Assembly (NCBI GenBank): GCA_041640715.1 | Contig: JBEPZU010000002.1 | Span: 7,198-71,197 of the forward strand | Direction: 5' to 3' | Source: Thermoproteota archaeon | GTDB taxonomy: Archaea > Thermoproteota > Thermoprotei > Gearchaeales > Gearchaeaceae | Length of the DNA: 64,000 nt | In this document: positions 1 through 64,000 of the stretch, piece by piece | Layout: the number at the start of each line of letters is the position of its first letter | Numbering within the stretch: the stretch's first letter is position 1 | Translations under genes and position numbers: made by a program | Notes under the pieces: model-generated | Database searches by the model: none | What the model was told of the DNA's origin: nothing | The model's input: only the letters and a program-made list of their open reading frames with translations

Positions 1-511
1 AAAGTGTGGCCAATATTCCAAAGATGAAGAATTTAACCGTTGCTTCTAGAGAAAAGTATTCTCTTTTGAACTGAGCTACAAGAGCATATGCTGGGAATAA
101 GCTGCTCTCGATCGCTATGAACAATATTAAAAGATCTCTTGCTGAAACTACCATGAGAGATGAAGCCAGAGAAATCAAAAGCAAAGGTTGAGCTTCTCTC
201 CTTGCAATGTTTTCGCTCATAGCTGCTAAAGTTACTAGACCACCGATGATCATCGCTATCCATGAAATGAAGGAAAAACGATCGCTTGCAACAAGACCGT
301 TGTAAAGTAGTACATTTATGTTCAGATACAAAAAGTATATCGAAATGAACAATGAGAGTAACATTGAGCTATAGGATATCGCTTTTGCTATCTTAAATCT
401 CCTGAGTAAGTTAGCGGTTGCTACTAAGATAGAAGCAAGCAAAAGTATGAAGAAAGGAGAGAAATAATAAAGTAAACTCTTAATTTCTTCAAAATTAGTT
501 TCTGCACCCAT
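1..511 (-). CDS. nuoN: Complex I-like antiporter subunit, NuoN-type (partial, runs off left edge; missing from ORF track)
   Basis: Hand translation from ATG at 511 (1 nt after nuoK stop): MGAETNFEEIKSLLYYFSPFFILLL...ARDLLILFIAIESSLFPAYALVAQFKREYFSLEATVKFFIFGILATL, open to the window edge. Matches the NuoN/MrpD pattern DL..lF.a.E...Y.L...EA..K.FI.G. Confidence 0.8.
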   Translation of the reverse strand, partial: MGAETNFEEIKSLLYYFSPFFILLLASILVATANLLRRFKIAKAISYSSMLLSLFISIYFLYLNINVLLYNGLVASDRFSFISWIAMIIGGLVTLAAMSENIARREAQPLLLISLASSLMVVSARDLLILFIAIESSLFPAYALVAQFKREYFSLEATVKFFIFGILATL

Positions 512-512
512 C

Positions 513-818
513 TCAACTTACCTCATCTTTTAGTTTCCTTATTTCGAAAATGTCTACGCTTTGATAGGTTCTATCCATTTCTATAGCTATGGCTAGTCCT
601 AGAGCTACTTCCATGGCTAGGATTATTATTACTATTAATCCTAAAACTTCTCCCAAAGCTCCTTTAATCGTAGCTAATGCTCCTATACTCAATATGACTG
701 CGCTCATCGCTATCTCTACTGATATTATTATTCTTATCAAATGTCTTCTTGCTAAAATACCGTATATACCTATCAAGAACAAAGGTAGTACTGCTATTAG
801 GGCTATAGTTCCGTTCAT
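513..818 (-). CDS. nuoK: NADH-quinone oxidoreductase-like subunit K
   Basis: 101 aa, 3 TM, ISVEIAM and LAMEVALGLAI motifs; ATGA-type overlap with nuoJ. Confidence 0.88.
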   Translation of the reverse strand: MNGTIALIAVLPLFLIGIYGILARRHLIRIIISVEIAMSAVILSIGALATIKGALGEVLGLIVIIILAMEVALGLAIAIEMDRTYQSVDIFEIRKLKDEVS

Positions 819-1309
819 TTTTCTTCACTCGCTATATATATTGACCCTAAGTAAATCGCAAGAGCTGCTACCGCTAAAAACACCAAGGCTAAACCGTAAT
901 TGTTGAAGAGATAAGTTGTTATGATGGATAAGTCTGAAGTAAAAACTATATTAATACTTGCCTTGTTAGAAATCAGCAACGCCGCTATCAAGGCGATTAG
1001 TAGAAATGAGTTGATGATTGCTATGAGGGAAATCCTTCTAGTAGGAGGTATATCTATAACAGGTCTTGTGAGCATTGCAGCAAATATTATTAAGACTAAA
1101 ACTCCTCCTGCGTTTATAAAGAGATACATAAGCGCCAAAAACCAAGCTCCTAGTTGTATTAAAGCCCAAGCACTTGCTACATACATCCCTATTAAGAATG
1201 CTACAGAATACAGTATATCTCTAGTTTTTATGGCCATATAAGAGAAGAATGTAGCCCAAGCAATAGCAGTTAAATAAAGCAAAGTATTTAGGTCTAAATT
1301 CAATTCCAT
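815..1309 (-). CDS. nuoJ: NADH-quinone oxidoreductase-like subunit J
   Basis: 164 aa, 5 TM, LGAWFLALMYLFINAGGVLVLIIFAAML resembles the NuoJ TM3 motif (Y/N-x-G-x-x-x-V-L); upstream of nuoK. Confidence 0.85.
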   Translation of the reverse strand: MELNLDLNTLLYLTAIAWATFFSYMAIKTRDILYSVAFLIGMYVASAWALIQLGAWFLALMYLFINAGGVLVLIIFAAMLTRPVIDIPPTRRISLIAIINSFLLIALIAALLISNKASINIVFTSDLSIITTYLFNNYGLALVFLAVAALAIYLGSIYIASEEK

Positions 1310-1400
1310 TTTTAGGCATATATCGCTAGTGTAGAATTTATATTTTACTTAATATAACGTGGAACGACTTGACAAAGATCGGATTAAATTTTTAAGACAC

Positions 1401-1417
1401 ATATAACACTGTTATAT
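1401..1417. promoter_or_regulatory. Perfect inverted repeat ATATAAC-act-GTTATAT, candidate operator at the rhodanese promoter
   Basis: Read directly from sequence; lies between a TATA-like tract (about 1387-1395) and the ATG at 1420; an extra half-site ATATAAC at 1352-1358. Confidence 0.5.
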
Positions 1418-1419
1418 TA

Positions 1420-2286
1420 ATGGGCGAGGAGGAGAAATTTAAGGAATACGCTAACCCCGATGTGCTCGTGAGTACACAATGGGTTCAAGAACATCTACAA
1501 GATCCAAGCATTAGGATAGTCGAAGTAGACTACGATCCTACTTCGAATTATTATTTAGGCCATATTCCAGGTGCTGTTCTTTTCGATTGGAAGAAAGATT
1601 TGAACCATCCTGTTATTAGAGATATATTAAGCAAGGAGCAACTTGAAGAGCTCTTCTCAAGAAATGGGATTTCTAATGATACAACGATAATATTATATGG
1701 CGATTATAACAATTGGTTTGCTGCTTTCGCTTTCTGGATATTCAAATACTATGGGGTTGAGAAGGTTAAAATTATGGATGGTGGGAGAAAGAAATGGATA
1801 TTAGAAAATAGGCCTTTGACGACTGAGATTCCTTCCTATCCTAGGGCTGTTTTTAAAGCTAAGGAACCTGATGAAACGATAAGGGTGTATCTTGACTATG
1901 TCATCATCGCTCGTAATATGAAAGATAAGGTCTTAATAGACGTGAGAAGCCCTAAGGAGTTTACCGGAGAGATATTAGCGCCGCCTGAATATCCAACCGA
2001 AGCGGCTCAAAGAGGAGGCCACATACCTGGAGCTATAAACATACCTTGGGCTTTAGCAGTTAGAGAGGAGGACGGTACATTTAAAAGCAGGAGAGAGCTA
2101 GAAGAATTATATAGAAGCCGGGGCGTGGTCCCAGAGAAAGAGGTCATAACTTATTGCAGAATAGCAGAAAGAGCATCCCATACTTGGTTCGTGCTCAAAT
2201 ATTTGTTAGGATATCCAAACGTGAAACTCTACGATGGTTCTTGGTCTGAGTGGGGCAACGCTGTCAAATTACCAATAGAAAAGTAA
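1420..2286 (+). CDS. Two-domain rhodanese / thiosulfate sulfurtransferase (CysA/SseA type)
   Basis: [19 protein letters not shown], active-site loop [11 protein letters not shown]-terminal LYDGSWSEW signature. Confidence 0.93.
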
Positions 2287-2294
2287 TTTATTTT

Positions 2295-2960
2295 TTATTT
2301 GATTTTTTTCACTATTATATGATGTAATCCATTCTCTTTTTTATGTTCAACGAATTTTTGGCCTGTCTGATCCTGCCATCTCATCGCCTCTAATTTAGCC
2401 AAAGGATCATCAGTTACGACGTGCACAACTGTTCCTATTTCGACCTTAGAAAAGAGTTCATTGATTTTAGCTAATACTGCAGAACATTCCACCCCTATTT
2501 CAATGAACTCATAGTCTGGGAATTCTGAAAAGCACTTAATCCTAAATTTTTTAATGTTTTCTGTAATTCTTTCTTTTATTTCTTCTATTCTTTTATAATT
2601 TAAATTATCAAGGCTTTCTAAAGGTAGTAACTTAGCTATCCAACCACTTCCATAAGGATCCTTGTTCAAAAGAATAGGTCTATTCACGATTTCTTGATTA
2701 ATATCGATGATTTCGCATTGTATTGGAGACTTAACTACGGTGAAGCTTCTAAAAGATTCTAAAGAACATATAATCTCGTTCTTTCCCATCTTTCTCGAGC
2801 TCATGTATCTTATTATCGTAAATTTGCCTAGGAACCATGCCAAAAGCGATGTAATTCCAATTGTTATCGAATTCCTTTCTATTTTAATCCAAGTGTTCCC
2901 TTCTAGGTCGTATAATAAGGCGCTCGGGAAATAGCAATCTTCTATTCTATCTATATTCAA
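2295..2960 (-). CDS. LbpA/GcvH-like domain (lipoyl Lys replaced by Arg) fused to a C-terminal TusA/SirA-like domain
   Basis: N-terminal H-protein fold motifs (LLY..NTW, TIGIT, ESFR at the ESxK site, NKDPYGSGWI); C-terminal GVEC...VVTDDP..W...G.. TusA pattern; 14-nt overlap with nuoI. Confidence 0.8.
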   Translation of the reverse strand: MNIDRIEDCYFPSALLYDLEGNTWIKIERNSITIGITSLLAWFLGKFTIIRYMSSRKMGKNEIICSLESFRSFTVVKSPIQCEIIDINQEIVNRPILLNKDPYGSGWIAKLLPLESLDNLNYKRIEEIKERITENIKKFRIKCFSEFPDYEFIEIGVECSAVLAKINELFSKVEIGTVVHVVTDDPLAKLEAMRWQDQTGQKFVEHKKENGLHHIIVKKIK

Positions 2961-3378
2961 GTTCCTGGACTCTTGTAACTCTTTTTTGATCTAGGTACAG
3001 GTCTTCTCTCTTGAAGCCTACTATGCTAACCACATGCGTATGGTATATCGCGCCTGGAGGACAATAATCAACACATAAACCACAGTACATGCAGTGTTGT
3101 AGATCTATTTCAGGTATCATTGCAGGTTTCCCTTTTTCATAAGGGACCATGAATATGCATGTATTAGGACAAACTTTAGCGCATATTCCGCATCCTACGC
3201 ATAATTGATCATCTACTTCCAAGGTTCCTCTAAATCTCTCAGGGAAATATATAGTTTTAGTAGGGTATTCGATCGTAGGTCTTTTTAAAAACACATATTT
3301 TGTAACGGTGAAGAATGCTTTCAATGGTCCTATTATCGTTCTCCTAAGAGTCTTGATGAGTTTTACTTCTTTATGCAC
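2947..3378 (-). CDS. nuoI: Complex I-like subunit I (2x[4Fe-4S])
   Basis: TIEYP, RFRG, CVGCGICAKVCP and CMYCGLCVDYCP; GTG start. Confidence 0.92.
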   Translation of the reverse strand: MHKEVKLIKTLRRTIIGPLKAFFTVTKYVFLKRPTIEYPTKTIYFPERFRGTLEVDDQLCVGCGICAKVCPNTCIFMVPYEKGKPAMIPEIDLQHCMYCGLCVDYCPPGAIYHTHVVSIVGFKREDLYLDQKRVTRVQELEYR

Positions 3379-3411
3379 TTCATTATTACTTCTTAGATGC
3401 TAAATATAAGC

Positions 3412-4509
3412 TTAGCTGAGCAGATTTATTGAGATCGCATAATATTTTACTAAGAAAACTAGAATTAAGTTGAAAACTGATAGAGGTAATAGCTTAGTCC
3501 AGCTTAAGCTTAATAACTGATCTATTCTATAGCGAGGAAGCGCTGCCCTTATTATTATATATAAGAACATGAAAAAGTATGTTTTGATCATTAACCAGAA
3601 GGGTCCGCTCATTGGTGATAAGATTCCTGGTAACTGGGGTCCTAACCAGCCCCCGAAGAATAGTATTGCTAGTAAAGTAGCGCTTACGAAGGCTCTTACG
3701 TACATTCCCATGATCAATAAAAGGAAAGGAGAAGCACTATACTCAGTGTTCCAACCTGCTATTATCTCTGATTCTGCATCAGGTATATCGAAAGGCGTCC
3801 TTTCAGCTTCAGCTATTGCAGTTATCAAAAAAAGTATGAAGGTAAGCGGTGCTAAAAATATCAGCCATATTTGCTTTTGTTTCTCGACGATTTCATATAA
3901 ATTCAAGGTTCCTGTAAGAACCACAACTGCGGCCACAGAAAGTAACAAGGGTATTTCGAAGCTTAGGAGCTGAGCTGCTGCCCTAAATCCTCCTATTATG
4001 CTATATTTATTGTTGCTTATCCATCCTGTGAGTAGTATTAATATTGGATTAAAGCTTAGGATTACGAAAATCAAGAGTAAACCTATGTCGAAATAACTCG
4101 ATACTATTGCATGTCTAAGAAGTCCGATCCAATTTATGAAAGGCTCCAACACTAATAGAGTATTTACCACCACGTAATCGTAGGGCATGATGATGATCAA
4201 TAAAAGTGAAATGGCTGTTACTAAAATAGGCATTGAAAGGAAAGCAAACTTATTAGCTTTTGCAGGAACTATTATTTCCTTATTTAAGATTTTGATGAAG
4301 TCTGCTATTAGTTGAAGTATTCCCCATTTGCCTACATAAGTAGGCCCCATCCTTTGCATCGTTCTAGCCCATATTTTCCTTTCAAGATAAATAAAAACTA
4401 TGACATTTACGAGTACTAGGACCAGAGCGAATAGCATCGCTAAGCCAGCTTTTATAATATCTAGCAAAAGCAGATTTGAAGTAATGAAGGGAAATATTCC
4501 TTCCATCAT
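3412..4509 (-). CDS. nuoH: Complex I-like subunit H
   Basis: ERKIWARTMQRMGP, GILQLIADFIKILNKE, AEAERTPFDIPDAESEIIAGWNTEYS, PRYRIDQLL. Confidence 0.95.
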   Translation of the reverse strand: MMEGIFPFITSNLLLLDIIKAGLAMLFALVLVLVNVIVFIYLERKIWARTMQRMGPTYVGKWGILQLIADFIKILNKEIIVPAKANKFAFLSMPILVTAISLLLIIIMPYDYVVVNTLLVLEPFINWIGLLRHAIVSSYFDIGLLLIFVILSFNPILILLTGWISNNKYSIIGGFRAAAQLLSFEIPLLLSVAAVVVLTGTLNLYEIVEKQKQIWLIFLAPLTFILFLITAIAEAERTPFDIPDAESEIIAGWNTEYSASPFLLLIMGMYVRAFVSATLLAILFFGGWLGPQLPGILSPMSGPFWLMIKTYFFMFLYIIIRAALPRYRIDQLLSLSWTKLLPLSVFNLILVFLVKYYAISINLLS

Positions 4510-5621
4510 CTATCTATTTCACCCAAACAAGGGTCAAATGAGCCTAAGATAGCGTATAGATCAGCTACCTTTGAGCCTTTTATTATCTTAGGTAGGCTCA
4601 TGACATGAATATATGCTGGGCTTCTTATCTTTACTCTATATGGCTTAGGGCTTCCATCGCTTACTACCATAAAACCACATTCGCCACGCGAATCTTCTAC
4701 ATAACCGTAACCTATTCCAGGAGGAGGATACAATAAAGCTCTATGTTGATAAGGTCCTGAAGGAATTCTTTTCAGACATTGCCTCACTATGCTTATGCTC
4801 TGCTTTATTTCTTCAACTCTTACGTAAAATCTGTCGAATGTATCTCCCTTCTTTCCAGTAGGGATATCAAAATCTAAGGTTTCGTATACAGCATAAGGCT
4901 CATCTCTTCTCAAATCTCTTTTAACTCCGCATGCCCTTAGCATAGGTCCAGTCCAACCTAGTTCTATAGCTTTAGAAGCACTTACTGGTGCAACATCTAC
5001 AGTTCTGCTAAGGAACACTGGATTGTCATAAATGATTTTTTCATAGTCAGCTAGGTTTTTTTCTACATAGTTCAAAGCCTTATTGGCATAATCCTCGAAG
5101 TTCTGCGGAAGATCATATCTAACTCCTCCTACTCTGAAAAATCCAAAGGTCATTCTTTGACCGCTCATCATCTCAAGCATGTCTATTATCCTATCTCTAT
5201 CTCTTAATCCCCAAGAAAACAATGTAAATAATCCTACATCTGCACAGAATGCAGCCAACCAAACCAGGTGACTTGCTATTCTTTGTAGCTCGCATGCTAT
5301 TACTCTAATCCATTCTGCTCTTTCTGGTACCTTAGCGTCCATGATTTCTTCTACAGCTTTTACAAACCCATATTCCCAAAACATACCGCTAACATAACAA
5401 AGCCTGTTGAGATAAACTGGAATTTGGAAGTAGTTTCTAAGTTCACAAAGCTTCTCTATGCCTCTGTGAATATAACCTAACTTTACATCCGCGTTTATTA
5501 TCACCTCGCCCTCTACTGTTATTATTATATCCATAGGTCCATGTGTGGCAGGATGTTGTGGACCTACGTTTATAATTAATTGCCTTACTTCTCTCCCCTT
5601 TACCTCTTTAACTTCTACCAT
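4506..5621 (-). CDS. nuoD: Complex I-like subunit D (no complete NiFe motifs; retains Cys75 and Cys365)
   Basis: GPQHPATHG, GYIHRGIEK, RLCY, EDSRGE, PYRVKIRSP, C-terminal DPCLGEIDR. Confidence 0.95.
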   Translation of the reverse strand: MVEVKEVKGREVRQLIINVGPQHPATHGPMDIIITVEGEVIINADVKLGYIHRGIEKLCELRNYFQIPVYLNRLCYVSGMFWEYGFVKAVEEIMDAKVPERAEWIRVIACELQRIASHLVWLAAFCADVGLFTLFSWGLRDRDRIIDMLEMMSGQRMTFGFFRVGGVRYDLPQNFEDYANKALNYVEKNLADYEKIIYDNPVFLSRTVDVAPVSASKAIELGWTGPMLRACGVKRDLRRDEPYAVYETLDFDIPTGKKGDTFDRFYVRVEEIKQSISIVRQCLKRIPSGPYQHRALLYPPPGIGYGYVEDSRGECGFMVVSDGSPKPYRVKIRSPAYIHVMSLPKIIKGSKVADLYAILGSFDPCLGEIDR

Positions 5622-6049
5622 TTGTAATCTTTCCTAAGCGGATGTCCTACCCAATGTTCGGGCAATAAAATCCTTCTAAGATCTGGGTTTCCTTCAAAAT
5701 AAACTCCCATGAGATCAAAGGTTTCTCTTTCGTGGAATAGAGCTCCCTCCCACACTTCACAGAGAGAAGGTATTCTAGGATCGTCCCTATCTATCAAAGT
5801 ACCTACGATGACCAATCCTTTACCTTCTAGCTTTCTACAAATGAACATCACTTCTATTGAATTCAATCTATCCACAGCAGTAACAGCAGATAATAGAACA
5901 AACCCTGCATCCTTAAGCCTTTTAGCAGAATCTATCCATTTCTCTTTGGGTATTTTAGCATAATACTTGTATTTGTAAATCTTAAATATCTCTGCGTAAG
6001 GTAAAATGGATTTGATCTCTTTTTCTAATTCTTCGCTCATACTCGCCAA
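5615..6049 (-). CDS. nuoC: Complex I-like subunit C
   Basis: LSAVTAVD, ALFHERETFDLMGVYFEGNPDLRRILLP..GHPLRKD. Confidence 0.93.
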   Translation of the reverse strand: MASMSEELEKEIKSILPYAEIFKIYKYKYYAKIPKEKWIDSAKRLKDAGFVLLSAVTAVDRLNSIEVMFICRKLEGKGLVIVGTLIDRDDPRIPSLCEVWEGALFHERETFDLMGVYFEGNPDLRRILLPEHWVGHPLRKDYKW

Positions 6050-6585
6050 TCTTCCTTTATAATAGGTACACCAGATTTAGGTAAAAATTTCTTTCTTGTC
6101 TCTCCTTTGAGTATTTTTTCTTCAAGCTTTATTATTCCTTCTATTAATGCCTCAGGTCTAGGAGGACAACCAGGTATATATACATCAACAGGTATTATTT
6201 GATCTGCTCCGTCTATGACACTATACATTCCTTTCCAAGGACCTCCGCAAATTGAACATTCGCCAGTGGCTATAACATATTTTGGTTCTGCCATTTGCTC
6301 GTAGAGTGTTTTAACTACAGGTGCAAGTCTTTGTGAAATTGGCCCTGTTATTATCATCAAATCGCATTGTCTTGGGCTATTTCTAGGAAGGACTCCGAAC
6401 CTCTCAAAATCATAATTCGAAGCCCCTGCCACCATCATATCTTCTATAGCACAACATTTTATTCCAAAAACTAGCAACCAAAGTGAATTGCGATTTCCCC
6501 ATACTAATAGTTTGTTTACAAAAGGAAGTTTCCTAGGATTTACTAACCATATTTTTAAATCTTGCCAAATATTGAGGCTTTTCAT
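6037..6585 (-). CDS. nuoB: Complex I-like subunit B (N2 cluster)
   Basis: CCAIE, SPRQCD, YEQMAEPKYVIATGECSICGG, PVDVYIPGCPPRPE. Confidence 0.95.
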   Translation of the reverse strand: MKSLNIWQDLKIWLVNPRKLPFVNKLLVWGNRNSLWLLVFGIKCCAIEDMMVAGASNYDFERFGVLPRNSPRQCDLMIITGPISQRLAPVVKTLYEQMAEPKYVIATGECSICGGPWKGMYSVIDGADQIIPVDVYIPGCPPRPEALIEGIIKLEEKILKGETRKKFLPKSGVPIIKEDWRV

Positions 6586-6661
6586 AGATCTATAGAGGGA
6601 TAGTAAGACATGAGTTATTTATTCTTTCTCCTATAATGATTTGAGGCTATTAAAAGTACCA

Positions 6662-7018
6662 TCATACCCAACGTAGCATTCCTCTCTTAAGGGTATAAGC
6701 TATACTGAACAGAGTGACTAATAATAATGCTGAAACGCCTAACAAACTAGTCATCGTAAATTCGATCGACCTTATGGCCCATATAAGAATTAATATAGCT
6801 ACGATATCTGCTATCAGATATGCGATTCCATAAATATAATATTGTACGCTCATTCTGACCTGAGCTTCTCCTAACAATTCTTCGCCGCATTCATAAGGAG
6901 ATAGCTTTAATTCTGATTTCTTGGATTTATGGGACAGTTTGTAATTAAGAAAGATAGTTATCAACGCAAATCCAATCGAGATTAGTAGGGCTATCGCTAG
7001 TGCGGTGAAAATAAACAT
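6662..7018 (-). CDS. nuoA: Complex I-like subunit A
   Basis: PYECG, QYYIYGIAYLIADIV. Start moved from 7078 to the ATG at 7018 because a TATA-like element lies about 25 nt upstream (7040-7048). Confidence 0.88.
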   Translation of the reverse strand: MFIFTALAIALLISIGFALITIFLNYKLSHKSKKSELKLSPYECGEELLGEAQVRMSVQYYIYGIAYLIADIVAILILIWAIRSIEFTMTSLLGVSALLLVTLFSIAYTLKRGMLRWV

Positions 7019-7212
7019 AAGATATCTTACGCGAACTTTTTTATATACTTTTCTCAGATAATTATTGTTATTCTTCATATAAATGTATATAAATTTATAA
7101 ATTTGGATAAATTAACCGCAATTATATTTAACTCTATTATAATCGGTGTTTTATGGTATTTTTGAAATGTTAGAGGTAATAAACCTTATAAATCTGTAGA
7201 ATATACTTTTAC

Positions 7213-8913
7213 GTGGATAAGATAAGAGCTGATGTAATAGTAATCGGAGGCGGAGCTGCTGGATTAAGAGCCGCTATCGAAGTTGCAAGCTTTAATCCTA
7301 AACTAGAGATAGCCTTGATTTCAAAGGTATATCCTATGAGGAGTCATACAGTCTCAGCCGAAGGAGGAACGGCCGCTGTTCTTAAAGAATATGATAGTTT
7401 TGATTTACATGCTTTTGATACAGTAAAAGGTAGCGATTTCTTAGCCGATCAAGATGCTGTTGAACTTTTTGTTAAACAAGCTCCTGTTGAGCTTTTGAAT
7501 TTAGAGAAATGGGGATGTCCTTGGAATAGAGATGAGAAAGGCAGAATGGAAGCGAGAGCATTCGGAGGAATGAGCGTGAAAAGGACTTTTTTTGCAGCAG
7601 ATAAAACAGGTTTTTACATACTTCATTCTCTTTTTCAAAGATCTTTGATTTATGATAACATCAAGAGGTATGATGAATGGTTTGTGACCTCATTGATAGT
7701 CGAACAAGGAAGGTTCAAGGGATTGACAGCCATAGAAATAAAGACAGGAAATTTGCACTATTTTGAAGGAAAGGCTGCAATAATATGTACAGGAGGAGTA
7801 GGTCAGCTCTATAAGAATACTACGAATGGAACTATAAACACAGGAGATGGCATGGCTTTCGCATATAGAGCAGGAGCACCGTTAAAGGATATGGAATTCA
7901 TTCAATTCCATCCTACAGGCCTTCCGGGAAAAGGTTTATTGATAACCGAAGCTGCTAGGGGCGAAGGGGGATACTTGCTCAATAATAAATATGAAAGATT
8001 CATGAAAAAATATGCTCCTGAAAAATTAGAACTTGCTTCACGTGATGTTGTATCTAGGGCTATAATTGGTGAGATCAAAGAAGGAAGGGGATTCACGGGT
8101 AAGTATGGAGAGTATGTTGGGTTAGATATAAGACATCTAGGTAAGGAATTCATAGAGAAAAGACTTCCTACAGTTAAAGAAATGGCTGAGAAGTATGTTG
8201 GTGTAGATCCGTTGCATGAGTTAATACCTGTTAGGCCAGTAATGCATTATATAATGGGAGGTATTCATACGAATAAATATGGAGAGACGCCCATAGCAGG
8301 ATTATATGCTGCGGGGGAAGCAGCATGTGTTAGTATTAACGGCGCAAACAGGCTCGGGTCAAATTCTTTATCAGAATGCTTAGTTTTCGGGGCTTTGGCT
8401 GGAAGACAGGCTGCAATTTTCGCTTCAAATCATGATTTCAGAGAAGTTTTAAGAGAAGAAGTTCTAAAAGAAGAGCATCGAATTTTCGAAGTTATTTTGA
8501 AGAAAGAAAACGGAATTCCTTATTCTGAAATTTTATATGAGTTAAAGAACACGATGGAAGAAAAAGTAGGAGTGATAAGAAACGGAAAGGAACTTCAAGA
8601 AGCTTATTCTACGATAATTAAATTAAAAGAGAAATTTAAAGGAGTCTCTGTTGTGGATAAAAGTAGAATATACAATACAGATTTTATACAAGTATTAGAG
8701 TTGGATTTTATGTTAGACTTGGCTGAAACTATTACTTATTCTGCATTGAAGAGAAAAGAATCTAGGGGTGCACATTATAGGACGGATTACCCAGAAAGAG
8801 ACGATAAAAATTGGCTTGTCCATCAGCTTGTATATAAGACTGAAGGTGAACCTACAATAGAACTTTTACCTGTAGTTATAACTAAATGGAAGCCAGCTGA
8901 AAGAAAATATTGA
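7213..8913 (+). CDS. frdA: Fumarate reductase/succinate dehydrogenase flavoprotein subunit
   Basis: GGGAAG, covalent-FAD motif RSHTVSAEGG, QFHPTG, EAARGEGG, RDVVSRA, HYIMGG, GANRLGSNSL, ESRGAH. Confidence 0.95.
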   Translation: MDKIRADVIVIGGGAAGLRAAIEVASFNPKLEIALISKVYPMRSHTVSAEGGTAAVLKEYDSFDLHAFDTVKGSDFLADQDAVELFVKQAPVELLNLEKWGCPWNRDEKGRMEARAFGGMSVKRTFFAADKTGFYILHSLFQRSLIYDNIKRYDEWFVTSLIVEQGRFKGLTAIEIKTGNLHYFEGKAAIICTGGVGQLYKNTTNGTINTGDGMAFAYRAGAPLKDMEFIQFHPTGLPGKGLLITEAARGEGGYLLNNKYERFMKKYAPEKLELASRDVVSRAIIGEIKEGRGFTGKYGEYVGLDIRHLGKEFIEKRLPTVKEMAEKYVGVDPLHELIPVRPVMHYIMGGIHTNKYGETPIAGLYAAGEAACVSINGANRLGSNSLSECLVFGALAGRQAAIFASNHDFREVLREEVLKEEHRIFEVILKKENGIPYSEILYELKNTMEEKVGVIRNGKELQEAYSTIIKLKEKFKGVSVVDKSRIYNTDFIQVLELDFMLDLAETITYSALKRKESRGAHYRTDYPERDDKNWLVHQLVYKTEGEPTIELLPVVITKWKPAERKY

Positions 8914-8914
8914 G

Positions 8915-9625
8915 ATGAGCGAGAAAAAAGAAGTAAAGTTGATAGTTGATAGGTTTGATCCAGAATCAAATAAAGTTTACAAAAGCGAATACGTAGTTAC
9001 AGCGGAATCTGATACAATGGTTTTAGATGCGTTAATATACATAAAAGAAAACATAGATAGGACTTTGAGTTTCAGATATTCTTGCAGGATGGCTTCATGC
9101 GGAAGTTGTGGAATGGTAATAAATGGAGTGCCCAGATTGGCTTGTCAGACTAAGCTCTTAGATCTTGAAGAACCTGTAAGAATAGAACCGCTTTATAATT
9201 TCACAGTAATAAGAGATCTCGTTGTTGATTTCGACGTTTTCTTAGATCATCTTAAGGAAATTAAGCCTTATGTGATAAGAAAGGAAGAGGTCAAAGAAGT
9301 CATCATGAAACAGGAGGAGGTTGATGTAATAATCAACGCTAGCTCTTGTATAAACTGCATGTTATGCTATGCCGCTTGTCCAGTATTCGGTAGTGATGAA
9401 AAATTCAAGGGTCCTGCTGCTTTAGCGATATTATATAGATATTTAATGTATCCTTTAGATCAAGCCAAAGAAGAAAGGTTTAAAATAGCTAGCGATAAGG
9501 ATGGTGTATGGAAATGCACTTTCATGGGCGAATGTAGCTTAGTTTGTCCTAAAGGCGTAGATCCTGCTTTTCATATACAAAGACTTAAATTGATGACTTC
9601 TTTGTCTTCTTTATTTAAGCTATGA
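8915..9625 (+). CDS. frdB: Fumarate reductase/succinate dehydrogenase Fe-S subunit
   Basis: SCRMASCGSC..LAC [2Fe-2S]; CINCMLCYAACP; CTFMGECSLVCP. Confidence 0.95.
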   Translation: MSEKKEVKLIVDRFDPESNKVYKSEYVVTAESDTMVLDALIYIKENIDRTLSFRYSCRMASCGSCGMVINGVPRLACQTKLLDLEEPVRIEPLYNFTVIRDLVVDFDVFLDHLKEIKPYVIRKEEVKEVIMKQEEVDVIINASSCINCMLCYAACPVFGSDEKFKGPAALAILYRYLMYPLDQAKEERFKIASDKDGVWKCTFMGECSLVCPKGVDPAFHIQRLKLMTSLSSLFKL

Positions 9626-9948
9626 AGAGAAAGGTAGGATATTTTAGGCATCCTAGATATACGTTCAAACTAGTAAGAGAATTTTCAAGCTTCATAATAG
9701 CTTTGTATGCGCTATTTTTACTCTATAGGCTTTATACCAATTCCTTATATCCTTCTACATTTCAAATCATAGTGGCAAGCATCGCGTTATTCTTCGCTCT
9801 ATATCATACATTAACTTGGCTGTACTTATTACCTAAGATTTCTAAGATTAAAATAGGAGGTCGCGTTCTAGGAGACGTTACAGTGTTTCTGATAAGCATC
9901 ATGGTTTGGATTTTAATATCTTTATTGATCATCCTTCTATTGATATGA
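9622..9948 (+). CDS. frdC: Fumarate reductase membrane anchor, FrdC-like
   Basis: 3 TM; Y.F..vRE and HTLTWLYLLPK resemble E. coli FrdC (FYMLRE, HTKTWFELAPK). Confidence 0.8.
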   Translation: MKRKVGYFRHPRYTFKLVREFSSFIIALYALFLLYRLYTNSLYPSTFQIIVASIALFFALYHTLTWLYLLPKISKIKIGGRVLGDVTVFLISIMVWILISLLIILLLI

Positions 9949-10274
9949 GCAAGCTGCATGCATTTAGTTGGTTATTATTTGCGGCGACCGCTTTCATCGC
10001 GGCTTTATTATTTCCTGTTACGATATTTTATTTTGATTTCTCTTACTATCTGGGTTTTGATCAAAGTAAAATAATAAATCAGATAAGCAGTAGCGTATTG
10101 CTTAAAATTCTATTCTTCATAATAATAGGTTCGACAATATATCATGGTTTTTATAGAGCGAAAGCGGTGATGAGAGAAATTGCGACTAAACATGAGGACT
10201 TAATAGAGATTTCCTTCTTAGCTATTGCAATAATACTAGTAATTCTCGCTTTATTTGTAATTATTCTAATTTAA
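9945..10274 (+). CDS. frdD: Fumarate reductase membrane anchor, FrdD-like
   Basis: Start at 9945 (ATGA overlap with frdC). FSWLLFAATAFIAALLFPV and YHGFYR resemble FrdD (FWGLFGAGG..SA..PV, WCGLHR). Confidence 0.78.
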   Translation: MSKLHAFSWLLFAATAFIAALLFPVTIFYFDFSYYLGFDQSKIINQISSSVLLKILFFIIIGSTIYHGFYRAKAVMREIATKHEDLIEISFLAIAIILVILALFVIILI

Positions 10275-10279
10275 CTTTT

Positions 10280-11191
10280 TTAGAGATACTTTAGTAAGGG
10301 ATTTTCAGGTTGTAAATTAGATACGATGACTTGCGCACCAAACATTCTTTCTAGTTCTTTGGATATTTCATTGGCTTTTTTATAACTTATTAATCCATGT
10401 AGCGCTCTTCCTATCATATTTTGGCCTACTCCTTTAAATCCTAGTTTTATCATGTATTCAGAAATTTTCTTGAGCTCATCATCTAAGAAGCCGCATTTTT
10501 CCGCGAAAATAAGAGAATATTTTAAAAGAGAATATGCAGTCCCTTCGTCCTTTATTTTCCCCAACAATTCTTCTGCTACAGGATTGATTATTTTTATAAT
10601 TCGTTCAGAAGATATCCATGGTGCTTTCTCCATTCTGGAAAAAACTAAAGATACTAACACATCTTCTTCATCAACCTCAAGTTCCTTAGCTTCAGATAAG
10701 CATGGAGAGCCTGGTTTGTCGAGTAAACCGCTTTTGCCTTTGAATGAAGCCAAACCTGCCACCGTACCTAAACCTGTTAATGCTAATATATCAGCCTCAT
10801 GTGCTATTCCTGTTAACTCACAGTAACTTGCTTTTAAATCGACTAAATTTTTTATTGCGAATACAGCGCCTAGCGCTCCTGAAGCACTGGTACCAAATCC
10901 GCATCCTATAGGCAATTCTATTTTATGATAAATCTTGAATTTCCCTTCTATGGAAAATTTTTTCCTCATTAGTTCTATGACTTTAAAAGTCGTCCTCGCT
11001 TCTTCTTTTACACCGTTTATGAAAACTTCATCTTTTTCTCCATATTCAGCAAATGTATAAGAACCAAGTTCTAATCTAAATCCGCCTCCTCTCGCGCCTT
11101 CTTTTTCTAGTTCTCTACCCTCGTAATGTACTTGGAATATGCTGGAAAGTCCTGCTGGTACGTAAATAATATCAGATTTTTCTTTCTTCAC
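10280..11191 (-). CDS. pok: Archaeal pantoate kinase (GHMP family)
   Basis: VPAGLSSIF, GARGGGF, LPIGCGFGTSA, AHEAD...TGLGTV, GQNMIG; GTG start with GGAG upstream. Confidence 0.88.
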   Translation of the reverse strand: MKKEKSDIIYVPAGLSSIFQVHYEGRELEKEGARGGGFRLELGSYTFAEYGEKDEVFINGVKEEARTTFKVIELMRKKFSIEGKFKIYHKIELPIGCGFGTSASGALGAVFAIKNLVDLKASYCELTGIAHEADILALTGLGTVAGLASFKGKSGLLDKPGSPCLSEAKELEVDEEDVLVSLVFSRMEKAPWISSERIIKIINPVAEELLGKIKDEGTAYSLLKYSLIFAEKCGFLDDELKKISEYMIKLGFKGVGQNMIGRALHGLISYKKANEISKELERMFGAQVIVSNLQPENPLLKYL

Positions 11192-11948
11192 TTCTCCTTA
11201 TAGTGTAAGAACCTATTATTGTAGCTACTATTCCTGCTATTAAGCTTAGTATAACTAATATCATTGGATTAGCTAAAGTTGCTATGAAGTCTCTTAGAGG
11301 GAATCCCACTAAATAAGCGATGATGAATAATATTAGTCCTGCTAAATTAGCACCATTGAGCATGGAAATTCTCCCCTCTGTCCTAAAGTTTACAGCCAAT
11401 CCTGCGATGGGTGAGAGATATCTGACCAATATGGGCACCAATATCAAAACGAAGGGTATCATTGTAATTATCCAATATAACATCAAACCTAAACCCAAGG
11501 CTATCCTACTTTCTATTGAAGCCAAAGAAGGTCCGAAAACAATGCCCAAGGAGAACGCTACAGCAAAGCCTGCTATGAAATTACCTATTGTTAGAGATAC
11601 TAAGGATATCCATACGAAATCTCTCCATGTATTGAATTTCTTAATCAAATAACCTAGTGTTAAAAATCCAAAGAAATTAGCAGGGACGCCTGCTACCAAC
11701 GATAATATAGGATTGCTAAGTCCTGCAGGCGTAAGACCTATTATATCTCCTAAGAAGGTACCTATCGCAGCTCCTATGGCTGCTACCCAAGGTCCTCCTA
11801 TAAAAGCGAAGAAAGCAGGTATTACTACAGCGGGCCTGAAATGCCCAACACCCCATGGTGTAGGTATTAAGGTAGCTACTATTCCTGCTGCGTACAAAGC
11901 TGCGCACATTGATGTCAATACTATAAACCTTGTGCTTGGTCTTTTCAT
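11172..11948 (-). CDS. ECF transporter substrate-binding S component with C-terminal extension
   Basis: AALYA, FRPAVVIPAFFAFIGGP..AAIGAAIGTFLGD pattern of S components; multi-TM; 20-nt overlap with pantoate kinase. Confidence 0.75.
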   Translation of the reverse strand: MKRPSTRFIVLTSMCAALYAAGIVATLIPTPWGVGHFRPAVVIPAFFAFIGGPWVAAIGAAIGTFLGDIIGLTPAGLSNPILSLVAGVPANFFGFLTLGYLIKKFNTWRDFVWISLVSLTIGNFIAGFAVAFSLGIVFGPSLASIESRIALGLGLMLYWIITMIPFVLILVPILVRYLSPIAGLAVNFRTEGRISMLNGANLAGLILFIIAYLVGFPLRDFIATLANPMILVILSLIAGIVATIIGSYTIRRSEERKI

Positions 11949-12307
11949 ACGAAAAAGGTAAATGTTAAAATTTTTTATTTTTTTAAGCTAATCCGTTTAA
12001 ATTGTTTAAACAAAAAACTATTCTTTTTCTTGAAGATTGTTTGTGTTTTAGAAAGGGTTACTTAAAATATAACCTTTACTTAACTCTAGATGCTTTTTGA
12101 AATTCATTGATTTCTTCATTTATTTTTAGCTACAAGCTACAGTTATATTATTCGCAAAATAAGCATGCTAGCATTGTTAGATTGGCCAAATAAAACATCT
12201 GGAAATTCAACAAAAGACCAGAAGATTGATTAAATTTAGTGCAGAATCGGCTATATACTACTTCAAAGTGAATAATATCTGAAAATTATTGAACAAGTTT
12301 TCTGAGC

Positions 12308-13861
12308 TCATTTAAAAAGTTCTGCATCTTGAAGGTAGCTCTTGCCTAATTTTAGGGCAATATAAGCTTTTTGAAGTTCAGATCCTAAATAACAAGCATG
12401 ATCTATTTTTGAAATGAGCCCAAGTTCTGCTACTTTCCGATACATAGCAACAGGATCCTTGCCTTTTATTATCAATTTACTTTTTGTCTCTCTGTAAGAT
12501 GGCTTGTAATGGAGAATTATTTCTTTATTATCTCTGTCCAAATATATTTTAAACCAACCTTTAGGGTCTTGAATATAAAACTCGTTGATATTGTTCGCAT
12601 ATATCACTTCTGCATTTTCTTCCTCTTTTCTTTCATCTTTAAGCTTTTTGTCTCTTAAGAAGAGCAAATCTATGCCTAAACCTTTGGGGAACGTTTTCTT
12701 ATGTCTGCTTATGAAGCCTATCTTCTTAGCTATAAAAATCTCCTTTATGACACCTCTAGTCTTATCGCTTGCTTCAGTACTCAGTACAAAAGAAGCGTTT
12801 ATTTCATAAGCAAACATCATCAATAAAGCGTTCATTCCTGCTGTATCTGCATCTATCAGTTCTGTTATATTGCCAGTTCCAATCAGTATAGGTATTCTGG
12901 GCAATTTTTCTCTGAGAATTTTATATGAATAAAGCGAATCCGAGAACGAAGAGGAGAACGGAGGATCAAGTATGACATCTAATATTACATTTTTAATTTT
13001 CCTTTCCTTGGCAATCTCTAGCATCTCTAATAATAGCTCAACTCTCTTCTTAGGTTCTTTTGGGAAATAAGATTGTTCTAAATCTGCGGGTACTAGTACG
13101 TAATGAACTTCATCCTTCACATTCACTTTTTTCAATAAACTCCTATCCAAGCTGATCACCATGTCTATGTTTAGTTCTATAGCCTTGTTTATCTCCTCCA
13201 AATCCATTGAATCAAGGCTTAATGGTACATCAAAACTTTCGCGCAGAATTCTGATCATTTCTTTAATCTTTTCTACTTTACTTTCATTTGCTAGCATTCC
13301 TATGTCTATTACGTCGGCTCCTGAATCGATGAAATACTTTGCTTTCTTCTTTAATTCTTGTTCACTTAATAATGGTGCGTCTACAATTTCGGCTATTATC
13401 CTTATGGGAAAATCTACTCCATACTTGAGATTCCTCATCATGAAATTCCCTTCTTCTGGCAAAGCTTCCTTAGCTTCGACTTTAGCTATTTCCTCGTCTA
13501 TGATTTTCTTAATTTTCTCTTTAGCTATTTCGTCAGCAGGCACTTCTTTAGATAGCTCGTTAATGTCAAAATTATTGAGTATAAAAGGTATGTCATAAGC
13601 ATGCTTAGGTCCTTTAACTACCTTAACTTTTAACTCATTTTCTACTTTTGATAGGTCTCCTTGTATTAGTCCAGGTAATACAATGCATTCAATTTCTTCA
13701 TTAATATAATTCTTTAATTCGCGAATTATATACGAAGGCCTCATCAAACTAGCTACGGGGAAGTTTAAGGCTATAACCTTACATTTCTTGTTGCATTTCT
13801 TAGCTTGTTCTTCAACTAGATTTTTAGCTAATTGACCTGTTACGAGAAGGATTATGCCCAT
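12308..13861 (-). CDS. Dihydropteroate synthase-related protein (archaeal/methanopterin type) with C-terminal DUF4346-like domain
   Basis: LVTGQLA N-terminal domain, IIAEIVDAP, GADVIDIG, SLDS, GTGNITELIDAD..G.N, C-terminal DPKG.F...DHACYLGSEL.KA. Confidence 0.85.
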   Translation of the reverse strand: MGIILLVTGQLAKNLVEEQAKKCNKKCKVIALNFPVASLMRPSYIIRELKNYINEEIECIVLPGLIQGDLSKVENELKVKVVKGPKHAYDIPFILNNFDINELSKEVPADEIAKEKIKKIIDEEIAKVEAKEALPEEGNFMMRNLKYGVDFPIRIIAEIVDAPLLSEQELKKKAKYFIDSGADVIDIGMLANESKVEKIKEMIRILRESFDVPLSLDSMDLEEINKAIELNIDMVISLDRSLLKKVNVKDEVHYVLVPADLEQSYFPKEPKKRVELLLEMLEIAKERKIKNVILDVILDPPFSSSFSDSLYSYKILREKLPRIPILIGTGNITELIDADTAGMNALLMMFAYEINASFVLSTEASDKTRGVIKEIFIAKKIGFISRHKKTFPKGLGIDLLFLRDKKLKDERKEEENAEVIYANNINEFYIQDPKGWFKIYLDRDNKEIILHYKPSYRETKSKLIIKGKDPVAMYRKVAELGLISKIDHACYLGSELQKAYIALKLGKSYLQDAELFK

Positions 13862-13885
13862 TCAGGGTTCAAAAACAATTGAAGG

Positions 13886-14179
13886 CTAGCCGTACCTATA
13901 ACCTATTCCCTTGCCCCACCTAGGATATCTGAAGGCAATATTAGAATATGGACAAACTATTCTACAAGAACCACATTCAACGCAGTTATCGTAGCTAACT
14001 ATTAACCTATCTTCTTCCCATTTATAGACATCTGCAGGACATACCGTTATGCACGGCTTGAGCTTACATTTCAAACATTTTTGATTATCCATTATTACCA
14101 AATGACTTAAATCATCCCTTTTGTATCTAGCTAAAAATAACTTAGCCTCAACATTACTAGCTTTAGCTTGGACTTGCAT
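13886..14179 (-). CDS. fixX: FixX-type ferredoxin
   Basis: SHL, C..C..KPCITVCPA.VY, CVECGSCRIVC, YPRWGKGIGYRYG. Confidence 0.9.
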   Translation of the reverse strand: MQVQAKASNVEAKLFLARYKRDDLSHLVIMDNQKCLKCKLKPCITVCPADVYKWEEDRLIVSYDNCVECGSCRIVCPYSNIAFRYPRWGKGIGYRYG

Positions 14180-14240
14180 ATAGTGTATAATAAATTAAGC
14201 CATAAATAAAGCATTTTTTCGATTTTAATTTAAATTTTTC

Positions 14241-15533
14241 TTAAGGAAATACAAAAGCTCTTATAATACTATAAATATCCCTAAACAAATCTGCTGGCTT
14301 CCTTCTACTAAAAATTATTTTTCTCATTTCCTTTAATTTCAATTCTTTTGGGACACCATCTACAGTATGGATCAACTTTAAGATATCGTTGAGCATATCC
14401 GGATATACATCAAATAACGCTTTGTTATTTCTAAATAATATTGGTACTCTTCTGAATCTCCTAAGATCTCTTAATACAAAACAATTCCTCAACTTTTCTT
14501 CGTATCTTCTAAGCGCATTAACGCTGAAATCTTTAAGTTTATGGGCTTCAACGGCAGTTTCTCCTGCATGTATTCCAGATTCTACCGCGAAGTTTGTACC
14601 TTCCCAGCCTATTACGTTCACCAACATAGCTGCATCTCCTACAACCATAAAGCCATTAGTATAAAGCTTGGGTATTGAATGGTATCCTCCTTCAGGTATT
14701 AAATGCGCAGAATATTCTTTCAACGTACTGTCTTTTATGTAAGGAGCTATTGAAGGATGTCTTTTGAATTCCTCTAACATCTCATTCGGTCTTTTATTCT
14801 TTCTCACGATATCGCTGAGCAGAGCTCCTACACCTATTGACAACGTCTCCCTATTAGTGTATAAAAAGCCACCACCAGTCATACCTTTAACAGGACCGCC
14901 TATTATTGTTGCCGCAATCCCTTCATCAATTCCTAACTTGAAAGTTTCCTCTATCTTGACTCTACCTATTTCTATAACTTCTTTAACCCCTAGCACAACT
15001 TCATGGGGTTTCCACTCTTCATGTAGTCCAAGATCCCTGGCTAAGAGAGAATTAACGCCATCTGCAGCTATAACTATATTTCCGTAAACTTCTCCTCTAT
15101 CGGTTTCGACTCCTGTTACAAATCCTTCTTTGACGATGGGTTTTAAGGCTTGAGTTCTAGTTACGAGTATTGCTCCTGCTTCTTCAGCCTTTTTTGCATA
15201 CCAAGGATCGAATTTGGCTCTTAATGCAGTATACCCGCTTGGATTTTTAGCAAGCCTTTCATCTCTATAAACCAGCTTTATATGTCCTGTATCTGTAAGT
15301 ATCCAGTATTGGTATTCTACGACTTTCCTTTCAAGAGGAGCTTCCTTTACAAAATTGGGTATTAGTTTTTCAAATGCATGTCTTAATAATACACCTCCGA
15401 ACACGTTCTTCTCTCCCGGAATACCACCTCTTTCTATAACTAATGTATTCAAACCAGCGCGAGCAGTAGTTATAGCTGCTGAAATGCCTGCAGGTCCGGC
15501 TCCTACTATTATGACGTCGAATTTTTCAGGCAA
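14241..15533 (-). CDS. fixC: FixC / ETF:quinone oxidoreductase
   Basis: [54 protein letters not shown]. Confidence 0.92.
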
Positions 15534-17397
15534 CTTTAATCACCTTCTTCAAGTCCTCAGAAAGTAAAGGAACTATCTTAAAAAGATCTCCTACTATGCC
15601 GAAGTCTGCAACGTTGAAAATAGGTGCTGTAGGATCTATGTTAATAGCTACGATTATATCTGAGTTTTGAATACCTACTACATGCTGGATTGCACCTGAT
15701 ATACCTATTGCAATGTATAATCTAGGTCTTACAGTCAAACCTGTTTGGCCTATTTGTCTATCCTTAGATATCCATCCTGAATAAACAACCGCTCTTGTAG
15801 CTCCTATTTCAGCGTTTAGTATCTTTGCTAGTTCTTCAATCATAAAAATATTTTTAGGCGAACTTAACCCTTTACCAAAGGAAACTATTATGTTGGCTTC
15901 TTCGAGCTTTGTCTTCTCCTTAGGTATGAATTCTAAAAGTTCGGTATGTATTTTAGATTCATCTATGGGGAATTCTTCTTTAATCAATTCATAATCTTTA
16001 TTGAGCATCATAGGAGGTATTTTAAATACTTTAGGTCTAATGGTGACCATTTGAGGTTTATGCTTGGGGCAAACTATCGTAGACATTTCGTTACCACCGA
16101 AATCTGGCCTTGTAGCTAAAAGCATTCCTGTAGCTGGATCGATGTCCATTTGTGTTACATCTGCAGCTAAGCCAGTAGGTATTAGAGTTGCAACACATCC
16201 TGCCCAATCTCTACCGTTTTGTGTTCCAGGCATCAGCAAGATATCCGGTTTATATTTCAAACAAAGTTGCATGAGGGCAAATGAATAAGGTTCTGTTCTG
16301 TAATGTTCGTATACTTTAGAATCAACATAATATATTTTATCCGCACCATAACTTGCAGCTTCTTCTATTAAATTTTCTACTTTATAACCTACTATCACAG
16401 ATGCGCATTTTACTCCTAAAAGCCTTGACAATCTCCTTGCTTCACCAAGCAGTTCCCAAGAAACCGGGTCTGCTTTACCATACCTATGTTCTACAACACT
16501 CCATACTTCTCCAAAACTTTTAGTTTTATCAAACGCAATTGGTAAAGGCTTAGGTTCTTCATAGACCTCTGAGATCTTAGCACTGAAAGCATTGACCTTG
16601 ATGAGGTTATCTATTAACCATTTAACTGCTTCTTGTTCCTTTCCTCTTCCATCAAATATTTGGCCTTTTTTCCTAGGAGGAGGTGGAAATACCCTTTTAA
16701 CATAAGTAGGAGATCCTCTCAAACCTATTTTATCATCTTCAAGTTTTAAGTCATTTTTATTCCACTTTATGATCTTAGTTCTATAAGCTCTTATTATATC
16801 TGTTATTGTAGGAGTTCTAGGCGTATTTGCTTCTTCGATTATACTTAAGGCTGCAGGCAAACTAGCTTTGACCCTTTCATATCCATCATATACTTTTCTT
16901 CTTGCAATAATGTAACTTTTTTCTAGATTTATTTCTTCGATTTTGTAAGTATATGTAATTATAGGAATTCCAAAGCGAGCGGCTACACCAGGACCCACTT
17001 GACCGGTTTCGCCATCTATAGCTTGTCTTCCAAAGAGTAGCAGAGTGAAGGGGCCATGAATTTCAACTGCCTTTTTTATTGCCATCCAAAGAGTATAGGA
17101 AGTAGCTAGTGTATCTGAACCTGCTAAAGCTCTATCTGAGATATGGTAGGCATTATCTACACCCATTGCTAAAACTTCTCTTAAAGAGCTTTCTGCTTGA
17201 AGAGGTCCCATTGTTAGAGCTGTGATGGTTCCTCCAAATTTTTCCTTAACCTTCAATGCTTCTTCAGTTGCATGGAGATCTGGTGGGTTAGTTATAGCAG
17301 GTACGCCTTCTCGAATTAAGTTATTTGTCTTAGGATCAATTCTCATATCTGCAGAATCAGGAACTTGTTTAATACAAACTATGATGTGCATTCTCAA
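15526..17397 (-). CDS. fixAB: Fused electron transfer flavoprotein beta-alpha (FixA-FixB fusion)
   Basis: N-half [25 protein letters not shown] (EtfB); C-half [42 protein letters not shown] (EtfA); one 623-aa ORF. Confidence 0.92.
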
Positions 17398-17561
17398 TCT
17401 GTTATTTAAAGTGTTATGATTTAAATATTACTAAATTATGAGATGGTTTGGTGCGATTTCTGTTTCTTTAACTCTTGAACGATCAATCAGAATGCCCCTT
17501 CATGAATTTATTCTTTAAATTGCAGTAAGTAAAATTAATATAGAAATAAATTACCTTTCTC

Positions 17562-18797
17562 TTGATGTTTGTAGGAAAGCCTCTATTGCCCGCTTATTTA
17601 GTTAAGCATGAATTCAAGATATACTTGTTTGTTTTGTTTTTATCAAGATTGCTCATTCCCTTAATACTATTCCAGATTGCAAATAATTTTATGTTGTGGC
17701 TTCATAACGTAGCCCTTCTCATGCAATATAAAGGAGTTACAGAAATATGGACCCCTTATCCTTTATTCATGCACTTTTATATATATTTCCTTTACTCGTT
17801 TGCTTCCAGCGACTACATAGCCTTCTCGATGGCGTTTTTCTTTTTCAACGCTCTAGCTGACATCGTAAATGGGGTAATAATATGGAATACCCTAAAGAAT
17901 TCTAAATTCAAATATACTCCTATTATGAGATGGCTTTACGCTTATTCGGTTTTGCCCGTGATGTGGATTTCTTTACAGCTTGCCTTTGAACCATATATCG
18001 TAATGTTAATGTTGCTTTCGATTTACTTCTTGAAATTGAAGAGAATTTCTCTTTCGAGCTACTTTGCTACAGTAGGAGCTTCTCTTAAGTTTTTCCCTAT
18101 ATTGGCTCTCTTTTCTTTTCTTTTAGCAAATAAATCTAAAAAGATATTTTTGCATTCACTTTTCTTCTTACTTTTCTTCAACGGAATTTTATTCCTCAAT
18201 ACGGCAATGTACTTTTCCGGTATTTTTTGGCAGATTAGCAGACCTGCTTGGGGTTCTCTTTTCAGTTTAGCGAGCATTTTCTTAGGAGGTTATTTTTCAA
18301 GTTTTCATTATTTTAAAGATTTCTCGTTAAATAATCAAGGATTAGAACTTATTAAGTATGGAATAATAGGGATAACTCCCGATCCAGTTTTATTAAAAAA
18401 TCTAGTACCTCTTCAATTTTCTTTTTTAAAATTAATATCTATAACATTAATATTTTTTTCAATTATCATTTTTTCTTATTTTTCTATAAAACGAAAATTA
18501 GAACTTGAAAAAATTTTACTTGGAATATTATCATTATTCTTTGTTTTTTCGTTTGGTTTTTCTCCTCAATATATATTATATATTTTTGTGCTTTTGTTTA
18601 TAGTTTTTAAAGGCAAAGAATTTTTATTTTTTATAATATCATTTCAAATAGTTGCTTTTTTAGAATATCCCCTAGTAAATATTTTATATTTTTTAAACTT
18701 TATTCTTTTAAGCGATGCAATTATACTGTTTTATAGCGTAGTCTTTGTTAGATGTTGCCTATTTTTATATATAACATTAACTATTTTGAGAGTGTAA
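17562..18797 (+). CDS. Polytopic membrane protein, probable GT-C fold glycosyltransferase (GT87/DUF2029-like)
   Basis: About 11-12 TM, early-loop TPYP, AFE, LKFFP, SPQY motifs; stop lies 1 nt before the pyrF start. Confidence 0.55.
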   Translation: MMFVGKPLLPAYLVKHEFKIYLFVLFLSRLLIPLILFQIANNFMLWLHNVALLMQYKGVTEIWTPYPLFMHFYIYFLYSFASSDYIAFSMAFFFFNALADIVNGVIIWNTLKNSKFKYTPIMRWLYAYSVLPVMWISLQLAFEPYIVMLMLLSIYFLKLKRISLSSYFATVGASLKFFPILALFSFLLANKSKKIFLHSLFFLLFFNGILFLNTAMYFSGIFWQISRPAWGSLFSLASIFLGGYFSSFHYFKDFSLNNQGLELIKYGIIGITPDPVLLKNLVPLQFSFLKLISITLIFFSIIIFSYFSIKRKLELEKILLGILSLFFVFSFGFSPQYILYIFVLLFIVFKGKEFLFFIISFQIVAFLEYPLVNILYFLNFILLSDAIILFYSVVFVRCCLFLYITLTILRV

Positions 18798-18798
18798 T

Positions 18799-19473
18799 AT
18801 GAATCAAAAATTCATTAGGAAAGTGGAGGATATAAGAAAAATTAAGGATAGTAGAATCATAATTGCTATCGACGAGGAAATTAATATAAATTTAATTGAA
18901 AAAATTGAGAAAAAAGTCGCTGGATTTAAAATAGGTTTAATCCCAATGTTCTATGACTTAGTAGGTGTGAAAAACTTTTGTAAAATTTACAGTGAAGAAT
19001 TTTTACTGATCGCAGATCTTAAGATTGCCGATGTGCCTTTTATTTCTCAGAAGTTGGGTATTTTTATTAGAGAAATGGGATTTGATGCAGTAATAGCTCA
19101 TGCTGTTGTAGGAGAAGACATGTTATCGGTATTAAATAATGAAATACCTACTATAGCTGTTGTTTTAATGACGAATGAAGGATCCAAAATTTTGGATGAA
19201 AATTACAGCAAATTGGTTGATATTTGTAATAAATTAAATCTCGCAGGTATTGTTGCACCTGCTACGAAACCCGCTTTACTTCGAGAGATAAGAAAAATGA
19301 CACGTCATCTAATATTTTCACCCGGTATAGGTGCTCAGGGTGCTCCTTATGGAAGCGCTATAAAAAACGGTGCTGACTACGAGATAATAGGTAGATCGAT
19401 ACTTAAATCTAAAGACCCTTATCTTGAAATAAATAAAGCGCTTGAGATGATGAAACATGATCAAAATAGCTAG
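18799..19473 (+). CDS. pyrF: Orotidine-5'-phosphate decarboxylase
   Basis: AID, GFKIG, ADLKIADVP (DxKxxD), PGIGAQG, IIGRSI. Confidence 0.92.
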   Translation: MNQKFIRKVEDIRKIKDSRIIIAIDEEININLIEKIEKKVAGFKIGLIPMFYDLVGVKNFCKIYSEEFLLIADLKIADVPFISQKLGIFIREMGFDAVIAHAVVGEDMLSVLNNEIPTIAVVLMTNEGSKILDENYSKLVDICNKLNLAGIVAPATKPALLREIRKMTRHLIFSPGIGAQGAPYGSAIKNGADYEIIGRSILKSKDPYLEINKALEMMKHDQNS

Positions 19474-19996
19474 ATTAATAGAAAAGGCTGGCGCGGTTAA
19501 GTTCGGCGACTTCCTGTTATCTTCTTCTAAGAAGAGCAATGTCTACGTTGATCTAAGATTATTGATATCGCATCCTATAATATATCAAGAAATAGTAAAA
19601 GCAAGTCTATCAATTTTAAACAAAATAAAATTCGAAGGGATAGCAGGAATACCTACAGGAGGGTTGGTTTGGGCTTCTTTCTTAGCCTATGAATTGAAGA
19701 TGCCAATGATTTATGTCCGTAAAGAAGAAAAAGAACACGGTGCTTTGAAGTCCATAGAAGGCGATTTAGTAAAGGGTTCTACCGTGCTAATTGTTGATGA
19801 TGTTGCGACAACAGGTTCTAGCCTAAATCATGTAGCCATGAAATTAATAGAAGGAGGTTATTTTGTAAGCGATGCTTTTGTAATTGTGGATAGAGAAGAA
19901 GGTGCGAGAGAGAAACTTTTGCAAAAAGGAATAAATCTTCATTCATTAACCACATTAAGAGAGATATTAGGTGTGAAAGTTGTTGAAAGTGATTAA
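19457..19996 (+). CDS. pyrE: Orotate phosphoribosyltransferase
   Basis: KFGDFLLSS.KKSNVYVDLR, YVRKE.KEHG, IVDDVATTGSS. Confidence 0.94.
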   Translation: MIKIARLIEKAGAVKFGDFLLSSSKKSNVYVDLRLLISHPIIYQEIVKASLSILNKIKFEGIAGIPTGGLVWASFLAYELKMPMIYVRKEEKEHGALKSIEGDLVKGSTVLIVDDVATTGSSLNHVAMKLIEGGYFVSDAFVIVDREEGAREKLLQKGINLHSLTTLREILGVKVVESD

Positions 19997-20034
19997 AAAT
20001 ATAATAGTTTAAATCAAAAGTATTTTGAAGACAT

Positions 20035-20949
20035 ATGTCTTGGAAAGGTAGAGATGTTATATCTATCGATCAATTTAGTGTGGACGATTTAGAAATATTA
20101 TTTAATAAGACTGAAGAAATGATGAGAACCGGTCCTTCTAGAAAGACACTAGAAGGATATATTATAGGCAATATCTTCTTGGAATACAGTACTAGGACAA
20201 GGGTTAGCTTTGAAGTAGCAGCTAAGAAATTAGGTGCTGAAGTTGTTAACCTCATAGGGGAATATTCTTCAATAAAGAAAGGCGAAAGTCTTTTCGATAC
20301 CTTTAAGATGATGGATAGCTACACTGATTTGTTGATAATCCGTAGTCCAATCGAAGGTACTGCTCATTTTGCAGCCGAAGTATGTGAAAAGCCAATAATA
20401 AATGCAGGCGATGGTTATTTGAACCATCCTACACAGGCTATGCTGGACTTATATACGATTAAAAAACTTAAAGGTAGACTTAATAATCTAGTAGTAGGAG
20501 TTTGCGGCGATCTTAGGTATGGCAGAGCGGCGGTTTCTTTTATTTTTGGCATCTCTAAATATGCGAATAAGATTTACGGTATGTCTCCTCCCTCATTAAG
20601 CCTTAGAGAAGATGTTAAGAGAAAATTAATAGAGATGGAAGTGGATTTCACAGAAGTATATGACATATATAAGGTAATTCCAGAGCTAGATGTGCTTTAC
20701 GTTACGAGGATACAAAAGGAGCGTTTCCCAGATATAGCCGAATATGAGAAAGTTAAAGGTTCTTATAGAATAGATCTTAAAGTTCTAGAGGGAGCGAAAA
20801 AAGATTTGATAATTATGCATCCTTTTCCTCGTGTAGATGAATTAAGTTATGAAGTGGATAATACTAGCATGCAAGCGTATTTCAAGCAAGCTAAATTCGG
20901 AGTTTATGTGAGGATGGCTTTATTAGAGTTGATCCTTAAAGGATCTTAA
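20035..20949 (+). CDS. pyrB: Aspartate carbamoyltransferase catalytic subunit
   Basis: STRTRVSF, INAGDG..HPTQ, GDLRYGR, TRIQKERF, HPFPR. Confidence 0.96.
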   Translation: MSWKGRDVISIDQFSVDDLEILFNKTEEMMRTGPSRKTLEGYIIGNIFLEYSTRTRVSFEVAAKKLGAEVVNLIGEYSSIKKGESLFDTFKMMDSYTDLLIIRSPIEGTAHFAAEVCEKPIINAGDGYLNHPTQAMLDLYTIKKLKGRLNNLVVGVCGDLRYGRAAVSFIFGISKYANKIYGMSPPSLSLREDVKRKLIEMEVDFTEVYDIYKVIPELDVLYVTRIQKERFPDIAEYEKVKGSYRIDLKVLEGAKKDLIIMHPFPRVDELSYEVDNTSMQAYFKQAKFGVYVRMALLELILKGS

Positions 20950-21029
20950 TCTAGTATACAAAACTTGTATATTTTTTGATATATAAGAATTTGAAAATTT
21001 AAAAATTCTACCACAGTAAATACGGTGAA

Positions 21030-21524
21030 ATGAAAGAGATGGAAATGGAAGAGATAGAAATGAAAGTTGCTAAGATAAAAAATGGCACAGTCATAGATCA
21101 TATACCAAAGGGGCGGGCTCTTGTTGTTCTCAAGCTTCTAAATCTTGGTAAAAACTTCGATAACACTTTGACTATTGCCATAAACGTCAAGAGTAAGAAG
21201 CTAGGTGTGAAGGATATAATAAAAGTGGAGAATTTAGAGCTGGATTCTTCTTTGCTGAGTAGCTTAGCTCTTATAGCACCTACAGCTACTATAAACGTGA
21301 TAAGAAATTATAAGGTTCACGAAAAAAGCAAAATTACCCTTAAAGAATATGTAGAAGGTATTCTCAAATGTGCGAATCCTACTTGTATATCAAGACAACA
21401 GAATGAACCTATAGTCTCAAAGTTTAAAATAGTAGAAAGAAACCCTTTGAAACTACAATGTACGTATTGCTTTAGGAATTTGAGCGAAAACGAGGTCATA
21501 GAACAACTTGTTGAAGGAAAATAG
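21030..21524 (+). CDS. pyrI: Aspartate carbamoyltransferase regulatory subunit
   Basis: KIKNGTVIDHI, KDIIKVE, Zn site CANPTCIS...CTYC; start may be a few codons downstream. Confidence 0.94.
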   Translation: MKEMEMEEIEMKVAKIKNGTVIDHIPKGRALVVLKLLNLGKNFDNTLTIAINVKSKKLGVKDIIKVENLELDSSLLSSLALIAPTATINVIRNYKVHEKSKITLKEYVEGILKCANPTCISRQQNEPIVSKFKIVERNPLKLQCTYCFRNLSENEVIEQLVEGK

Positions 21525-22731
21525 AGAAATACAATTAATAGGCAAATCGATAGTAGGATCTGAATTGGTAGAATGTGCCATCTTAATAAAGGACGAAAGG
21601 ATTGAACGGGTATCAAAGCTTGAACATTCTAACGTAAAAACGCTTAGATTTGGGCAGGGTTATTTGATCATCCCAGCTATGATAGATTTACATGTTCATT
21701 TCAGAGACTGGGATCAATCATACAAAGAAACGATAGAAAGCGCTTCGATGGCAGCTTTAGCAGGCGGTGTGACTACAGTCCTAGATATGCCCAATACCTT
21801 GCCTCCTGTAAACAATCTAGAAAGAATTATCAAGCGTTATGAAGACTTCAAAAAGAAAGCATTGGTAGACTTTGGATTACATTCGAAACTTATTCCTATT
21901 GAAGATTTAAATGAAGCCAGGAAATTGATTTTTGGTTTTAAATTCTACGAGGAAGATTTATCTTCTCTAAAAGATCACCTAGGTAATTTAAAAAAGGATA
22001 ATCTAGTTTTTCATGCTCAATTTGGTGAAGATGAAGTAAGTGCTGTTGAGTTTATCTTGAATAATTCTAGAGAATTAAGAAACGTGAGGTTTGCCCATGT
22101 TTCTAGGAAAGAATCTATAATTAAAATAGAAGAATTTCGTAGAAGTTCTACTAACAATGTCTTTATAGAAGTTACTCCTCACCATGCTTTTTTATCGCGG
22201 AAAGATCTAGAAGGGAAACCAATAGGTTACAGGACCGTAAGACCACCATTAGCAAATAGAGAAGATAACATAGCGATAATAGAAGCGATAAACTCTGGTA
22301 TAGTAGATTTCATTGCTACAGATCATGCACCCCATAGCTTAGAAGAAAAGCTTAGTCAAAATCCTCCACCCGGGTTCTCTTCATTAGAATTAGTAATACC
22401 TGTATTCTTCACTTTTTCTCTCAAAGGTATAATTGATCTTAATAGATTGATTAGATGCATCAGTTATAACCCATCAAAGTATCTAAGGATAAAGAAGGGA
22501 TTGATAGAAGAAGGGTATTATGCAGACATAACGGTCATAGATACTAAAAGGACTTTTAAAGTAAATCCTTCTGAGTTAATAAGCATGTCTAAATTCACCG
22601 TCTTCGAGAATTTCGAGCTTTCGTGTAAACCTGTATTAACAATGCTTAGGGGTAAGATAGTTTACTCTGAAGGGGATTTCGATCTAAAGGGCATAAGCGC
22701 TAAGAGTATACATGAGCTTAGATCCGCATAG
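21508..22731 (+). CDS. pyrC: Dihydroorotase
   Basis: IDLHVHFRD, GGVTTVLDMPNT.P, EVTPHH, VRPPL, ATDHAPH; last gene of the pyr cluster. Confidence 0.9.
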   Translation: MLKENREIQLIGKSIVGSELVECAILIKDERIERVSKLEHSNVKTLRFGQGYLIIPAMIDLHVHFRDWDQSYKETIESASMAALAGGVTTVLDMPNTLPPVNNLERIIKRYEDFKKKALVDFGLHSKLIPIEDLNEARKLIFGFKFYEEDLSSLKDHLGNLKKDNLVFHAQFGEDEVSAVEFILNNSRELRNVRFAHVSRKESIIKIEEFRRSSTNNVFIEVTPHHAFLSRKDLEGKPIGYRTVRPPLANREDNIAIIEAINSGIVDFIATDHAPHSLEEKLSQNPPPGFSSLELVIPVFFTFSLKGIIDLNRLIRCISYNPSKYLRIKKGLIEEGYYADITVIDTKRTFKVNPSELISMSKFTVFENFELSCKPVLTMLRGKIVYSEGDFDLKGISAKSIHELRSA

Positions 22732-22778
22732 GCAAATAGTTTTTATATAAGCTTTTCTAATAATGATTCCTTGATTAA

Positions 22779-23735
22779 ATGGAAGAGGTCGTCGTAACTA
22801 AAAACCTTTCGAGATATTTTGGCAACATCGTTGCATTAGATAACGTAAACATAACTATTAAGAAAAACGAGATTTTCGGTTTATTAGGTCCGAATGGATC
22901 TGGTAAGTCTACTTTGATTAAGATATTATCTACTCTATTGCTTCCGAGCTCTGGAGAAGCTTACGTCTTTGGTTATGACGTGAAAAAGGATTACGCTAAA
23001 ATTAGGAAGTTAATAAACATTGTATCAGGAGACGAAAGACCAGGCTATGGGGTTCTCAAAGTCAAAGAGAATCTATGGTTCTTTTCGCAATTATATGGTT
23101 ATGGCATCAAAGAAGGGTGGAAGGTCGTCTATTCTTTAATAGAAGAGCTGAAAATGCAGGATTTTGCGGATAGGAAGCTTAATAGGGTATCTTCGGGAAT
23201 GTTCCAAAAATACAACATAGCCAGGGGCATATTGAATTCGCCCAAACTTTTGTTCTTAGACGAACCCACTGTTGGTTTAGATGTTGAAATTTCAAGAGAA
23301 ATAAGGGATTATATAAAAAACTGGGTGAGAAAAGATTCTGAGCGCACGGTTCTTTTAACCACGCATTATATGCTTGAAGCACAAGAAATGTGTGATAGGG
23401 TTGCTATTATTCATAAGGGTAAAATTATCAAAGTGGATACTGTAGAAAATCTCTTAAGAATCGTGAGGAATGAGCACATCTTCGACCTAAAGATTTCTAC
23501 TATGAGTAATAAAGAGTTTGAGGAGGTCAAAAAAATAAAGGGCATTAAAGCTATTTCTCTTGATAACGATGAATCTGGAGCGTTTAGACTTAGACTAGTT
23601 TTAGAAGAAGAATCTCCTATCGCGGATGTATTAAGCAAACTTAAAGAAGATAATGTTAAAGTTTTCGCTCTAAGTAAAGAGGAACCTACTCTAGAAGATG
23701 TCTTTCTCTATTTAGTAGGCAGTAAATTAAAATGA
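22779..23735 (+). CDS. ABC-2 exporter ATP-binding subunit
   Basis: GPNGSGKST, VSSGM signature, LFLDEPT, LLTTHY. Confidence 0.93.
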   Translation: MEEVVVTKNLSRYFGNIVALDNVNITIKKNEIFGLLGPNGSGKSTLIKILSTLLLPSSGEAYVFGYDVKKDYAKIRKLINIVSGDERPGYGVLKVKENLWFFSQLYGYGIKEGWKVVYSLIEELKMQDFADRKLNRVSSGMFQKYNIARGILNSPKLLFLDEPTVGLDVEISREIRDYIKNWVRKDSERTVLLTTHYMLEAQEMCDRVAIIHKGKIIKVDTVENLLRIVRNEHIFDLKISTMSNKEFEEVKKIKGIKAISLDNDESGAFRLRLVLEEESPIADVLSKLKEDNVKVFALSKEEPTLEDVFLYLVGSKLK

Positions 23736-24532
23736 TAAAAGAAGTATTCAAAGTTGCTTATGCGAGAGCATATGTGAGGATAAAAGGAGCGAACAGAGAT
23801 GTAACACATTTTATAATAGAAGTATTTCTTCCGTTACTAGGCATTTCAGCTATTCTCTTCGCTTATAAAGCCTTGAATGCTCCTAATGAATTTTTAGCGA
23901 TCGCTTCAATAGGGGGCGCGATGATAGCGTTTTGGTTTAACGTACTTTGGAGCATGGCGGCTCAGTTTTATTGGGAAAGAGAAACTGGAAACTTGCCTTT
24001 ATATGTTGCTAGCGGAGTTCCTATGACAGGTGTGCTCTTAGGCATGGCTATTGGAGGTGCATTCAACATGACCTTGAGAGCATTAGGAGTTTTGTTAGCT
24101 ACTGTTTTTCTTTTTAACATTAAACTTCATGTTTCGCAAGCGGTCCCAGCTTTCTTGGTATTTATATTAACACTAGCAGCTCTGTATTCACTAGGGATGG
24201 TTTTCGCATCATCCTTCCTTAGGTTCGGAAGAACTGTTAGCAAAATTAACGAATTATTAGGAGAGCCTATTTTGTTTCTATCTGGCGTTTATTTCCCTAT
24301 AAGGTTATTTCCTTTTGTTTTGCAGGTAATAGTTTCGTTAATACCTTTAGCTTTAGGTTTAGAAGCAGTGCGTAGATTATTAGTGTATGGTTCGGATATT
24401 TATTCTGTATTATGGGCGATAATAGTTCTGCTTATCCTAAGCTTTTCCTTCTTCGTTATCGCTGTTAAATTACTTAGATATATGGAAGAACAGGGAAGAA
24501 AAACAGGAACGCTAACATTGAAATGGGAATGA
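23732..24532 (+). CDS. ABC-2 type permease
   Basis: 6 TM, WERETGNL, LSGVYFP, IPLALGLEAVR; ATGA overlap with the ATPase. Confidence 0.88.
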   Translation: MIKEVFKVAYARAYVRIKGANRDVTHFIIEVFLPLLGISAILFAYKALNAPNEFLAIASIGGAMIAFWFNVLWSMAAQFYWERETGNLPLYVASGVPMTGVLLGMAIGGAFNMTLRALGVLLATVFLFNIKLHVSQAVPAFLVFILTLAALYSLGMVFASSFLRFGRTVSKINELLGEPILFLSGVYFPIRLFPFVLQVIVSLIPLALGLEAVRRLLVYGSDIYSVLWAIIVLLILSFSFFVIAVKLLRYMEEQGRKTGTLTLKWE

Positions 24533-25344
24533 ATAATCTATTAGCTAAATTAAGAGCACTAACGTGGTTATCCTATCAAATAGAAGCTAACTGGACTAAG
24601 TTTTATTTATACTTGCTATATATCATGGTAAGGCCCATTTCTACACTCTTGCTTATATTATTCATAGTAATAGCTGTAAGACCGAATCCAGATTTGGCTT
24701 ATTTCATCCTAGTGGGTCAAGCGTTTTATAACTTCGTAGGAAGCGGAATAATGGGCGTAGCTTATCCCATATGGGATGATAGGGAACATTATCGTTCTTT
24801 AAAACACATATATATCTCTCCTACTCCAATTCCAATTTATCTAATAGGAAGAGGGATTTACAAGTTCATAGAAGGCTTACTCCCTTTACTTTTATCTTTT
24901 ATTGTAGGTGCCGCTATACTAAATTATCCTTTACACACGCTTTCTCCCAATATATTTTTATTGGCGTTAAACTTTTTCCTAGGAATTGTTTGGATAATAG
25001 CTTTAGGCTTGATCATAGCTTCTTTTCTCTTATTCACTACCCATTATGGTTGGGCTGTCGTGGAAGGCATTATAGCTTCTTTGTTATTATTTGGCAATGT
25101 AATATTTCCTTCATATCTATTGCCTTATCCTTTCAACGTGATAGCTGATTATCTACCCATAAAATATTGGATGGATTTGAACAGAGTTGCAATCAAAGGC
25201 TTAGGTATTGAATTAGTAATAGGCGACTTGTTGATCTTAATTTTGCTCACCGTAGCATATCTCGTTCTAGCATTAGTCTTAATAAGGGTTGTAGATAAAA
25301 TAGCTAGAAACAAAGGTCTTATAGATATAACTACTGCACACTAA
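24529..25344 (+). CDS. ABC-2 type permease (second)
   Basis: 6 TM, WDDRE, GNVIFP..LP, LPIKYWMD; ATGA overlap (alternative start 24523). Confidence 0.86.
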   Translation: MNNLLAKLRALTWLSYQIEANWTKFYLYLLYIMVRPISTLLLILFIVIAVRPNPDLAYFILVGQAFYNFVGSGIMGVAYPIWDDREHYRSLKHIYISPTPIPIYLIGRGIYKFIEGLLPLLLSFIVGAAILNYPLHTLSPNIFLLALNFFLGIVWIIALGLIIASFLLFTTHYGWAVVEGIIASLLLFGNVIFPSYLLPYPFNVIADYLPIKYWMDLNRVAIKGLGIELVIGDLLILILLTVAYLVLALVLIRVVDKIARNKGLIDITTAH

Positions 25345-26252
25345 TAGATGAACTCATCGCTTAGTTTGAGATTTTTAGACATTGCGAAATATACGTCTTT
25401 TAGATTCCTTTCTTTGGCTGATTTGTAACTAAACACTTGCGCATAGATAGAACCCAAGAGATAGCTAAACGGACTCTTAGGACCAAACTTAAAATATTCA
25501 ACATAAGCTATCTTATCCTTTAGATTGTCATTTATGAATTTCGCTCTATGATCTTCGTCCCCTAAAATTATCAAAGAATCCTTTTCTTCTAAGCTAAAAA
25601 TGTCTACATGCATGAATTGCTCGCATCTTTCGGTTATTACTTTGGCTCCTAGGAATTCCACCAACTTTGCTTTCCAGTATAAGGTTAGAGGATAATAGCC
25701 AGGAGTAGAAATTATGAAGAAATTTTCACTACGGCTAGGAATTAATTCTTCAAATAACTTCTCTATTAAATCCTCTTTTAAATCATCTAGATTTAACTCT
25801 AGTGCGAATATAGAGTAAAGAGCCACCAAATTTTTAGTGAAACTTAAGGTGCCCGGCAATATTGTACTTTCTTCATAATTTGTTACTACAGCAAAGTCTG
25901 CTAAATCTGATAGTTTATTCTTCTTGTTACCAGTTAATGCTATTATTCTTATGCCTTTTTTCTTAGCTTTCTCGGCAAGAATCAAGTTAGCTCTTGTCTT
26001 TCCCGAAACTGAAATTATTATTAGTGTTTTTATATCACTCAAGTTCATGCTTAACTCATAAGGGTCAAAGGCTTTTGCATTGGTCAGTTCAGATAACAAT
26101 AGAGCAGCAGCATATGAATCACCACAACCAGTAAGGATGACTTCCTTAGGATCTATTATACCCCAATATTTTTTCTTAAATTCTTCATATAATGCCTTCA
26201 ATTCCTTTGCCTGAGCTTTTATTTCTTTGTAAATTAATTCTAATCTATTCAT
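25341..26252 (-). CDS. SIS-domain sugar isomerase / phosphosugar-binding protein
   Basis: LTGCGDSYAA, ISVSGKT, IALTGN..L..LAD, E.FMH; ATGA overlap with rbkR. Confidence 0.82.
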   Translation of the reverse strand: MNRLELIYKEIKAQAKELKALYEEFKKKYWGIIDPKEVILTGCGDSYAAALLLSELTNAKAFDPYELSMNLSDIKTLIIISVSGKTRANLILAEKAKKKGIRIIALTGNKKNKLSDLADFAVVTNYEESTILPGTLSFTKNLVALYSIFALELNLDDLKEDLIEKLFEELIPSRSENFFIISTPGYYPLTLYWKAKLVEFLGAKVITERCEQFMHVDIFSLEEKDSLIILGDEDHRAKFINDNLKDKIAYVEYFKFGPKSPFSYLLGSIYAQVFSYKSAKERNLKDVYFAMSKNLKLSDEFIY

Positions 26253-26905
26253 GATCTTATGAGATCAATTTCTACTATATCACCATCTTTCAATCCTAAT
26301 TCTTTCCTTAAGTGATAAGGGCTTATTACTTCCACTACGCTCGAATCATAGTGAGTTCTTTCTAGTGTTATTAAACAACCTTCATACTTACCTTGAATTA
26401 TCGCAGGAAAACATTTAACCCATCCATAGCTTCTATATTTGGTCCTTATGCCAGGTATGAAAATGCATGGTAAAACTTCTATTACTGCCCTATCTTTAGG
26501 TTCTATTAATTTCAAATTCAAGGTGCCTGGAAAAGGTTTAAAATTCAACTTCTCAATAAATTGTTTTTGATAATATTTTCTCGTCACATAATAAGCTCCT
26601 TCCTTCAAACCCGTGAAGACTTTACCTATTACTTTCATATATGAGACCTCTTCGAAATTCTTCCTTAATAATGCATATATTTCTTCGAAAAACTTCCTCC
26701 CTTCCTTAGTCAAGATTAATGTTTGACCTTTTGAATCTATTATTCGTTTTAATAAATTCTCTTTCTCAAGTTCTATTAAATGTCGAGAAACATTTTGTTG
26801 GCTCATACTTAAAAAACTTGCTAACTTATTCGTGGATATTTTCAATTGACCTTTGAGTATGCCTAATTTAGCCAACTGGATTAATGTCAAATGGTATACT
26901 TTCAT
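26249..26905 (-). CDS. ribK: CTP-dependent riboflavin kinase with N-terminal wHTH (RbkR-type kinase/regulator)
   Basis: HTH LASFLSMSQQNVSRHL..LEKE; kinase G.VFTGLKEGAYY, PFPGTLNL, RTHY..VVEVISP..LR..L.DGD.V. Confidence 0.92.
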   Translation of the reverse strand: MKVYHLTLIQLAKLGILKGQLKISTNKLASFLSMSQQNVSRHLIELEKENLLKRIIDSKGQTLILTKEGRKFFEEIYALLRKNFEEVSYMKVIGKVFTGLKEGAYYVTRKYYQKQFIEKLNFKPFPGTLNLKLIEPKDRAVIEVLPCIFIPGIRTKYRSYGWVKCFPAIIQGKYEGCLITLERTHYDSSVVEVISPYHLRKELGLKDGDIVEIDLIRS

Positions 26906-26957
26906 TACTTATTTTTTTGTAACTACTTATTTATATTATTGACTTAGTAAAAAAAAT

Positions 26958-27611
26958 ATGCGTAGCATTCAAATAGCTCTTACAGCTGTTTTGGCAGCCA
27001 TAATGTTCACTATAACTACATTTATATCTGGAATATTATCCTACCCTCTATTACCATATTTGAAATTCGATCCCGCAGAGATCATAGTAGTACTTGCATT
27101 ATTCTTATTTGGTCCTGCTGTAGCTTTTCCCTTAGCAGCTTTGCACTTCATACTCCTACATTTTCCTTCAACTCAATTCCCCATAATAGGACCTGGCATG
27201 AAGTTCTTGGCCGTAATAACTACTCTAGTTGGGTCATATTTAGCGTTTAAATTGTCAAAGAGCAATAGTCTGAAGATAAGATTGGTCTATGCTATAGGAG
27301 CTTCTTTGATATTAAGGACTGTGGTTATGACCCTTGCTAATTATGCAGTATTAACTACAATCTTTGCTCCCTTCTTGGATGGTCTTTTCAAAACAATACC
27401 TCAAATCACTGGGCTAACTGCTTCAGATTTCACAGGGAAATTGACTTTAATTTTGATTCTCACAGCTTTCTATAACGTCGTGCATGTCTTTATAACCATC
27501 CTGCCTGCGTTTTGGGTAGCAATGTTACCTACATTACCTAAGTTGATATCGCCTATAAGTAATCATTGGCTTATATCTCTATTGAGAAGCGGTGAAAAAA
27601 GAATTAGATAA
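26958..27611 (+). CDS. ECF S component, RibU (riboflavin)-like
   Basis: PLLPYLKFDPAEI...LFGP..A; 6 TM; divergent from rbkR across 52 bp. Confidence 0.72.
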   Translation: MRSIQIALTAVLAAIMFTITTFISGILSYPLLPYLKFDPAEIIVVLALFLFGPAVAFPLAALHFILLHFPSTQFPIIGPGMKFLAVITTLVGSYLAFKLSKSNSLKIRLVYAIGASLILRTVVMTLANYAVLTTIFAPFLDGLFKTIPQITGLTASDFTGKLTLILILTAFYNVVHVFITILPAFWVAMLPTLPKLISPISNHWLISLLRSGEKRIR

Positions 27612-27909
27612 AGAATACATTAAAAATCTGATAATACAAGGTAAAACTGAAGAAGCCATAGCAATCCTCTCAGAATACTATGGCATTGATCCTCCTAAAA
27701 TAAATGTAGGAATGCCCAAGGGCAAGCATTTTGCACTGGCTTTATACGATCCTTCTAAAAACACAATATTCTTCAAAAAAGGAGAATACATATATAATCC
27801 TTTTATAGTGCTACATGAATTCTACCATGCAATTAGGTTTTTCATGGGAAAGCATAGGGGTAATGAAAGAAAAGCAAACGAGTTTGCAATGAGGTTTTTA
27901 GAGAAGTAA
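27592..27909 (+). CDS. Small HExxH zinc-metalloprotease-like protein
   Basis: VLHEFYHA followed by E..ANEFA (zincin/ImmA-like minimal core), 105 aa. Confidence 0.65.
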   Translation: MKKELDKEYIKNLIIQGKTEEAIAILSEYYGIDPPKINVGMPKGKHFALALYDPSKNTIFFKKGEYIYNPFIVLHEFYHAIRFFMGKHRGNERKANEFAMRFLEK

Positions 27910-27951
27910 TTACGTTAAGCTTTTTTTTATTTAAATGTTTTCTTATTCTAG

Positions 27952-29223
27952 GTGAAATACGAAATAATAGTTATAGGAGGAGGGCCTGCAGGAGCTTTTA
28001 GCTCGGCTTTATTAGCCAAAGCAGGTCATAAGGTATTATTGATAGAAGCAGGTTCTTATAAGAGATACAAGGTTTGTTCTGGTGGTACTCCTCAGAGATC
28101 AGTGAAGCTTTTATCTGAAATAGGAAATCCGCAACAAGCGGTTTCACGAGAGATAAAAGGTGTAAATATATTCATAGAAGATATTGAGAAGATATCTACG
28201 AGAAAAGAAGAGACAATAGCTTACTCTTATTATAGAAGTGAGCTAGATCAATGGATAAGAGATAGAGCCAGCGATTTTGGCACCGAAGTGTTTTATAACA
28301 CAGTAGCTAGAAAGATAACTATAGATAAGGAGAAGGTAAGCGTCAAGTGTGATCAAAAGGGCTTGATTAAAACCTTCGAGGGAGATTTCTTAATAGGTGC
28401 CTTCGGTATAAAACCTGATCTTCTATATCAATTAGGCTTAGAAACCACTGAATACTTATTTTCAGTCCAAAGCGAATTTGTAGGAGACATCTCTAGTTTA
28501 GATGAAGAAATTATTTCTTCCTTCAATTTTTTGATACATCCTGATTTCTCGACTTATAGCTATGGCTGGATTTTCCCTAAAAGAGAAGGTCTATCTATAG
28601 GAATAACAGACCGTTTGGAAGGAAGCGTTGTTATGAAAAGGTTTAAACTTATGCTAGAGAAACATCCTATAGTATCAAAACAAATAAAGGGAATGAAAAC
28701 ACTCCCAGTGTATAATCGGGAGGTTTTGGCTCACTTGAACCCTAATAGACCTTTGAGGAAAACCTATGGAAATAGATTCGTAGTTGTAGGTGATGCTGCT
28801 GGTTTTGCAGACCCTATTACATGGGAGGGTATATATTTTGCTCTTAAAAGCGGGGAGATAGCTGCTAAGACTTTCATTGATTTATATGACATAGGAGATT
28901 TCAAAGAAAAGTCTACCGTTCTTTATGAAAAGAGATGGAAGAAGGAGATCGGTAAGATTTTTGATATAGAATGGGCTGTGAAAGAACTACTTTGGGGTAA
29001 AGATTTAACTGAAAGATGGCTTACCATAATAAGATTTTTCAAAAAGAAAACACATTTATATGATCTATTAAAAGATGAGTTAGCATATAGTATGTCTATA
29101 GCTCCAGTAATAAGAAAAATGTCATTTATAGAAAAAATAAATATAGGTTTCAAATTAAAAGGTTATAAACTCTTAAAAAATCCAATTAATTTTATAAATG
29201 TATTTAGAACTTTGTTGGCATAA
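27952..29223 (+). CDS. Geranylgeranyl reductase family FAD oxidoreductase
   Basis: GGGPAG, KVCSGG, YGWIFP, VGDAAGFADPITWEGI..A..SG..AA. Confidence 0.85.
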   Translation: MKYEIIVIGGGPAGAFSSALLAKAGHKVLLIEAGSYKRYKVCSGGTPQRSVKLLSEIGNPQQAVSREIKGVNIFIEDIEKISTRKEETIAYSYYRSELDQWIRDRASDFGTEVFYNTVARKITIDKEKVSVKCDQKGLIKTFEGDFLIGAFGIKPDLLYQLGLETTEYLFSVQSEFVGDISSLDEEIISSFNFLIHPDFSTYSYGWIFPKREGLSIGITDRLEGSVVMKRFKLMLEKHPIVSKQIKGMKTLPVYNREVLAHLNPNRPLRKTYGNRFVVVGDAAGFADPITWEGIYFALKSGEIAAKTFIDLYDIGDFKEKSTVLYEKRWKKEIGKIFDIEWAVKELLWGKDLTERWLTIIRFFKKKTHLYDLLKDELAYSMSIAPVIRKMSFIEKINIGFKLKGYKLLKNPINFINVFRTLLA

Positions 29224-29231
29224 AAAAAGTA

Positions 29232-29645
29232 TTAAGGATATGCTACAGTTAAGGTAATGCTAGAGTTAGGTTTTCCTGCTATAATTATATGTAATACATA
29301 AGTTCCTGCAGTTAAATTAACTGTAATGCTATCTCCTACGCTCGGATTTAGTCTAGACCAAGTAAATACTTCATGAGGTCTATCTTTCTTGTAAAAAATT
29401 ATCTTCGCGAATTTCACAGTTCCAGTCAAATCTGTTATCGTGAAAACCCATTGACCGGCACTTTCATTTAAGAACAAAGTTTTATTATGTGCGGATCTTT
29501 TATCAGGCGGTATCTGCAAGGTTATTTGCTTAGTTTTTGCAGGCTGTGCTTGTGTTATGTCGAGAAGAGGTATTGATAATGCATATCCTGCCACCACAAT
29601 TGCTAGCAGTGCGGTTGCAATTATTAGCAGTATTTTCTTGTTCAT
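29232..29645 (-). CDS. Putative surface/secreted glycoprotein (signal anchor plus beta-sandwich, PPC-like)
   Basis: MNKK plus hydrophobic helix; VNLTAGTYVLHI; sequons NKT, NES, NLT, NSS. Start set at 29645 by analogy with the duplicate (ORF track start 29669). Confidence 0.7.
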   Translation of the reverse strand: MNKKILLIIATALLAIVVAGYALSIPLLDITQAQPAKTKQITLQIPPDKRSAHNKTLFLNESAGQWVFTITDLTGTVKFAKIIFYKKDRPHEVFTWSRLNPSVGDSITVNLTAGTYVLHIIIAGKPNSSITLTVAYP

Positions 29646-30177
29646 AGTTTTTATTAAAATTAGCGTCATATTTAATTTTTGTAAAAAAAGGATTTGTTCA
29701 AATTCTTTTAACGCTATCCAAATATTTCCAGCTATATTCGATGAGGGTCAGTAAATACTTCAGAAGGTCTACTTTTTAAAAAAAGATTAAAAAATTATCT
29801 TCGCGAATATCAAGTTAAGTCAAATCTGTTATCGTGAAAGCACTTTCATTTAGAACGAAGTCTTATTGAGCGCATGTCTTTCCTCAGGAGGTATCTGCGG
29901 GCTTATTTGCTTATCATTTGCAGGCTTTGGTGCTTCTATTGTGATAACTTTTTCAGGCTGTTCTACTTTTTCAGGCTGTTGTTCTTGCGCTTGCGTTGCG
30001 CTGAGAAGAGGTATTGATAATGCATATCCTGCCACCACAATTGCTAGCAGTGCAGTTGTAGATATTAGCAGTATTTTCTTCTCCATGCGTTTTTAAAATG
30101 TGCTTCGCATTTAATTTTTTCAAAAAAAGGATTTGTTCAAATTCTTTTAACGCTATCCAAATATTTCGAGCTATATT
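29361..30177. repeat. Imperfect direct tandem duplication (copy 1 29361-29738, copy 2 29750-30177, 11-bp spacer)
   Basis: Shared blocks read directly: agtaaatacttca; aaaaattatcttcgcgaat; gtcaaatctgttatcgtgaaa; 51-bp identical gagaagaggtattgataatgcatatcctgccaccacaattgctagcagtgc; ggatttgttcaaattcttttaacgctatccaaatatttc. Confidence 0.95.
29750..30086 (-). pseudogene. Truncated, frameshifted duplicate of the 29232-29645 gene (78-aa ORF 29850-30086 stays open)
   Basis: Same signal peptide; 1-nt loss at ttta(a)gaac gives an early stop; downstream deletion of the CAATGGG (QW) segment; 3' third of the gene absent. Confidence 0.8.
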
Positions 30178-30648
30178 TTGTATCCACATTCGTCTTCTTG
30201 CTCTTAATGTTAATTACGGTTATGTGATCAAATAACCTCCTTCAGCGCCTTCTGTTCATAAATCGTTGATAGTTTACTATTGTTCTTCTCTTAATCTCTC
30301 CCATATTTCACATCTACCCTGCTTTTCCCTTTAAGAAGGTTCAAAATTTCAGTTTTCCTCAATCGGCTTCAGCCCTTTTAATTCTGCAAGCTTTAAAATA
30401 AGAGAATAAGTTTAAGACTGAACTCGCTGGCATTAAAATCGAGTAATCGTAACAAAATTTCTCAAATATTAACAACGTTACTGAGTAGAAAATCCTATAA
30501 CCCAAATATCTTTTCGCTGTTGTTTCTTCTTAATTTCTTAGCTTTCTCTTATTCTACAAGTAAAACCATTGAAAGAGGAGCACCTTCTAAGTTTTGACTT
30601 TGGAAAAACATGCTATTAAGAAAAATCATTTTATTTCGTTTCGAATGA

Positions 30649-31032
30649 ATGATTATGGAAGAGTTAATTAAGAGTTATTTCGATAAATCTATAACTGATA
30701 GAGAGAGGGCAATATTCGAAATGGGGATAGCTCTAGGTTTTGTATACCATCAATTCATCGGTACGCCTTTTAGAAAGGATAGCATTAAAATTTTAGAAAA
30801 GGCGATAAAAAGCGCATTGCTAGCCCAACCCTTTAGGGTCTTCGCTGATGTTAAGATCAAATACAAAGGTAAAGAAGATACTCCCTATTCGTATGGAGAA
30901 ATATCTAAAAAGAATTTAGATGTCACAGTGAAAATAAAGTACGGTAAAGCTTTAGTTAGCGGTAGGTTGAGATTCATCAAGAGCGTAAATTATCCTTTAA
31001 TGTATATTGAGGAAATAAGAGAGGCTGATTAA
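30649..31032 (+). CDS. mptD: Archaeal dihydroneopterin aldolase
   Basis: ERAIFEMGIALG..YHQFIGTP, LEKAI....QPF, YPLMYI. Confidence 0.9.
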   Translation: MIMEELIKSYFDKSITDRERAIFEMGIALGFVYHQFIGTPFRKDSIKILEKAIKSALLAQPFRVFADVKIKYKGKEDTPYSYGEISKKNLDVTVKIKYGKALVSGRLRFIKSVNYPLMYIEEIREAD

Positions 31033-31811
31033 CTGTATATTAATTTAAGGTAATCCTTTACGGTTATTTTTTCAAAATATTCTATTTTTACACCGTTTTT
31101 AGTTAGGTTAAAAAGCTTTATTTCGTTCCCTCTTTTCGCGTTTTCTCTACCTAAAAGTTCCAATAATTCCTTTGCAATCTTTAGTTTCTGAATTTTTTTG
31201 GTCCTATCGAAAATAATAGGTTTAGAATATTTTCCTACCTCTTCACTTAAATCCATACCTGCTAAGGTTATGGATAGAGGTTTAAAATGGCTCATTATGA
31301 AAGCGGCTCTATCTCCATCAGTAAACCCTCCGAAATTATAAACTTTTTCCTTAGGCTTAACTTGTGTGGTGCCCATTACCTTCTCTATTTTAGAGACGTA
31401 AGTTGCTATTTCATTTCGATTGTCTCCATGGGCATGCACTATTACTATGCTATTCATCTTAGAACAGAGTATTTGTTCCTTAGGGTATCCGTCTAGGTCT
31501 GTTACTATTATATGGGGAGGTTCCTCAAAGATTTCCAAAAATGCCTTTGTAGCGCCGTCACATGTTACAAATACTACCTTATTTCTCTCTATTCTCTTTA
31601 TACTTTCAAGGTCTTCGATCACAGAAGGTCCTGCACCAACAATTAATACGTGTTTGTTATGGACAATCTTCTTTATATCTGAAGGTTCTAGACCCCTATT
31701 CCTAATTAGCACGCTAAGCAATTCTGCGCTCCTCTCATCTTCTATTGGTGATAATCTTAATTGTTTAGCAATATTATCGTATATTTTAAGCCATTCTTCA
31801 AGAGATATCAT
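31029..31811 (-). CDS. mptE: 6-hydroxymethyl-7,8-dihydropterin pyrophosphokinase (DUF115 type)
   Basis: GAGPS, VTDLDG, VHAHGDN, NFGGFTDGDRA, K..KL..A. Confidence 0.92.
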   Translation of the reverse strand: MISLEEWLKIYDNIAKQLRLSPIEDERSAELLSVLIRNRGLEPSDIKKIVHNKHVLIVGAGPSVIEDLESIKRIERNKVVFVTCDGATKAFLEIFEEPPHIIVTDLDGYPKEQILCSKMNSIVIVHAHGDNRNEIATYVSKIEKVMGTTQVKPKEKVYNFGGFTDGDRAAFIMSHFKPLSITLAGMDLSEEVGKYSKPIIFDRTKKIQKLKIAKELLELLGRENAKRGNEIKLFNLTKNGVKIEYFEKITVKDYLKLIYS

Positions 31812-31858
31812 ATAATATCTAAATCTATTAACTCTCTTATTAACTTAAAGAAATCGAA

Positions 31859-32779
31859 TTAAATGTTTGTTAAGACAATTTTAAAACCTTTATTATTAGC
31901 ATTTGTAACTTTAATTTCAATATTATCAGGTAATTTATTTTGTAATAAAGTTATTTTCAATGTATCCTTTAAAAAGAGCCCATATACGATAGGACCCCAA
32001 GAGCTTTGCCCAGCACCAAAGGCTCCATTCTTTAATAAAAAATTTACGAGATCTTCTATAGTCTTACTAGAAAATATTCCTTCTTGAGCTTTTTTGAAGT
32101 TGAGACCTGTCATAAACTGGAATTTGGTAAGTGATTTTCCAAACATTTCTATGTCTTTACTCTTTAAAGCATCTTTCATTTGTTCTAACAACGAATACAT
32201 TTCTAGTATTCTTTCTTCGCTTGTTACCTCAAGCTTTGAGAAAGCTTCTTTTTCCTTTACCCCATAGAGTCCTTTTTTAGCGTTTATGTCTCTTAATAAA
32301 ACGAAAACCCATTCAGTAGGGAATTCTGCTCTGAATTCTATTCTGGGTATTTCTTTATCTACCTTTCCTGTATCTATTATAAATCCTCCTTTCATGAAGG
32401 ATGCAATTCCTATTCCAGACACTTCGCCTAGATTTAACTTAGCCGCTACTTCATATACATCAAAGGTCTTTTTGTTCAATTCATGCAAAGAATAAGCGAA
32501 GGCCAAACAAAGTTGGGTAGTAGAGCCTAGTCCTATATGGCTAGGTATTTCTTCCAATGTTTTAAATTTAATTTTCACCGAGAAAGATTCAGCATATTTT
32601 TTTAATTTAGGAAGTATGTCTCTTCTGGAAATTTCTAAAGATAACTTATTGCTTTCTTCAAACTTAGCCCTAAGCTTTGGTTCTTCTATTGCACAACCTG
32701 CGCACTTAAAGAGCGGATATTTAGGATTATTTATGTTGACGATTCCGAAGTGAAGTCTAGATCCTGTTATTATTTCCAT
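31859..32779 (-). CDS. mptG: beta-ribofuranosylaminobenzene 5'-phosphate (RFAP) synthase
   Basis: GSRLHFG, IPSHIGLGSTTQL, SGIG...GGFIIDTG, GAGQSSWGP. Confidence 0.9.
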   Translation of the reverse strand: MEIITGSRLHFGIVNINNPKYPLFKCAGCAIEEPKLRAKFEESNKLSLEISRRDILPKLKKYAESFSVKIKFKTLEEIPSHIGLGSTTQLCLAFAYSLHELNKKTFDVYEVAAKLNLGEVSGIGIASFMKGGFIIDTGKVDKEIPRIEFRAEFPTEWVFVLLRDINAKKGLYGVKEKEAFSKLEVTSEERILEMYSLLEQMKDALKSKDIEMFGKSLTKFQFMTGLNFKKAQEGIFSSKTIEDLVNFLLKNGAFGAGQSSWGPIVYGLFLKDTLKITLLQNKLPDNIEIKVTNANNKGFKIVLTNI

Positions 32780-33402
32780 TTCAAAGCTTCTTCTACTATT
32801 TTGTTTATTTCTTCCATTATCCTTTGATATTTAGAATTGGGAGCTATTCTTCTAACTAATTTATCGTAATAATCTATTAGAGAAATAAGCCTCTCAACTT
32901 CTTCATATAATTTCATTCTAGTGAACACTCTTATCCTAGTTGAGTGTATCAATGTTTCCATTACAGCGTATTTTGCTCTAGTAAACGGTTTAATGTAGGT
33001 TTTTTTTGAATATAAATAGACCGGTTTGAGTTTAAAGGTAGCTCTTGCTTCTTCTTCCTTTACTTCTTTCAATTCGGCTTCTATATAGAGATCGGCACTT
33101 TTCAACCTAGGAATTCTTAATTTATACGAGCTTTTGAATATATTTTGTTCAGGTTCTCCATAGGTAGCCTTGAAGAAAAGCTCAATATCATCGACCACAT
33201 TGATTACTGCTTTCTTATTCTTTAAGACATAATTGTAGCTCTTCGTATCTTTGAAAGGTCTTATTATCAAATCGTATTCTTCATCGAAAGAGAAACCCAT
33301 TGAAGCCATGTGAGCTTTTCCATTCTCATCAAAGCAACTTAAAATTCCTTCATATATCAAATTCTTCTCGAAGAGTAGTTTGAGCTTTTCTTTTATTTCC
33401 AC
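32770..33402 (-). CDS. DUF447 family protein
   Basis: E.ILS...HMASMG, IRPFKDTKSY, PFTRAKYAVMETLIHSTR, LVRRIAP; 10-nt overlap with mptG. Confidence 0.8.
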   Translation of the reverse strand: MEIKEKLKLLFEKNLIYEGILSCFDENGKAHMASMGFSFDEEYDLIIRPFKDTKSYNYVLKNKKAVINVVDDIELFFKATYGEPEQNIFKSSYKLRIPRLKSADLYIEAELKEVKEEEARATFKLKPVYLYSKKTYIKPFTRAKYAVMETLIHSTRIRVFTRMKLYEEVERLISLIDYYDKLVRRIAPNSKYQRIMEEINKIVEEALKWK

Positions 33403-33451
33403 AATTCAGTTTTTGTTTATAAAGTATTTATTAACACAATTCGTTTAATGA

Positions 33452-34384
33452 ATGATGAAAATCTCAATAATAGGTGCTGGGAGAATAGGGAGCAATACTG
33501 CTTTCGAACTTATAAATAGAGATCTTGCAGATGAGATAGTATTGGTAGATATAATAAAAGGTTTGCCTCAAGGCGAGGCGTTGGATTTAAATCAAATGGC
33601 TTCTGAGAAAGGCAAATCGGTACAAGTGTTAGGCTCTAATGATTACAAAGACATTGAAGGTTCTCATATAACGATAATACCTGCAGGTGTAGCTAGAAAA
33701 CCTGGCATGACTAGGATGGATTTGCTCAACACTAATGCACCTATAATAAGAGACGTATCTCGATCTGTAGCAAAATATGCTAAAGATTCCATAATGATCG
33801 TGGTTACAAATCCTATGGACGTGATGACCTATGTAGCACTTAAGACTAGCAATTTCGATCGAAAGAGAGTGATAGGTATGGGAGGACAATTAGATTCAGC
33901 TCGTTATAGAGAAATCTTGAGTCAAATTCTCAAAGTTCCTAGATCTTCAATTAGAGCTTTAGTAATAGGAGAGCATGGTGAAACCATGTTTCCAATACCT
34001 AGATTTTCCTTTGTAAATACTTATAGAGTGTCTGAACTTTTAAGCGAAAATGAATTAAGAGAAGCTGAAGAGAAGACTAGGAAAATAGCTGCAGAAGTCA
34101 TATCGTTAAAAGGTGCTACAGTCTTTGCTCCTGTAAGTTGCATAGCTAGTTTAGTCGAAGCTATAGTTAAAAACAAGAGAGAAATGATTCCAGTTTCAGC
34201 TTATCTTGAAGGAGAATATGGTTTTAGTGATGTTTGCATCGGGGTACCTGCTATTATAGGTAAAGAAGGAATAGAAAAGATAATAGAGCTTCCTCTCAAT
34301 GAAGAAGAAAAAGCTAGATTTAGTAAAAGCGTGGAGACCGTTAGAAATGCAATAAAGGATGTGTCTTCTTTGATGTTGTTTTAA
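33452..34384 (+). CDS. mdh: Malate dehydrogenase (LDH-like)
   Basis: GAGRIG, AGVARKPGMTRMDLLNTN, VTNPMD, LDSARY, GEHG. Confidence 0.94.
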   Translation: MMKISIIGAGRIGSNTAFELINRDLADEIVLVDIIKGLPQGEALDLNQMASEKGKSVQVLGSNDYKDIEGSHITIIPAGVARKPGMTRMDLLNTNAPIIRDVSRSVAKYAKDSIMIVVTNPMDVMTYVALKTSNFDRKRVIGMGGQLDSARYREILSQILKVPRSSIRALVIGEHGETMFPIPRFSFVNTYRVSELLSENELREAEEKTRKIAAEVISLKGATVFAPVSCIASLVEAIVKNKREMIPVSAYLEGEYGFSDVCIGVPAIIGKEGIEKIIELPLNEEEKARFSKSVETVRNAIKDVSSLMLF

Positions 34385-34413
34385 ATTTAAATTTTAAATA
34401 GAAATATTTACAC

Positions 34414-35079
34414 ATGCCTTTTGAATACAAAGGTGTTGCTCTAAGTTGGCTAGGTCATGATACATTTAGAATAAGTTACCAAAACAAAGTGATATATATC
34501 GATCCTTATAATTTAAGGAGAAGCTATGAGCCTGCAGACATAATATGTGTTTCCCATAACCATTTCGACCATTTAAGCTATAATGATCTGAAAAAACTAG
34601 TAGTAGACAAAACAATATTGGTAGGTGCTCATGAATGTAAGAACGAATTTGATAGGTTCAAGGCGAATAAGAAATTCTATCTTTTACCTGGAGAAGAAAT
34701 TGAAATAGAAGGAATTAAAATCAAGGCTCTGCCTGCATATAACTTAAATAAGTTTAGAAGCCCTGGTGTTGTATTTCATCCTAAGGAGGACAAAAAGATA
34801 GGCTTTTTATTGAAATTGGGAGATGTTACTGTTTATCATGCAGGGGATAGCGATAACATACCCGAAATAAAGGATCTAAAACCAGATATTGCTTTAATAC
34901 CCGTTAGTGGAACCTATGTAATGACTAAAGAGGAAGCTGTTCAAGCGCTAAAAGATATCAAGCCTAAGATAGCCATTCCTATGCATTATGGAGCTATAGT
35001 AGGAAGCAGAAGCGATGCTGTTTATCTAAAAGAAAACGCTCCTAAAGAAGTCGAGGTTCATATATTAGAGCCAGAATAA
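34414..35079 (+). CDS. MBL-fold metallo-hydrolase (UPF0173-like)
   Basis: WLGH, IDPY, SHNHFDH, YHAGDS, PMHYG. Confidence 0.9.
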   Translation: MPFEYKGVALSWLGHDTFRISYQNKVIYIDPYNLRRSYEPADIICVSHNHFDHLSYNDLKKLVVDKTILVGAHECKNEFDRFKANKKFYLLPGEEIEIEGIKIKALPAYNLNKFRSPGVVFHPKEDKKIGFLLKLGDVTVYHAGDSDNIPEIKDLKPDIALIPVSGTYVMTKEEAVQALKDIKPKIAIPMHYGAIVGSRSDAVYLKENAPKEVEVHILEPE

Positions 35080-36044
35080 CCGAATATTTCCTCTAAATGT
35101 TTGTTCGAAATATTTCTTCCCGTTAATATAACTAGAACGTTGCTCTTTTTTTCCAATTGATGCTCTATAAGATATGCTAATCCTGCCGCTCCGCTGGGCT
35201 CTATCAACAATCTTTCTTTTAATAATAGCAGCTTTGTAGCTCTGATTATATTTTCTTCGCTTACCAATGCTACTTCGTCTACTGTTTTTCCTTTGACTAC
35301 TATTTGAAATACCAATTCTCCTATGCGTTTAGCAGCTAAGCCTTCTGCTATTGTATTTACTTTTTTGCTCTTTACTATCTTCCCTAATTTAATGGCATTG
35401 TATAGCGAAGGATTACTCTTTGGTTGTACTCCTATTACCTTAATCTTGTTTTGTAGTTCTTTTATTGCATAGGAGACACCAGCTATAAGACCTCCACCGC
35501 CTACAGGGATTATGACGTAATCTAAATTTTTCATGACATCAAGTATTTCTAACGCTATAGTTGCATGACCTTCTATCACTTCTAAGTCATCGTAGGAATG
35601 TACGAAAAAACCATTTCTTTCTTTTGCATATATTTCTGCCTTCCTATTTGCTTGTTCATTGTCATTTCCAGCCATTATGACTTCTCCACCGTAGAATTCG
35701 ATCAGAGACATTTTATATCTAGAAGCTATCTTAGGCGTGAATACTACAGCTTTTTTCCCCAATTTCTTAGCTAAATAAGCTAGCGCTATACCGTGATTCC
35801 CGCTAGATCCTGTAACTAGCAGGTCAAAATCAGACTTTCTTTCTAGCGCTTTTAGGATTTTATTGGCAACCCCTCTTATCTTAAAAGAACCAACTTCTTG
35901 TAAGAACTCGCATTTAAAATACAAATTAACTCCAAAAATTTCTGAGAGTGTATGACTTTTAATTATAGGTGTCTCTATGATGTAATTTTCGATTCTTTTC
36001 TTAACTTCGTATAAGCTTTTAAGATTTAATATTTTTTCACTCAT
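35058..36044 (-). CDS. PLP-dependent threonine/serine dehydratase (no ACT domain)
   Basis: KCEFLQ..GSFKIRG, SSGNHG, PVGGGGL, TIAEGL, EPSGA, TG.N. Confidence 0.9.
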   Translation of the reverse strand: MSEKILNLKSLYEVKKRIENYIIETPIIKSHTLSEIFGVNLYFKCEFLQEVGSFKIRGVANKILKALERKSDFDLLVTGSSGNHGIALAYLAKKLGKKAVVFTPKIASRYKMSLIEFYGGEVIMAGNDNEQANRKAEIYAKERNGFFVHSYDDLEVIEGHATIALEILDVMKNLDYVIIPVGGGGLIAGVSYAIKELQNKIKVIGVQPKSNPSLYNAIKLGKIVKSKKVNTIAEGLAAKRIGELVFQIVVKGKTVDEVALVSEENIIRATKLLLLKERLLIEPSGAAGLAYLIEHQLEKKSNVLVILTGRNISNKHLEEIFGYSGSNI

Positions 36045-36056
36045 AAGAAATTAAGG

Positions 36057-36341
36057 ATGGAAATAGAGAAACGCTCAGATCTAACTGCTAGAAAGGTCAA
36101 ACTTAAGGAAGAGGAAGTGATGCTTGTTATTGATAGGTATTTGGCTAGGATCGAGATGATGATCAGAAAAGGAGGCTTCAAGAAATTAATGATACCTTTA
36201 GGCAAGAATAACATTGAGTTATTAAGCAAGATTGTAAAAGAAAAATACTCTATCGAGCTAGATTTCATACCTGTTACTAGTGCGGAGAATTTATTTGCGG
36301 TAAGTTTAAAGCAAAACATTAAGTCTTCAACAAAGTCTTGA
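36057..36341 (+). CDS. Hypothetical protein (strand call ambiguous)
   Basis: 94 aa, E/K-rich, purine-rich plus strand; fully overlapped by the antisense ORF 36041-36505. Confidence 0.35.
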   Translation: MEIEKRSDLTARKVKLKEEEVMLVIDRYLARIEMMIRKGGFKKLMIPLGKNNIELLSKIVKEKYSIELDFIPVTSAENLFAVSLKQNIKSSTKS

Positions 36342-36863
36342 ATCTCATAAAATATCTCGCTGAGAAACGTTAATAGCATATTATAGTTTCTTAAATTTTC
36401 TAATTCCTTTTCATGCTTTAAATTCAACTTTTTTAGGAAATTTGATTCATATTCTCTTTTAGAATCCTCGATTTTTTTGTTTAGATCGTTTACGATTTTA
36501 TTCATTTCATCAATTTTCTTATATAATTATTATTTTCTCTATTTAAATTTTCCAACTAGTTTCATACTTGTTTTTAATTACGTCCTTTGCGAGATGTCTA
36601 GTTGTTTTAAGCCATGGAAAACTATCTTACCAGAGGTTACCTTAATGGCTATTCTGATCGAGTTTGTTTTCTCAATTTTCATCTCTTTCACTATTTTAGT
36701 ATAGCTGCGTATCGATTTCAGTGGTATCTCTTATTATACTCGTAGAGGTAAAGATTTCTTTATATAGCAAAAAATTTCTTCTGAACTTATTTGGATATAG
36801 CTTAGGGTATTAAGCTTATGTTTATCAAAAAATCATTTTGATAATTATCAATGATTAAAAAAG

Positions 36864-37691
36864 TTAAATATTTAGTATTCTCTTTGCGTTTTCGTAGAAA
36901 ACTTTCCTAAGGGTTTCTTCTTTTAAATTCATTTGTTTAAATTCTTCTATTATTCTTGAAGGATTAAGCATAGGATAATCGCTTCCAAATAGGAATTTAT
37001 CCTTTAGCAAACTATCCATATATTTTATCACTATATTCGGTATGTATTTAGGAGACCATCCGCTAACATCTATGAAGACGTTTTCTTTATGATAGGCGAC
37101 AGCTAATGCTTCTTCATACCAAGGCCATCCAAAATGTGCCATTATAAAGTTAACATTTTCGAATTTTCTGGCTATGTTATCTATGTAGATAGGTCTTCCA
37201 TATTCTAGATATATACCTCCGCCACCTCTAGTGCCTGCGCCTATTCCTGTTATTCCTGTATGTATCACTACTGGCAATTCTTTTTTGCCCGCATATTCAT
37301 AAATTTTCTCGAATTTTTCGTCATCAGGCCTCAAGTAAAGCAGCTGGGGATGAATCTTGATACCTTTTAACCCTAATTCTTCGATGGCTATTTTTAATTC
37401 ATCTAGAGCATTTTCAAGCCTAAAACTTGCGAAGCCTATGAATAAATCTTCATCAGCGTTTACAATCTCTTTTATATGTTCATTTGAAATATTCCCATAT
37501 CCTTTGATGTTAGAAGTTAAAGGTAACAAAACTGCCTTAGTTATGCCTTGTTTTCTCAAATCTTCTGCAAATTCTTCAAAGCTTAGGAGTTTCTCCTTTG
37601 CTCTGAAGTATTTGATCGTTGTCTTATAGTAATCTCCTAGTGCATTAACGAATTCCTTTGTAGGAGGGTGTACGTGAAAATCTATTATCAT
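36864..37691 (-). CDS. Amidohydrolase-2 family protein (resembles CouO-type ketoacyl-CoA hydrolases)
   Basis: DFHVH, GIKIHP, HTG.TGIGAG..GGGG, AHFGWPW.EEALAVA.HK.NV.IDVSGWSPKY, FGSDYP. Confidence 0.85.
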   Translation of the reverse strand: MIIDFHVHPPTKEFVNALGDYYKTTIKYFRAKEKLLSFEEFAEDLRKQGITKAVLLPLTSNIKGYGNISNEHIKEIVNADEDLFIGFASFRLENALDELKIAIEELGLKGIKIHPQLLYLRPDDEKFEKIYEYAGKKELPVVIHTGITGIGAGTRGGGGIYLEYGRPIYIDNIARKFENVNFIMAHFGWPWYEEALAVAYHKENVFIDVSGWSPKYIPNIVIKYMDSLLKDKFLFGSDYPMLNPSRIIEEFKQMNLKEETLRKVFYENAKRILNI

Positions 37692-38275
37692 TCGAATCCT
37701 ATGCCATCTGACTTAGTTAATATTCCTTTATAAAGGAAATCTATTTGTCTTAGAGTTAAATCGAAATCGAAATCTGTAAGTGCTGATATTGCATCTATAG
37801 GAACTATTACTTTATACCATCTAAGTGCAGCGCTGCCTGCTGTGTGTAAAACACATATGTTGGCTACTGTACCTGTTATCACCACATTTTTGATATTATT
37901 TAACATCAATATGTGGTCCAAAGGAGTGCCGTAGAAAGCGTCATATCTTAGTTTTTTGATCATTATATCGTTTTCTGATGGTTTTATTTCTTCTATTATC
38001 TCTGCACCCCATGTATTTTGGACTGCATGCTCTCCCCAGATAGCAAACTCGGGGTCGTTTTTAGAATGCCAATCTTGGGTATATATGATTAAGGCGTTCT
38101 TTTTTCTAGCTTTTTCTATCAAAGTCTTTATAGGTTGAATGGTATTTAATGAAGAAGGGACGAATAATTTACCATTAGGATTTGCGAAGTCATTTTGCAT
38201 GTCTACGATTATGAGAGCTGAATTTTTGCTTTCTAGTTTTATTCTATCTACGATCTTATATTGAGGCGAAGACAT
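37688..38275 (-). CDS. Isochorismatase-family cysteine hydrolase (nicotinamidase-like)
   Basis: VDMQNDF, QDWH, WGEHA..TWG, KLRYDAF, GTVANICV; overlaps the amidohydrolase by 4 nt. Confidence 0.88.
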   Translation of the reverse strand: MSSPQYKIVDRIKLESKNSALIIVDMQNDFANPNGKLFVPSSLNTIQPIKTLIEKARKKNALIIYTQDWHSKNDPEFAIWGEHAVQNTWGAEIIEEIKPSENDIMIKKLRYDAFYGTPLDHILMLNNIKNVVITGTVANICVLHTAGSAALRWYKVIVPIDAISALTDFDFDLTLRQIDFLYKGILTKSDGIGFE

Positions 38276-38387
38276 TTCAATAATACTACTTTCTCGAAGT
38301 TTCTATATTAATTTATTACAAGGTAAATGAGGAGTAATACAACTAACATCGACCGATAATTTAATAAATAACTTCAAAACTTTTCTT

Positions 38388-38660
38388 ATGCCTTATTTAA
38401 AAATTAACCAAATTCAAGCTGGGATGATAAACATAAATCTAGTGGCTAGGGTGGCAAACTGTATAGAATTAGGCAATGGTAAATACAAGATAATTTTGGA
38501 AGAAGGAACGAGCAAAGTCAGCATGATATATTCAAGGCAAATATTAAAGAATTCGTTGATCAGAATAGAGAAGGCTTTTGCATATAAATACAAAGGTGAA
38601 CTTAGCATAGCTTTGACCAAGAAAGGTAAATTAATTTTGCTAGATTTTAACTCAACTTAA
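38388..38660 (+). CDS. Single OB-fold protein, crenarchaeal SSB-like, no acidic tail
   Basis: KINQIQAGMININLVARV / IILEEGTSKV / LIRIEKAFAYKYKGEL aligns by eye to Sulfolobus SSB (KVGNLKPNMESVNVTVRV / VGDETGRV / VVKIENAWTTAFKGQV). Confidence 0.62.
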   Translation: MPYLKINQIQAGMININLVARVANCIELGNGKYKIILEEGTSKVSMIYSRQILKNSLIRIEKAFAYKYKGELSIALTKKGKLILLDFNST

Positions 38661-38910
38661 TCTATTGTTTAAGTATTATTTGCAAAAATCGGAGAAATAT
38701 GAGCTTAGCAAGGTAAGTCAAAGTGGATGAGCATCATCTTATAATCCCTGCTTTAGCGGAAAGCATTTTAACATCTCAGATTTAAGCCATACTTAAACAT
38801 CATGTTGAATACTCTTTGATTTCCAACATGAACGAAGCTACAGTTACTTTTACGCTTTGATTTGCAAATTATCGACAAAAACTCCTTTTAAGCTCCTCGT
38901 AAGCTTCTCT

Positions 38911-39159
38911 ATGTCTTGCATAATTAGATGTTCCGTTTGTGGCTTTAAGTTCTTCAACGATAAAGAAGAAGTTACATCCCCAGCAGACGTGTTGAGAAGA
39001 TATTCTTTTAGGTGTCCTAGTTGTATGAAGCGTCTGAGTTTTAATTTTAGGAACATTAAAATAGAGGTTGCTACTAATTACGAGGTTAATAGGAGAATAA
39101 GCATAAATAGAGATCTTAGGGTCAAAAAGTCTTGGAAGTTGTCTAAGGCTAAGGTTTGA
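38911..39159 (+). CDS. Small C4 zinc-ribbon protein
   Basis: IRCSVCG..F...SP..V...Y..RCPSC.K.LS; start set at ATG 38911 (ORF track 38857). Confidence 0.68.
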   Translation: MSCIIRCSVCGFKFFNDKEEVTSPADVLRRYSFRCPSCMKRLSFNFRNIKIEVATNYEVNRRISINRDLRVKKSWKLSKAKV

Positions 39160-39259
39160 TAAAGAATCATAGGTACGTATCTTCAATTCAAATATCGTAA
39201 CCTGCCCCTAATTCAAGATTTTTTAATTTATAAAAGATTAGCGTTTTAAAAAATAATTA

Positions 39260-42200
39260 GTGCAATTACTTTATAGGGAATTATGTCCAAACGATGGAGG
39301 AGATATACTTTCTTCTAGATTAGAGAAGGGATTGGTTTGTGAAAAGTGTATTAACGAAGATGAAGCTTCTGGAATATATGATTTTAATCAATTAGTTAAG
39401 ATTCTTGAGGAGAAAGGTCGACTTCAGGGGGGCTTAAGAGAATATTATGTGCTTAATCAGAAGCTTTATGATTTCGAGAACTTTTCCAAGAATGTATTCG
39501 AGAGTCTCACAAATGCTCAAAGGAGTTGGTTCATAAAGGCCGCCAAGGCTGAAAGCTTTGCAATAACCTATCCCACAGGTTTAGGTAAAACTACTTTCGG
39601 TATGCTTTATTCTCTTTACGTTAAATTCAAAAATGAAGATAGAAAAATAGTATTTCTCGTACCTACTCGATTATTAGTCGCAAAGGTTATCGAACGTCTA
39701 AAAGAATTCGCTTCTAAAGTTCTTATTGATGTAAGAATTATTAGCAGCCTTGAAAACAAGAAAGAAGAGTTAATTGAAGCATTAAAGAATAGATCCTTCG
39801 ATATTGCAGTACTAACTTCTAAGTTTCTATTGAACAATAAGTCCTTATTGTTAAGTAAAGAATTCAGGGGAATTATAGACCTAGTATTTGTGGATGACGT
39901 TGATTCTGTACTAAAAAGCTCAAAAGCCATAGATGTCATCTTGAACTTAATAGGCTTTGATTTAGAAAACGAAGCATTAATGAAATTAAAACAATTAACC
40001 AGGAGGACTGGTAGGGATTCCTTTGAGGAGAAAATGACGCTTCTAGAAGAGGTAAGAAAATATAAGGCTAATAATAAGATAGGTCAGCTGATTTTTTCCA
40101 GCGCTACTACTAGGTTCACAAGTTCTAGGATAAGATTACTAAGGCATCTCTTAGATTTCGAACCAGGTTCCTCGCTTGAAGTATTTAGGAACGTACTCGA
40201 GTTCTATAAATACGTTCCAGAGACGAAACAGATTAAAGAAGCCACATCTTTAATCTCAGAACTAGGAAAAGGAGGTCTGATATTCGTATCTGTAAGTAAC
40301 TCTTCTAGTTTCATAGACAGATTGATCAGCGCTCTAAGCTCGAAAAACTTTAAAGCAGAAGTAGTATCCAGCAAAGTCAATGCTAAGAAGATCTTAGATA
40401 GCTTTGAAAGAGGAGAAATAGATTTACTCATAGGGCATGCAACTTTTTACGGTCCTTTGGTCAGAGGTATAGATCTACCTGGAAGAGTGAAATATGCGAT
40501 TTTTGTAGGAGTTCCCAAGTTCAAATTCTCCTTCGAAATTTTCGAGCGAAATCCTTTAAGGACGCTGTGGCTAGCTAGTATAGTAGTAAACTTCATAGAG
40601 GATTTTGAGCGAAGGCGTTCAATACTCGATTTATCAGCCAAGTTGAAGAATGAAGTTCAGAAATATACTCCTGAAGCATTAAGGGCTCTTACTTACATAA
40701 AACAAGAGACCAAGCTTAGAGTATTAGAATTGACTAAAATATTGTACGATGAGTTAATTGAAGTTTTAAGGGACGAGAAAATCATTAGCGCATTAGAAGA
40801 AAAAAAGAGATTAAGGGTAATTTATGAAAATAATAAAAGATTTCTCTTGATACCTGATTCTTTGACTTACATTCAAGCTTCAGGTAGAACTAGCAGGATG
40901 TATTATGGAGGAATAACTACGGGTTTATCAATAGTTTTGGTCGATGATAAGCGAATATTCGAGGGCCTGAAATACCAGCTAAGCTTCAGGGGTGAACTTT
41001 TCAATTTCCATAGTTTCGATTATTTCCTAAAGAAAAAGGATGAAATATTGGAAATCATTCATAGTGAAAGGGAAGCTATAATTAATAAAGAAGTCAGAGC
41101 TGCAAAATCTATGAAAGAAGCCAAATTGAGGACTGCCCTGTTTGTAGTAGAATCTCCTACGAAAGCTAGAACGATATCTTCCTTCTTTGGTAAGCCGGTG
41201 GTAAGATTAGTTAAAGATCTGAGGGTTTATGAATGTGTAACTGATAAATACATACTTTACATAACCGCTACTAGAGGGCATATTTTTGAATTGGTTTATA
41301 CCCATTCTCCTGCATCAGGCATATATTATGGGATAATAAAGAAGCATGATGAGTTCATACCTATTTATTCCACGATAAAGAAATGCAGAAATTGCGGCGA
41401 ACAATTCACTGAGTATAAAGAAAAGGGCAAATGTCCTTATTGTGGCAGTACCATGATAGAAGATCAGATCAATACAGTTAAAGCCTTACAAGAGTTAGCT
41501 CAAGAAAGCGATTTAGTTATAATAGCTACAGATCCTGATTCTGAAGGAGAGAAGATAGCTAAAGACGTATATCTAGTAGTCAAACCTTTCGCTAAGGAAA
41601 TAAAAAGAGCTGAGATGCATGAAATAACCTTAAATGCCTTCTTGAAGGCTTTAGATAATCTAAAGGAGATCAATGATAGACTTGTTTTAGCACAAATACT
41701 TAGAAGAATAGGGGATAGATGGGTTGGTTTTAGCTTGAGCAATCTTGTACAACAAGAATTCAAGAGAAAGACAATGGGGGTAGGACGTGTCCAAACTCCT
41801 GTCCTAAGTTGGATAGTAGAAAACTATAGGAAGTATAAAAAAAAGAGGAAAAAAAGGCTTATTCTCAACATTAAAATAAACGAGACATTTCTAAAAGTTA
41901 ATGCAAAACCGATCAAGATTAGAAGGTGGACCGCTGGGGTATCTAGAAAAATAAAGAAGCAACTAATAAACAGCAAACTTGAAATCTCAGAGATATCGAC
42001 TGAAAAAGTTGAAGTTCCCCCTCCTAGACCTTTTTCTACGAGCGAATTATTAACTTCAGCAGTACCTAAACTTAGAACCTCCTCTGACAAGATCATGCGG
42101 CTTGCTCAAGATTTATTTGAAGCGGGGTTGATAACTTACCATAGAACGGATAGTCATTATATAAGCTATGTAGGCTTTGAAATAGCTAATAAATACTTAG

Positions 42201-42985
42201 AGGAAAAGGGACTTTTGTATCTTCTTAGGAAAAAACAATATGAGAAAGCAGGAACCCATGAGTGTATAAGGCCTACTAGACCTTTGGACAGACAGGCTTT
42301 AGAGAGTGCTATAGCTACTGGTCAGATAAGAATTCCTATTCAAATGACTCCTCAACATTACCAATTGTATGATCTAATTTTCAAGACTTTCATTGCCTCG
42401 CAAATGAAACCAGCTAATGTCATAAAATACAAGATTAGCTTTAAACCATTGACAGTAAAGCTAGAAGAAGAGCTTCAAATAGAGGTCGAACCACTGGAAA
42501 TAAATGTAGAGGCAGATGAAAATAGCTTCGTTAAAATATATCCTATTTTAACGTACCCACAATTGAAAGATGGAATAAAGGAAATGGAAGCAGTTATAGT
42601 AGATGTTAGATTTGTAAGAGAAGGTAAATTATTGTTCACTGAGGAGGAAATAATTAGGGAGATGAAGAAGGAAGGAATAGGGAGGCCTTCCACTTATTCC
42701 TTTATAATTAAAAGACTAATAGATCATAATTATGTGATGCTTTCTCCGATCAGAAAATTTTTCATTCCCATGAAGTTGGCTATGGATTTAATAATGATGT
42801 TAAAAGAAAAATTCCAATGGGTAATAGACGTAAAGCTTACTAGAAAATTCGAAAGATTGATGGATGAGATAGAAGAAGGTAAGCTAAGCTACGATGAAGT
42901 TAAGCGGGTCTTCAACGAATTCTTCGAGGAATATTACTTAAAGGTTGTAGAAAAAATCGAAGAAATCAAGCCTGTCCAAAAATAG
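39260..42985 (+). CDS. rgy: Reverse gyrase
   Basis: N-terminal Zn finger, PTGLGKTT, DDVD, GIDLP, QASGRTSR; topoisomerase IA part VESPTKA, CRNC..CPYC, ATDPDSEGE, GRVQTP, catalytic LITYHRTDS, GRPSTY. Confidence 0.97.
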   Translation: MQLLYRELCPNDGGDILSSRLEKGLVCEKCINEDEASGIYDFNQLVKILEEKGRLQGGLREYYVLNQKLYDFENFSKNVFESLTNAQRSWFIKAAKAESFAITYPTGLGKTTFGMLYSLYVKFKNEDRKIVFLVPTRLLVAKVIERLKEFASKVLIDVRIISSLENKKEELIEALKNRSFDIAVLTSKFLLNNKSLLLSKEFRGIIDLVFVDDVDSVLKSSKAIDVILNLIGFDLENEALMKLKQLTRRTGRDSFEEKMTLLEEVRKYKANNKIGQLIFSSATTRFTSSRIRLLRHLLDFEPGSSLEVFRNVLEFYKYVPETKQIKEATSLISELGKGGLIFVSVSNSSSFIDRLISALSSKNFKAEVVSSKVNAKKILDSFERGEIDLLIGHATFYGPLVRGIDLPGRVKYAIFVGVPKFKFSFEIFERNPLRTLWLASIVVNFIEDFERRRSILDLSAKLKNEVQKYTPEALRALTYIKQETKLRVLELTKILYDELIEVLRDEKIISALEEKKRLRVIYENNKRFLLIPDSLTYIQASGRTSRMYYGGITTGLSIVLVDDKRIFEGLKYQLSFRGELFNFHSFDYFLKKKDEILEIIHSEREAIINKEVRAAKSMKEAKLRTALFVVESPTKARTISSFFGKPVVRLVKDLRVYECVTDKYILYITATRGHIFELVYTHSPASGIYYGIIKKHDEFIPIYSTIKKCRNCGEQFTEYKEKGKCPYCGSTMIEDQINTVKALQELAQESDLVIIATDPDSEGEKIAKDVYLVVKPFAKEIKRAEMHEITLNAFLKALDNLKEINDRLVLAQILRRIGDRWVGFSLSNLVQQEFKRKTMGVGRVQTPVLSWIVENYRKYKKKRKKRLILNIKINETFLKVNAKPIKIRRWTAGVSRKIKKQLINSKLEISEISTEKVEVPPPRPFSTSELLTSAVPKLRTSSDKIMRLAQDLFEAGLITYHRTDSHYISYVGFEIANKYLEEKGLLYLLRKKQYEKAGTHECIRPTRPLDRQALESAIATGQIRIPIQMTPQHYQLYDLIFKTFIASQMKPANVIKYKISFKPLTVKLEEELQIEVEPLEINVEADENSFVKIYPILTYPQLKDGIKEMEAVIVDVRFVREGKLLFTEEEIIREMKKEGIGRPSTYSFIIKRLIDHNYVMLSPIRKFFIPMKLAMDLIMMLKEKFQWVIDVKLTRKFERLMDEIEEGKLSYDEVKRVFNEFFEEYYLKVVEKIEEIKPVQK

Positions 42986-43100
42986 GTTAATGCTCTAGAA
43001 GCGAATTAATTAGTTAAAGCTTGAATTATTCATTTTGTTTAGATGGGGTAAATCATATGGGAGAATTAAGAATATAAGTTCTCTTTTGATTAATTTCATT

Positions 43101-43158
43101 AGCCAATGATGAAGAATTCCAATATGAGAAGTGATTTATCCCAGGGGTAGCTGAGGAT
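43101..43158 (+). ncRNA. Box C/D guide sRNA; D guide complementary to the conserved 23S rRNA segment at about 2437-2451 (E. coli numbering)
   Basis: C box ATGATGA 43106-43112, D' ATGA 43124-43127, C' GTGATTT 43131-43137, D box CTGA 43151-43154. The D guide TTATCCCAGGGGTAG pairs with CUACCCCUGGGAUAA. TATA-like AATATAAG at 43071-43078. Confidence 0.82.
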
Positions 43159-43397
43159 TATTTCTCATTTCATGATCTCTTAAGCTCTTGAATTTGGAGG
43201 TTTGTAAAATTTATCGTATCCTTCCTAAAGTAGATGGATTAGGTCTAAAATATTTAACGGGCATCATGATTAATATATTTAAAACAAAAGGAAGATTAAA
43301 ATTATAAAAATAGCGCTTTAATTATCTATAACTTCTTGTATATAATTATATATAACTTTATAGAAAGGCTTATAATAATGATGATGTACATTAGTTT

Positions 43398-44006
43398 ATG
43401 AAAAAGAAATTATTGATCCCGATTTCTGCTGCTGTTATAATAGTCGTCGTCATCGCCTATATTGCTGTTGGCGCTTCTGAGAAGCCTAGGGGGTATGTAC
43501 TTCCTAATCCAATCAATTCTCCAAACTTTGTTCTTCAAAATGCCGTAACAGGAGAGACTGTAGAGTTAAGTAAGCTTTACGGCAAGGTGGTGGCAATTTC
43601 CTTCGTTTATGTTCATTGCCCTGATGTTTGTCCTATAATATTTGCGAGATTCAAGCAAGCAGCTAATGAATTAGATAAAGCAGGATTTTCTGGTCAGTAT
43701 GTGATGCTCCTTATCTCAGTAGATCCTGAGAGAGATATTAAAGACGGCAAAGCTTATATGGAAAAATTAAATGCACCTAGTGAAGTTATTTTCTTAGTAG
43801 GGAATAGAACAGTTCTACAACAAGTTTGGAATAAGTATGGTGTTTATGTAGAGAAAGTAGGGACTGGAGAAAACTATACCGTAACTCATTCAGTTATAAT
43901 AATATTGTTAGACAAACAATTGAGACAAAGAATATACTTCGGTAACATATTAAGTTGGTCTCCCGAAGATTTATATCATGATATGGTATTACTGCTTAAG
44001 GAATGA
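43398..44006 (+). CDS. SCO1/SenC copper chaperone
   Basis: N-terminal anchor, FVYVHCPDVCP (CxxxC), ISVDPERD, conserved His in VTHS. Confidence 0.92.
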   Translation: MKKKLLIPISAAVIIVVVIAYIAVGASEKPRGYVLPNPINSPNFVLQNAVTGETVELSKLYGKVVAISFVYVHCPDVCPIIFARFKQAANELDKAGFSGQYVMLLISVDPERDIKDGKAYMEKLNAPSEVIFLVGNRTVLQQVWNKYGVYVEKVGTGENYTVTHSVIIILLDKQLRQRIYFGNILSWSPEDLYHDMVLLLKE

Positions 44007-44620
44007 AGTTTATCGACCTTATTAAGACTAAACGATTTCTGGTTTATTCCTCTTTAGTAATTTTATCTTACATCGTAATCCTCATACTAATTCAATGGAT
44101 CATAGCAGGAGCTCCTCCTAACGGCTTTGGCCTTTTGAATAAGCCTGAATCTTCTAAATATGCTAATTTCGAAGATTTCGTGATACTTTGGGTAAAGTAT
44201 GAGCAAGTTATTGAGGGAGCGAATTTTGAATGGTACGGAATATTAACTCTAACCACTTTTTCTCTTTTGATATTACTATCTTTCATATCAGCGATCAATT
44301 TATCTTTAACAAAAGAATTAGGTAAGGGCAAGAAAGGAGCTGCCTGTGGTACTTTAACGAGTACTGCAGGCTTAGCATTAATAACAACTTCCGTCAGTGC
44401 CTGTCCATCTTGTGGAACAGCAGCTATATTATCGGTATCTCAAGCACTTATCTTCGTAGCTACGGGTAGCACCTTAGGCATATCTGCTCTATTCAAGTTC
44501 CTTACCGATTTAGTAATAATTATAGGAATAGCGATAAATCTCTTGTTATTCTTCATTTTATATAAGAAAATCAATAAAAATTCATGGCATATGAGGTTAG
44601 TTATGATCAAACGAAGGTAG
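44003..44620 (+). CDS. Membrane protein with Cys motifs (AACG...SACPSCG)
   Basis: About 4 TM; CxxC at the end of a hydrophobic segment; ATGA overlap with SCO. Confidence 0.7.
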   Translation: MKFIDLIKTKRFLVYSSLVILSYIVILILIQWIIAGAPPNGFGLLNKPESSKYANFEDFVILWVKYEQVIEGANFEWYGILTLTTFSLLILLSFISAINLSLTKELGKGKKGAACGTLTSTAGLALITTSVSACPSCGTAAILSVSQALIFVATGSTLGISALFKFLTDLVIIIGIAINLLLFFILYKKINKNSWHMRLVMIKRR

Positions 44621-45108
44621 AGCTTGTTCTAGGAGACCTTCTTGAAGAAGAAGTCGAAGCGATAATCAATCCTGCGAATTCTTTAATGATAATGGGTGGC
44701 GGTGTAGCTGGTGCTATAAAGAGAAAAGGTGGTGAAGATATAGAAAAGGAGGCTATGAGATATGCTCCTGTTCCTGTAGGTAAAGCAGTTTTGACGAATG
44801 CAGGTAAGTTGAAGGCTAAATACGTGATTCATTCGCCTACGATGGAAAGACCTGCGATGTTAACAACCAAAGAAAAGGTCTATGAAGCTACAAGGGCGGC
44901 GTTGATCTTAGCTAGAGAGAAAGGCATAAAGAGTTTAGCTATACCAGCCATGGGCGCAGGAGTTGGAGGGTTATCTTATAGGGAATCTGCAGAAGCGATG
45001 CTTAGAGCTATAAAGGAACTGTTTTCTGGGATTGAAAGGATAAGGATTGTGGTTAGGGATGAAGAAGCTTTTAAAGAATTCAAGGAAGTAATGCAAGAAT
45101 TGAAGTGA
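44584..45108 (+). CDS. Macro domain protein (ADP-ribose binding/hydrolase)
   Basis: GDL, AIINPAN...GGGVAGAI, YVIHSP, SLAIPAMGAGVGG. Confidence 0.93.
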   Translation: MAYEVSYDQTKVELVLGDLLEEEVEAIINPANSLMIMGGGVAGAIKRKGGEDIEKEAMRYAPVPVGKAVLTNAGKLKAKYVIHSPTMERPAMLTTKEKVYEATRAALILAREKGIKSLAIPAMGAGVGGLSYRESAEAMLRAIKELFSGIERIRIVVRDEEAFKEFKEVMQELK

Positions 45109-46121
45109 AAGCGGTATTATTGTTAGGTAAAAGGGACGCTAGGATAGTAGATCTAGAAATACCTAGGATATCACGTGAAGAATTGAGGGTTAAGCTTTTA
45201 GCATGCGGAATATGCGGTACAGATATAGAAAAGTATGAAGGAGAAGCCATAACACCACAAGTCTTAGGCCATGAAGTCGTAGGTATCATAGATGAAGTAG
45301 GTGAAGGGATCGAAGAATATAGAAAAGGTGAAAGAGTGTTCGTTCATCATCACGTTCCTTGTAGAATTTGTTATTTTTGTTTAAGAGGAGATTTTACGCT
45401 ATGTAGCGAGTTTAAGAAGGTAAATCTAGATCCTTGTGGTCTAGCTGAATATTTCAGGGTACCTTCTGCAATAGTAAAAAGAGGAGGCGTGTTTAAATTG
45501 AGCGATTCTATAAGCGATGAAAGGGCTACTTTCATAGAACCTTTAGCCTGTTGTATAAGGGCGCTAAATAAACTCAAACCGGAAATAGGTGATAATGTTG
45601 TGATATTTGGGGCTGGGCCTTCTGGCTTATTGCATTTGATGCTACTTAAAGAACTATATGGAACGAACGTAGCTGTGATGGAAATCAACGATTTAAGGTC
45701 TAAGATGGCTTTGGACCTAGGTGCGGAGCTTGTGCTTGATCCTAGGAAGGATGTTGAGGAATTATTTAATTGGTCTAACCAAAGAGGTGCTGATATAGCT
45801 ATTGTAGCTACGGGGAACGCTCAGGCTATTAATCAAGCTTTGAAAGTATTAAGGAGGGGAGGAAAGCTTTGCATTTTCGGAAGTCCTTCTAAAAATGCAG
45901 AAATAACCATAGATCCAAGCTTCATCTTCATAAATGAAATAAAAATTTTGCCGAGTTATTCTACGACTGAGCTCGAAATTCAGCAAGCAATATCCATACT
46001 TGAAAAATCGAGGATAAAACCTGAGCGAATGATAACGCATAGATTTAAACTCGAAGAGGGCATTGAGGCATTGGAAACTACTAGAAAAGGAGAAGCTGTT
46101 AAGACTATAATTTTAGCTTAA
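45105..46121 (+). CDS. Zn-dependent medium-chain dehydrogenase (threonine/sorbitol DH-like)
   Basis: CGICGTD, GHE, C..C..C...C, EPLAC, GAGPSG. Confidence 0.9.
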   Translation: MKAVLLLGKRDARIVDLEIPRISREELRVKLLACGICGTDIEKYEGEAITPQVLGHEVVGIIDEVGEGIEEYRKGERVFVHHHVPCRICYFCLRGDFTLCSEFKKVNLDPCGLAEYFRVPSAIVKRGGVFKLSDSISDERATFIEPLACCIRALNKLKPEIGDNVVIFGAGPSGLLHLMLLKELYGTNVAVMEINDLRSKMALDLGAELVLDPRKDVEELFNWSNQRGADIAIVATGNAQAINQALKVLRRGGKLCIFGSPSKNAEITIDPSFIFINEIKILPSYSTTELEIQQAISILEKSRIKPERMITHRFKLEEGIEALETTRKGEAVKTIILA

Positions 46122-46131
46122 AAATTTTAGT

Positions 46132-47112
46132 ATGTTATCTCAAAGCAATTCTCGCATCCCATTATTAAAGAAGTTCATCAACGCTAAAGGAGCATTGATA
46201 ATAGGAATTGGAGGCGCAGGTGATATATTGGGAACATTTCCTACCATGTTCTTCCTGAAATCTTTAGGTGTTAAGACAGTAATAGGTTCGATTGCTTGGG
46301 AAAGAATTGTTATAGACCCTAAACCGGGTCCTAGATCTTTCGATGAATTTGAAGGAATAGAAATCATATCTAGTTCTTTGTGCTTAGCGGGAGAAGAAGT
46401 TAAGATGAAACATGGACCTATACCCCAAGCTGCTTACGTATCTAAGATTTTAGGAGAAAAGGTGGCTTTGATCGATATGACTAAAAGTAAGCGAGAAATA
46501 GCTAAGGGAATTAAAGAAGCAATGAATAAACTCGATCTCGATTTGTTCATAGCTATCGATGTTGGAGGTGATGTATTAGCTAAGGGGGAAGAAGAGGATT
46601 TGAGATCTCCTCTCGCGGATTCTTTCATGTTATCATCTTTATCTCATTTGGAAGAACCTATCTTAGGAGTTTTCGGAATAGGTTGTGACGGGGAGCTAAG
46701 AAGAGAAGAAGTTGAATTGAGGATTTCGCAGGTAGCTGAAATTAAAGGTTATCTCGGTGCAATAGGGATTTTCGAAGAAGCTTTGGAAATGATGTCAAAG
46801 GCTGCTAAGTTGATGAAGAGCGAAGCCAGTAAGCTACCTATTGAAGCCGCTAATGGTCTAAGGGGCATAGTGCCTATAAGAGAAGGGACTAGGAAAGCTG
46901 AGGTTAGCATAGAATCTACCATAACCTATTTTTTGGATTTGAAGAAGGCTTATGAGATTTCTCCTTTAGCAAAAGCTTTAGAAAACGTCGATAACTTGGA
47001 TGAAGCTAATGAAGTTCTTCATAGATTAGGTTTGTTCACAGAACTAGATTTCGAAAGAGAAGCTTTTAAGAAAGGAGTTCGTTCTTATAAAGAATTCTTT
47101 GGAAAAATTTAA
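46132..47112 (+). CDS. DUF1152 family protein
   Basis: GIGGAGD, DVGGD.LA.G.E..LRSPLADS, G.GCDGEL. Confidence 0.82.
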   Translation: MLSQSNSRIPLLKKFINAKGALIIGIGGAGDILGTFPTMFFLKSLGVKTVIGSIAWERIVIDPKPGPRSFDEFEGIEIISSSLCLAGEEVKMKHGPIPQAAYVSKILGEKVALIDMTKSKREIAKGIKEAMNKLDLDLFIAIDVGGDVLAKGEEEDLRSPLADSFMLSSLSHLEEPILGVFGIGCDGELRREEVELRISQVAEIKGYLGAIGIFEEALEMMSKAAKLMKSEASKLPIEAANGLRGIVPIREGTRKAEVSIESTITYFLDLKKAYEISPLAKALENVDNLDEANEVLHRLGLFTELDFEREAFKKGVRSYKEFFGKI

Positions 47113-47125
47113 TCTTATCTAAAAT

Positions 47126-47569
47126 TCAGACCGGCTGTACGATTTTTATCGCCTTTGTGGGACAGGCTATTTCACAAGCTAAGCAGAAAATGCAATTCTG
47201 TTCTCTAATAGGGAATGCTTTATCCGTTCTATATTTTTCCCATAATTCTCTATCTTCGGGCTTATTCGGGTCAATAACTCTATCGTTTCCACTACCGGCT
47301 TTACCAGGATTCAAAAACCATTCGAACACATTAACAGGGCAAACGTCCATACATACTCCATCTGCTATGCATGCTTCAAAATCTACCAATACAATACTAC
47401 CGTATATTCCAAGGGAAGTAGGATAAGGTTTTTCATCAGCATCTAATCTTTTCATCCCTCCGGCTCTTATTTTTATTCCTAAGTATTCTCCTGTTATAGG
47501 GTATTCATCCGGTTTGTTAATCACTTCGGGATCGATGGGCTTTGGCTTATAATCTACAGGTCTGACCAT
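47126..47569 (-). CDS. 7Fe ([3Fe-4S][4Fe-4S]) ferredoxin of the Thermoplasma/Sulfolobus zinc-ferredoxin family, Zn ligands absent
   Basis: CIADGVCMDVCP and CIFCLACEIACP; the N-terminal extension KPKPID..YPITG..RA.GM.RLDAD.KPYPT.LGI recalls T. acidophilum ferredoxin. Confidence 0.9.
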   Translation of the reverse strand: MVRPVDYKPKPIDPEVINKPDEYPITGEYLGIKIRAGGMKRLDADEKPYPTSLGIYGSIVLVDFEACIADGVCMDVCPVNVFEWFLNPGKAGSGNDRVIDPNKPEDRELWEKYRTDKAFPIREQNCIFCLACEIACPTKAIKIVQPV

Positions 47570-47603
47570 ATTATTCTTTCTTCCTTTACAAGATATTTAA
47601 GTG

Positions 47604-47624
47604 TTTACTCTCAATTTACTCTCA
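47604..47624 (-). promoter_or_regulatory. Tandem direct repeat (TTTACTCTCA)x2 with 11-bp period next to the ferredoxin TATA box
   Basis: Read directly at 47604-47613 and 47615-47624; TTAAATAT (minus strand) at about 47593-47600, about 25-30 nt from the start codon. Confidence 0.45.
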
Positions 47625-47811
47625 GGAAAATGCAAGATGCGTGTTCGTGAATTATTTACATTTAATTTGAATACCTGTGTTATGTTGTTTATTTATCTTC
47701 ATAATTATTAATATTAAATTTTATGTCAATATAATTAAGCATATTTAAATGCGATAATGTATATATATAAATACAATAAGTATAAATATACGAAATTAAA
47801 TTTTTATCACG

Positions 47812-49119
47812 ATGTCGAGAGGCTCCGAATCTGGGAGGAGCTTCCGAATATATCTACCGCTTTTCATAGTAGGGCTTCTCCTTACAGCTCTAGGAGGTAC
47901 TATAGGACTGATAGGTGTATGGGGGTTTGTAGTTAACAAAGCAACGGTTCCTTCTCTCATTAGAACTACTCATGCACATATAAACTGGTGGGGTATTATT
48001 GCCATGTTAGCGGCTATAGGTTTACCAGTATTGACTAAACCAACTTTTCTCGGAAGTCCTGAACGTACAAGGCGCATTATAGCTATAGCATTCTTCGTTG
48101 CTACATTCATATGGTTAGGCGGTATGGTTGCTATATATACTACAGGTTCTATCTATCTTGGAGCTTTTGCAAGCGTTGCTGAGATAATTTTCGTAATTCT
48201 AATACTTCTGATCGTATATTGGATTATAAAGGAAAAAAGTGCTTGGTTCGTGGCATGGCCACGCTTCTATGTATTAGGGATTCTAGCTATCTTGTTCATC
48301 AGTGTTATCTTAGGTCTAGCAATCATCGCACAATATAAGGTTGAGAATCCACACTTCTATCTCTCAACATCCCAATTAAGGGCGCTTCCAACAACACACG
48401 TTCATCTAGCTATTTTACCAATGGCTTCGCTTGTTTATCTTGCTGTTGCCAGCATGATAGCGAATGTGCCGCAAAATACGGTTAAGAAGATTTCAATGAT
48501 ATTCCTTGTTGGATTAGCTCTATATCCCTTCTTATTCTTAGCATGGCATTTAGGCGGTAGCAGATACATACCAATGATCTCTGAGGCGATCTTCTACATA
48601 GGTGCTCTGAGCGTGTTTATAATGGTAATTCTTTCATTGAAGAAAGAAGGACCTGTTGATTCTCATATCAAACCATTTTATGTTTACTTACTCGCACTAA
48701 ACTTATTCCTAGTAGGAGCTGGTGCATATTTAGCGATATCCAAAGTAGCGCCTTTCTCAGCTTATACTTATGGCTGGTATCCAAAAGACACGGACTGGGT
48801 ATATTGGAGAAACATAGAGAACCTTCATTTTAGCCCAGGAAGTTGGACTTTTTCAAAGATGGCTGCATTATTAGGAATAATCCTCCTACCTTTATCTTTA
48901 CCTACTAAGCTCTACTTAGCAACTCTAGCAGCTCTAGCACCAACCTTCAATGCTATAGGAAGAATTACTACTGCAATAGGCTTTCCGCCCGGCGGTCCTG
49001 GTGCACTTATACTTGCTGGTCAGCCGATTTTTGCCTTATTCCAGCTAAGCGCAATTATAGCAGCTTTCTATGTCTGGTGGAAGTACAAAAAAAGCATTTA
49101 CCCAGTAGAATCAAGCTAA
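47812..49119 (+). CDS. 12-TM membrane protein with a three-fold His repeat, heme-copper oxidase subunit I-like fold
   Basis: H54-x-H56 (RTTHAHINWWG), H196-x-H198 (PTTHVHL), N337-x-H339 (ENLHF), spaced 142 and 141 aa; no HH CuB pair. Confidence 0.55.
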   Translation: MSRGSESGRSFRIYLPLFIVGLLLTALGGTIGLIGVWGFVVNKATVPSLIRTTHAHINWWGIIAMLAAIGLPVLTKPTFLGSPERTRRIIAIAFFVATFIWLGGMVAIYTTGSIYLGAFASVAEIIFVILILLIVYWIIKEKSAWFVAWPRFYVLGILAILFISVILGLAIIAQYKVENPHFYLSTSQLRALPTTHVHLAILPMASLVYLAVASMIANVPQNTVKKISMIFLVGLALYPFLFLAWHLGGSRYIPMISEAIFYIGALSVFIMVILSLKKEGPVDSHIKPFYVYLLALNLFLVGAGAYLAISKVAPFSAYTYGWYPKDTDWVYWRNIENLHFSPGSWTFSKMAALLGIILLPLSLPTKLYLATLAALAPTFNAIGRITTAIGFPPGGPGALILAGQPIFALFQLSAIIAAFYVWWKYKKSIYPVESS

Positions 49120-49507
49120 TTCCCTAGAATACATTAATCAAATAATTTTTTTATTTTCATGATTTAGAGCCATAGTCTTCCTAAGTTTGGATCATTCTTG
49201 AACAAATTTTATTATTTCATTGAAGATACCGCGAGCTTAGACTTTAAACCAAATCCTTATCTTCATTTGAAATGTCAATCACCTTAATATACATCCTATG
49301 TTTAGTAAAGGCAACCTACAAGTACTTATTCTCATGATCTACATGAAAGGTTGGAGGAATTTTTACTAAGTTAATGGGTGAATTTTGTCGTATCAATATA
49401 TTATTTTATAGGAATCTTATTGTTTATCGAGATGTTCGTTATAACCCTTGCTACACTAATAATTTTGAAAGTATTTAATTATCTTTAATATAACAAATTA
49501 AAAATAT

Positions 49508-50635
49508 ATGTTTAATTTTTCAAATTATATTATGCAAGTTTTAATTTTAGGAGGTTTAGGAGATATGGGGAGCAACATAGTTAAGTCATTAAATTCTAGT
49601 TTATTCGAGGAAATACATATAGGAGATATTAATAAAGAAAAAGGTGAAGTTTTCGTTTCAAGTTTAGGAGAAAAATATAAATTTGTATTTCTGGACGTTA
49701 GGTATCGGGAAAAACTCGTAGAAATTTTGAAGAAATATGATATTGTAGTCAATGCGATAGGACCATTCTATGAATTTGGTGCTAAAATTGCTGATACAGC
49801 AATAGAAGCAGGAGTCGATTTCTTGGATATTTGTGATGACTATGAGCCTACTAAGCAGATTCTCGAAATGGATGAAAAAGCTAGGAGCAAAGGAGTTACA
49901 GTGATAACAGGTATAGGTTGGACCCCAGGGCTTAGTAATCTCTTAGCGAAATATGCTTATGAAAAATTAGGAAATGCAAAGAAGATCAAAATATACTGGG
50001 TAGGTTCTGCGGCAGACAGCAAAGGTTTAGCAGTAATAATGCATTTGCTTTACGCCATAACCGGTGATGTACCAATGTATATTGAAGGTAAGGAAGTCAT
50101 GGTTAAAGCTGGTTCTGGAAGGGAAGAAGTCCTATATCCTGAGCCTATAGGTAAAGCTTATTCATACTACACAGGCCATCCTGAACCTGTGACGATTCCT
50201 AGATACTTAAAAGGTTTAGATACAGTAGAAGTTAAAGGAGGTTTGATACCAGATTGGCAAAATTCTTTAGGGAAATTTTTCGTAGCAATTCATTTAACAA
50301 ACACAGCTAGCAGGAGGAGAAGGTTGTCTAAGTTCATTCATAAAATAGAAGATGTTTTCAGGAGCGGAGGGATTGAAAGAAGCGCTGTTAGAGTAGATGT
50401 TTATAGCGATTCGGAAAGCTTAATCCTTGCTTCCATAGATAGAATGGGCAGACTTACAGGAATACCGGCAGCTATTTGTGCCGAGTTGATCGCTAAAGGG
50501 GAAATAAGTTCTACAGGCTGTTTTGCTCCAGAAGCTGTAATAGAACCTGTTAAATTCCTCAAAATCTTGAATCAAAGGAACGTTAGAATTTTAGAGCTTA
50601 AAGAAAATAAATGGAATGAATTGAATCTAGAATGA
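49508..50635 (+). CDS. Saccharopine dehydrogenase-like NAD(P)-dependent oxidoreductase
   Basis: ILGGLGDMG, NAIGPFY, DICDD, GIGWTPGLSN, HPEP.T; start may be 49532. Confidence 0.85.
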   Translation: MFNFSNYIMQVLILGGLGDMGSNIVKSLNSSLFEEIHIGDINKEKGEVFVSSLGEKYKFVFLDVRYREKLVEILKKYDIVVNAIGPFYEFGAKIADTAIEAGVDFLDICDDYEPTKQILEMDEKARSKGVTVITGIGWTPGLSNLLAKYAYEKLGNAKKIKIYWVGSAADSKGLAVIMHLLYAITGDVPMYIEGKEVMVKAGSGREEVLYPEPIGKAYSYYTGHPEPVTIPRYLKGLDTVEVKGGLIPDWQNSLGKFFVAIHLTNTASRRRRLSKFIHKIEDVFRSGGIERSAVRVDVYSDSESLILASIDRMGRLTGIPAAICAELIAKGEISSTGCFAPEAVIEPVKFLKILNQRNVRILELKENKWNELNLE

Positions 50636-52311
50636 GGAGCATAATTTTGCTCGTACTAGTCATAATATCTTTTGTAGCTGGTCTTTCCTTAATCCAGTTC
50701 TTATCAAATCCTTTCTCTTATGAATTCAACCTTCCTTCAAAGTTTTCTATAAATCCAGAAGAACCTTATATGTTTGGGAAGATAGTTGCGAAAGAATTTC
50801 CTCGTAAATATAGCGGCTCTAAAGATGCTGAAAACCTCGCTTTTTGGTTAGGAGATACTCTAAGATCTTGGGGTTATAACGTAACTATTCAAGAATTCAA
50901 AGCAAAGTTAGGGAATGAAACGATTCTTAGGAACGTTATAGCTTTCAAGCAAGGTTTATCTGAAGAGCAAATTTTAATTCTAACCAACTATGATCAAGCT
51001 CCAACCAGCTTAGAGTCAGCTTCGGATACATCGGCTGCTGTAGGAGCAGTATTAGCTCTGGCTCATTCTATAGCTAATGAGAAGCTTAATCGAAGCATTG
51101 TATTTGCTTTCGTAGACGGGGAAGAATGGGGAATGATAGGAGCGGATTACCTTGCTAAGAATTATCCCTTTAAAACTCTGCCTAAAGCTGCGCTTGTAGT
51201 TGAGGATGCAGGTGTAGGAGAGCTTGTAGCTATAACTGCAGATCCCATAGGTCAGTTCTCTGGCTATTCTCCTTTATGGCTTAGGGAGCTGATAAAAGCC
51301 TGTGCTATCAATGAGAAATTTGGATTCGTTCAACCTTTAGGTTTTGATGAATATGCTCAAAGAGCAGTACTAATTTCTTTCACAGATCAAGGACCTTTGC
51401 TAAAGCATAGAATACAAGCAATTCAGATAGGAGGCTACAGCCAAAATACTGAGTTAGCCAGGGAAGTATATCATACTGAAAAGGACGTTTATGAACACAT
51501 ACTTCCTGAATCAGTATATGGTTATTCTAAGGTAATAGAATGCGCATTAAAGGCTATAGATAACATGGTTGAGATCAAAGAAGAACAAAGCTACTATTTC
51601 ATGGTTTCAGAATCTAAGGTTGTTGGGCCTTTCATATTGAGCTTAGCTCAAGTAATTCTTCTTTTACCTCTCTATGCAAGAGCCGTGTTTTCATTTAGTT
51701 CAGTAAGAAAAGAAAGTCTAAAGGAATTGATAGGTTATCTTTTTGTCTTTTTAGCCCTCCTTGCTTCATATGCTTTTGCTAAATCGCTGCCTTTTATAGG
51801 TATCATGCCTTATTATGAGTTGTATCCTCCCCCACCTAGACATCCTTTATTATATCAACCCAATTACTTAGCCATGTTTCTTTGGTTTTTTGTGACCGCT
51901 TTATTGCTATACTTAGCTTTGAAATTCGCTAGTAAGTTTAAGTATGAGAATAGCTTGGATTTCAGTTTCATAATCCTTGCTATATTATCGATAATCGCGT
52001 TGATCTACAATCCATTTGCTGCTACGCTCCTTTTCTTACCTGCAGCTTATTCATGGATTTTTGTGGATTTCAGAAAGAGTCTTAAAGGAAAGATAGCAAA
52101 CATATTCTTAATACTTTTAGGCGGTTTAGTTGTATATCTACTCGTATATGTTTATTCTCAAATGATCTTGTTAGACCCGTTTTTGATGCTTTGGTACTTA
52201 TTCATGGGGGTATCTTACAATTTGTTTACTCCAATAAGCATGATACTTTATATCTCTATATTGACAGTAGGAATTAGATTGTTATTTGTATCTTTAAAAG
52301 ATAATTTCTAA
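50632..52311 (+). CDS. M28-family peptidase-like protein with a C-terminal polytopic membrane domain
   Basis: RNVIA, NYD (for HYD), SDTS, DGEEWG..GA, EDAG, YHT.KD; about 8 C-terminal TM. Confidence 0.8.
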   Translation: MRSIILLVLVIISFVAGLSLIQFLSNPFSYEFNLPSKFSINPEEPYMFGKIVAKEFPRKYSGSKDAENLAFWLGDTLRSWGYNVTIQEFKAKLGNETILRNVIAFKQGLSEEQILILTNYDQAPTSLESASDTSAAVGAVLALAHSIANEKLNRSIVFAFVDGEEWGMIGADYLAKNYPFKTLPKAALVVEDAGVGELVAITADPIGQFSGYSPLWLRELIKACAINEKFGFVQPLGFDEYAQRAVLISFTDQGPLLKHRIQAIQIGGYSQNTELAREVYHTEKDVYEHILPESVYGYSKVIECALKAIDNMVEIKEEQSYYFMVSESKVVGPFILSLAQVILLLPLYARAVFSFSSVRKESLKELIGYLFVFLALLASYAFAKSLPFIGIMPYYELYPPPPRHPLLYQPNYLAMFLWFFVTALLLYLALKFASKFKYENSLDFSFIILAILSIIALIYNPFAATLLFLPAAYSWIFVDFRKSLKGKIANIFLILLGGLVVYLLVYVYSQMILLDPFLMLWYLFMGVSYNLFTPISMILYISILTVGIRLLFVSLKDNF

Positions 52312-52506
52312 ACGTTTCTTAGCTATTAATTTTTGAGTTTTTATCCTATTTTATAGTTGAATTTTCTAATCTATTATTGAGAACGAATAAAAAATATATT
52401 AAGCCATTAATACTGTATAATATAAATGCAAGATTATATTTATTAAATAGTTTTATTTGTAATTTAGTAAGGAACATTTGATGAATTATTATTTAGCTAA
52501 TGTAAA

Positions 52507-52902
52507 TTAGGAAATTTTGGCTCTTGATACGATGAGCATGCCTTTCTCAATCAAAGAACAAGAACATTTAGCTACTACAGTTCCTTCACGTTTTAATGCC
52601 CATTTTAATAAAGGCAATATCGCTTTTCTTAATTCTTTTCCTTCTTTAGTTAAGCTGTATTCAACTCTAGGGGGTTTTTCATTGTAAGATTTCCTTTTGA
52701 CCAACCCTTTGCTATGTAATTCTTTGAGTAGATAGGAAAGCATCTTAGGTGTTATAGGGCTTAATTCTCTGATAAGTTCATTGAATCTGCATTTTCTATG
52801 ATTTCCTAACTCGTTTATTATCAGTAAAGACCATTTCTTTGCTATTAAATCTACTACACCTTCAAGAGGACATAGACAAACCACGTTATTTTTCCTGGTC
52901 AT
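52507..52902 (-). CDS. HxlR (DUF24)-family winged-helix regulator with CxC motifs at both ends
   Basis: KKWSLLII, RFNEL..L..ITPKMLS..LKEL...GLV.R....PPRVEYSLT..G; C9xC11 and C113xC115. Confidence 0.9.
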   Translation of the reverse strand: MTRKNNVVCLCPLEGVVDLIAKKWSLLIINELGNHRKCRFNELIRELSPITPKMLSYLLKELHSKGLVKRKSYNEKPPRVEYSLTKEGKELRKAILPLLKWALKREGTVVAKCSCSLIEKGMLIVSRAKIS

Positions 52903-52935
52903 TACTATACTTTAGGAAACTGACCCCTTTAAACG

Positions 52936-52950
52936 CTATATTTTTTATAG
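52936..52950. promoter_or_regulatory. Inverted repeat CTATA-N5-TATAG between the merA TATA box and start; candidate repressor operator
   Basis: Read directly; TTTAAA at 52928-52933; GTG start at 52959; additional TACTATA at 52903-52909. Confidence 0.5.
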
Positions 52951-52958
52951 TATTTTTG

Positions 52959-54371
52959 GTGTCTAGAGAATACGATTTAGTTATAATAGGGAATGGGACT
53001 GCTGCTTTTGCTGCAGCGATAAAAGCAAGCGAGTTAAGCGAAGGAAATGCGAAAATACTTATGATAGGCAAGGGTCCTATAGGAGGGACTTGCGTCAACG
53101 TCGGTTGTATACCCTCGAAATATCTGTTAGAACTCTCCCACGAATATTTCTACTCAAAAATGAAGAAATTTGAAGGATTAGATTCTTCACGATTTAAGTT
53201 AAATTTTAAGAAAGCTATGCAAGGCCTAAGGGATCTTGTATCTAATCTAAGAAGGGAAAAATACGAAAACGTAATAAAAGCATATAGCAACGTTGAATAC
53301 ATTGAAGGTAAGGCTACTTTTTCTTCTCCAAATGAAGTAGTTGTTGAAGACAGAAAATTCAAAGCTAAGTATATCATAACAGCGGTCGGCTCGAGACCTT
53401 CTTTGCCTAATATTGAAGGGTTAAAAGAAGCAGGTTATCTAGATAGCAACAGCGTTTGGTCTATTGAAGAGCTTCCCAATAGCATAGCTATAATAGGCGG
53501 AGGGGCTATTGGTTTAGAATTAGGTCAAGCCTTTTTGCATCTAGGTTCAGAGGTCAAAGTGATAGAAGCTTTGGACAGAATAGCTCCTATTGCTGAGCCA
53601 GAGCTTTCTCTAGCTCTTCAACAAATATTGGCTAAAGAGGGCATGTCCTTCTATTTAAAAGCTAGGATAAATTACGTCAAAAAACAAGGTGAAAAGAAAG
53701 TCCTCGAAGTCATAAATAGTAAGGGGAAGGAAATCTTAGAAGTAGATGAAATACTAGTTGCCACTGGAAGAGTACCCAATACAAACGATCTAAGACTAGA
53801 TAGGGCCAAAGTAGAAACAGATAGCAGAGGTTTCATAATAACGAACGAGACGATGCAGACGAGCAATCCTAAGATATATGCCGCAGGGGATTGCGTATCT
53901 AAAAAACTTATGCTAGCGACCTTAGCTGCTAGAGAAGGCGTTGTGGCTGCTAGTAACATATTCGGTTTGAAATCTAAGATGGAATATGAATCTGCGCCTC
54001 AAGTTATATTCACCAAACCTCAATTAGCATCGGTAGGCTATTTAGAGCAAGAATTCATGAAGAAATACGGTTCTTGTAGTTGTAATACGATTGGTTTAGA
54101 GAATGTGCCTAAGGCTATTCTACTCAATGAAACTGAGGGATTGATAAAGATAGTGATAAATCCTGCAAACGGCAAGCTCGTTGGTTTACACGTACTTGCA
54201 CACTTAGCTTCAGAATACATAATCGAAGGAGCTTTAGCAATAAAGCTAGGCTTGACCATCAACGATATTATCGAAACGGTTCACGCTTTCCCCACGCTTT
54301 CAGAAAGCATAAAGATAGCGGCTCAATCTTTCTTGAGGGATGTTAGAATGATGAGTTGCTGCGTAGAATGA
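52959..54371 (+). CDS. merA: Mercuric reductase (no N-terminal NmerA domain)
   Basis: GGTCVNVGCIPSK redox disulfide, GGGAIG, AAGD, FPT, C-terminal MSCC pair. Start moved to the in-frame GTG at 52959 to avoid overlap with the regulator. Confidence 0.9.
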   Translation: MSREYDLVIIGNGTAAFAAAIKASELSEGNAKILMIGKGPIGGTCVNVGCIPSKYLLELSHEYFYSKMKKFEGLDSSRFKLNFKKAMQGLRDLVSNLRREKYENVIKAYSNVEYIEGKATFSSPNEVVVEDRKFKAKYIITAVGSRPSLPNIEGLKEAGYLDSNSVWSIEELPNSIAIIGGGAIGLELGQAFLHLGSEVKVIEALDRIAPIAEPELSLALQQILAKEGMSFYLKARINYVKKQGEKKVLEVINSKGKEILEVDEILVATGRVPNTNDLRLDRAKVETDSRGFIITNETMQTSNPKIYAAGDCVSKKLMLATLAAREGVVAASNIFGLKSKMEYESAPQVIFTKPQLASVGYLEQEFMKKYGSCSCNTIGLENVPKAILLNETEGLIKIVINPANGKLVGLHVLAHLASEYIIEGALAIKLGLTINDIIETVHAFPTLSESIKIAAQSFLRDVRMMSCCVE

Positions 54372-54376
54372 TTAAC

Positions 54377-55504
54377 CTATTTCTCTTTTAGAACTAGCAA
54401 GATAGAAGGCATTATAATACTCAAAGCGATGGAAATGATGAAAAAATTGCTTGGGCCTAGGAAGAGGAAGACCAACCCTCCTAATATCCCTCCTAAGGTT
54501 CTGAATATACCTATGAGCAAATTTATATTCGAGACAGAAGTCGCTCTTTCATAGGAATTACTATACATCGCTGAATAAGAAAACAAAGGTATCCATAAAA
54601 ATAGCCAAAAAGGAAGTGAATACAATACAGCAAATACTAATATGTTATCAGTGATGTAGAGCAAAATATAGTAAGTAGGATAATATATCGAGCCTATAAG
54701 GATGACTTTCTTAATTCCAAGCTTATCGATAAGTTTTCCTACATAAGGCGAGGCTGCTATTCCTGTCACCGTAGATATTGCGTTTATCAATCCCCATTCT
54801 ACGATTCCTCCTTTTAAATAGAATATGTAATACGCTGGTACGATTGAGAAAAATATAGCTGGGGCTATGATTATCGAAGAAGAAAATAATCTAAAAAAGT
54901 TTGTCTTCGTTATGACATCTAAAAGATTAAGTTTTTTAGGATTTTCATTAAATATTCTTTCTTCTTTGAACTTGAACATCCATAAAGAAATGACCATTCC
55001 TAATATGCTCTCAAGAATCGTGGATAGTTCAAAGCCTAATATTTCAATAATATAACCGAAGAAAATACTTCCCAAGAAGTATCCTAGGTTTATGAACAAA
55101 AATACCTTACCTACAGAAGTACCTATCTTCTTGCTTCTTTCAGTTTCATAGGATATTATTAATGGCTGACCTATCTGGATTATCGCAGAGGATATTATAA
55201 GTGTAGCTAGTATGAATATCCTTTCGTCGATGAAAGTAGATGAAAGTAACAATAACGAACCTATCAAAACCGCTATGCTTGCGTATTTTATTCTGTATCC
55301 GCTTCTATCGGAAATAGGAGCTATGAATATAGGAGCTATTCCTGTGGAAAAGGCCGCCGCAGCATATATCAACGCAGTAGCCAATATTCCTGTGATCTCA
55401 TAGGCATAGATTGATAGGAAAATCAATGGATAGGTTATGAGGAAACCATAAAACGTGTATATGATTTCTAAGAAGTTATGAGGAATAAATCTTTGTGCCT
55501 GCAT
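54377..55504 (-). CDS. MFS transporter
   Basis: 12 TM, ISDRSGYR and GKLIDKLGIKK motif-A-like loops. Confidence 0.85.
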   Translation of the reverse strand: MQAQRFIPHNFLEIIYTFYGFLITYPLIFLSIYAYEITGILATALIYAAAAFSTGIAPIFIAPISDRSGYRIKYASIAVLIGSLLLLSSTFIDERIFILATLIISSAIIQIGQPLIISYETERSKKIGTSVGKVFLFINLGYFLGSIFFGYIIEILGFELSTILESILGMVISLWMFKFKEERIFNENPKKLNLLDVITKTNFFRLFSSSIIIAPAIFFSIVPAYYIFYLKGGIVEWGLINAISTVTGIAASPYVGKLIDKLGIKKVILIGSIYYPTYYILLYITDNILVFAVLYSLPFWLFLWIPLFSYSAMYSNSYERATSVSNINLLIGIFRTLGGILGGLVFLFLGPSNFFIISIALSIIMPSILLVLKEK

Positions 55505-56378
55505 TACCTTCTATTGCGCTTAAAATCTTATCAGTCGAGGTTATTATTGCTTCTCCTTTAGTATTTTCGAGGAATTTGATGCAAGCTAATATTTTAGGTT
55601 TCATGCTTCCTTCTAGGAAATGTCCTTCCTTCAAGTATTTTTTGGCTTGGTTTACGCTCATCGAATAGATTTCTTCCTCGTTTTCTTTCATGAAGTTTAA
55701 TTTAACTCTATCTATGTTGGTTGCTATCAATAGCACATCGCTTTTCAATTCCGTAGCTAAAATTGCGCTAACTGAATCTTTATCTATTACTGCTTCGATT
55801 CCTTCGATCAAACCTTCTTCGTTAATTACAACGGGAATACCTCCACCGCCGCAGGCTATGACTATCCCTTCCTCAGCTAACTTCTTTATGAGTTCCATTT
55901 CGATTATCTTTATAGGTTCAGGAGACGGAACAACTCTTCTATAACCTATTTTCTCGCCAAATGTCGCTTTTTTCATCACGTATCCTTTCTTTTCAATTAA
56001 AATCTTAGCCTCTTCTTCGCTGTATAAAGGTCCGATGGGTTTTTTCGGATTCAAGAAACTTTCGTCATCTCTTCTCACGAGCACTCTTGAAAGAACCACG
56101 AATACTTCCTTCTTATTTCTCAATGCTTTTTGAAGCAAATCTTGTATTCTATATCCTATCTGTGCTTGTGTCATCGCTACTAAGACATGTAGAGGTTCTC
56201 TATAACTTAACATTTCTTGTTGTAAGAGCAATCTACCTACTTGAGGTCCATTTCCATGAGTTATAGATATTTCATAACCTAATTCTGATAATCGCGCTAT
56301 TTGTTCACATACCTTATCCAATCCTTCATAATTCTCGCTAATAGCGTTTCCTCCAATCGCAATTGTTATTCTTCTCAT
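55476..56378 (-). CDS. arcC: Carbamate kinase
   Basis: IAIGGNAI, THGNGPQVG, RRVVPSP.P, GGGGIPV, EAVIDKD, GSMKPKI. Confidence 0.93.
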   Translation of the reverse strand: MRRITIAIGGNAISENYEGLDKVCEQIARLSELGYEISITHGNGPQVGRLLLQQEMLSYREPLHVLVAMTQAQIGYRIQDLLQKALRNKKEVFVVLSRVLVRRDDESFLNPKKPIGPLYSEEEAKILIEKKGYVMKKATFGEKIGYRRVVPSPEPIKIIEMELIKKLAEEGIVIACGGGGIPVVINEEGLIEGIEAVIDKDSVSAILATELKSDVLLIATNIDRVKLNFMKENEEEIYSMSVNQAKKYLKEGHFLEGSMKPKILACIKFLENTKGEAIITSTDKILSAIEGNAGTKIYSS

Positions 56379-56469
56379 TGAATAAAATTAATTATATTTT
56401 TGGTAGTAAAAAAACATTTTGAGATTTCAACTAGTTAATCTTTTTTTCAAAATCAACTATAAATAGATA

Positions 56470-57873
56470 ATGAGTCAAATCTCGATATTAAAAAGCCTCA
56501 ATCCTGTTTTCAATCCTAGAACTGTAGCTGTTATAGGAGCTAGTGGTACTCCAGGTAAAATAGGCTATACTATTTTCAATAATCTAATAAAAGGCAAGTT
56601 CAGAGGAAGAGTTTATCCAATAAATCCGAGTAGAAAATCGATATTAGGAAGAACTGCATATCCTAGTGTTCTTGATGTTCCTGAAGAAATAGATTTAGCT
56701 ATAGTAGCCGTTAAGGCTGAATTCGTAGAAAATGTCCTTCAAGATTGCATAAAAGCCAACGTTAAAGCTGCAATAATAATAAGCGCTAATTTCAGAGAAG
56801 TTGGTGGTGAGGGAGTAGAAAGAGAAGAGAGATTAAAGAAGCTTATAAAGAATTCAAAGATAAGAGTTCTAGGTCCTAATTGCTTAGGGATCTTCAACAA
56901 TTATAATGGTTTAGATACGCTTTTCTTTCCGGAAACTAGAATAGAAAAACCGAAACCAGGCTTTGTGTCGATAATTTCTCAAAGTGGTGCTGTGATGGCC
57001 ATTTTATTGGATTGGTTTGCAAGAGAGAATGTAGGAATAGCTAAGGGGGTTAATTTTGGCAATAGAATAGACATAGACGAAGCAGAACTGTTATATTATT
57101 TAACTTACGATGAAGAGACTAAGGTTATATTAGTCTATGTAGAAGGTTTGGAAGAAAATAAAGGCAAGAAATTCATGGAGGCATGTAAATTCGCAGCATT
57201 TCATAAGCCCGTGATAGTGCTTAAAGGAGGAAAAACTGAAGCTTCGAGTAAAGCTGTTATGTCACATACAGGAGCTATGAGTGGTTCTTATACAATCTAT
57301 AGAGCAGCTTTTAAACAAGCAGGGGCGCTAGAAGCTAATGATGTTCAAGAAATGCTAGATATGGCTAAAGCTTTGTTAATGCAACCTCTTCCTGAGGGTA
57401 AAAACGTGGCAGTGATCACAAATACAGGAGGCGTAGGCATTTTAACTGTAGACGCTTTGGTAGAAAAAGGTCTTAACGTACCTGAGCTCGATGAAGAAAC
57501 AAAGAATTTCCTTAGAGAAAACTTACCGCCGGCATCTTCTGTTAAAAATCCAGTAGACATGACAGGTGATGCTACAGCTGATAACTATAGAATTGCTATA
57601 GAGAAAATAGTCAAACTAGATTACATTAATTCTTTGATCGTCTCTCTTGGGTTCCACGTTCCTTCGTTGGGGTTTGAGGTGCTTGACTATGTTTATTATG
57701 CTAAGGAAATAGGTAAGCCGATAATAACAATAGTCATGGGAGGAGCTCTTTCTGATAAAATTTCTAGGATCATTGAAAACAATGGAATACCTTCTTATCC
57801 TACTCCTGAAAGGGCCGCTACTGCCTTATATGCCTTGTATAGGTATTCAGAGATCAAGAACTCCTTAGTATGA
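56470..57873 (+). CDS. acdA: ADP-forming acyl-CoA synthetase (acetate-CoA ligase) alpha subunit
   Basis: AVIGAS..PGKIG, GPNCLG, SQSGA, GN..D..E, phospho-His SHTGAMSG, NPVD.TG. Confidence 0.92.
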   Translation: MSQISILKSLNPVFNPRTVAVIGASGTPGKIGYTIFNNLIKGKFRGRVYPINPSRKSILGRTAYPSVLDVPEEIDLAIVAVKAEFVENVLQDCIKANVKAAIIISANFREVGGEGVEREERLKKLIKNSKIRVLGPNCLGIFNNYNGLDTLFFPETRIEKPKPGFVSIISQSGAVMAILLDWFARENVGIAKGVNFGNRIDIDEAELLYYLTYDEETKVILVYVEGLEENKGKKFMEACKFAAFHKPVIVLKGGKTEASSKAVMSHTGAMSGSYTIYRAAFKQAGALEANDVQEMLDMAKALLMQPLPEGKNVAVITNTGGVGILTVDALVEKGLNVPELDEETKNFLRENLPPASSVKNPVDMTGDATADNYRIAIEKIVKLDYINSLIVSLGFHVPSLGFEVLDYVYYAKEIGKPIITIVMGGALSDKISRIIENNGIPSYPTPERAATALYALYRYSEIKNSLV

Positions 57874-58565
57874 GGAAACAATTATTTCTATCTTTAATGG
57901 AGATGGCAAAGAAAGATTTTAGAGATTTCCTATTTGAGCACGAATCCAAAGAATTACTTAAAAGTTATGGTTTAAACGTAACGAATTTCTTGTTTCTCAA
58001 AAGTAGAGAAGAAATTGAAGAAAGGATTAGAGAAATAATCTTCCCTTGTGTTCTTAAAATAGTTTCAAGAGATGCATTGCATAAAAGCAATGTAGGAGGT
58101 GTCATCATAGGCATAAAAAATAAAGAAGAACTTCTCGATGGTTTCTCTCGAATAGAAAAAATAGCTAAAAATAATTCAATAAAACTCGAAGGTGTTTTAA
58201 TAGAAGAGCAAGCTAAGGAAGGAATTGAAGCGATAATAGGATTGATCAAGGATCGAGTTTTCGGTCATGTTTTAATGCTTGGTTTAGGAGGTGTATATAC
58301 AGAGGTGCTTAAAGAAGTTAGTTTCAGAATAATACCAGCTACTAGAAGAGAATTATTAAGCATGATTTATGAAACTAAGCTCTGGAGCTTATTAAATGCA
58401 AGGTATAAGAAAGTAGATGTAAACGTAATTGTGGAAGCTCTGGAAAAGGTTTCTTTGTTAGCAGAAGAAAATCCTGAAATCCTAGAGCTCGATATAAATC
58501 CTGTATTTGTTTATGAAGACTTCTTAAAAGTTATAGATGCGAGAATTCGATTTGCTTCGGTATGA
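57870..58565 (+). CDS. acdB: ADP-forming acyl-CoA synthetase beta subunit (ATP-grasp)
   Basis: EHESKELL, P.VLKIVS...HKSNVGGV, FG.VLMLGLGG, ELDINP, DARI. Confidence 0.9.
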   Translation: MRKQLFLSLMEMAKKDFRDFLFEHESKELLKSYGLNVTNFLFLKSREEIEERIREIIFPCVLKIVSRDALHKSNVGGVIIGIKNKEELLDGFSRIEKIAKNNSIKLEGVLIEEQAKEGIEAIIGLIKDRVFGHVLMLGLGGVYTEVLKEVSFRIIPATRRELLSMIYETKLWSLLNARYKKVDVNVIVEALEKVSLLAEENPEILELDINPVFVYEDFLKVIDARIRFASV

Positions 58566-59241
58566 ACTTTAGTAAAATATAACTTGCTATAAATCCAGCT
58601 AATAAACCGAATAGGTGTGCGAAAAGGTTAACCCCTGGTAATAATGAATTTATCAAGAATAGGAGTATCACGAAGATTATGGACGAGAATAGATTTCCGT
58701 TTCTCATTCCTAGATTCGCTATAGCACCTAATAATCCGAATATTGCTCCTGAGGCTCCTGCTGAAGGTGTAAAATCTGCAAGCTGTATAGAACCTATGAA
58801 GGGCAGATATTTAAGTAAGAAGAGCGAAGCTATATTTCCTGCTAAACCTGAGAGAATGAAGATTAATAAGAATTTCTTTCTTCCAAAATTAATCTCGACT
58901 GCGTTTCCTAGGAAATATAGCGCTAGCATGTTGAAAGTTAAATGAACTATTCCAAAATGAATGAACATAGAAGTTAAAGGTTGCCATACATAGAAGTGTT
59001 TAAACACAAAAAAGTTTATCTGGCTTAAATAGAACTGAAGCCAAGAAACGGGAATTCTATTTGGTTCATATTCAGCAGTCCTTCCCAAAAAAACTTCCTG
59101 TGGGTTTGCTCTATAGATCAATTCGTACCCATCAAACTTCAGCACTATATAGAACATGTTAGCCGTTACTACGGTAATTAAGAATATTATCACATTGAAA
59201 ATTATAATGAAAGTCGTAAACGAGTATTTTGATATATTCAT
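58531..59241 (-). CDS. Rhomboid intramembrane serine protease
   Basis: WQPLTSMFIH...HLTFNM, GASGA catalytic Ser, AHLFG catalytic His. Confidence 0.92.
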   Translation of the reverse strand: MNISKYSFTTFIIIFNVIIFLITVVTANMFYIVLKFDGYELIYRANPQEVFLGRTAEYEPNRIPVSWLQFYLSQINFFVFKHFYVWQPLTSMFIHFGIVHLTFNMLALYFLGNAVEINFGRKKFLLIFILSGLAGNIASLFLLKYLPFIGSIQLADFTPSAGASGAIFGLLGAIANLGMRNGNLFSSIIFVILLFLINSLLPGVNLFAHLFGLLAGFIASYILLKFIPKQIEFSHL

Positions 59242-59389
59242 AACTTATCTTTCTTTAGCATCAATAAATAATTTAAGAGGTTGTTTTAGAAACCATGTTG
59301 AAGAGATAAGCAAAATATCTCGTTTCATCGTTTTAAGAAAGTTCTTCATGGTTAACAAAGTTCTTAAATTATACAAGTAAATAATCTCG

Positions 59390-60316
59390 ATGATAACTAT
59401 ACTCTCAGGGGGTACAGGGGGAAGAAGACTTTTTGAAGGCTTCCTTAAGGTATATCCGCATAATGAAATAAATATCATAGTCAACACCGCAGATGACATA
59501 GAGTTATACGGTCTCCATATAAGTCCAGATTTGGATTCTATTCTTTACGCAGCAATAGGAATAATTGATGACGAAAGAGGTTGGGGGATTAAAGGAGATA
59601 CTTTCAATTTCCATTCTATGATATCAAAAATAATACCTGCGTATAGTTGGTTCAAGCTTGGAGATAAAGATTTAGCGCTTCATGTAGTTAGAACAAATCT
59701 GTTACGTGGAGGCATGACCCTAACCCAAGTCACCAATTTCTTAGCTAATAAATTCAATGTTTATTGCAATATAATACCAATGAGCGATGATAGAGTAACT
59801 ACTTACATATTTGATGGCGTGAATCAGAGACATTTCCAGGAATTTTGGGTATTATACAGAGGAGAGATGCCTATAAAATCCGTGATTTTCGATAACATAG
59901 AGAATGCAAGACCTAATGAAAAAGCAATAGAAGCTATAATATCTTCAAAGCTTGTAATTATAGGTCCTAGCAATCCCATCACGAGCATAAATCCGATCCT
60001 TAGCATTAAAGGAATGCGTAATATAATAGCTGATTGTGATGCTAAGAAGGTAGCTGTAAGTCCTATAAAGGGAGATTCACCTTTCAGCGGGCCTGCTGGA
60101 AAATTGATGGCCAGTTTAGGTATAGAAGTGAATTCCTATGGCGTAGCAAGCCTTTATAGTGATGTCATAGATGCGATCATAATAGATTCTAGCGATAGGA
60201 ATGAAGATAGAATAAAAGAGCTCGGTATAGAAGTCCTTAAGACAGATATCTCATTGGCTAGGTCGGAAGATAGAATAAGATTGGCTAAATTCATACTCGA
60301 GAAATTTTCTCTTTGA
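59390..60316 (+). CDS. cofD: 2-phospho-L-lactate transferase (F420 biosynthesis)
   Basis: SGGTGG, VNTADD, SPDLDS, WG..GDTF, LGDKDLA.H..RT, HFQEFWV, GPSNP..SI.PIL, SGPA. Confidence 0.94.
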   Translation: MITILSGGTGGRRLFEGFLKVYPHNEINIIVNTADDIELYGLHISPDLDSILYAAIGIIDDERGWGIKGDTFNFHSMISKIIPAYSWFKLGDKDLALHVVRTNLLRGGMTLTQVTNFLANKFNVYCNIIPMSDDRVTTYIFDGVNQRHFQEFWVLYRGEMPIKSVIFDNIENARPNEKAIEAIISSKLVIIGPSNPITSINPILSIKGMRNIIADCDAKKVAVSPIKGDSPFSGPAGKLMASLGIEVNSYGVASLYSDVIDAIIIDSSDRNEDRIKELGIEVLKTDISLARSEDRIRLAKFILEKFSL

Positions 60317-60958
60317 ATGAGCGATGCGATATTAATACCTTTCAAAAAGCTTAGCTTGGCTAAGAGTAGACTTTCAAATTTCTTAAACCAAAAACAAAGA
60401 ATAGAGTTTACTGAATTAATGCTTAAAGACGTTCTAAATTCCTGCCTTAAATCTAGCTTCTCAAAGATCTTTCTAATAACCCAAGAAGAATTCAATAAAC
60501 CTTGGTTGGTTTCGAACAAAATAGAAATTATCCAGGATGAAGGTGAGTTGAACGAAGCTTTGGAAAGGACAATTAAGAAGTTAAATTTCGATCTTTTCTT
60601 AATTCTACCTGCAGATATCCCTTTGATAGAAACTGAAGACCTAGAAGCTATCCTTTCTTTATCTAAGGAATTCGATGTAGTTATATCCCCAAGCATCGAT
60701 GGTGGTACAAACGCCCTTCTTTTGAAGAAGGGCAAAGAAATAAAGTTTGAATATAATTTGAAGAATAGCTCCTTACTTCATTTAAAAAACGCCCTTTCTC
60801 TCAATCTTAAGGTCTGTATTTTAACTAACGAGAGGATTGCTTTAGATATAGATGACATTGTTAGATTAAAGTATTTGATCAATAAAGATTTGAGGAAAGA
60901 AAGCATTTTCTACGCAAAATCCATATTTATAACAAATGAAGAAGATAGAGATCTATAG
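60317..60958 (+). CDS. cofC: 2-phospho-L-lactate guanylyltransferase (F420 biosynthesis)
   Basis: IPFK....AKSRL, LN.AL, PADIP, GGTN, DID. Confidence 0.9.
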   Translation: MSDAILIPFKKLSLAKSRLSNFLNQKQRIEFTELMLKDVLNSCLKSSFSKIFLITQEEFNKPWLVSNKIEIIQDEGELNEALERTIKKLNFDLFLILPADIPLIETEDLEAILSLSKEFDVVISPSIDGGTNALLLKKGKEIKFEYNLKNSSLLHLKNALSLNLKVCILTNERIALDIDDIVRLKYLINKDLRKESIFYAKSIFITNEEDRDL

Positions 60959-61700
60959 CATAGAAGGACTACCTGAAATTAAAGAAGGAGATGACTTAGC
61001 TGTTCTGATCATAGAAGCATTGAAGAAAAATAACCTAGAGCTACAGGATAATGATATATTAGTGATTTCTCAGAAGATCGTTTCCAAAAGCGAAGGAAGG
61101 GTTGTGAACTTAAATGAAGTTAAACCTTCAGAATTGGCTTTAGAGCTATCTAAAATAACTGAAAAGGATCCTAGTTTGGTAGAACTTGCATTAAGGGAAT
61201 CTAAAAGGGTGATCAAAGCGTTTAAAGGTCATTTGATAGTTGAAACCAAACAAGGAATAGTATGCGCTAATGCGGGCATAGATAAATCCAACGCTGGAAA
61301 TAAGGAAGGAATAAATAGAGTGATACTACTTCCTGAGGACCCTGATCTATCAGCTAAGAAGATAAGACAAAGAATAGAGTCGTTGGTAAATAAAAGAATA
61401 GGAGTCATAATATCTGATACTTATGGAAGAATGCTCAGAGAAGGCCAGATAAACTACGCTATAGGTGCTAGTGGTGTTAGAATCTTTAGGGATTACAGAG
61501 GGAAGACCGATAGAGATGGTTACTTATTACAAGTAAAGAACATAGCTGAAGCTGAAGAAATAGCATGCGCAGCAGAGTTAGTAATAGGGCAAGCTGATGA
61601 AGGTACACCTGTTGCTCTTGTGAGAGGGTTAAAATGCGAAGAGACAGACTTGGATGCAAAAGCTCTTAACATGCCAGAAGAAAAATGGCTTTTCAAGTAA
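60936..61700 (+). CDS. cofE: Coenzyme F420-0:L-glutamate ligase
   Basis: GLPEI..GDDL, SQKIVSKSEGR, CANAGID.SN, LPEDPD.SA, ISDT.GR..R.G. Confidence 0.94.
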   Translation: MKKIEIYSIEGLPEIKEGDDLAVLIIEALKKNNLELQDNDILVISQKIVSKSEGRVVNLNEVKPSELALELSKITEKDPSLVELALRESKRVIKAFKGHLIVETKQGIVCANAGIDKSNAGNKEGINRVILLPEDPDLSAKKIRQRIESLVNKRIGVIISDTYGRMLREGQINYAIGASGVRIFRDYRGKTDRDGYLLQVKNIAEAEEIACAAELVIGQADEGTPVALVRGLKCEETDLDAKALNMPEEKWLFK

Positions 61701-62232
61701 TCTTGAATGGTTCTATTATCCCGCTTTTTAGCATTTCTTCAATTTTTCTTTTAATCAGAGCCAAGTCGAAACCTTTGTAATTCAAATTATAAGGTTCTAG
61801 CTCTAGATAAGCTCTTTTCATTATAGAAATGGCTACTTCTTTTCTCGATTTTTGATTATGGACCATTGAAGCAGCAAGCAATATTATTCCATGAAGCATT
61901 CTTTTTTCATCACCTGTAGCTTTCCTCCATAAGTATTCCAACACTTCGTGTACTTCCCAGAATCTTTCTTCGTTAAATAGCCTCTTAGCTAGTTCCATTC
62001 TATCTTCCTTAACTTCTTCTTCTAATACCCTAGAATCTATTAACTTGAAGAAATTTTGTAGAGCTTTCTTAACAGCATCGAGTTCTGAGCAAAATAAATC
62101 TAGTTCGATGTGATTGCTCGCTTTTCTTACATCGACGAGTTTGACATCTTTTAAATTATTCTTAATTACGCTGGCGATTTCCTTTATATTACGATCATCT
62201 TCCTTCTTAACTATGAATATTACCCTTTTCAC
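61693..62232 (-). CDS. DUF309-domain protein with an extra N-terminal domain
   Basis: LFNEERFWEVHEVLEYLW...GIILLAA..H; about 70-aa N-terminal extension. Confidence 0.8.
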   Translation of the reverse strand: MKRVIFIVKKEDDRNIKEIASVIKNNLKDVKLVDVRKASNHIELDLFCSELDAVKKALQNFFKLIDSRVLEEEVKEDRMELAKRLFNEERFWEVHEVLEYLWRKATGDEKRMLHGIILLAASMVHNQKSRKEVAISIMKRAYLELEPYNLNYKGFDLALIKRKIEEMLKSGIIEPFKIT

Positions 62233-63157
62233 GAGAAAAGAAAGAAGTGCAGGCTACTAATATTAAATAAGCCGCAAGATTCACGGTAAACCTATTTTGC
62301 TCATATAAAGGAGCTACTTCTACTACATCGATGGCTTTAAGATTCTTGAGTTTAGCTATTTTCCTAACAATATCGATCGCTTCAGAGCTTTGTATTCCAT
62401 TTACCGAAGGAGAATTAACGCCTTGAGCTTGTTCTATGCAATCCATGTCTATGCTCAAATAAGAGAACTCAGTTTCATTTGCTTCTACTTCTATCTCCTT
62501 GAATATTTCATCAATTCCTTTCTTTCGAATATCTTCTACGAAATAAATTTTCAAACCATAACTTTTAGCCATCTCTGCATATTTCCTTGAGTTGTAGAAA
62601 TCCCTTATTCCTATTTGGAAAATCTTCTTCACATTGCTAAGCTCTTCTACAGTCTTTCTTAAATAGGTACCGCTTGAGCTGAACTTCTCTCTTACCTTTC
62701 TTATATCATGATGTGCATCTAGAACGATGAATGAAACGCTTCCCAGCTTTGAGAGGGAAGCTAAAGTAGAATAGGTTATGCTGTGATCCCCTCCTATAAA
62801 GATTGCTAGCTTCGATTTTCGATATATTTCTAGCGAAGCTTCTTCTATGTTCTTGTAACTGAAACTTAAATCTGAGTTCGAAGTTATTATATCCCCGAAA
62901 TCGCATATCTTCAAGTTCTCAAGAGAAAAGTCCTCTACGTAGGAATAAGTATTCAAGTTGTATAGTGCTTCTCTAATGTATTTAGGCGCATATTTTGCTC
63001 CTTGTCTTCCAAAAGTAGCTCCGTCAAAAGGAATGCCAGTTATTGCTATGTCGCAATCTTCCCTTGCTTTCTTTATTATGTCCTTCATCTTGATCTCGTT
63101 TTCATCTATCTTCGATATTTCATAGGAAGGTTCTTCGAAAAAGTTCATACTTTTCAA
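62207..63157 (-). CDS. Ureohydrolase (agmatinase/formimidoylglutamase family)
   Basis: GIPFD..T..R.GA..AP..IR, GGDHS, DAHHD, DMD, D.VEV.P. Confidence 0.88.
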   Translation of the reverse strand: MKSMNFFEEPSYEISKIDENEIKMKDIIKKAREDCDIAITGIPFDGATFGRQGAKYAPKYIREALYNLNTYSYVEDFSLENLKICDFGDIITSNSDLSFSYKNIEEASLEIYRKSKLAIFIGGDHSITYSTLASLSKLGSVSFIVLDAHHDIRKVREKFSSSGTYLRKTVEELSNVKKIFQIGIRDFYNSRKYAEMAKSYGLKIYFVEDIRKKGIDEIFKEIEVEANETEFSYLSIDMDCIEQAQGVNSPSVNGIQSSEAIDIVRKIAKLKNLKAIDVVEVAPLYEQNRFTVNLAAYLILVACTSFFSREKGNIHS

Positions 63158-63261
63158 AATGAGGTTTGTGATAAATATCTTTATTTTAATGGAGTCCTAA
63201 TTTGCTTAGCCTAGATTTGTGTATTTATCGATTTAAGCAATTTTTAAAATATCAAAATATT

Positions 63262-64000
63262 GTGAGAGAAGTTTATTTAATAAGGCTTAGCGGTGATGTG
63301 ACTTATAGGAAAGCTGGTTCTAGATTCTTCATGGAGAATCTATTAGTTAAAAACATAAAGGAGGCTTTAAAAATTTCAGGTTACAACGCTACAGTTCATC
63401 ATGAACCTGCTAGGATTTTCGTCTCAGGAATTCAAGACCCTTCTATATTGAAAAGAATCTTCGGAATAAGCAGCTTTTCTAGATGCTTAGAGATCGAGTT
63501 CAAAACATTGGATGATCTAGCTAATCAAATAGCAGAATTATATAAAGAAAAAGTCAAAGGAAAAAGCTTCGCAGTTAAATGTAAGAGAAGCGGCATTCAT
63601 GATTTCAATTCAATGGGAGCTGCTAAAGTAATAGGCGCTAAGTTAAGGCCTTATTCTAGCAAGGTCGATCTTGAGAATCCTGAAGTTACAATCAATGTGG
63701 AAATAAGAGATGATAAGGCTTATTTATATGAGGAAAAAATAGAAGGCTTTAAAGGATTACCTATTGGTTCAGGCGAACTCGTACTTAGTTTATTCTCAGG
63801 AGGATTTGATTCTCCCGTAGCTTCATGGTTCGTAGCCAAAAGAGGTTGCAAAGTCGATTTTGTGCATTTTTCTTTCGCGGGTCTAAGTGAGATTTTACCA
63901 GTTTTTTCTGTAGCTCAATACCTCTATAAGAATTGGTTCTATGGCTATAAACCTCGGTTCATCGTTGTAAGATTAGCTGGTATAATTAGAGAAATCATTT
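63262..64000 (+). CDS. thiI: tRNA 4-thiouridine synthase (partial, runs off right edge; missing from ORF track)
   Basis: Hand translation from GTG 63262: VREVYLIRLSGDV...IFGISSFS...SFAVKCKRSG (THUMP)...GLPIG..SLFSGGFDSPVA..KRG (PP-loop). Confidence 0.9.
   Translation, partial: MREVYLIRLSGDVTYRKAGSRFFMENLLVKNIKEALKISGYNATVHHEPARIFVSGIQDPSILKRIFGISSFSRCLEIEFKTLDDLANQIAELYKEKVKGKSFAVKCKRSGIHDFNSMGAAKVIGAKLRPYSSKVDLENPEVTINVEIRDDKAYLYEEKIEGFKGLPIGSGELVLSLFSGGFDSPVASWFVAKRGCKVDFVHFSFAGLSEILPVFSVAQYLYKNWFYGYKPRFIVVRLAGIIREII

What the first reader, a model, noticed from the sequence alone, without database searches (positions are those of the whole stretch)
2295..2960. LbpA-like lipoate-binding protein that cannot be lipoylated, fused to TusA
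Seen: the ESxK lipoylation site reads ESFR (Arg71). Cys9 (EDCYFP) and Cys143 flank the H-protein domain, and a TusA domain follows with GVEC159 instead of GLxCPxP. Known: the paired N- and C-terminal cysteines separate sulfur-oxidation LbpA from glycine-cleavage GcvH (recalled from the sHdr/LbpA literature). Inference: a lipoate-independent three-Cys sulfur carrier in which TusA may replace the lipoyl arm.
Basis: partly seen in the sequence, partly recalled or inferred. Interest (0 to 1): 0.75.

Follow-up and report, generated by a model that had tools for sequence, protein, structure and literature searches.

The report
Lysine-less LbpA–TusA fusion with rhodanese partner
This archaeal gene fuses a relative of the lipoate-binding sulfur-oxidation protein LbpA, which has lost the lysine that carries lipoate but kept its two special cysteines, to a TusA sulfur-carrier domain; it almost always sits tail-to-tail with a rhodanese, so it is most likely an uncharacterised, lipoate-free cysteine relay for moving sulfur inside the cell.

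Summary
Window 2295-2960 (minus strand, TTG start) encodes a 221-aa protein with a GCV_H domain (residues 19-121) and a TusA domain (156-219). Arg71 sits where H-proteins carry the lipoyl-lysine. Cys9, Cys143 and Cys159 are present. The gene is real: about 170 distinct full-length relatives exist in uncultured Nitrososphaeria and Thermoplasmata. Cys9 and Cys143 are essentially invariant. Position 71 is Arg in 75% and Lys in 19%, and it switches often between relatives. The H-domain's nearest stand-alone relatives are genuine LbpA proteins encoded in sHdr sulfur-oxidation clusters, and both LbpA cysteines align with Cys9 and Cys143. No sHdr or dedicated lipoylation gene lies near any fusion gene. 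The one constant neighbour is a 288-aa tandem rhodanese (CRIGERS-type loop), convergent and 0-18 nt away, in about 50 of 60 genomes. Other neighbours vary by lineage: the nuo operon here, an Elp3 operon in 16 genomes, and an E1-rhodanese/SAMP1/molybdenum-cofactor cluster in one. Best reading: a lipoate-independent cysteine persulfide carrier loaded by the rhodanese, probably feeding biosynthetic thiolation rather than sHdr-type sulfur oxidation. Cysteine distances could not be measured. I rate it a new variant of a known kind, of moderate to high interest.

The parts
2295..2960 (-). CDS of the 221-aa LbpA-like/TusA fusion protein (TTG start at 2960, stop codon at 2295-2297)
   Evidence: ORF list and sequence; Pfam GCV_H plus TusA; 93 homologue clusters; AF2 model pLDDT 95.6
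2526..2960 (-). LbpA-like H-protein domain (residues 1-145). It includes Cys9 (2934-2936), Arg71 at the lipoyl-Lys position (2748-2750) and Cys143 at the domain junction (2532-2534).
   Evidence: Foldseek to GcvH structures, TM 0.87. 30-36% identity to Thermomicrobium sHdr-cluster LbpAs, with both Cys aligned. Cys9 168/168 and Cys143 168/169 in family members.
2298..2513 (-). TusA domain (residues 150-221) with the active-site-equivalent Cys159 (2484-2486) in GVEC(S)AV, in place of the canonical GLxCPxP
   Evidence: Pfam TusA 30.5 bits; Foldseek to E. coli TusA 3lvj_C, TM 0.83; Cys159 in 94/94 sequences
1420..2286 (+). Partner gene: a 288-aa tandem-domain rhodanese (thiosulfate/3-MST-type sulfurtransferase). 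Catalytic Cys246 (2155-2157) lies in the loop CRIAERAS. The gene is convergent with the fusion gene, 8 nt between the stop codons.
   Evidence: Pfam Rhodanese x2; NCBIfam 3-mercaptopyruvate sulfurtransferase-like, below cutoff; found immediately downstream and convergent in about 50 of 60 genome loci at 61-83% identity; loop CRIGER(S/A)S conserved
2947..3378 (-). nuoI (2x[4Fe-4S] subunit of complex I). Its stop overlaps the fusion gene's TTG start by 14 nt, so the fusion gene is probably co-transcribed with nuoA-B-C-D-H-I (7078 down to 2947).
   Evidence: The same arrangement occurs in relatives L004/L005 (60% identity) and L068 (53% identity).
1310..1419 (.). Divergent intergenic region between the rhodanese gene (+) and nuoJ (-). 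It must hold the promoter(s) for the rhodanese and for the downstream half of the split nuo operon (nuoJ 815-1309, nuoK 513-818, nuoL/M-type antiporter subunit (Proton_antipo_M) from 511).
   Evidence: Gene layout. Promoters are inferred, not tested.

Best explanation
The gene encodes a lipoate-independent protein sulfur carrier derived from an LbpA-TusA fusion. It works as a two-gene module with the convergent tandem rhodanese.

Inferred mechanism:
1. The rhodanese forms a persulfide on its CRxxER-loop cysteine, from thiosulfate or another sulfane donor.
2. It passes the sulfur to Cys159 of the TusA domain.
3. The two LbpA-type cysteines (Cys143 at the ordered domain junction and Cys9 at the N-terminus) accept, hold or resolve that sulfur in place of a dihydrolipoyl arm.
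4. The H-fold, with a conserved basic hairpin tip (Arg or Lys), serves as the docking surface.

The most likely destination is biosynthetic thiolation: tRNA wobble-U34 2-thiolation and molybdenum-cofactor synthesis via E1-rhodanese/SAMP proteins. sHdr-type dissimilatory oxidation is less likely. In the window's lineage the module is expressed with complex I genes.

Shown: the domain architecture, loss of Lys, conservation of the cysteines, homology to LbpA, and linkage to the rhodanese.
Inferred: every sulfur-transfer step and the acceptor.
For: Architecture and fold.

Cysteines and position 71: Cys9, Cys143 and Cys159 are invariant, while position 71 is R 127, K 32, M 5, T 3, V 1, S 1 among 169 distinct full-length members. 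There are at least 18 Lys/non-Lys switches on a rough NJ tree. So the cysteines are constrained and a lipoyl-lysine is not.

LbpA homology: the nearest stand-alone relatives have an N-terminal Cys, the ESGKWVGP Lys and a C-terminal C(F/L)RC motif. Two of them lie in type II sHdr clusters with EtfAB, EMO, two GCV_H genes and LplA. Cys9 and Cys143 align on the LbpA cysteines.

Rhodanese partner: it is convergent, 0-18 nt away, in about 50 of 60 species-level genomes from two archaeal phyla. It is 61-83% identical, with a conserved catalytic loop.

Destination:
- Elp3 (TIGR01211, 607 bits) lies directly upstream on the same strand, mostly 40 nt or less away, in 16 of 60 genomes.
- In L001 the rhodanese abuts a MoeB/MoeZ-like E1-rhodanese, SAMP1, MoaA, MoaD, MoaE and MoeA.
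- TiaS and TrmO neighbours occur in Caldarchaeales, and MOSC and tRNA-binding neighbours in L069.
- No sHdrB3, EMO or sLpl(AB) homologue was found in 0.98 Mb of flanks.
- Some genomes carry a separate canonical GcvH with ESIKA, so the fusion is not their H-protein.

Literature: rhodanese-to-TusA transfer and physical TusA-LbpA association are documented for sulfur oxidisers (PMC11094781). TusA's roles in tRNA 2-thiolation and molybdenum-cofactor synthesis, and the eukaryotic Tum1 to Uba4 to Urm1 relay that works alongside Elongator, are from my own knowledge of the literature.
Against: - No biochemical data exist.
- The rhodanese is convergent, not co-transcribed.
- The tRNA and molybdenum-cofactor neighbours are lineage-specific. 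Only about one third of genomes have them, and housekeeping genes are common neighbours by chance.
- In the window itself the context is the nuo operon, which points to no particular acceptor.
- Whole genomes could not be checked for sHdr, NcsA, UbaA or cysteine desulfurases.
- The TusA domain lacks the CPxP motif, and its Pfam score is only just above threshold.
- Three invariant cysteines could equally be metal ligands.
Confidence: 0.55

Rival explanations
1. Dissimilatory sulfur oxidation. The fusion is a streamlined LbpA that delivers TusA-bound sulfane sulfur to an sHdr-like complex encoded elsewhere in the genome, with cysteines doing the work of the lipoyl arm.
For: The H-domain is closest to sHdr-cluster LbpAs, and both LbpA cysteines are conserved. 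Rhodanese, TusA and LbpA are all regular parts of sHdr systems, and TusA co-purifies with LbpA in Aquifex (PMC11094781). In the window lineage the gene is co-transcribed with respiratory complex I genes.
Against: No sHdrB3, EMO or sLpl(AB) homologue lies in 0.98 Mb around 68 fusion loci or in the 64-kb window. Published sHdr-lbpA genes are described as always clustered (PMC6067878, PMC11094781). All 95 published LbpAs keep the Lys. The neighbours here are housekeeping genes (Elp3, GatDE, EF-2, TFB).
Confidence: 0.15
2. Sulfide release or thiosulfate assimilation. Cys9 and Cys143 act as a resolving dithiol, a protein mimic of dihydrolipoate. They reduce the TusA persulfide to H2S and form a disulfide that is then re-reduced, giving a rhodanese-dependent thiosulfate reductase that supplies sulfide for Fe-S clusters and cysteine.
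For: Dihydrolipoate is a classical sulfane acceptor of rhodanese (cited in PMC6067878). The cysteine pair is retained while the lipoyl-Lys is lost. The rhodanese partner is TST-type. The gene is embedded among Fe-S-rich complex I genes in this lineage.
Against: No reductase or thioredoxin partner is conserved nearby. The geometry of the cysteines is unknown. The idea is wholly inferential.
Confidence: 0.12
3. Metal or cluster site. The three invariant cysteines, plus a conserved His, Glu or Asp such as His180, Glu158 or Asp184, bind Zn or an Fe-S cluster that staples the two domains together. The protein would then be a redox or structural module, not a persulfide carrier.
For: There are three invariant Cys and several nearly invariant His, Asp and Glu residues. 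The inter-domain arrangement is confidently rigid (pTM 0.87, linker pLDDT about 94). sHdr-type LbpAs end in a CxRC motif, which looks like a metal-binding motif.
Against: Cys159 occupies exactly the persulfide-carrying position of TusA. The invariant genomic partner is a sulfurtransferase. No fourth ligand is invariant.
Confidence: 0.1
4. Degenerate relic. Only the TusA domain works, and the H-like domain is an inactive remnant with no role of its own.
For: The defining Lys is lost.
Against: The H-domain is strongly conserved, including the hairpin motif (EGPRHFDVVRSP in Nitrososphaerales), Cys9 and the CFxEFPD junction, across two phyla. The model is high-confidence throughout.
Confidence: 0.05

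Closest known systems
[quoted passage not shown] 2018, PMC6067878; type II clusters as in Thermomicrobium, locus L066)
   Same: It has the H-protein fold. It is 30-47% identical over the whole LbpA length. The N-terminal Cys and the C-terminal Cys (hxCF) are homologous. LbpA is functionally connected to TusA and rhodanese.
   Different: Lys is replaced by Arg (75% of the family). A TusA domain is fused after the C-terminal Cys. No shdr or sLpl(AB)/LipS1/S2 genes lie nearby. It occurs in uncultured Nitrososphaeria and Thermoplasmata, not in known sulfur oxidisers.
TusA/SirA sulfur carrier (E. coli TusA, PDB 3lvj; Pfam PF01206)
   Same: It has the two-layer alpha/beta fold (TM 0.83), a Cys at the N-terminus of helix 1, and the conserved DD(P) strand motif.
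   Different: The motif is GVEC(S/Q)AV, not GLxCPxP. It is fused to an H-domain. An extra invariant Cys lies 16 residues upstream. Its partner is a tandem rhodanese, not IscS.
GcvH, the glycine cleavage H-protein
   Same: It has the same fold (TM 0.87, rmsd 1.7-2.0 A) and the generic core residues (W24, G35, E68, N88, W107).
   Different: There is no lipoyl-Lys. It scores below the NCBIfam GcvH cutoffs (65 against 117 bits). No gcvT or gcvP neighbours are present. Some host genomes carry a separate canonical GcvH.
Multidomain or relay sulfurtransferases: Staphylococcus CstA (rhodanese-TusA-DsrE), the Rhd-TusA-DsrE relays of sulfur oxidisers, and the eukaryotic Tum1 (tandem rhodanese) to Uba4 to Urm1 relay. 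These are cited from my own knowledge, plus PMC11094781.
   Same: A rhodanese is paired with a TusA-type carrier plus a further Cys-bearing module. The link to Elp3, E1-rhodanese and SAMP neighbours parallels the Tum1/Uba4/Urm1/Elongator logic.
   Different: The third module here is an LbpA-derived H-fold, not DsrE. The rhodanese is a separate, convergent gene. No experimental data exist.

Membership tests
LbpA (sHdr-associated lipoate-binding protein) | H-protein (GCV_H) fold | tested here: met
   Pfam GCV_H 66 bits; Foldseek TM 0.87 to GcvH structures
LbpA (sHdr-associated lipoate-binding protein) | Conserved cysteines near the N- and C-termini that GcvH lacks (PMC6067878) | tested here: met
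   Cys9 and Cys143 align with the Cys of a Thermomicrobium sHdr-cluster LbpA. They are present in 168/168 and 168/169 family members.
LbpA (sHdr-associated lipoate-binding protein) | Strictly conserved lipoate-binding lysine | tested here: not met
   Arg71 (AGA) lies at that column. Family counts: R 127, K 32, other 10.
LbpA (sHdr-associated lipoate-binding protein) | Encoded in or next to shdr genes and the sLpl(AB)/LipS1/S2 maturation genes | tested here: not met
   No sHdrB3, EMO or sLpl(AB) homologue in 0.98 Mb of flanks or in the window. Whole genomes could not be checked.
LbpA (sHdr-associated lipoate-binding protein) | Lipoylated in vivo and required for sulfur oxidation | not testable with these tools
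   Needs an anti-lipoate blot or mass spectrometry, and genetics.
TusA (PF01206) | TusA alpha/beta fold and profile match above threshold | tested here: met
   30.5 bits against a 28.6 cutoff; TM 0.83 to 3lvj_C
TusA (PF01206) | Conserved cysteine at the N-terminus of helix 1 | tested here: met
   Cys159 starts helix 159-170 in the model. It is present in 94/94 sequences.
TusA (PF01206) | CPxP signature after the cysteine | tested here: not met
   The sequence is C-S-A-V here. Position 160 is Pro in only 5 of 39 representatives.
TusA (PF01206) | Carries a persulfide (or thiosulfonate) on that cysteine | not testable with these tools
   Needs persulfidation mass spectrometry.
GcvH (glycine cleavage H-protein) | Lipoyl-lysine in E-S-x-K, and a score above the curated family cutoffs | tested here: not met
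   Arg71 is at that position. NCBIfam PRK01202 gives 65 against a cutoff of 117, and TIGR00527 gives 49 against 116.
GcvH (glycine cleavage H-protein) | Association with gcvT/gcvP | tested here: not met
   None appears among the called or annotated neighbours. A separate canonical GcvH is present in L044/L065.

The most novel reading that the evidence does not exclude
The rhodanese plus LbpA-derived/TusA module may be the so far unidentified sulfur-mobilising front end of the archaeal ubiquitin-like (SAMP/UbaA) thiolation system. It would be a lipoate-free, three-cysteine relay supplying sulfur for tRNA wobble-uridine 2-thiolation (working with Elp3) and for molybdenum cofactor in Nitrososphaeria and Thermoplasmata. 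It would also reveal what the enigmatic conserved cysteines of LbpA are for: direct sulfur exchange with TusA.
Probability: 0.3. Interest if true: 0.75.

Novelty: new variant of a known kind. Interest (0 to 1): 0.6.

Why it matters
LbpA was recognised in 2018 as giving lipoate a new role in sulfur oxidation. The function of its two conserved cysteines is still not explained in the papers I could search. This family is a natural experiment. The lipoyl-lysine has been lost or made dispensable many times, while both cysteines stay invariant and a TusA domain is welded onto the C-terminal one. That argues the cysteines form a functional unit with TusA, independent of lipoate.

The family is widespread in uncultured soil and thermal Nitrososphaeria and Thermoplasmata. 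It is annotated only as 'glycine cleavage H protein' or 'TusA family protein', both of which mislead metabolic reconstructions: a false glycine-cleavage or sulfur-oxidation call. Its strict pairing with a rhodanese, and its operon with Elp3 in one large clade, give a testable lead on how these archaea feed sulfur into tRNA and cofactor thiolation.

Tried and rejected
1. Measuring Cys9-Cys143-Cys159 distances. The structure tool returns only confidence and secondary structure, and no coordinates appear in /data, so this test could not be run.
2. Testing whether the ~120-150-aa 'stand-alone' relatives inside the fusion clade are genuine. Most are fragments of fusion proteins cut by contig ends.
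3. An NJ tree of H-domains. Most fusions group next to the Cys-bearing LbpA clade, with canonical GcvH further away. Three fusion representatives fall elsewhere and no support values were computed, so I use it only qualitatively.
4. A radical-SAM gene next to the Lys-bearing fusion in L052 was considered as a possible lipoyl synthase (LipS). From its sequence alone (580 aa, not run against any profile library, so my own reading) it does not look like one; I read it as tetraether-lipid-synthase-like.
5. LplA about 6 kb downstream in the window's lineage (L004, L005, L068). It is separated by nuoJKM, PhoU and an integrase, and it is absent near other family members. I treat it as synteny, not linkage.
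6. A search of the whole 64-kb window for sHdr, DsrE or SQR-type genes found none. It found EtfAB-FixCX, an E3/MerA-like flavoprotein and ferredoxins, all far from the gene.
7. Six literature searches found no description of an H-protein/LbpA-TusA fusion.
8. The sequencing-error explanation for Arg71 is rejected.

Full report
**1. What is in the sequence**

Window 2295-2960 holds a 221-aa ORF on the minus strand with a TTG start.
- The start lies inside the last codons of nuoI (2947-3378), a 14-nt overlap with an AGGA a few bases upstream. The gene is therefore very probably translated from the nuoA-B-C-D-H-I transcript.
- Pfam finds GCV_H (19-121, 66 bits) and TusA (156-219, 30.5 bits, just above the 28.6 cutoff).
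- The curated NCBIfam GcvH models are matched only far below their cutoffs (65 against 117 bits).
- A family profile aligned to solved H-proteins puts the family's Arg exactly on the lipoyl-lysine of E-S-V-K-A.
- Arg71 recurs in three other contigs of the same MAG lineage and in a 95%-identical cluster, so it is not a read error.

**2. A real, conserved family**

- The large protein collection holds 93 clusters (E 1e-134 to 1e-26), nearly all with both domains. Where named, they are called 'glycine cleavage system H protein' or 'sulfurtransferase TusA family protein', from Nitrososphaerales or Caldarchaeales MAGs.
- A scan of one genome per species found 60 loci in uncultured Nitrososphaeria/Thaumarchaeota, in soil MAGs labelled Bathyarchaeota, and in Thermoplasmata. 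None comes from a named cultured species.
- The window matches a 'Thermoproteota archaeon' MAG at 94-97%.
- An exhaustive profile search of 1.8 billion cluster representatives gave 54 proteins below 1e-30, of which 39 are two-domain representatives.
- Pooling all sources gives 169 non-identical full-length members. Position 71 is Arg in 127, Lys in 32, Met in 5, Thr in 3, and Val and Ser in 1 each. Cys9 is present in 168 of 168 and Cys143 in 168 of 169. Cys159 was required by that filter, but it was 94/94 in the unfiltered first set.
- On a rough NJ tree, position 71 needs at least 18 Lys/non-Lys changes. Sister sequences differ only there, for example LESLKFVGP against LESERFVGP.
- So the cysteines are under strict constraint and a lipoyl-lysine is not. 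What is kept at the hairpin tip is mostly a basic residue.

**3. LbpA-like, not GcvH-like**

- After the fusions, the best-scoring representatives are proteins of about 148 aa. They have an N-terminal G-C-x-x-P-E-D, the lysine motif E-S-G-K-W-V-G-P, and a C-terminal h-x-C-(F/L)-R-C that aligns on Cys143.
- Two members of this group with long contigs (a Thermomicrobium genome and a metagenome contig) lie in clusters of Fer4/CCG proteins, EtfB, EtfA, a 680-700-aa Fer4/CCG protein, two GCV_H genes and an LplA-type ligase. This is the type II sHdr-LbpA cluster described by Tanabe et al. 2024 (PMC11094781).
- The window protein aligns with the Thermomicrobium LbpAs at 30-36% identity. In one case the alignment runs from Cys9 to I-K-C-F, with R71 opposite the LbpA lysine.
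- Other family members reach 44-47% identity to these LbpAs.
- Canonical GcvH representatives score lower: 46-57 bits against 62-78 bits for the Cys-bearing stand-alone relatives, sHdr-type LbpAs included (62-76 bits), with the window's H-domain alone as query. Structural alignments to GcvH have 21-28% identity.
- Cao et al. 2018 state that LbpAs share a strictly conserved lysine and, as their most conspicuous feature, two conserved cysteines near the N- and C-termini that GcvH lacks (PMC6067878).
- Two genomes with the fusion also encode a separate canonical GcvH (VESIKAVSEVYAP) 8 kb away.

**4. Structure**

- An AlphaFold2 model built on a 65-sequence alignment has mean pLDDT 95.6 and pTM 0.87. 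No block of ten residues falls below 86, including the junction (141-150: 94).
- Foldseek finds GcvH structures (TM 0.87 on the target) and E. coli TusA in the IscS complex (TM 0.83).
- Cys159 begins helix 159-170, which is the TusA persulfide position. Cys143 lies in an ordered linker after helix 125-138. Cys9 starts the second strand of an N-terminal hairpin.
- The high pTM for a two-domain protein suggests a defined docking of TusA on the H-domain.
- The model coordinates are not exposed to me.

**5. Genomic context**

- The one constant neighbour is the 288-aa tandem rhodanese (window 1420-2286, plus strand). It lies immediately downstream and convergent in about 50 of 60 genome loci. Several of the exceptions are contig ends. 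Stop codons are 0-18 nt apart, and the rhodanese is 61-83% identical while the fusion is only 31-60%.
- Its catalytic loop is C-R-I-G-E-R-(S/A)-S (CRIAERAS here), a CRxGxR thiosulfate-sulfurtransferase-type loop.
- Everything else depends on lineage:
  - In the window's thermophilic clade (the window, L004/L005 at 60% identity, and L068 at 53%), the pair is inserted between nuoI and nuoJ and splits the nuo operon.
  - In 16 Nitrososphaeria genomes, Elp3 (TIGR01211, 607 bits) lies directly upstream on the same strand, usually 40 nt or less away. GatD/GatE, fibrillarin, Nop5 and Trm1 are nearby.
  - In L001, the rhodanese is followed by a MoeB/MoeZ-like E1 with a rhodanese domain, SAMP1, MoaA, MoaD, MoaE and MoeA.
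  - In a Caldarchaeales MAG the neighbours are TiaS and TrmO, and there is no rhodanese.
  - L069 has MOSC and tRNA-binding proteins.
  - In the 'Bathyarchaeota' soil clade the neighbours are EF-2 and TFB.
- tblastn with sHdrB3, EMO, EtfB and sLpl(AB) from the Thermomicrobium cluster found nothing relevant in 0.98 Mb of flanks or in the window.

**6. Interpretation**

Arg cannot carry lipoate, which is amide-linked to a Lys epsilon-amine (established biochemistry). The window protein is therefore lipoate-free.
- The cysteines are invariant, the domain is homologous to LbpA, the Cys occupies the TusA position, and the partner is a rhodanese. Together these make a cysteine-persulfide carrier the best-supported function (confidence about 0.55).
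- The likely order of transfer is rhodanese Cys246, then TusA Cys159, then Cys143 and Cys9. This order is inferred from what is known of rhodanese-TusA-DsrE relays (PMC11094781) and is not shown here.
- Lys-bearing fusions exist and the outgroup has Lys. The fusion therefore probably preceded repeated loss of the lysine.
- For the acceptor I favour biosynthetic thiolation, meaning tRNA s2U34 and molybdenum cofactor through E1-rhodanese/SAMP. The reasons are the Elp3 operon, the E1-Rhd/SAMP1/Moco cluster and the lack of any sHdr linkage. This evidence is lineage-specific and only suggestive.
- The rivals are listed with their tests: sHdr-linked oxidation (0.15), a resolving dithiol that releases sulfide (0.12), a metal or cluster site (0.10), and a relic domain (0.05).

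**7. Comparison and novelty**

- The protein works like a TusA-type carrier and is homologous to LbpA. It fails two defining LbpA features (the lysine and sHdr linkage) and one TusA signature (CPxP).
- I therefore do not file it as a member of LbpA, GcvH or canonical TusA. I call it a new variant: an LbpA-derived, lysine-less H-domain fused to a TusA-like domain.
- Six full-text searches found no description of such a fusion. The searchable library is incomplete, so this is absence of evidence only.

**8. Limits**

- There is no biochemistry, no coordinates and no whole-genome co-occurrence data.
- The NJ trees have no support values.
- The genome scan used a peptide pattern around GVEC, so conservation of that motif within those 60 loci is partly by construction.

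Noticed in passing
window 1-7078 (minus strand), with 1310-1419: The 11-subunit-type nuo operon is split. nuoA-B-C-D-H-I runs into the fusion gene. Then comes the rhodanese on the other strand, and nuoJ-K-L/M restart after a 110-bp divergent spacer. No nuoE/F/G is present in the window. The insertion is conserved in relatives at 53-60% identity, one of which has an extra aldo-keto reductase gene.
   Followed up: partly
window 39260-42985 (+): A 1241-aa reverse gyrase (zf_Rg, DEAD, Toprim, Topoisom_bac). The host is therefore a thermophile or hyperthermophile, despite 35% GC.
   Followed up: partly
window 13886-17397 (-): A fused EtfB-EtfA protein (623 aa) followed by FixC-like ETF:quinone oxidoreductase and a 97-aa ORF that I read as a FixX-like ferredoxin from its sequence only (no family search). 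It sits next to a 517-aa pterin-binding/DUF4346/DUF6513 protein at 12308-13861.
   Followed up: partly
window 59390-61700 (+): A CofD-CofC-CofE cluster for coenzyme F420 biosynthesis.
   Followed up: partly
window 47812-49119 (+) and 44003-44620 (+): A 435-aa and a 205-aa predicted membrane protein with no Pfam match. The latter follows an SCO1/SenC copper-chaperone-like gene at 43398-44006.
   Followed up: no
window 52507-54371: An HxlR-type regulator lies divergent from a 510-aa pyridine-nucleotide-disulfide oxidoreductase with a dimerisation domain (dihydrolipoamide dehydrogenase or MerA-like). It is 50 kb from the fusion gene, and no link was shown.
   Followed up: no
P0117, P0132 (proteins): These are rare fusion variants with a canonical TusA G-L/I-x-C-P-G-P motif. 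P0132 keeps the Lys but lacks both Cys9 and Cys143 (G-D-Q-F-P and I-V-F-Y). This hints that the Lys and the cysteine pair may be alternative solutions. It is a single example.
   Followed up: no
P0122 (1391 aa): A giant protein with three tandem Lys-less H-protein-like domains, followed by an FAD-oxidase-like region and a Fer4/CCG (HdrD/GlcF-like) C-terminus. This is another lysine-free use of the H-fold.
   Followed up: no
L004 13733-14746, L005 13207-14238, L068 15629-16672: A lipoate-protein ligase (LplA-B_cat) gene lies about 6 kb downstream of the fusion gene in the window's lineage, beyond nuoJKM, a PhoU-like gene and a XerC-type integrase. In the window it would lie off the left end.
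   Followed up: partly

Follow-up and report, generated by a model that had tools for sequence, protein, structure and literature searches.

The window, meaning the whole 64,000-nucleotide stretch of archaeal DNA analysed here, carries a genuine box C/D sRNA gene at positions 43101-43158 of the + strand. The locus is the sole host orthologue of a phylum-wide dual-guide family, to which it adds a new member; the family is represented in the literature on Sulfolobus, Pyrobaculum and Methanopyrus by Sac sR128, Pyrobaculum sR16 and Mka sR16. The anatomy of the gene, its orthology, the co-variation of guide and target across the family and the presence of fibrillarin and Nop5 in the host are all shown by the analysis, and expression, RNP assembly and methylation at the predicted site in the host are inferred. 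With a probability of roughly 0.55, we favour the reading that the locus encodes an independently transcribed C/D sRNA whose D guide is most likely still directed at helix 74 of 23S rRNA and whose D′ guide has been orphaned. An unannotated metagenome-assembled genome thereby gains one RNA gene with correct boundaries.

Anatomy and genomic context of the sRNA gene

The host is a hot-spring archaeon with a 1.24-Mb assembly (46 contigs, 35% GC, 90% completeness) that carries reverse gyrase and GC-rich rRNAs. Among public sequencing runs its DNA occurs in a single one, a hot-spring metagenome that is probably the source. Its relatives include Pyrobaculum calidifontis (G019), with Sulfolobus acidocaldarius (G130) being more distant. 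The sRNA locus lies between a gene for reverse gyrase (1241 aa), whose stop codon is 116 nt upstream, and a SCO1/SenC gene that starts 240 nt downstream. On contig 19 of the same assembly, the gene for fibrillarin (326.8 bits) adjoins that for Nop5 (230.2 bits).

The first-pass annotation had described a C-D′-C′-D box C/D sRNA with a TATA-like element at 43101-43158, and this description holds. All elements are on the + strand. The TATA-like element, AATATAAG (43071-43078), is centred about 27 nt upstream of the RNA 5′ end and is a putative promoter; it is 100% identical between the host and its congener G003, and TATA-like AT-rich blocks occur at a comparable distance in G001, G002, G019 and G035. 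A C box of the RUGAUGA type near the 5′ end and a CUGA D box near the 3′ end are both present. The 5′ flank (43101-43105) is followed by the C box AUGAUGA (43106-43112), whose columns are invariant or nearly so in our alignment of homologues (A1). The D′ guide of 11 nt (43113-43123), with C43119 as its N+5 nucleotide, leads into the D′ box AUGA (43124-43127), a variant of CUGA that is also seen in G001 and in Pca sR16. A gap of three bases separates it from the C′ box GUGAUUU (43131-43137). In this internal pair the sheared G.A positions are present and positions 6-7 of the C′ box are degenerate, as read from the sequence and from A1; judging from K-loop geometry, a U-A pair formed by C′ position 6 and A1 of the AUGA box could stand in for the canonical G-C pair. 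The D guide of 13 nt (43138-43150; N+5 nucleotide G43146), whose core CCAGGGGUA is kept phylum-wide, abuts the D box CUGA (43151-43154), in which UGA is invariant in A1. The D guide had been put at 15 nt in the first-pass annotation; the complement was derived correctly, but the guide is 13 nt at most, because the last two of the 15 bases fall on the UU of the C′ box.

After the D box the sequence reads GGAU (43155-43158), which supplies the GG arm of the terminal stem and probably contains the 3′ end of the RNA. The stem is only 2 bp in the host, with C43103 and C43104 paired to G43156 and G43155. It is longer in homologues (4-5 bp) and the extensions are compensatory: GUCC/GGAC in G004 and AGCC/GGCU in G005, G007 and G008, while G036 likewise extends the host CC/GG to GCGCC/GGCG. 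A T-rich tract immediately 3′ of the gene (43159-43168), 100% conserved in G003, is a possible archaeal termination signal. Both guide spacers are unstructured, and the sRNA as a whole folds no more stably than shuffled sequences (z = +0.95), as expected for a guide RNA.

The gene sits inside a 120-nt block that is 100% identical between the host and G003, compared with 94% identity for the whole intergenic region and about 88% for the flanking proteins. Both guides are unchanged between the two genomes, which is mild evidence that both, the orphan D′ guide included, are under constraint. The identical block continues for about 50 nt beyond the sRNA (43159-43210), where C-box-like AUGAUCU and D′-like UUGA motifs and a weak Rfam alignment to snoU2_19 were observed. 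When 43157-43220 was aligned with the sequence at about 49326-49394 as a candidate repeat, identity was scattered (68% of columns).

A strict C-D′-C′-D regular expression found 7 sites in the host genome against a mean of 0.125 in eight local-composition shuffles of the 1.24-Mb assembly. The layout is thus about 50-fold commoner than in shuffled DNA and is real rather than a product of chance. The same strict pattern returned six more candidate box C/D sRNA genes in the host. The candidate at contig C5 ~55498 (-) has a D guide matching 23S rRNA at LSU 2616, 19 nt downstream of the site discussed below, and that at C44 ~1363 (+) has two guides matching 16S rRNA at 491 and 509; the others lie at C24 ~149 (-), C36 ~845 (+), C11 ~4439 (-) and C1 ~221253 (+). 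A relaxed pattern would surely surface many more.

A single-copy family across the phylum

BLAST and pattern searches identified homologues in the host genus, in the host family and in two further families. Within the genus, the sRNA of G003 is identical to that of the host over 81 nt and homologues are also carried by G001 and G002; within the family, a homologue is present in 7 of the 8 other genomes. We built a covariance model (R1) from ten homologues in A1, including 6-nt flanks, and ran it on 151 genomes sampled from across the phylum; 52 of them gave a match, in each case exactly one. The host gives the top score (65.6 bits), as expected for a training sequence. Two matches fall on published genes: in P. 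calidifontis the R1 start precedes that of Pca sR16 (982382) by six bases, an offset explained by the 6-nt flanks of the model, and in S. acidocaldarius it is at most one base away from that of Sac sR128 (1172733). Both of these sRNAs are supported by RNA-seq (PMC4644070).

In the window, as at the Sac, Pca and G111 loci, no Rfam family attains its gathering score. Weak matches over the whole RNA reach 16-20 bits (sR5, sR46, sR1 and snoPyro_CD), with gathering scores of 40-50 bits; these families share the generic box architecture of the host RNA, but their guides are unrelated, and the resemblance to the Pyrococcus sR46 guide is superficial. Release 15 holds no model for the sR16/sR128 family, and the published Sac sR128 and Pca sR16 loci go unmatched too. 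The gene had been called unannotated, which is correct as regards Rfam models, although the family itself is already published. A guide that had appeared only in supplementary tables for three species is seen to be a single-copy family, found in roughly one in three of the genomes sampled from the phylum and lacking an Rfam model.

Sac sR128 (Dennis et al. 2015, BMC Genomics 16:632, PMC4644070) has in common with the host gene the box order, the D guide core that abuts box D, the N+5 target at 23S C2715 (E. coli 2441) and a single copy found by the same covariance model. It differs at D guide position 8, which is U in Sac sR128 (a G.U wobble within an 11-bp duplex) and a mismatched A in the host, and in its D′ guide, which pairs with 23S rRNA 18 nt upstream (G2697) and is unrelated to that of the host. 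Pca sR16, numbered after the Pyrobaculum sR16 family of Lui et al. 2018 (PMC6009581), shares with the host the position-8 A, the AUGA D′ box and the GUGAUUU-type C′ box, and the 23S rRNAs of the two organisms share a Thermoproteales-type loop sequence. In contrast to the host, Pca sR16 retains the ancestral D′ guide, with 10 bp to 23S rRNA, and Dennis et al. 2015 (PMC4644070) assigned its D guide to C1108, a 16S site peculiar to that species and absent in the host. Mka sR16 is likened to the host gene by its predicted target, the same 23S column C2715 (PMC4644070), but comes from another phylum, and its D′ guide is directed at another nucleotide (23S C2772, Dennis et al. 2015). The shared column suggests that the guide is older than the phylum.

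The D guide and 23S rRNA

The first-pass annotation had matched the D guide to the conserved 23S segment before A2451, by way of a 15-mer, CUACCCCUGGGAUAA, expected in host rRNA. This exact 15-mer is absent from host 23S rRNA (C4:72904-75983, minus strand), 16S rRNA and 45 tRNAs predicted by ARAGORN, introns included, and across the 90%-complete assembly its sole match is the antisense strand of the sRNA gene itself. Its absence from host 23S rRNA, which the annotation had named as grounds for giving up the assignment, is literally what we found. The region was nevertheless correctly chosen. The homologous host segment is CUACCCCGGGAGUAAC (LSU 2597-2612), which alignment to the Rfam archaeal LSU model identifies as the strand entering the peptidyl-transferase loop, and the N+5 target is a C in the E. 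coli 2441 column of the E. coli-numbered alignment of PMC4644070. The predicted Cm at about 2441 therefore agrees with the published predictions: for Sac sR128 and Mka sR16 alike, Dennis et al. 2015 have the D guide aimed at 23S C2715 (PMC4644070, additional file 1), a column of their alignment that equals E. coli 2441. The U that had been predicted at about 2444 is a G in the host, and columns 2447-2448 read AG rather than GA.

In place of an unbroken duplex, the in-register pairing of the D guide with host 23S rRNA consists of 7 bp, an A.G mismatch at position 8, 2 bp, a C.A mismatch at position 11, a G.U and one further pair, covering LSU 2597-2609 with N+5 paired. ViennaRNA favours an alternative with a bulged A and 11 bp (-19.3 kcal/mol, compared with -25.2 for a perfect target). 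We scored guides after Lui et al. 2018 (Watson-Crick 2, G.U 1, mismatch -2, with N+5 paired). The 23S site scores 17 and the best rRNA score of the D guide is 18, at a 16S site, a value equalled or exceeded by 30% of shuffled guides; other candidate sRNAs of the host reach 19-21. The complementarity in the host is thus not above the shuffled-guide background, and the strength of match implied by the first-pass annotation does not survive. Judged by the host sequence alone, no target can be demonstrated for either guide. Because the host match falls within this background, support for assigning the D guide to 23S rRNA comes from homology and from the co-variation of guides and targets across the phylum.

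This co-variation was followed in 20 genomes that have both the sRNA and the 23S segment (19 segments were retrieved), each guide being compared with its own 23S rRNA. The family core, C(C/U)(U/A)GGGGUA, abuts box D and faces 23S UACCCC (E. coli 2438-2443), and in the host the pairing covers positions 1-7. Nearly all 20 genomes maintain pairing between guide positions 2-7 and UACCCC; departures occur at position 7, where G019 forms a G.U wobble and G048 and G055 are mismatched. Position 11 co-varies with the target in 16 of the 20, C occurring with G and U with A. Position 8 is U in 12 genomes, forming a Watson-Crick pair where 23S rRNA has A and a wobble where it has G, and is a mismatched A opposite 23S G or A in the remaining 8, among them the host, Pyrobaculum and G111. 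As the A is kept in the host and seven other lineages, the mismatch has been maintained rather than corrected. The D guide core and 23S target of G111 are those of the host, yet this genome has a 23S-directed D′ guide with a compensatory change; the host type of D guide is therefore anchored to the 23S site. In the host assembly we found no other sRNA with a better guide for it. The family is a clean case of guide-target co-evolution beside the peptidyl-transferase centre.

A second site for the D guide in host 23S rRNA, LSU 2838 (10 bp, two of them G.U), was set aside for want of comparative support. We also observed that G127 carries two versions of the 23S segment on different contigs, one of them identical to that of the host, which may reflect a mixed bin or two rRNA operons.

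Replacement of the ancestral D′ guide

The first-pass annotation had left the D′ guide as an orphan, and we concur: its best rRNA score is 15, which 47% of shuffled guides match. The family comparison offers an explanation. Most genomes carry an ancestral D′ guide, AGUCAUGC(C), whose target is 23S GGCAUGAC, 18 nt upstream of the D site, and which corresponds to the G2697 prediction of Dennis et al. 2015 for Sac sR128 (PMC4644070). The D′ guide pairs with GGCAUGAC over 7-10 bp in 16 of the 20 genomes, and changes in the guide follow changes in the target in G111, G098 and G070. The sR16/sR128 family is thus an ancient dual guide for two neighbouring 23S sites. The host D′ guide does not pair with this ancestral site (longest run 4). 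The ancestral guide is also missing from all seven other homologue-bearing members of the host family, and no other gene in the host assembly carries it. Two D′ cores occur in the genus, one common to G001 and G002 and the other, AGAAUUCCAAU, common to the host and G003. These comparisons indicate that the D′ guide was orphaned by replacement of an ancestral 23S-directed guide in the host family, and the gene illustrates how one guide of a dual-guide sRNA turns orphan.

Other targets for the D′ guide were considered. An exact target of the 11-mer occurs once elsewhere in the whole assembly, on contig 15, which is about the chance expectation. The best tRNA match, the anticodon stem of tRNA-Lys(UUU) (8 Watson-Crick pairs, 2 G.U and 1 mismatch), was ruled out because N+5 lies within the stem and the duplex reaches only -4.8 kcal/mol. 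A match at 16S 924-931 (8 bp including one G.U, -7.4 kcal/mol) does not rise above shuffles and is a weak lead.

Alternative readings and proposed mechanism

Several properties of the host gene count against the 23S reading. The score of 17 is not significant in the host alone, the position-8 mismatch is maintained and position 11 is mismatched as well, an uninterrupted 9-bp Watson-Crick match in 16S rRNA is at least as stable, and, with the D′ anchor beside it lost, the D guide is deprived of the second, co-operative contact that weak guides need under a rule described in PMC6009581. The 16S match opens a competing reading, which we consider possible although unlikely: that the effective target in the host family is the 3′ strand of 16S helix 32 (SSU 1179-1187), with methylation of C1181, the N+5 nucleotide at about E. 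coli column 1216, and with the position-8 A paired to a U that is found at that 16S position only in the host family. Guide positions 3-11, N+5 included, form nine contiguous Watson-Crick pairs with 1179-1187, and both the score (18) and the energy (-19.8 kcal/mol) are slightly better than at the 23S site. The U is present in the host and in G002, and also in G007, where a C-to-U change at another position of the site makes one pair G.U. The same run of C is the predicted target of the Pca sR32 D′ guide (Dennis et al. 2015, PMC4644070). However, this score also lies inside the shuffled-guide background, and the position-8 A recurs in G019, G035, G165, G111, G090 and G175, whose 16S rRNA has G or C there, so the A did not arise to fit 16S rRNA. 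Guide positions 2-3 (UA) are kept phylum-wide, which fits 23S rRNA, and position 2 is mismatched in 16S rRNA. Nor does the 16S site gain significant support from a second guide: a target immediately 5′ of helix 32 that the D′ guides of G001 and G002 might share was rejected, their matches being equalled by 17% and 45% of shuffles, respectively. The match of the D guide to 16S rRNA may be fortuitous or a recent second target. A more adventurous version, to which we give little credence, would have a small-genome lineage re-aiming an ancient 23S dual guide at 16S rRNA, so that one RNP touches or methylates the RNAs of both subunits; the position-8 A would weaken the 23S contact, the lineage-specific U would make a perfect 9-bp site in 16S rRNA and the D′ guide would be free to drift. 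If true, the D guide would be a caught-in-the-act example of retargeting between rRNAs.

It is also conceivable, but in our judgement improbable, that the RNP forms and neither guide directs methylation, the RNA being a guide in decay or a chaperone only, kept for transient pairing in 23S folding or for a non-rRNA target. Neither guide beats shuffled controls in the host, the ancestral D′ guide is lost, a mismatch sits at position 8 and the C′ box is degenerate. Both guides are the same in G003 though the flanking proteins differ by 12%. Such RNAs would have precedent, since 28% of Pyrobaculum guides are orphans and conserved non-methylating pairings have also been reported (Lui et al. 2018, PMC6009581). 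Against this, the D guide core is kept and co-varies with 23S rRNA across the phylum, and the N+5 pair and its neighbours are intact for the 23S site. Moreover, in vitro work indicates that one internal guide mismatch need not abolish activity. A last possibility, that box-like motifs arose by chance in AT-rich intergenic DNA with no RNA gene at all, would agree with the failure to reach Rfam gathering thresholds, but is scarcely credible. It is effectively refuted by the 50-fold excess of the layout over shuffles, by single-copy homologues in 52 of the 151 genomes with compensatory changes in the stem, and by the RNA-seq support for two of these homologues.

Under the favoured 23S reading, an sRNA of about 56 nt would be transcribed independently and would assemble with L7Ae, Nop5 and fibrillarin. 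In 23S helix 74 its D guide would dock on the 3′ strand, at a segment (host LSU 2597-2607) that lies ten nucleotides ahead of the A2451 equivalent, and would present C2601, in the E. coli 2441 column, for 2′-O-methylation. The duplex would be a weakened one, of 7 bp, the A.G mismatch at position 8 and 2 bp, or of 11 bp with the A bulged. The D′ guide is an orphan, its ancestral sequence, directed 18 nt upstream in 23S rRNA, having been replaced in the host family. The results leave knowledge of C/D RNPs unchanged, and methylation near the catalytic centre is an existing prediction rather than a new one.

Non-consensus bases near the peptidyl-transferase centre

In the course of the 23S comparison we observed that the host and all 26 relatives examined have non-consensus bases at near-invariant positions of the peptidyl-transferase centre (L001 1750-2120, equivalent to G000:C4 ~73150-73520, minus strand; also L023-L049). 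The archaeal consensus GGGGAUAACAG is replaced by GGGAGUAACCGG or GGAAUAACCGG, a change that recurs in several other families of the phylum. The host and the 26 relatives also have CCCAGACGUCGUCUC instead of CCUCGAUGUCGGCUC and, in the A loop, GCUGCCCGCC instead of GCUGUUCGCC. The published alignment of Dennis et al. 2015 (PMC4644070) shows these non-consensus sequences in P. calidifontis and T. tenax too.

Follow-up and report, generated by a model that had tools for sequence, protein, structure and literature searches.

The gene and its locus

We report here on a gene for a membrane protein of 435 amino acids with 12 transmembrane (TM) helices, located at positions 47812..49119 on the forward strand of the window (the whole 64-kb stretch of DNA that was analysed); the range begins with an ATG start and includes the stop codon. 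The open reading frame is intact, and comparison with a 94.6%-identical relative gives a dN/dS of 0.35, a sign of purifying selection. A candidate archaeal TATA box, TATAAATA, can be read by eye on the same strand at 47781..47788, and its position about 27 nt 5' of the ATG suggests a leaderless archaeal mRNA. With an intact frame, a TATA-like element and this dN/dS, the gene looks real. A search of sequencing runs found DNA of the locus in one hot-spring metagenome run, which was the sole match; no RNA run containing it was found. The window itself is AT-rich (about 35% GC), and it also encodes a reverse gyrase of 1241 aa.

A ferredoxin gene (47126-47569, minus strand) is divergent from the gene across a gap of 242 bp, and SCO1 (43398-44006) lies 3.8 kb off, with macro-domain, ADH and DUF1152 genes intervening. 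An initial annotation of this DNA had recorded the divergent ferredoxin and an SCO gene about 4 kb away, and both are where it placed them. In the window and in the 94% relative alike, the gene sits between DUF1152 and a saccharopine-dehydrogenase-like gene and is divergent to a zinc ferredoxin; the window's copy is of the Sulfolobales type, which we take to be a housekeeping carrier. A functional tie to the ferredoxin or to SCO was considered and rejected, the linkage being limited to the window and this one relative. A linkage confined in this way to the lineage of the window is a poor guide to function.

A small, mostly archaeal family

The protein had been called an orphan. This proved wrong, as it has at least 30 distinct full-length relatives in at least 30 species-level genomes of archaea and a few bacteria. 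Four relatives (94, 57, 55 and 54% identity) came from a word-indexed search among 5.8 billion proteins, 12 matches from an exhaustive HMMER profile search over 1.84 billion representatives, and 11 clusters from iterated searches; a further 185,579 species genomes were scanned with a pattern built on a 12-sequence family alignment, which located 31 loci. The archaeal hosts are Sulfolobales, Acidilobaceae, Desulfurococcaceae AG1, Pyrobaculum, Archaeoglobaceae, Caldarchaeales/Calditenuaceae, Nitrosocaldus and other thermophilic Nitrososphaeria, and Geothermarchaeota. The few bacterial ones are Chlamydiales/Waddliaceae, Planctomycetota, one deltaproteobacterium and one actinomycete. The family is small, mostly archaeal (mainly from hot springs), 12-TM and previously unannotated.

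For 21 members (the window protein and 20 others), no Pfam-A model gave a match even at E<=10, including COX1 (PF00115) of the heme-copper oxidases (HCOs) and NnrS (PF05940), and no NCBIfam model matched any family member searched. The family profile matched no PDB sequence, HCOs included, and searching the PDB sequences with the single protein was equally unrevealing. NnrS is a heme- and copper-containing 12-TM protein of denitrifiers associated with NO stress; like the present family it is a His-rich polytopic membrane protein, but the two are set apart by profile, and no NnrS structure occurs among the PDB matches. We found no description of the family in Pfam, NCBIfam, the PDB or the literature searched for HCO-like and NnrS-related families.

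Histidine motifs and conserved residues

The window protein contains no cysteine and eight histidines, at positions 54, 56, 181, 196, 198, 246, 285 and 339. Five of them form three motifs, T-T-H54-A-H56, T-T-H196-V-H198 and E336-N337-L-H339, spaced by 142 and 141 residues, and each motif falls on the second helix of a 4-helix unit in the AF2 model described below: helix 2 (48-73), helix 6 (191-215) and the kinked helix 10 (327-336 and 341-358). The initial annotation had read HxH, HxH and NxH at this spacing, each in the second helix of a 4-TM unit, and the translation of the reading frame together with the AF2 helices bears it out. It was also right that the protein sequence holds no pair of adjacent histidines (HH), no HPEVY and no HLWVEG. 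The FeB ligands of NorB and qNOR (HLWVEG on helix VI and HH on helix VII) are absent from the family consensus as well as from the window protein.

The codons for H54-A55-H56 (47971..47979, forward strand) lie in helix II, 6-8 residues from its outer end; the motif is followed by the invariant W59 and W60 and is present in 30 of 30 sequences. Those for H196-V197-H198 (48397..48405, forward strand) lie in helix VI, 5-7 residues from the outer end, and this motif too occurs in 30 of 30 sequences and in all alignments. At the kink of helix X, codons 333-345 (48808..48846, forward strand) encode the stretch that the family alignment gives as R333-x-x-E336-N337-x-H339-x-S341-P-G-S344-W345. Invariant in all 30 distinct full-length sequences are G28, G32, W37, P47, H54, A55, H56, W59, W60, P72, W101, G168, A191, H196, H198, Y262, G321, P324, R333, E336, N337, H339, S341, P342 and S344; at least 29 of them share Y109, E124, K176, W345, P377, N380, G383, R384 and P405. 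All five motif histidines are thus on the invariant list, and conservation was a check that the initial annotation had itself named. H246, on helix VII of the window protein, is not conserved in the family. Shared as they are by distant archaeal and bacterial lineages, the five histidines with E336 and N337 make a pattern that is, as judged from the alignment, more than chance.

Predicted fold and topology

An AF2 model built from 18 family sequences (pLDDT 77.5, pTM 0.83) has twelve long helices, I-VI at residues 15-41, 48-73, 83-111, 114-140, 151-178 and 191-215, and VII-XII at 221-246, 253-274, 287-312, 327-336/341-358, 363-388 and 404-424. The alignment behind the model is shallow, and HCO structures are part of the AF2 training set. 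In a Foldseek comparison with the PDB, HCO subunit I accounts for 16 of the 17 best matches, each with probability 1.00. These include the ba3 oxidase of T. thermophilus (4g7s_A and 1xme_A; E 3e-4, TMq 0.54), cbb3 CcoN (3mk7; TMq up to 0.59), cNOR (Roseobacter; 3o0r_B and 4xyd_A) and bovine and bacterial aa3 oxidases. The matches as a whole, at TM 0.5-0.59 and an rmsd of 8-9 A, indicate topological rather than close similarity. An earlier AF2 run with only five close sequences (pLDDT 46) was too poor for use alone; it led to the same Foldseek list, which speaks for consistency and not for independence.

Transporter folds fared differently. Every transporter match (MFS, MATE/MOP, APC) had a TM of 0.11-0.2 and a probability below 0.3, and MATE, MurJ and GPCR structures scored TM 0.1-0.2. 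A comparison with HCO, NOR and NnrS structures had been suggested in the initial annotation, with an MFS or other known transporter fold as the outcome that would count against it; the model matches HCO subunit I almost exclusively, and its predicted fold is not that of a known transporter. The family fold is predicted to be HCO-subunit-I-like, that is, a pseudo-three-fold arrangement of three 4-helix arcs.

A positive-inside count (9 versus 4 basic residues) favours an N-in topology. Measured as depth along the AF2 helices, the histidines lie 0-12 residues, and the conserved polar residues 0-18 residues, from the outer helix ends (within 14 for all except S344 and W345), so that the conserved residues are predicted to occupy the outer half of the membrane. 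No conserved protonatable residue was found in the inner half when the family alignment was combined with AF2 helix depth. This lack of conserved polar residues in the inner half argues against a cytoplasmic proton channel, and would favour either NOR-like, non-pumping chemistry or simple electron transfer.

Internal repeat

The AF2 helices divide the protein into three units of the same 4-helix layout, all on the forward strand: unit 1 (residues 12-146, helices I-IV; 47845..48249), unit 2 (residues 147-284, helices V-VIII; 48250..48663) and unit 3 (residues 285-430, helices IX-XII; 48664..49101). Units 1 and 2 resemble each other in single-sequence Smith-Waterman comparison (z 4.1; one of 300 shuffles as good), and more strongly in profile-profile comparison with hhalign (E 1.9e-4 with 18 sequences, 1.2e-3 with 30). 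The hhalign score of 26.3 compares with 12.1 +/- 2.4 (maximum 18.9; z about 6) for a column-shuffled null and with 13-15 for reversed-unit controls, and the alignment is in register, with the His motifs superposed. On this profile evidence, units 1 and 2 are homologous and derive from a duplication.

The homology of unit 3 to the other two is not demonstrable. The comparison of unit 2 with unit 3 (hhalign E 0.089) stays within the null range, its score of 16.0 being just short of the highest null score (16.1), and that of unit 1 with unit 3 is not significant. In the best alignment of units 2 and 3, itself non-significant, H339 stands opposite H196, the first His of the pair, and S341 opposite H198. 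The exact three-fold His periodicity of the initial annotation thereby becomes a two-fold sequence repeat (units 1 and 2) with a positionally equivalent E-N-x-H; the homology of unit 3 and the register of N-x-H on H-x-H could not be established. The broader description of a distant, more symmetric HCO/NOR-fold protein without CuB survives in its predicted fold, its invariant histidines and its lack of an HH pair, and as to symmetry is limited to two of the three units at the sequence level.

Relation to heme-copper oxidases

HCO subunit I (COX1, PF00115; ba3, cbb3 and aa3 types) and the family share a predicted 12-TM core of three 4-helix arcs with N-in topology, candidate His ligands borne by helices II, VI and X within the membrane's outer third, an H-x-H on a central helix (helix X in HCOs) and conserved arginines near the outer face (in the family, R333 and R384). 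The ligands themselves are arranged differently. The canonical six histidines of HCOs are distributed over helix II (one), helix VI (one), helix VII (HH) and helix X (H-x-H), whereas the family has H-x-H twice (helices II and VI), a single helix-X His within E-N-x-H and usually an additional His on helix XII, and lacks both the HH pair and the cross-linked-Tyr motif. It is further distinguished from HCOs by the missing COX1 Pfam match, by the absence of subunit II/III genes nearby, and by an internal duplication that, unlike in HCOs, is detectable by sequence; the best register between the two is off by four helices.

For sequence-level comparison we assembled 16 HCO subunit-I sequences: E. 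coli CyoB, seven plasmid A-type sequences, S. meliloti NorB (identified by its motifs H194-LWVEG, H245/H246 and H334-G-H336), two other cNOR, two qNOR and three cbb3-type sequences. Positive controls with hhalign were clear (NOR versus A-type, 1.5e-7; cbb3 versus A-type, 2.4e-17; NOR versus cbb3, 8e-21). The family profile gave no significant match to the A-type (E 0.41), NOR-only (E 0.064) or cbb3-only (E 0.34) profile. With the combined 16-sequence profile it aligned over 282 columns at E 0.0032 and a score of 32.2, compared with 14.7-17.2 for reversed profiles and 18.9 +/- 2.1 (maximum 24.8) for 40 helix-block permutations. This alignment is out of register by four helices, with family helix II on HCO helix VI and family helix VI on HCO helix X; it places H196-x-H198 exactly on the helix-X H-x-H of HCOs and Y109 opposite the helix-VII HH pair. 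Unit-by-unit comparisons with HCOs were not significant and their mapping was ambiguous, for which reason we make no claim of a circular permutation of units and take the combined-profile match as a hint rather than as proof of a register. As a hint of remote homology it is modest and independent, and the internal symmetry of the fold is compatible with it.

Similarity to NORs (cNOR NorB and qNOR) follows the same lines. The fold match is as for the oxidases, a conserved Glu lies beside the His ligand region, no conserved cytoplasmic-side proton pathway is present, and the protein would stand alone without a cupredoxin subunit, as qNOR does. In contrast to NORs, the family lacks HLWVEG, the FeB ligand set (helix VI His, helix VII HH, Glu), NorC and the qNOR N-terminal domain. 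Four features of HCO subunit I were compared in all, and the family has the predicted fold but neither the profile match nor the six-His pattern nor the partner subunit; with three of the four lacking, we do not file it as an HCO. The family resembles a divergent HCO relative in appearance, if not also in the way it works.

Genomic neighbourhood across the family

Clustering of the neighbours at 35 loci revealed no universal partner, and the neighbourhood varies across the family. Tight same-strand neighbours in lineages other than that of the window are repeatedly electron-transfer proteins. In two Thermoproteota lineages a TAT-signal Mo-bisPGD enzyme of the NapA/Fdh clade starts 6 bp after the family gene or overlaps it; its active site carries Cys-Gln rather than the Fdh-type Cys-His, and a four-cluster FeS subunit and an NrfD anchor are encoded after it. 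In the deltaproteobacterium the cytochrome b, flavoprotein and FeS subunits of a QFR/SDH (fumarate reductase) adjoin the gene, and in Pyrobaculum a cytochrome b lies 42 bp upstream of it. Other neighbours are a 4Fe-4S protein in a planctomycete, a flavin reductase in two lineages and an aldehyde:ferredoxin oxidoreductase (AFOR) at four Caldarchaeales loci. Further loci have unrelated neighbours, among them peptidases, a helicase, TerC and a sulfate-symporter-family transporter.

Partners of the HCO kind are missing from these regions. The flanks of the 35 loci yielded neither a multi-heme cytochrome c nor any of HCO subunits I, II and III, and a single CxxCH motif occurs in just one neighbouring ORF. 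The search for subunits used BLASTP (E<=0.01) with fragments of CyoA, QoxA, CoxB and CyoC and eight subunit-I queries, and is of limited sensitivity.

Proposed function and alternative explanations

The reading that best accommodates these observations, and to which we would give about an even chance, is that of an unannotated HCO-fold family without the canonical CuB ligands, which probably binds heme or metal near the outer face and serves in electron transfer. In its ligand layout, helices II and VI each carry an H-x-H, helix X an E-N-x-H and helix XII, in most members, a His; since there is no HH pair on helix VII, there is no canonical CuB or FeB site. In HCOs of solved structure, the ligands are borne by helices II, VI and X at the core of the bundle, and the H-x-H of helix X binds two hemes, its histidines pointing into adjacent pores. 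By analogy, helices II, VI and X of the family may be its three central helices, and the histidines of each pair, about 200 degrees apart on the helix, could ligate cofactors in adjacent pores. The likeliest arrangement would be two bis-His hemes b and one open site, occupied by a mono-His heme or a non-heme metal and lined near the outer face by E336, N337, R333 and, in most members, H404. We picture a stand-alone membrane redox module that would take electrons from quinol or from a neighbouring respiratory complex and reduce a small substrate at the outer-face site, presumably without a conserved cytoplasmic proton channel, as in NOR.

The same residues could instead be the metal ligands of an integral-membrane non-heme metalloenzyme (a hydrolase or an oxygenase), whose HxH, HxH and ExxH would bind mono- or di-nuclear Zn, Fe or Cu at the outer face; on this view the HCO-like packing would be either a modelling bias or genuine, with a divergent cofactor. 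Invariant histidines accompanied by E336, N337, R333, S341 and S344 near the outer surface are typical of catalytic metal sites, the strongly conserved, Pro- and aromatic-rich outer loop between helices IX and X resembles a substrate-binding lid, and the hosts include strict anaerobes as well as aerobes. We nevertheless regard this as unlikely, given that Foldseek returned no membrane hydrolase or desaturase-type fold, that a helical H-x-H faces two sides and fits two sites better than a single metal, and that the informative operonic partners are electron-transfer complexes.

Twelve TM helices with an internal repeat are also what a channel or secondary transporter might have, with the conserved His and Glu lining a permeation path for a metal cation, ammonium, protons or an oxyanion such as tungstate or molybdate, and in several lineages Mo/W-pterin enzymes (CISM, AFOR) or a Wtp/Mod-type ABC transporter adjoin the gene. 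This seems to us quite improbable, as the structural match to MFS, MATE, APC and other transporters (TM below 0.2) falls far short of that to HCOs, and the conserved polar residues are limited to one leaflet instead of spanning the membrane. A molybdate or tungstate transporter, an idea that arose from the CISM and AFOR neighbours, was rejected as the leading explanation, since the fold is not transporter-like and the neighbours in other lineages are QFR, cytochrome b, flavin reductase or unrelated genes.

A bona fide but very divergent NO or O2 reductase of the HCO superfamily, with a heme-heme or heme-metal active site and the chemistry of NORs and oxidases, would agree with the cNOR, B- and C-family structures among the best matches, with the NapA-like Cys-Gln Mo enzyme co-operonic in two lineages and with the NOR-like lack of a conserved inner-half proton path, but is very improbable in view of the lack of the six-His pattern (no helix-VII HH and a single His on helix X), the absence of HLWVEG/HPEVY, of a COX1 Pfam match and of a NorC- or subunit-II-like partner, and the occurrence of the family in Archaeoglobaceae, Acidilobaceae and Chlamydiales, in which denitrification is not expected.

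Implications for the origin of the fold

Nearly all aerobic respiration, and a large part of biological NO reduction, is the work of HCOs. Whether O2 or NO reduction came first in their origin has long been debated, and we know of no outgroup to the fold. With the same predicted architecture, simpler and repeat-like ligands and no CuB site, the electron-transfer family preferred here could serve as such an outgroup, and it may be a new branch of the respiratory O2/NO reductase superfamily. A more far-reaching version, which we consider not very likely, is that the family is a surviving sister lineage of HCOs in which the 4-helix repeat is still visible in the sequence, units 1 and 2 each bearing an H-x-H on their second helix. 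If this were true, sequences would for the first time point directly to triplication of a heme-binding 4-TM module as the origin of the HCO subunit-I fold. Such a protein could hold up to three cofactors, one per pore, as opposed to the two hemes and CuB of modern enzymes, and the symmetry broken in one pore (mono-His with E336/N337) would represent a primitive catalytic site. The family, which is spread over deep-branching thermophilic archaea, would make the triplication hypothesis testable.

The analysis also flags, in uncultured hot-spring archaea, a conserved and unannotated membrane redox candidate that adjoins nitrate-reductase-like, fumarate-reductase, cytochrome b and aldehyde-oxidoreductase genes.

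Residue 404 in the window copy

In the family alignment, the outer start of helix XII has the consensus H-P, which corresponds to Q404-P405 of the window protein (codons at 49021..49026, forward strand). Residue 404 is His in 28 of 29 sequences, and the sole exception is the window protein, where the codon is CAG as against CAT in the 94.6% relative. In carrying Q at the otherwise conserved H404, the window copy is atypical for its family.

Candidate ligand at position 404

Position 404 lies at the outer start of helix XII, where the family consensus is a His that is a candidate ligand. The protein encoded in the window is alone among 30 family members in carrying Gln there (window 49021-49023), the codon being CAG versus CAT in the 94.6% relative. 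Gln404 may mean that one candidate ligand has been lost specifically in this lineage.

Copies and integrity of the family gene

Three Caldarchaeales/Nitrososphaerota contigs hold a second, paralogous family gene approximately 9 kb downstream of the first (L008 16971-17447; L025 16821-17411; L033 16963-17442), in each case partial and running off the end of the locus. In one Caldarchaeum MAG (L026 5187-6827) the family gene is broken into two adjoining ORFs of 449 and 94 aa.

Neighboring redox and electron-transfer genes

An aldehyde:ferredoxin oxidoreductase adjoins the family gene at several loci from other genomes (L005-L007 9531-11354; L011 9165-9712; L020 1535-3367); it is whole (610 aa) in L020, but several MAGs carry it as 2-3 separate ORFs, which could reflect frameshifts, pseudogenisation or assembly error. 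Two further loci (L001 2567-6856; L004 1883-3514) encode an archaeal TAT-exported molybdoenzyme of the NapA/Fdh clade, with Cys-Gln at the Mo-ligand position and accompanied by DsrO/TtrB-like FeS and NrfD subunits; this enzyme matched no NCBIfam equivalog.

Within the window, SCO1/SenC (43398-44006) shares 4 bp with a membrane ORF of 205 aa (44003-44620) that has no Pfam match and bears a C-P-S-C motif within a hydrophobic stretch, and the two may constitute a copper-handling pair. A MerA-like pyridine-nucleotide disulfide oxidoreductase ending in ...SCCVE is encoded together with a divergent HxlR-type regulator (window 52507-54371), and three other lineages (L018, L037 and L039) have homologues of this reductase no more than 6 kb from the family gene.

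A 623-aa ORF in the 14241-17397 region of the window, adjoined by a FixC-like FAD oxidoreductase, has two ETF domain matches and an ETF alpha FAD-binding domain match, and therefore appears to be a fusion of ETF beta and alpha. The flavoprotein of succinate dehydrogenase (7213-8913) and subunit H of NADH dehydrogenase (3412-4509) are also encoded in the window.
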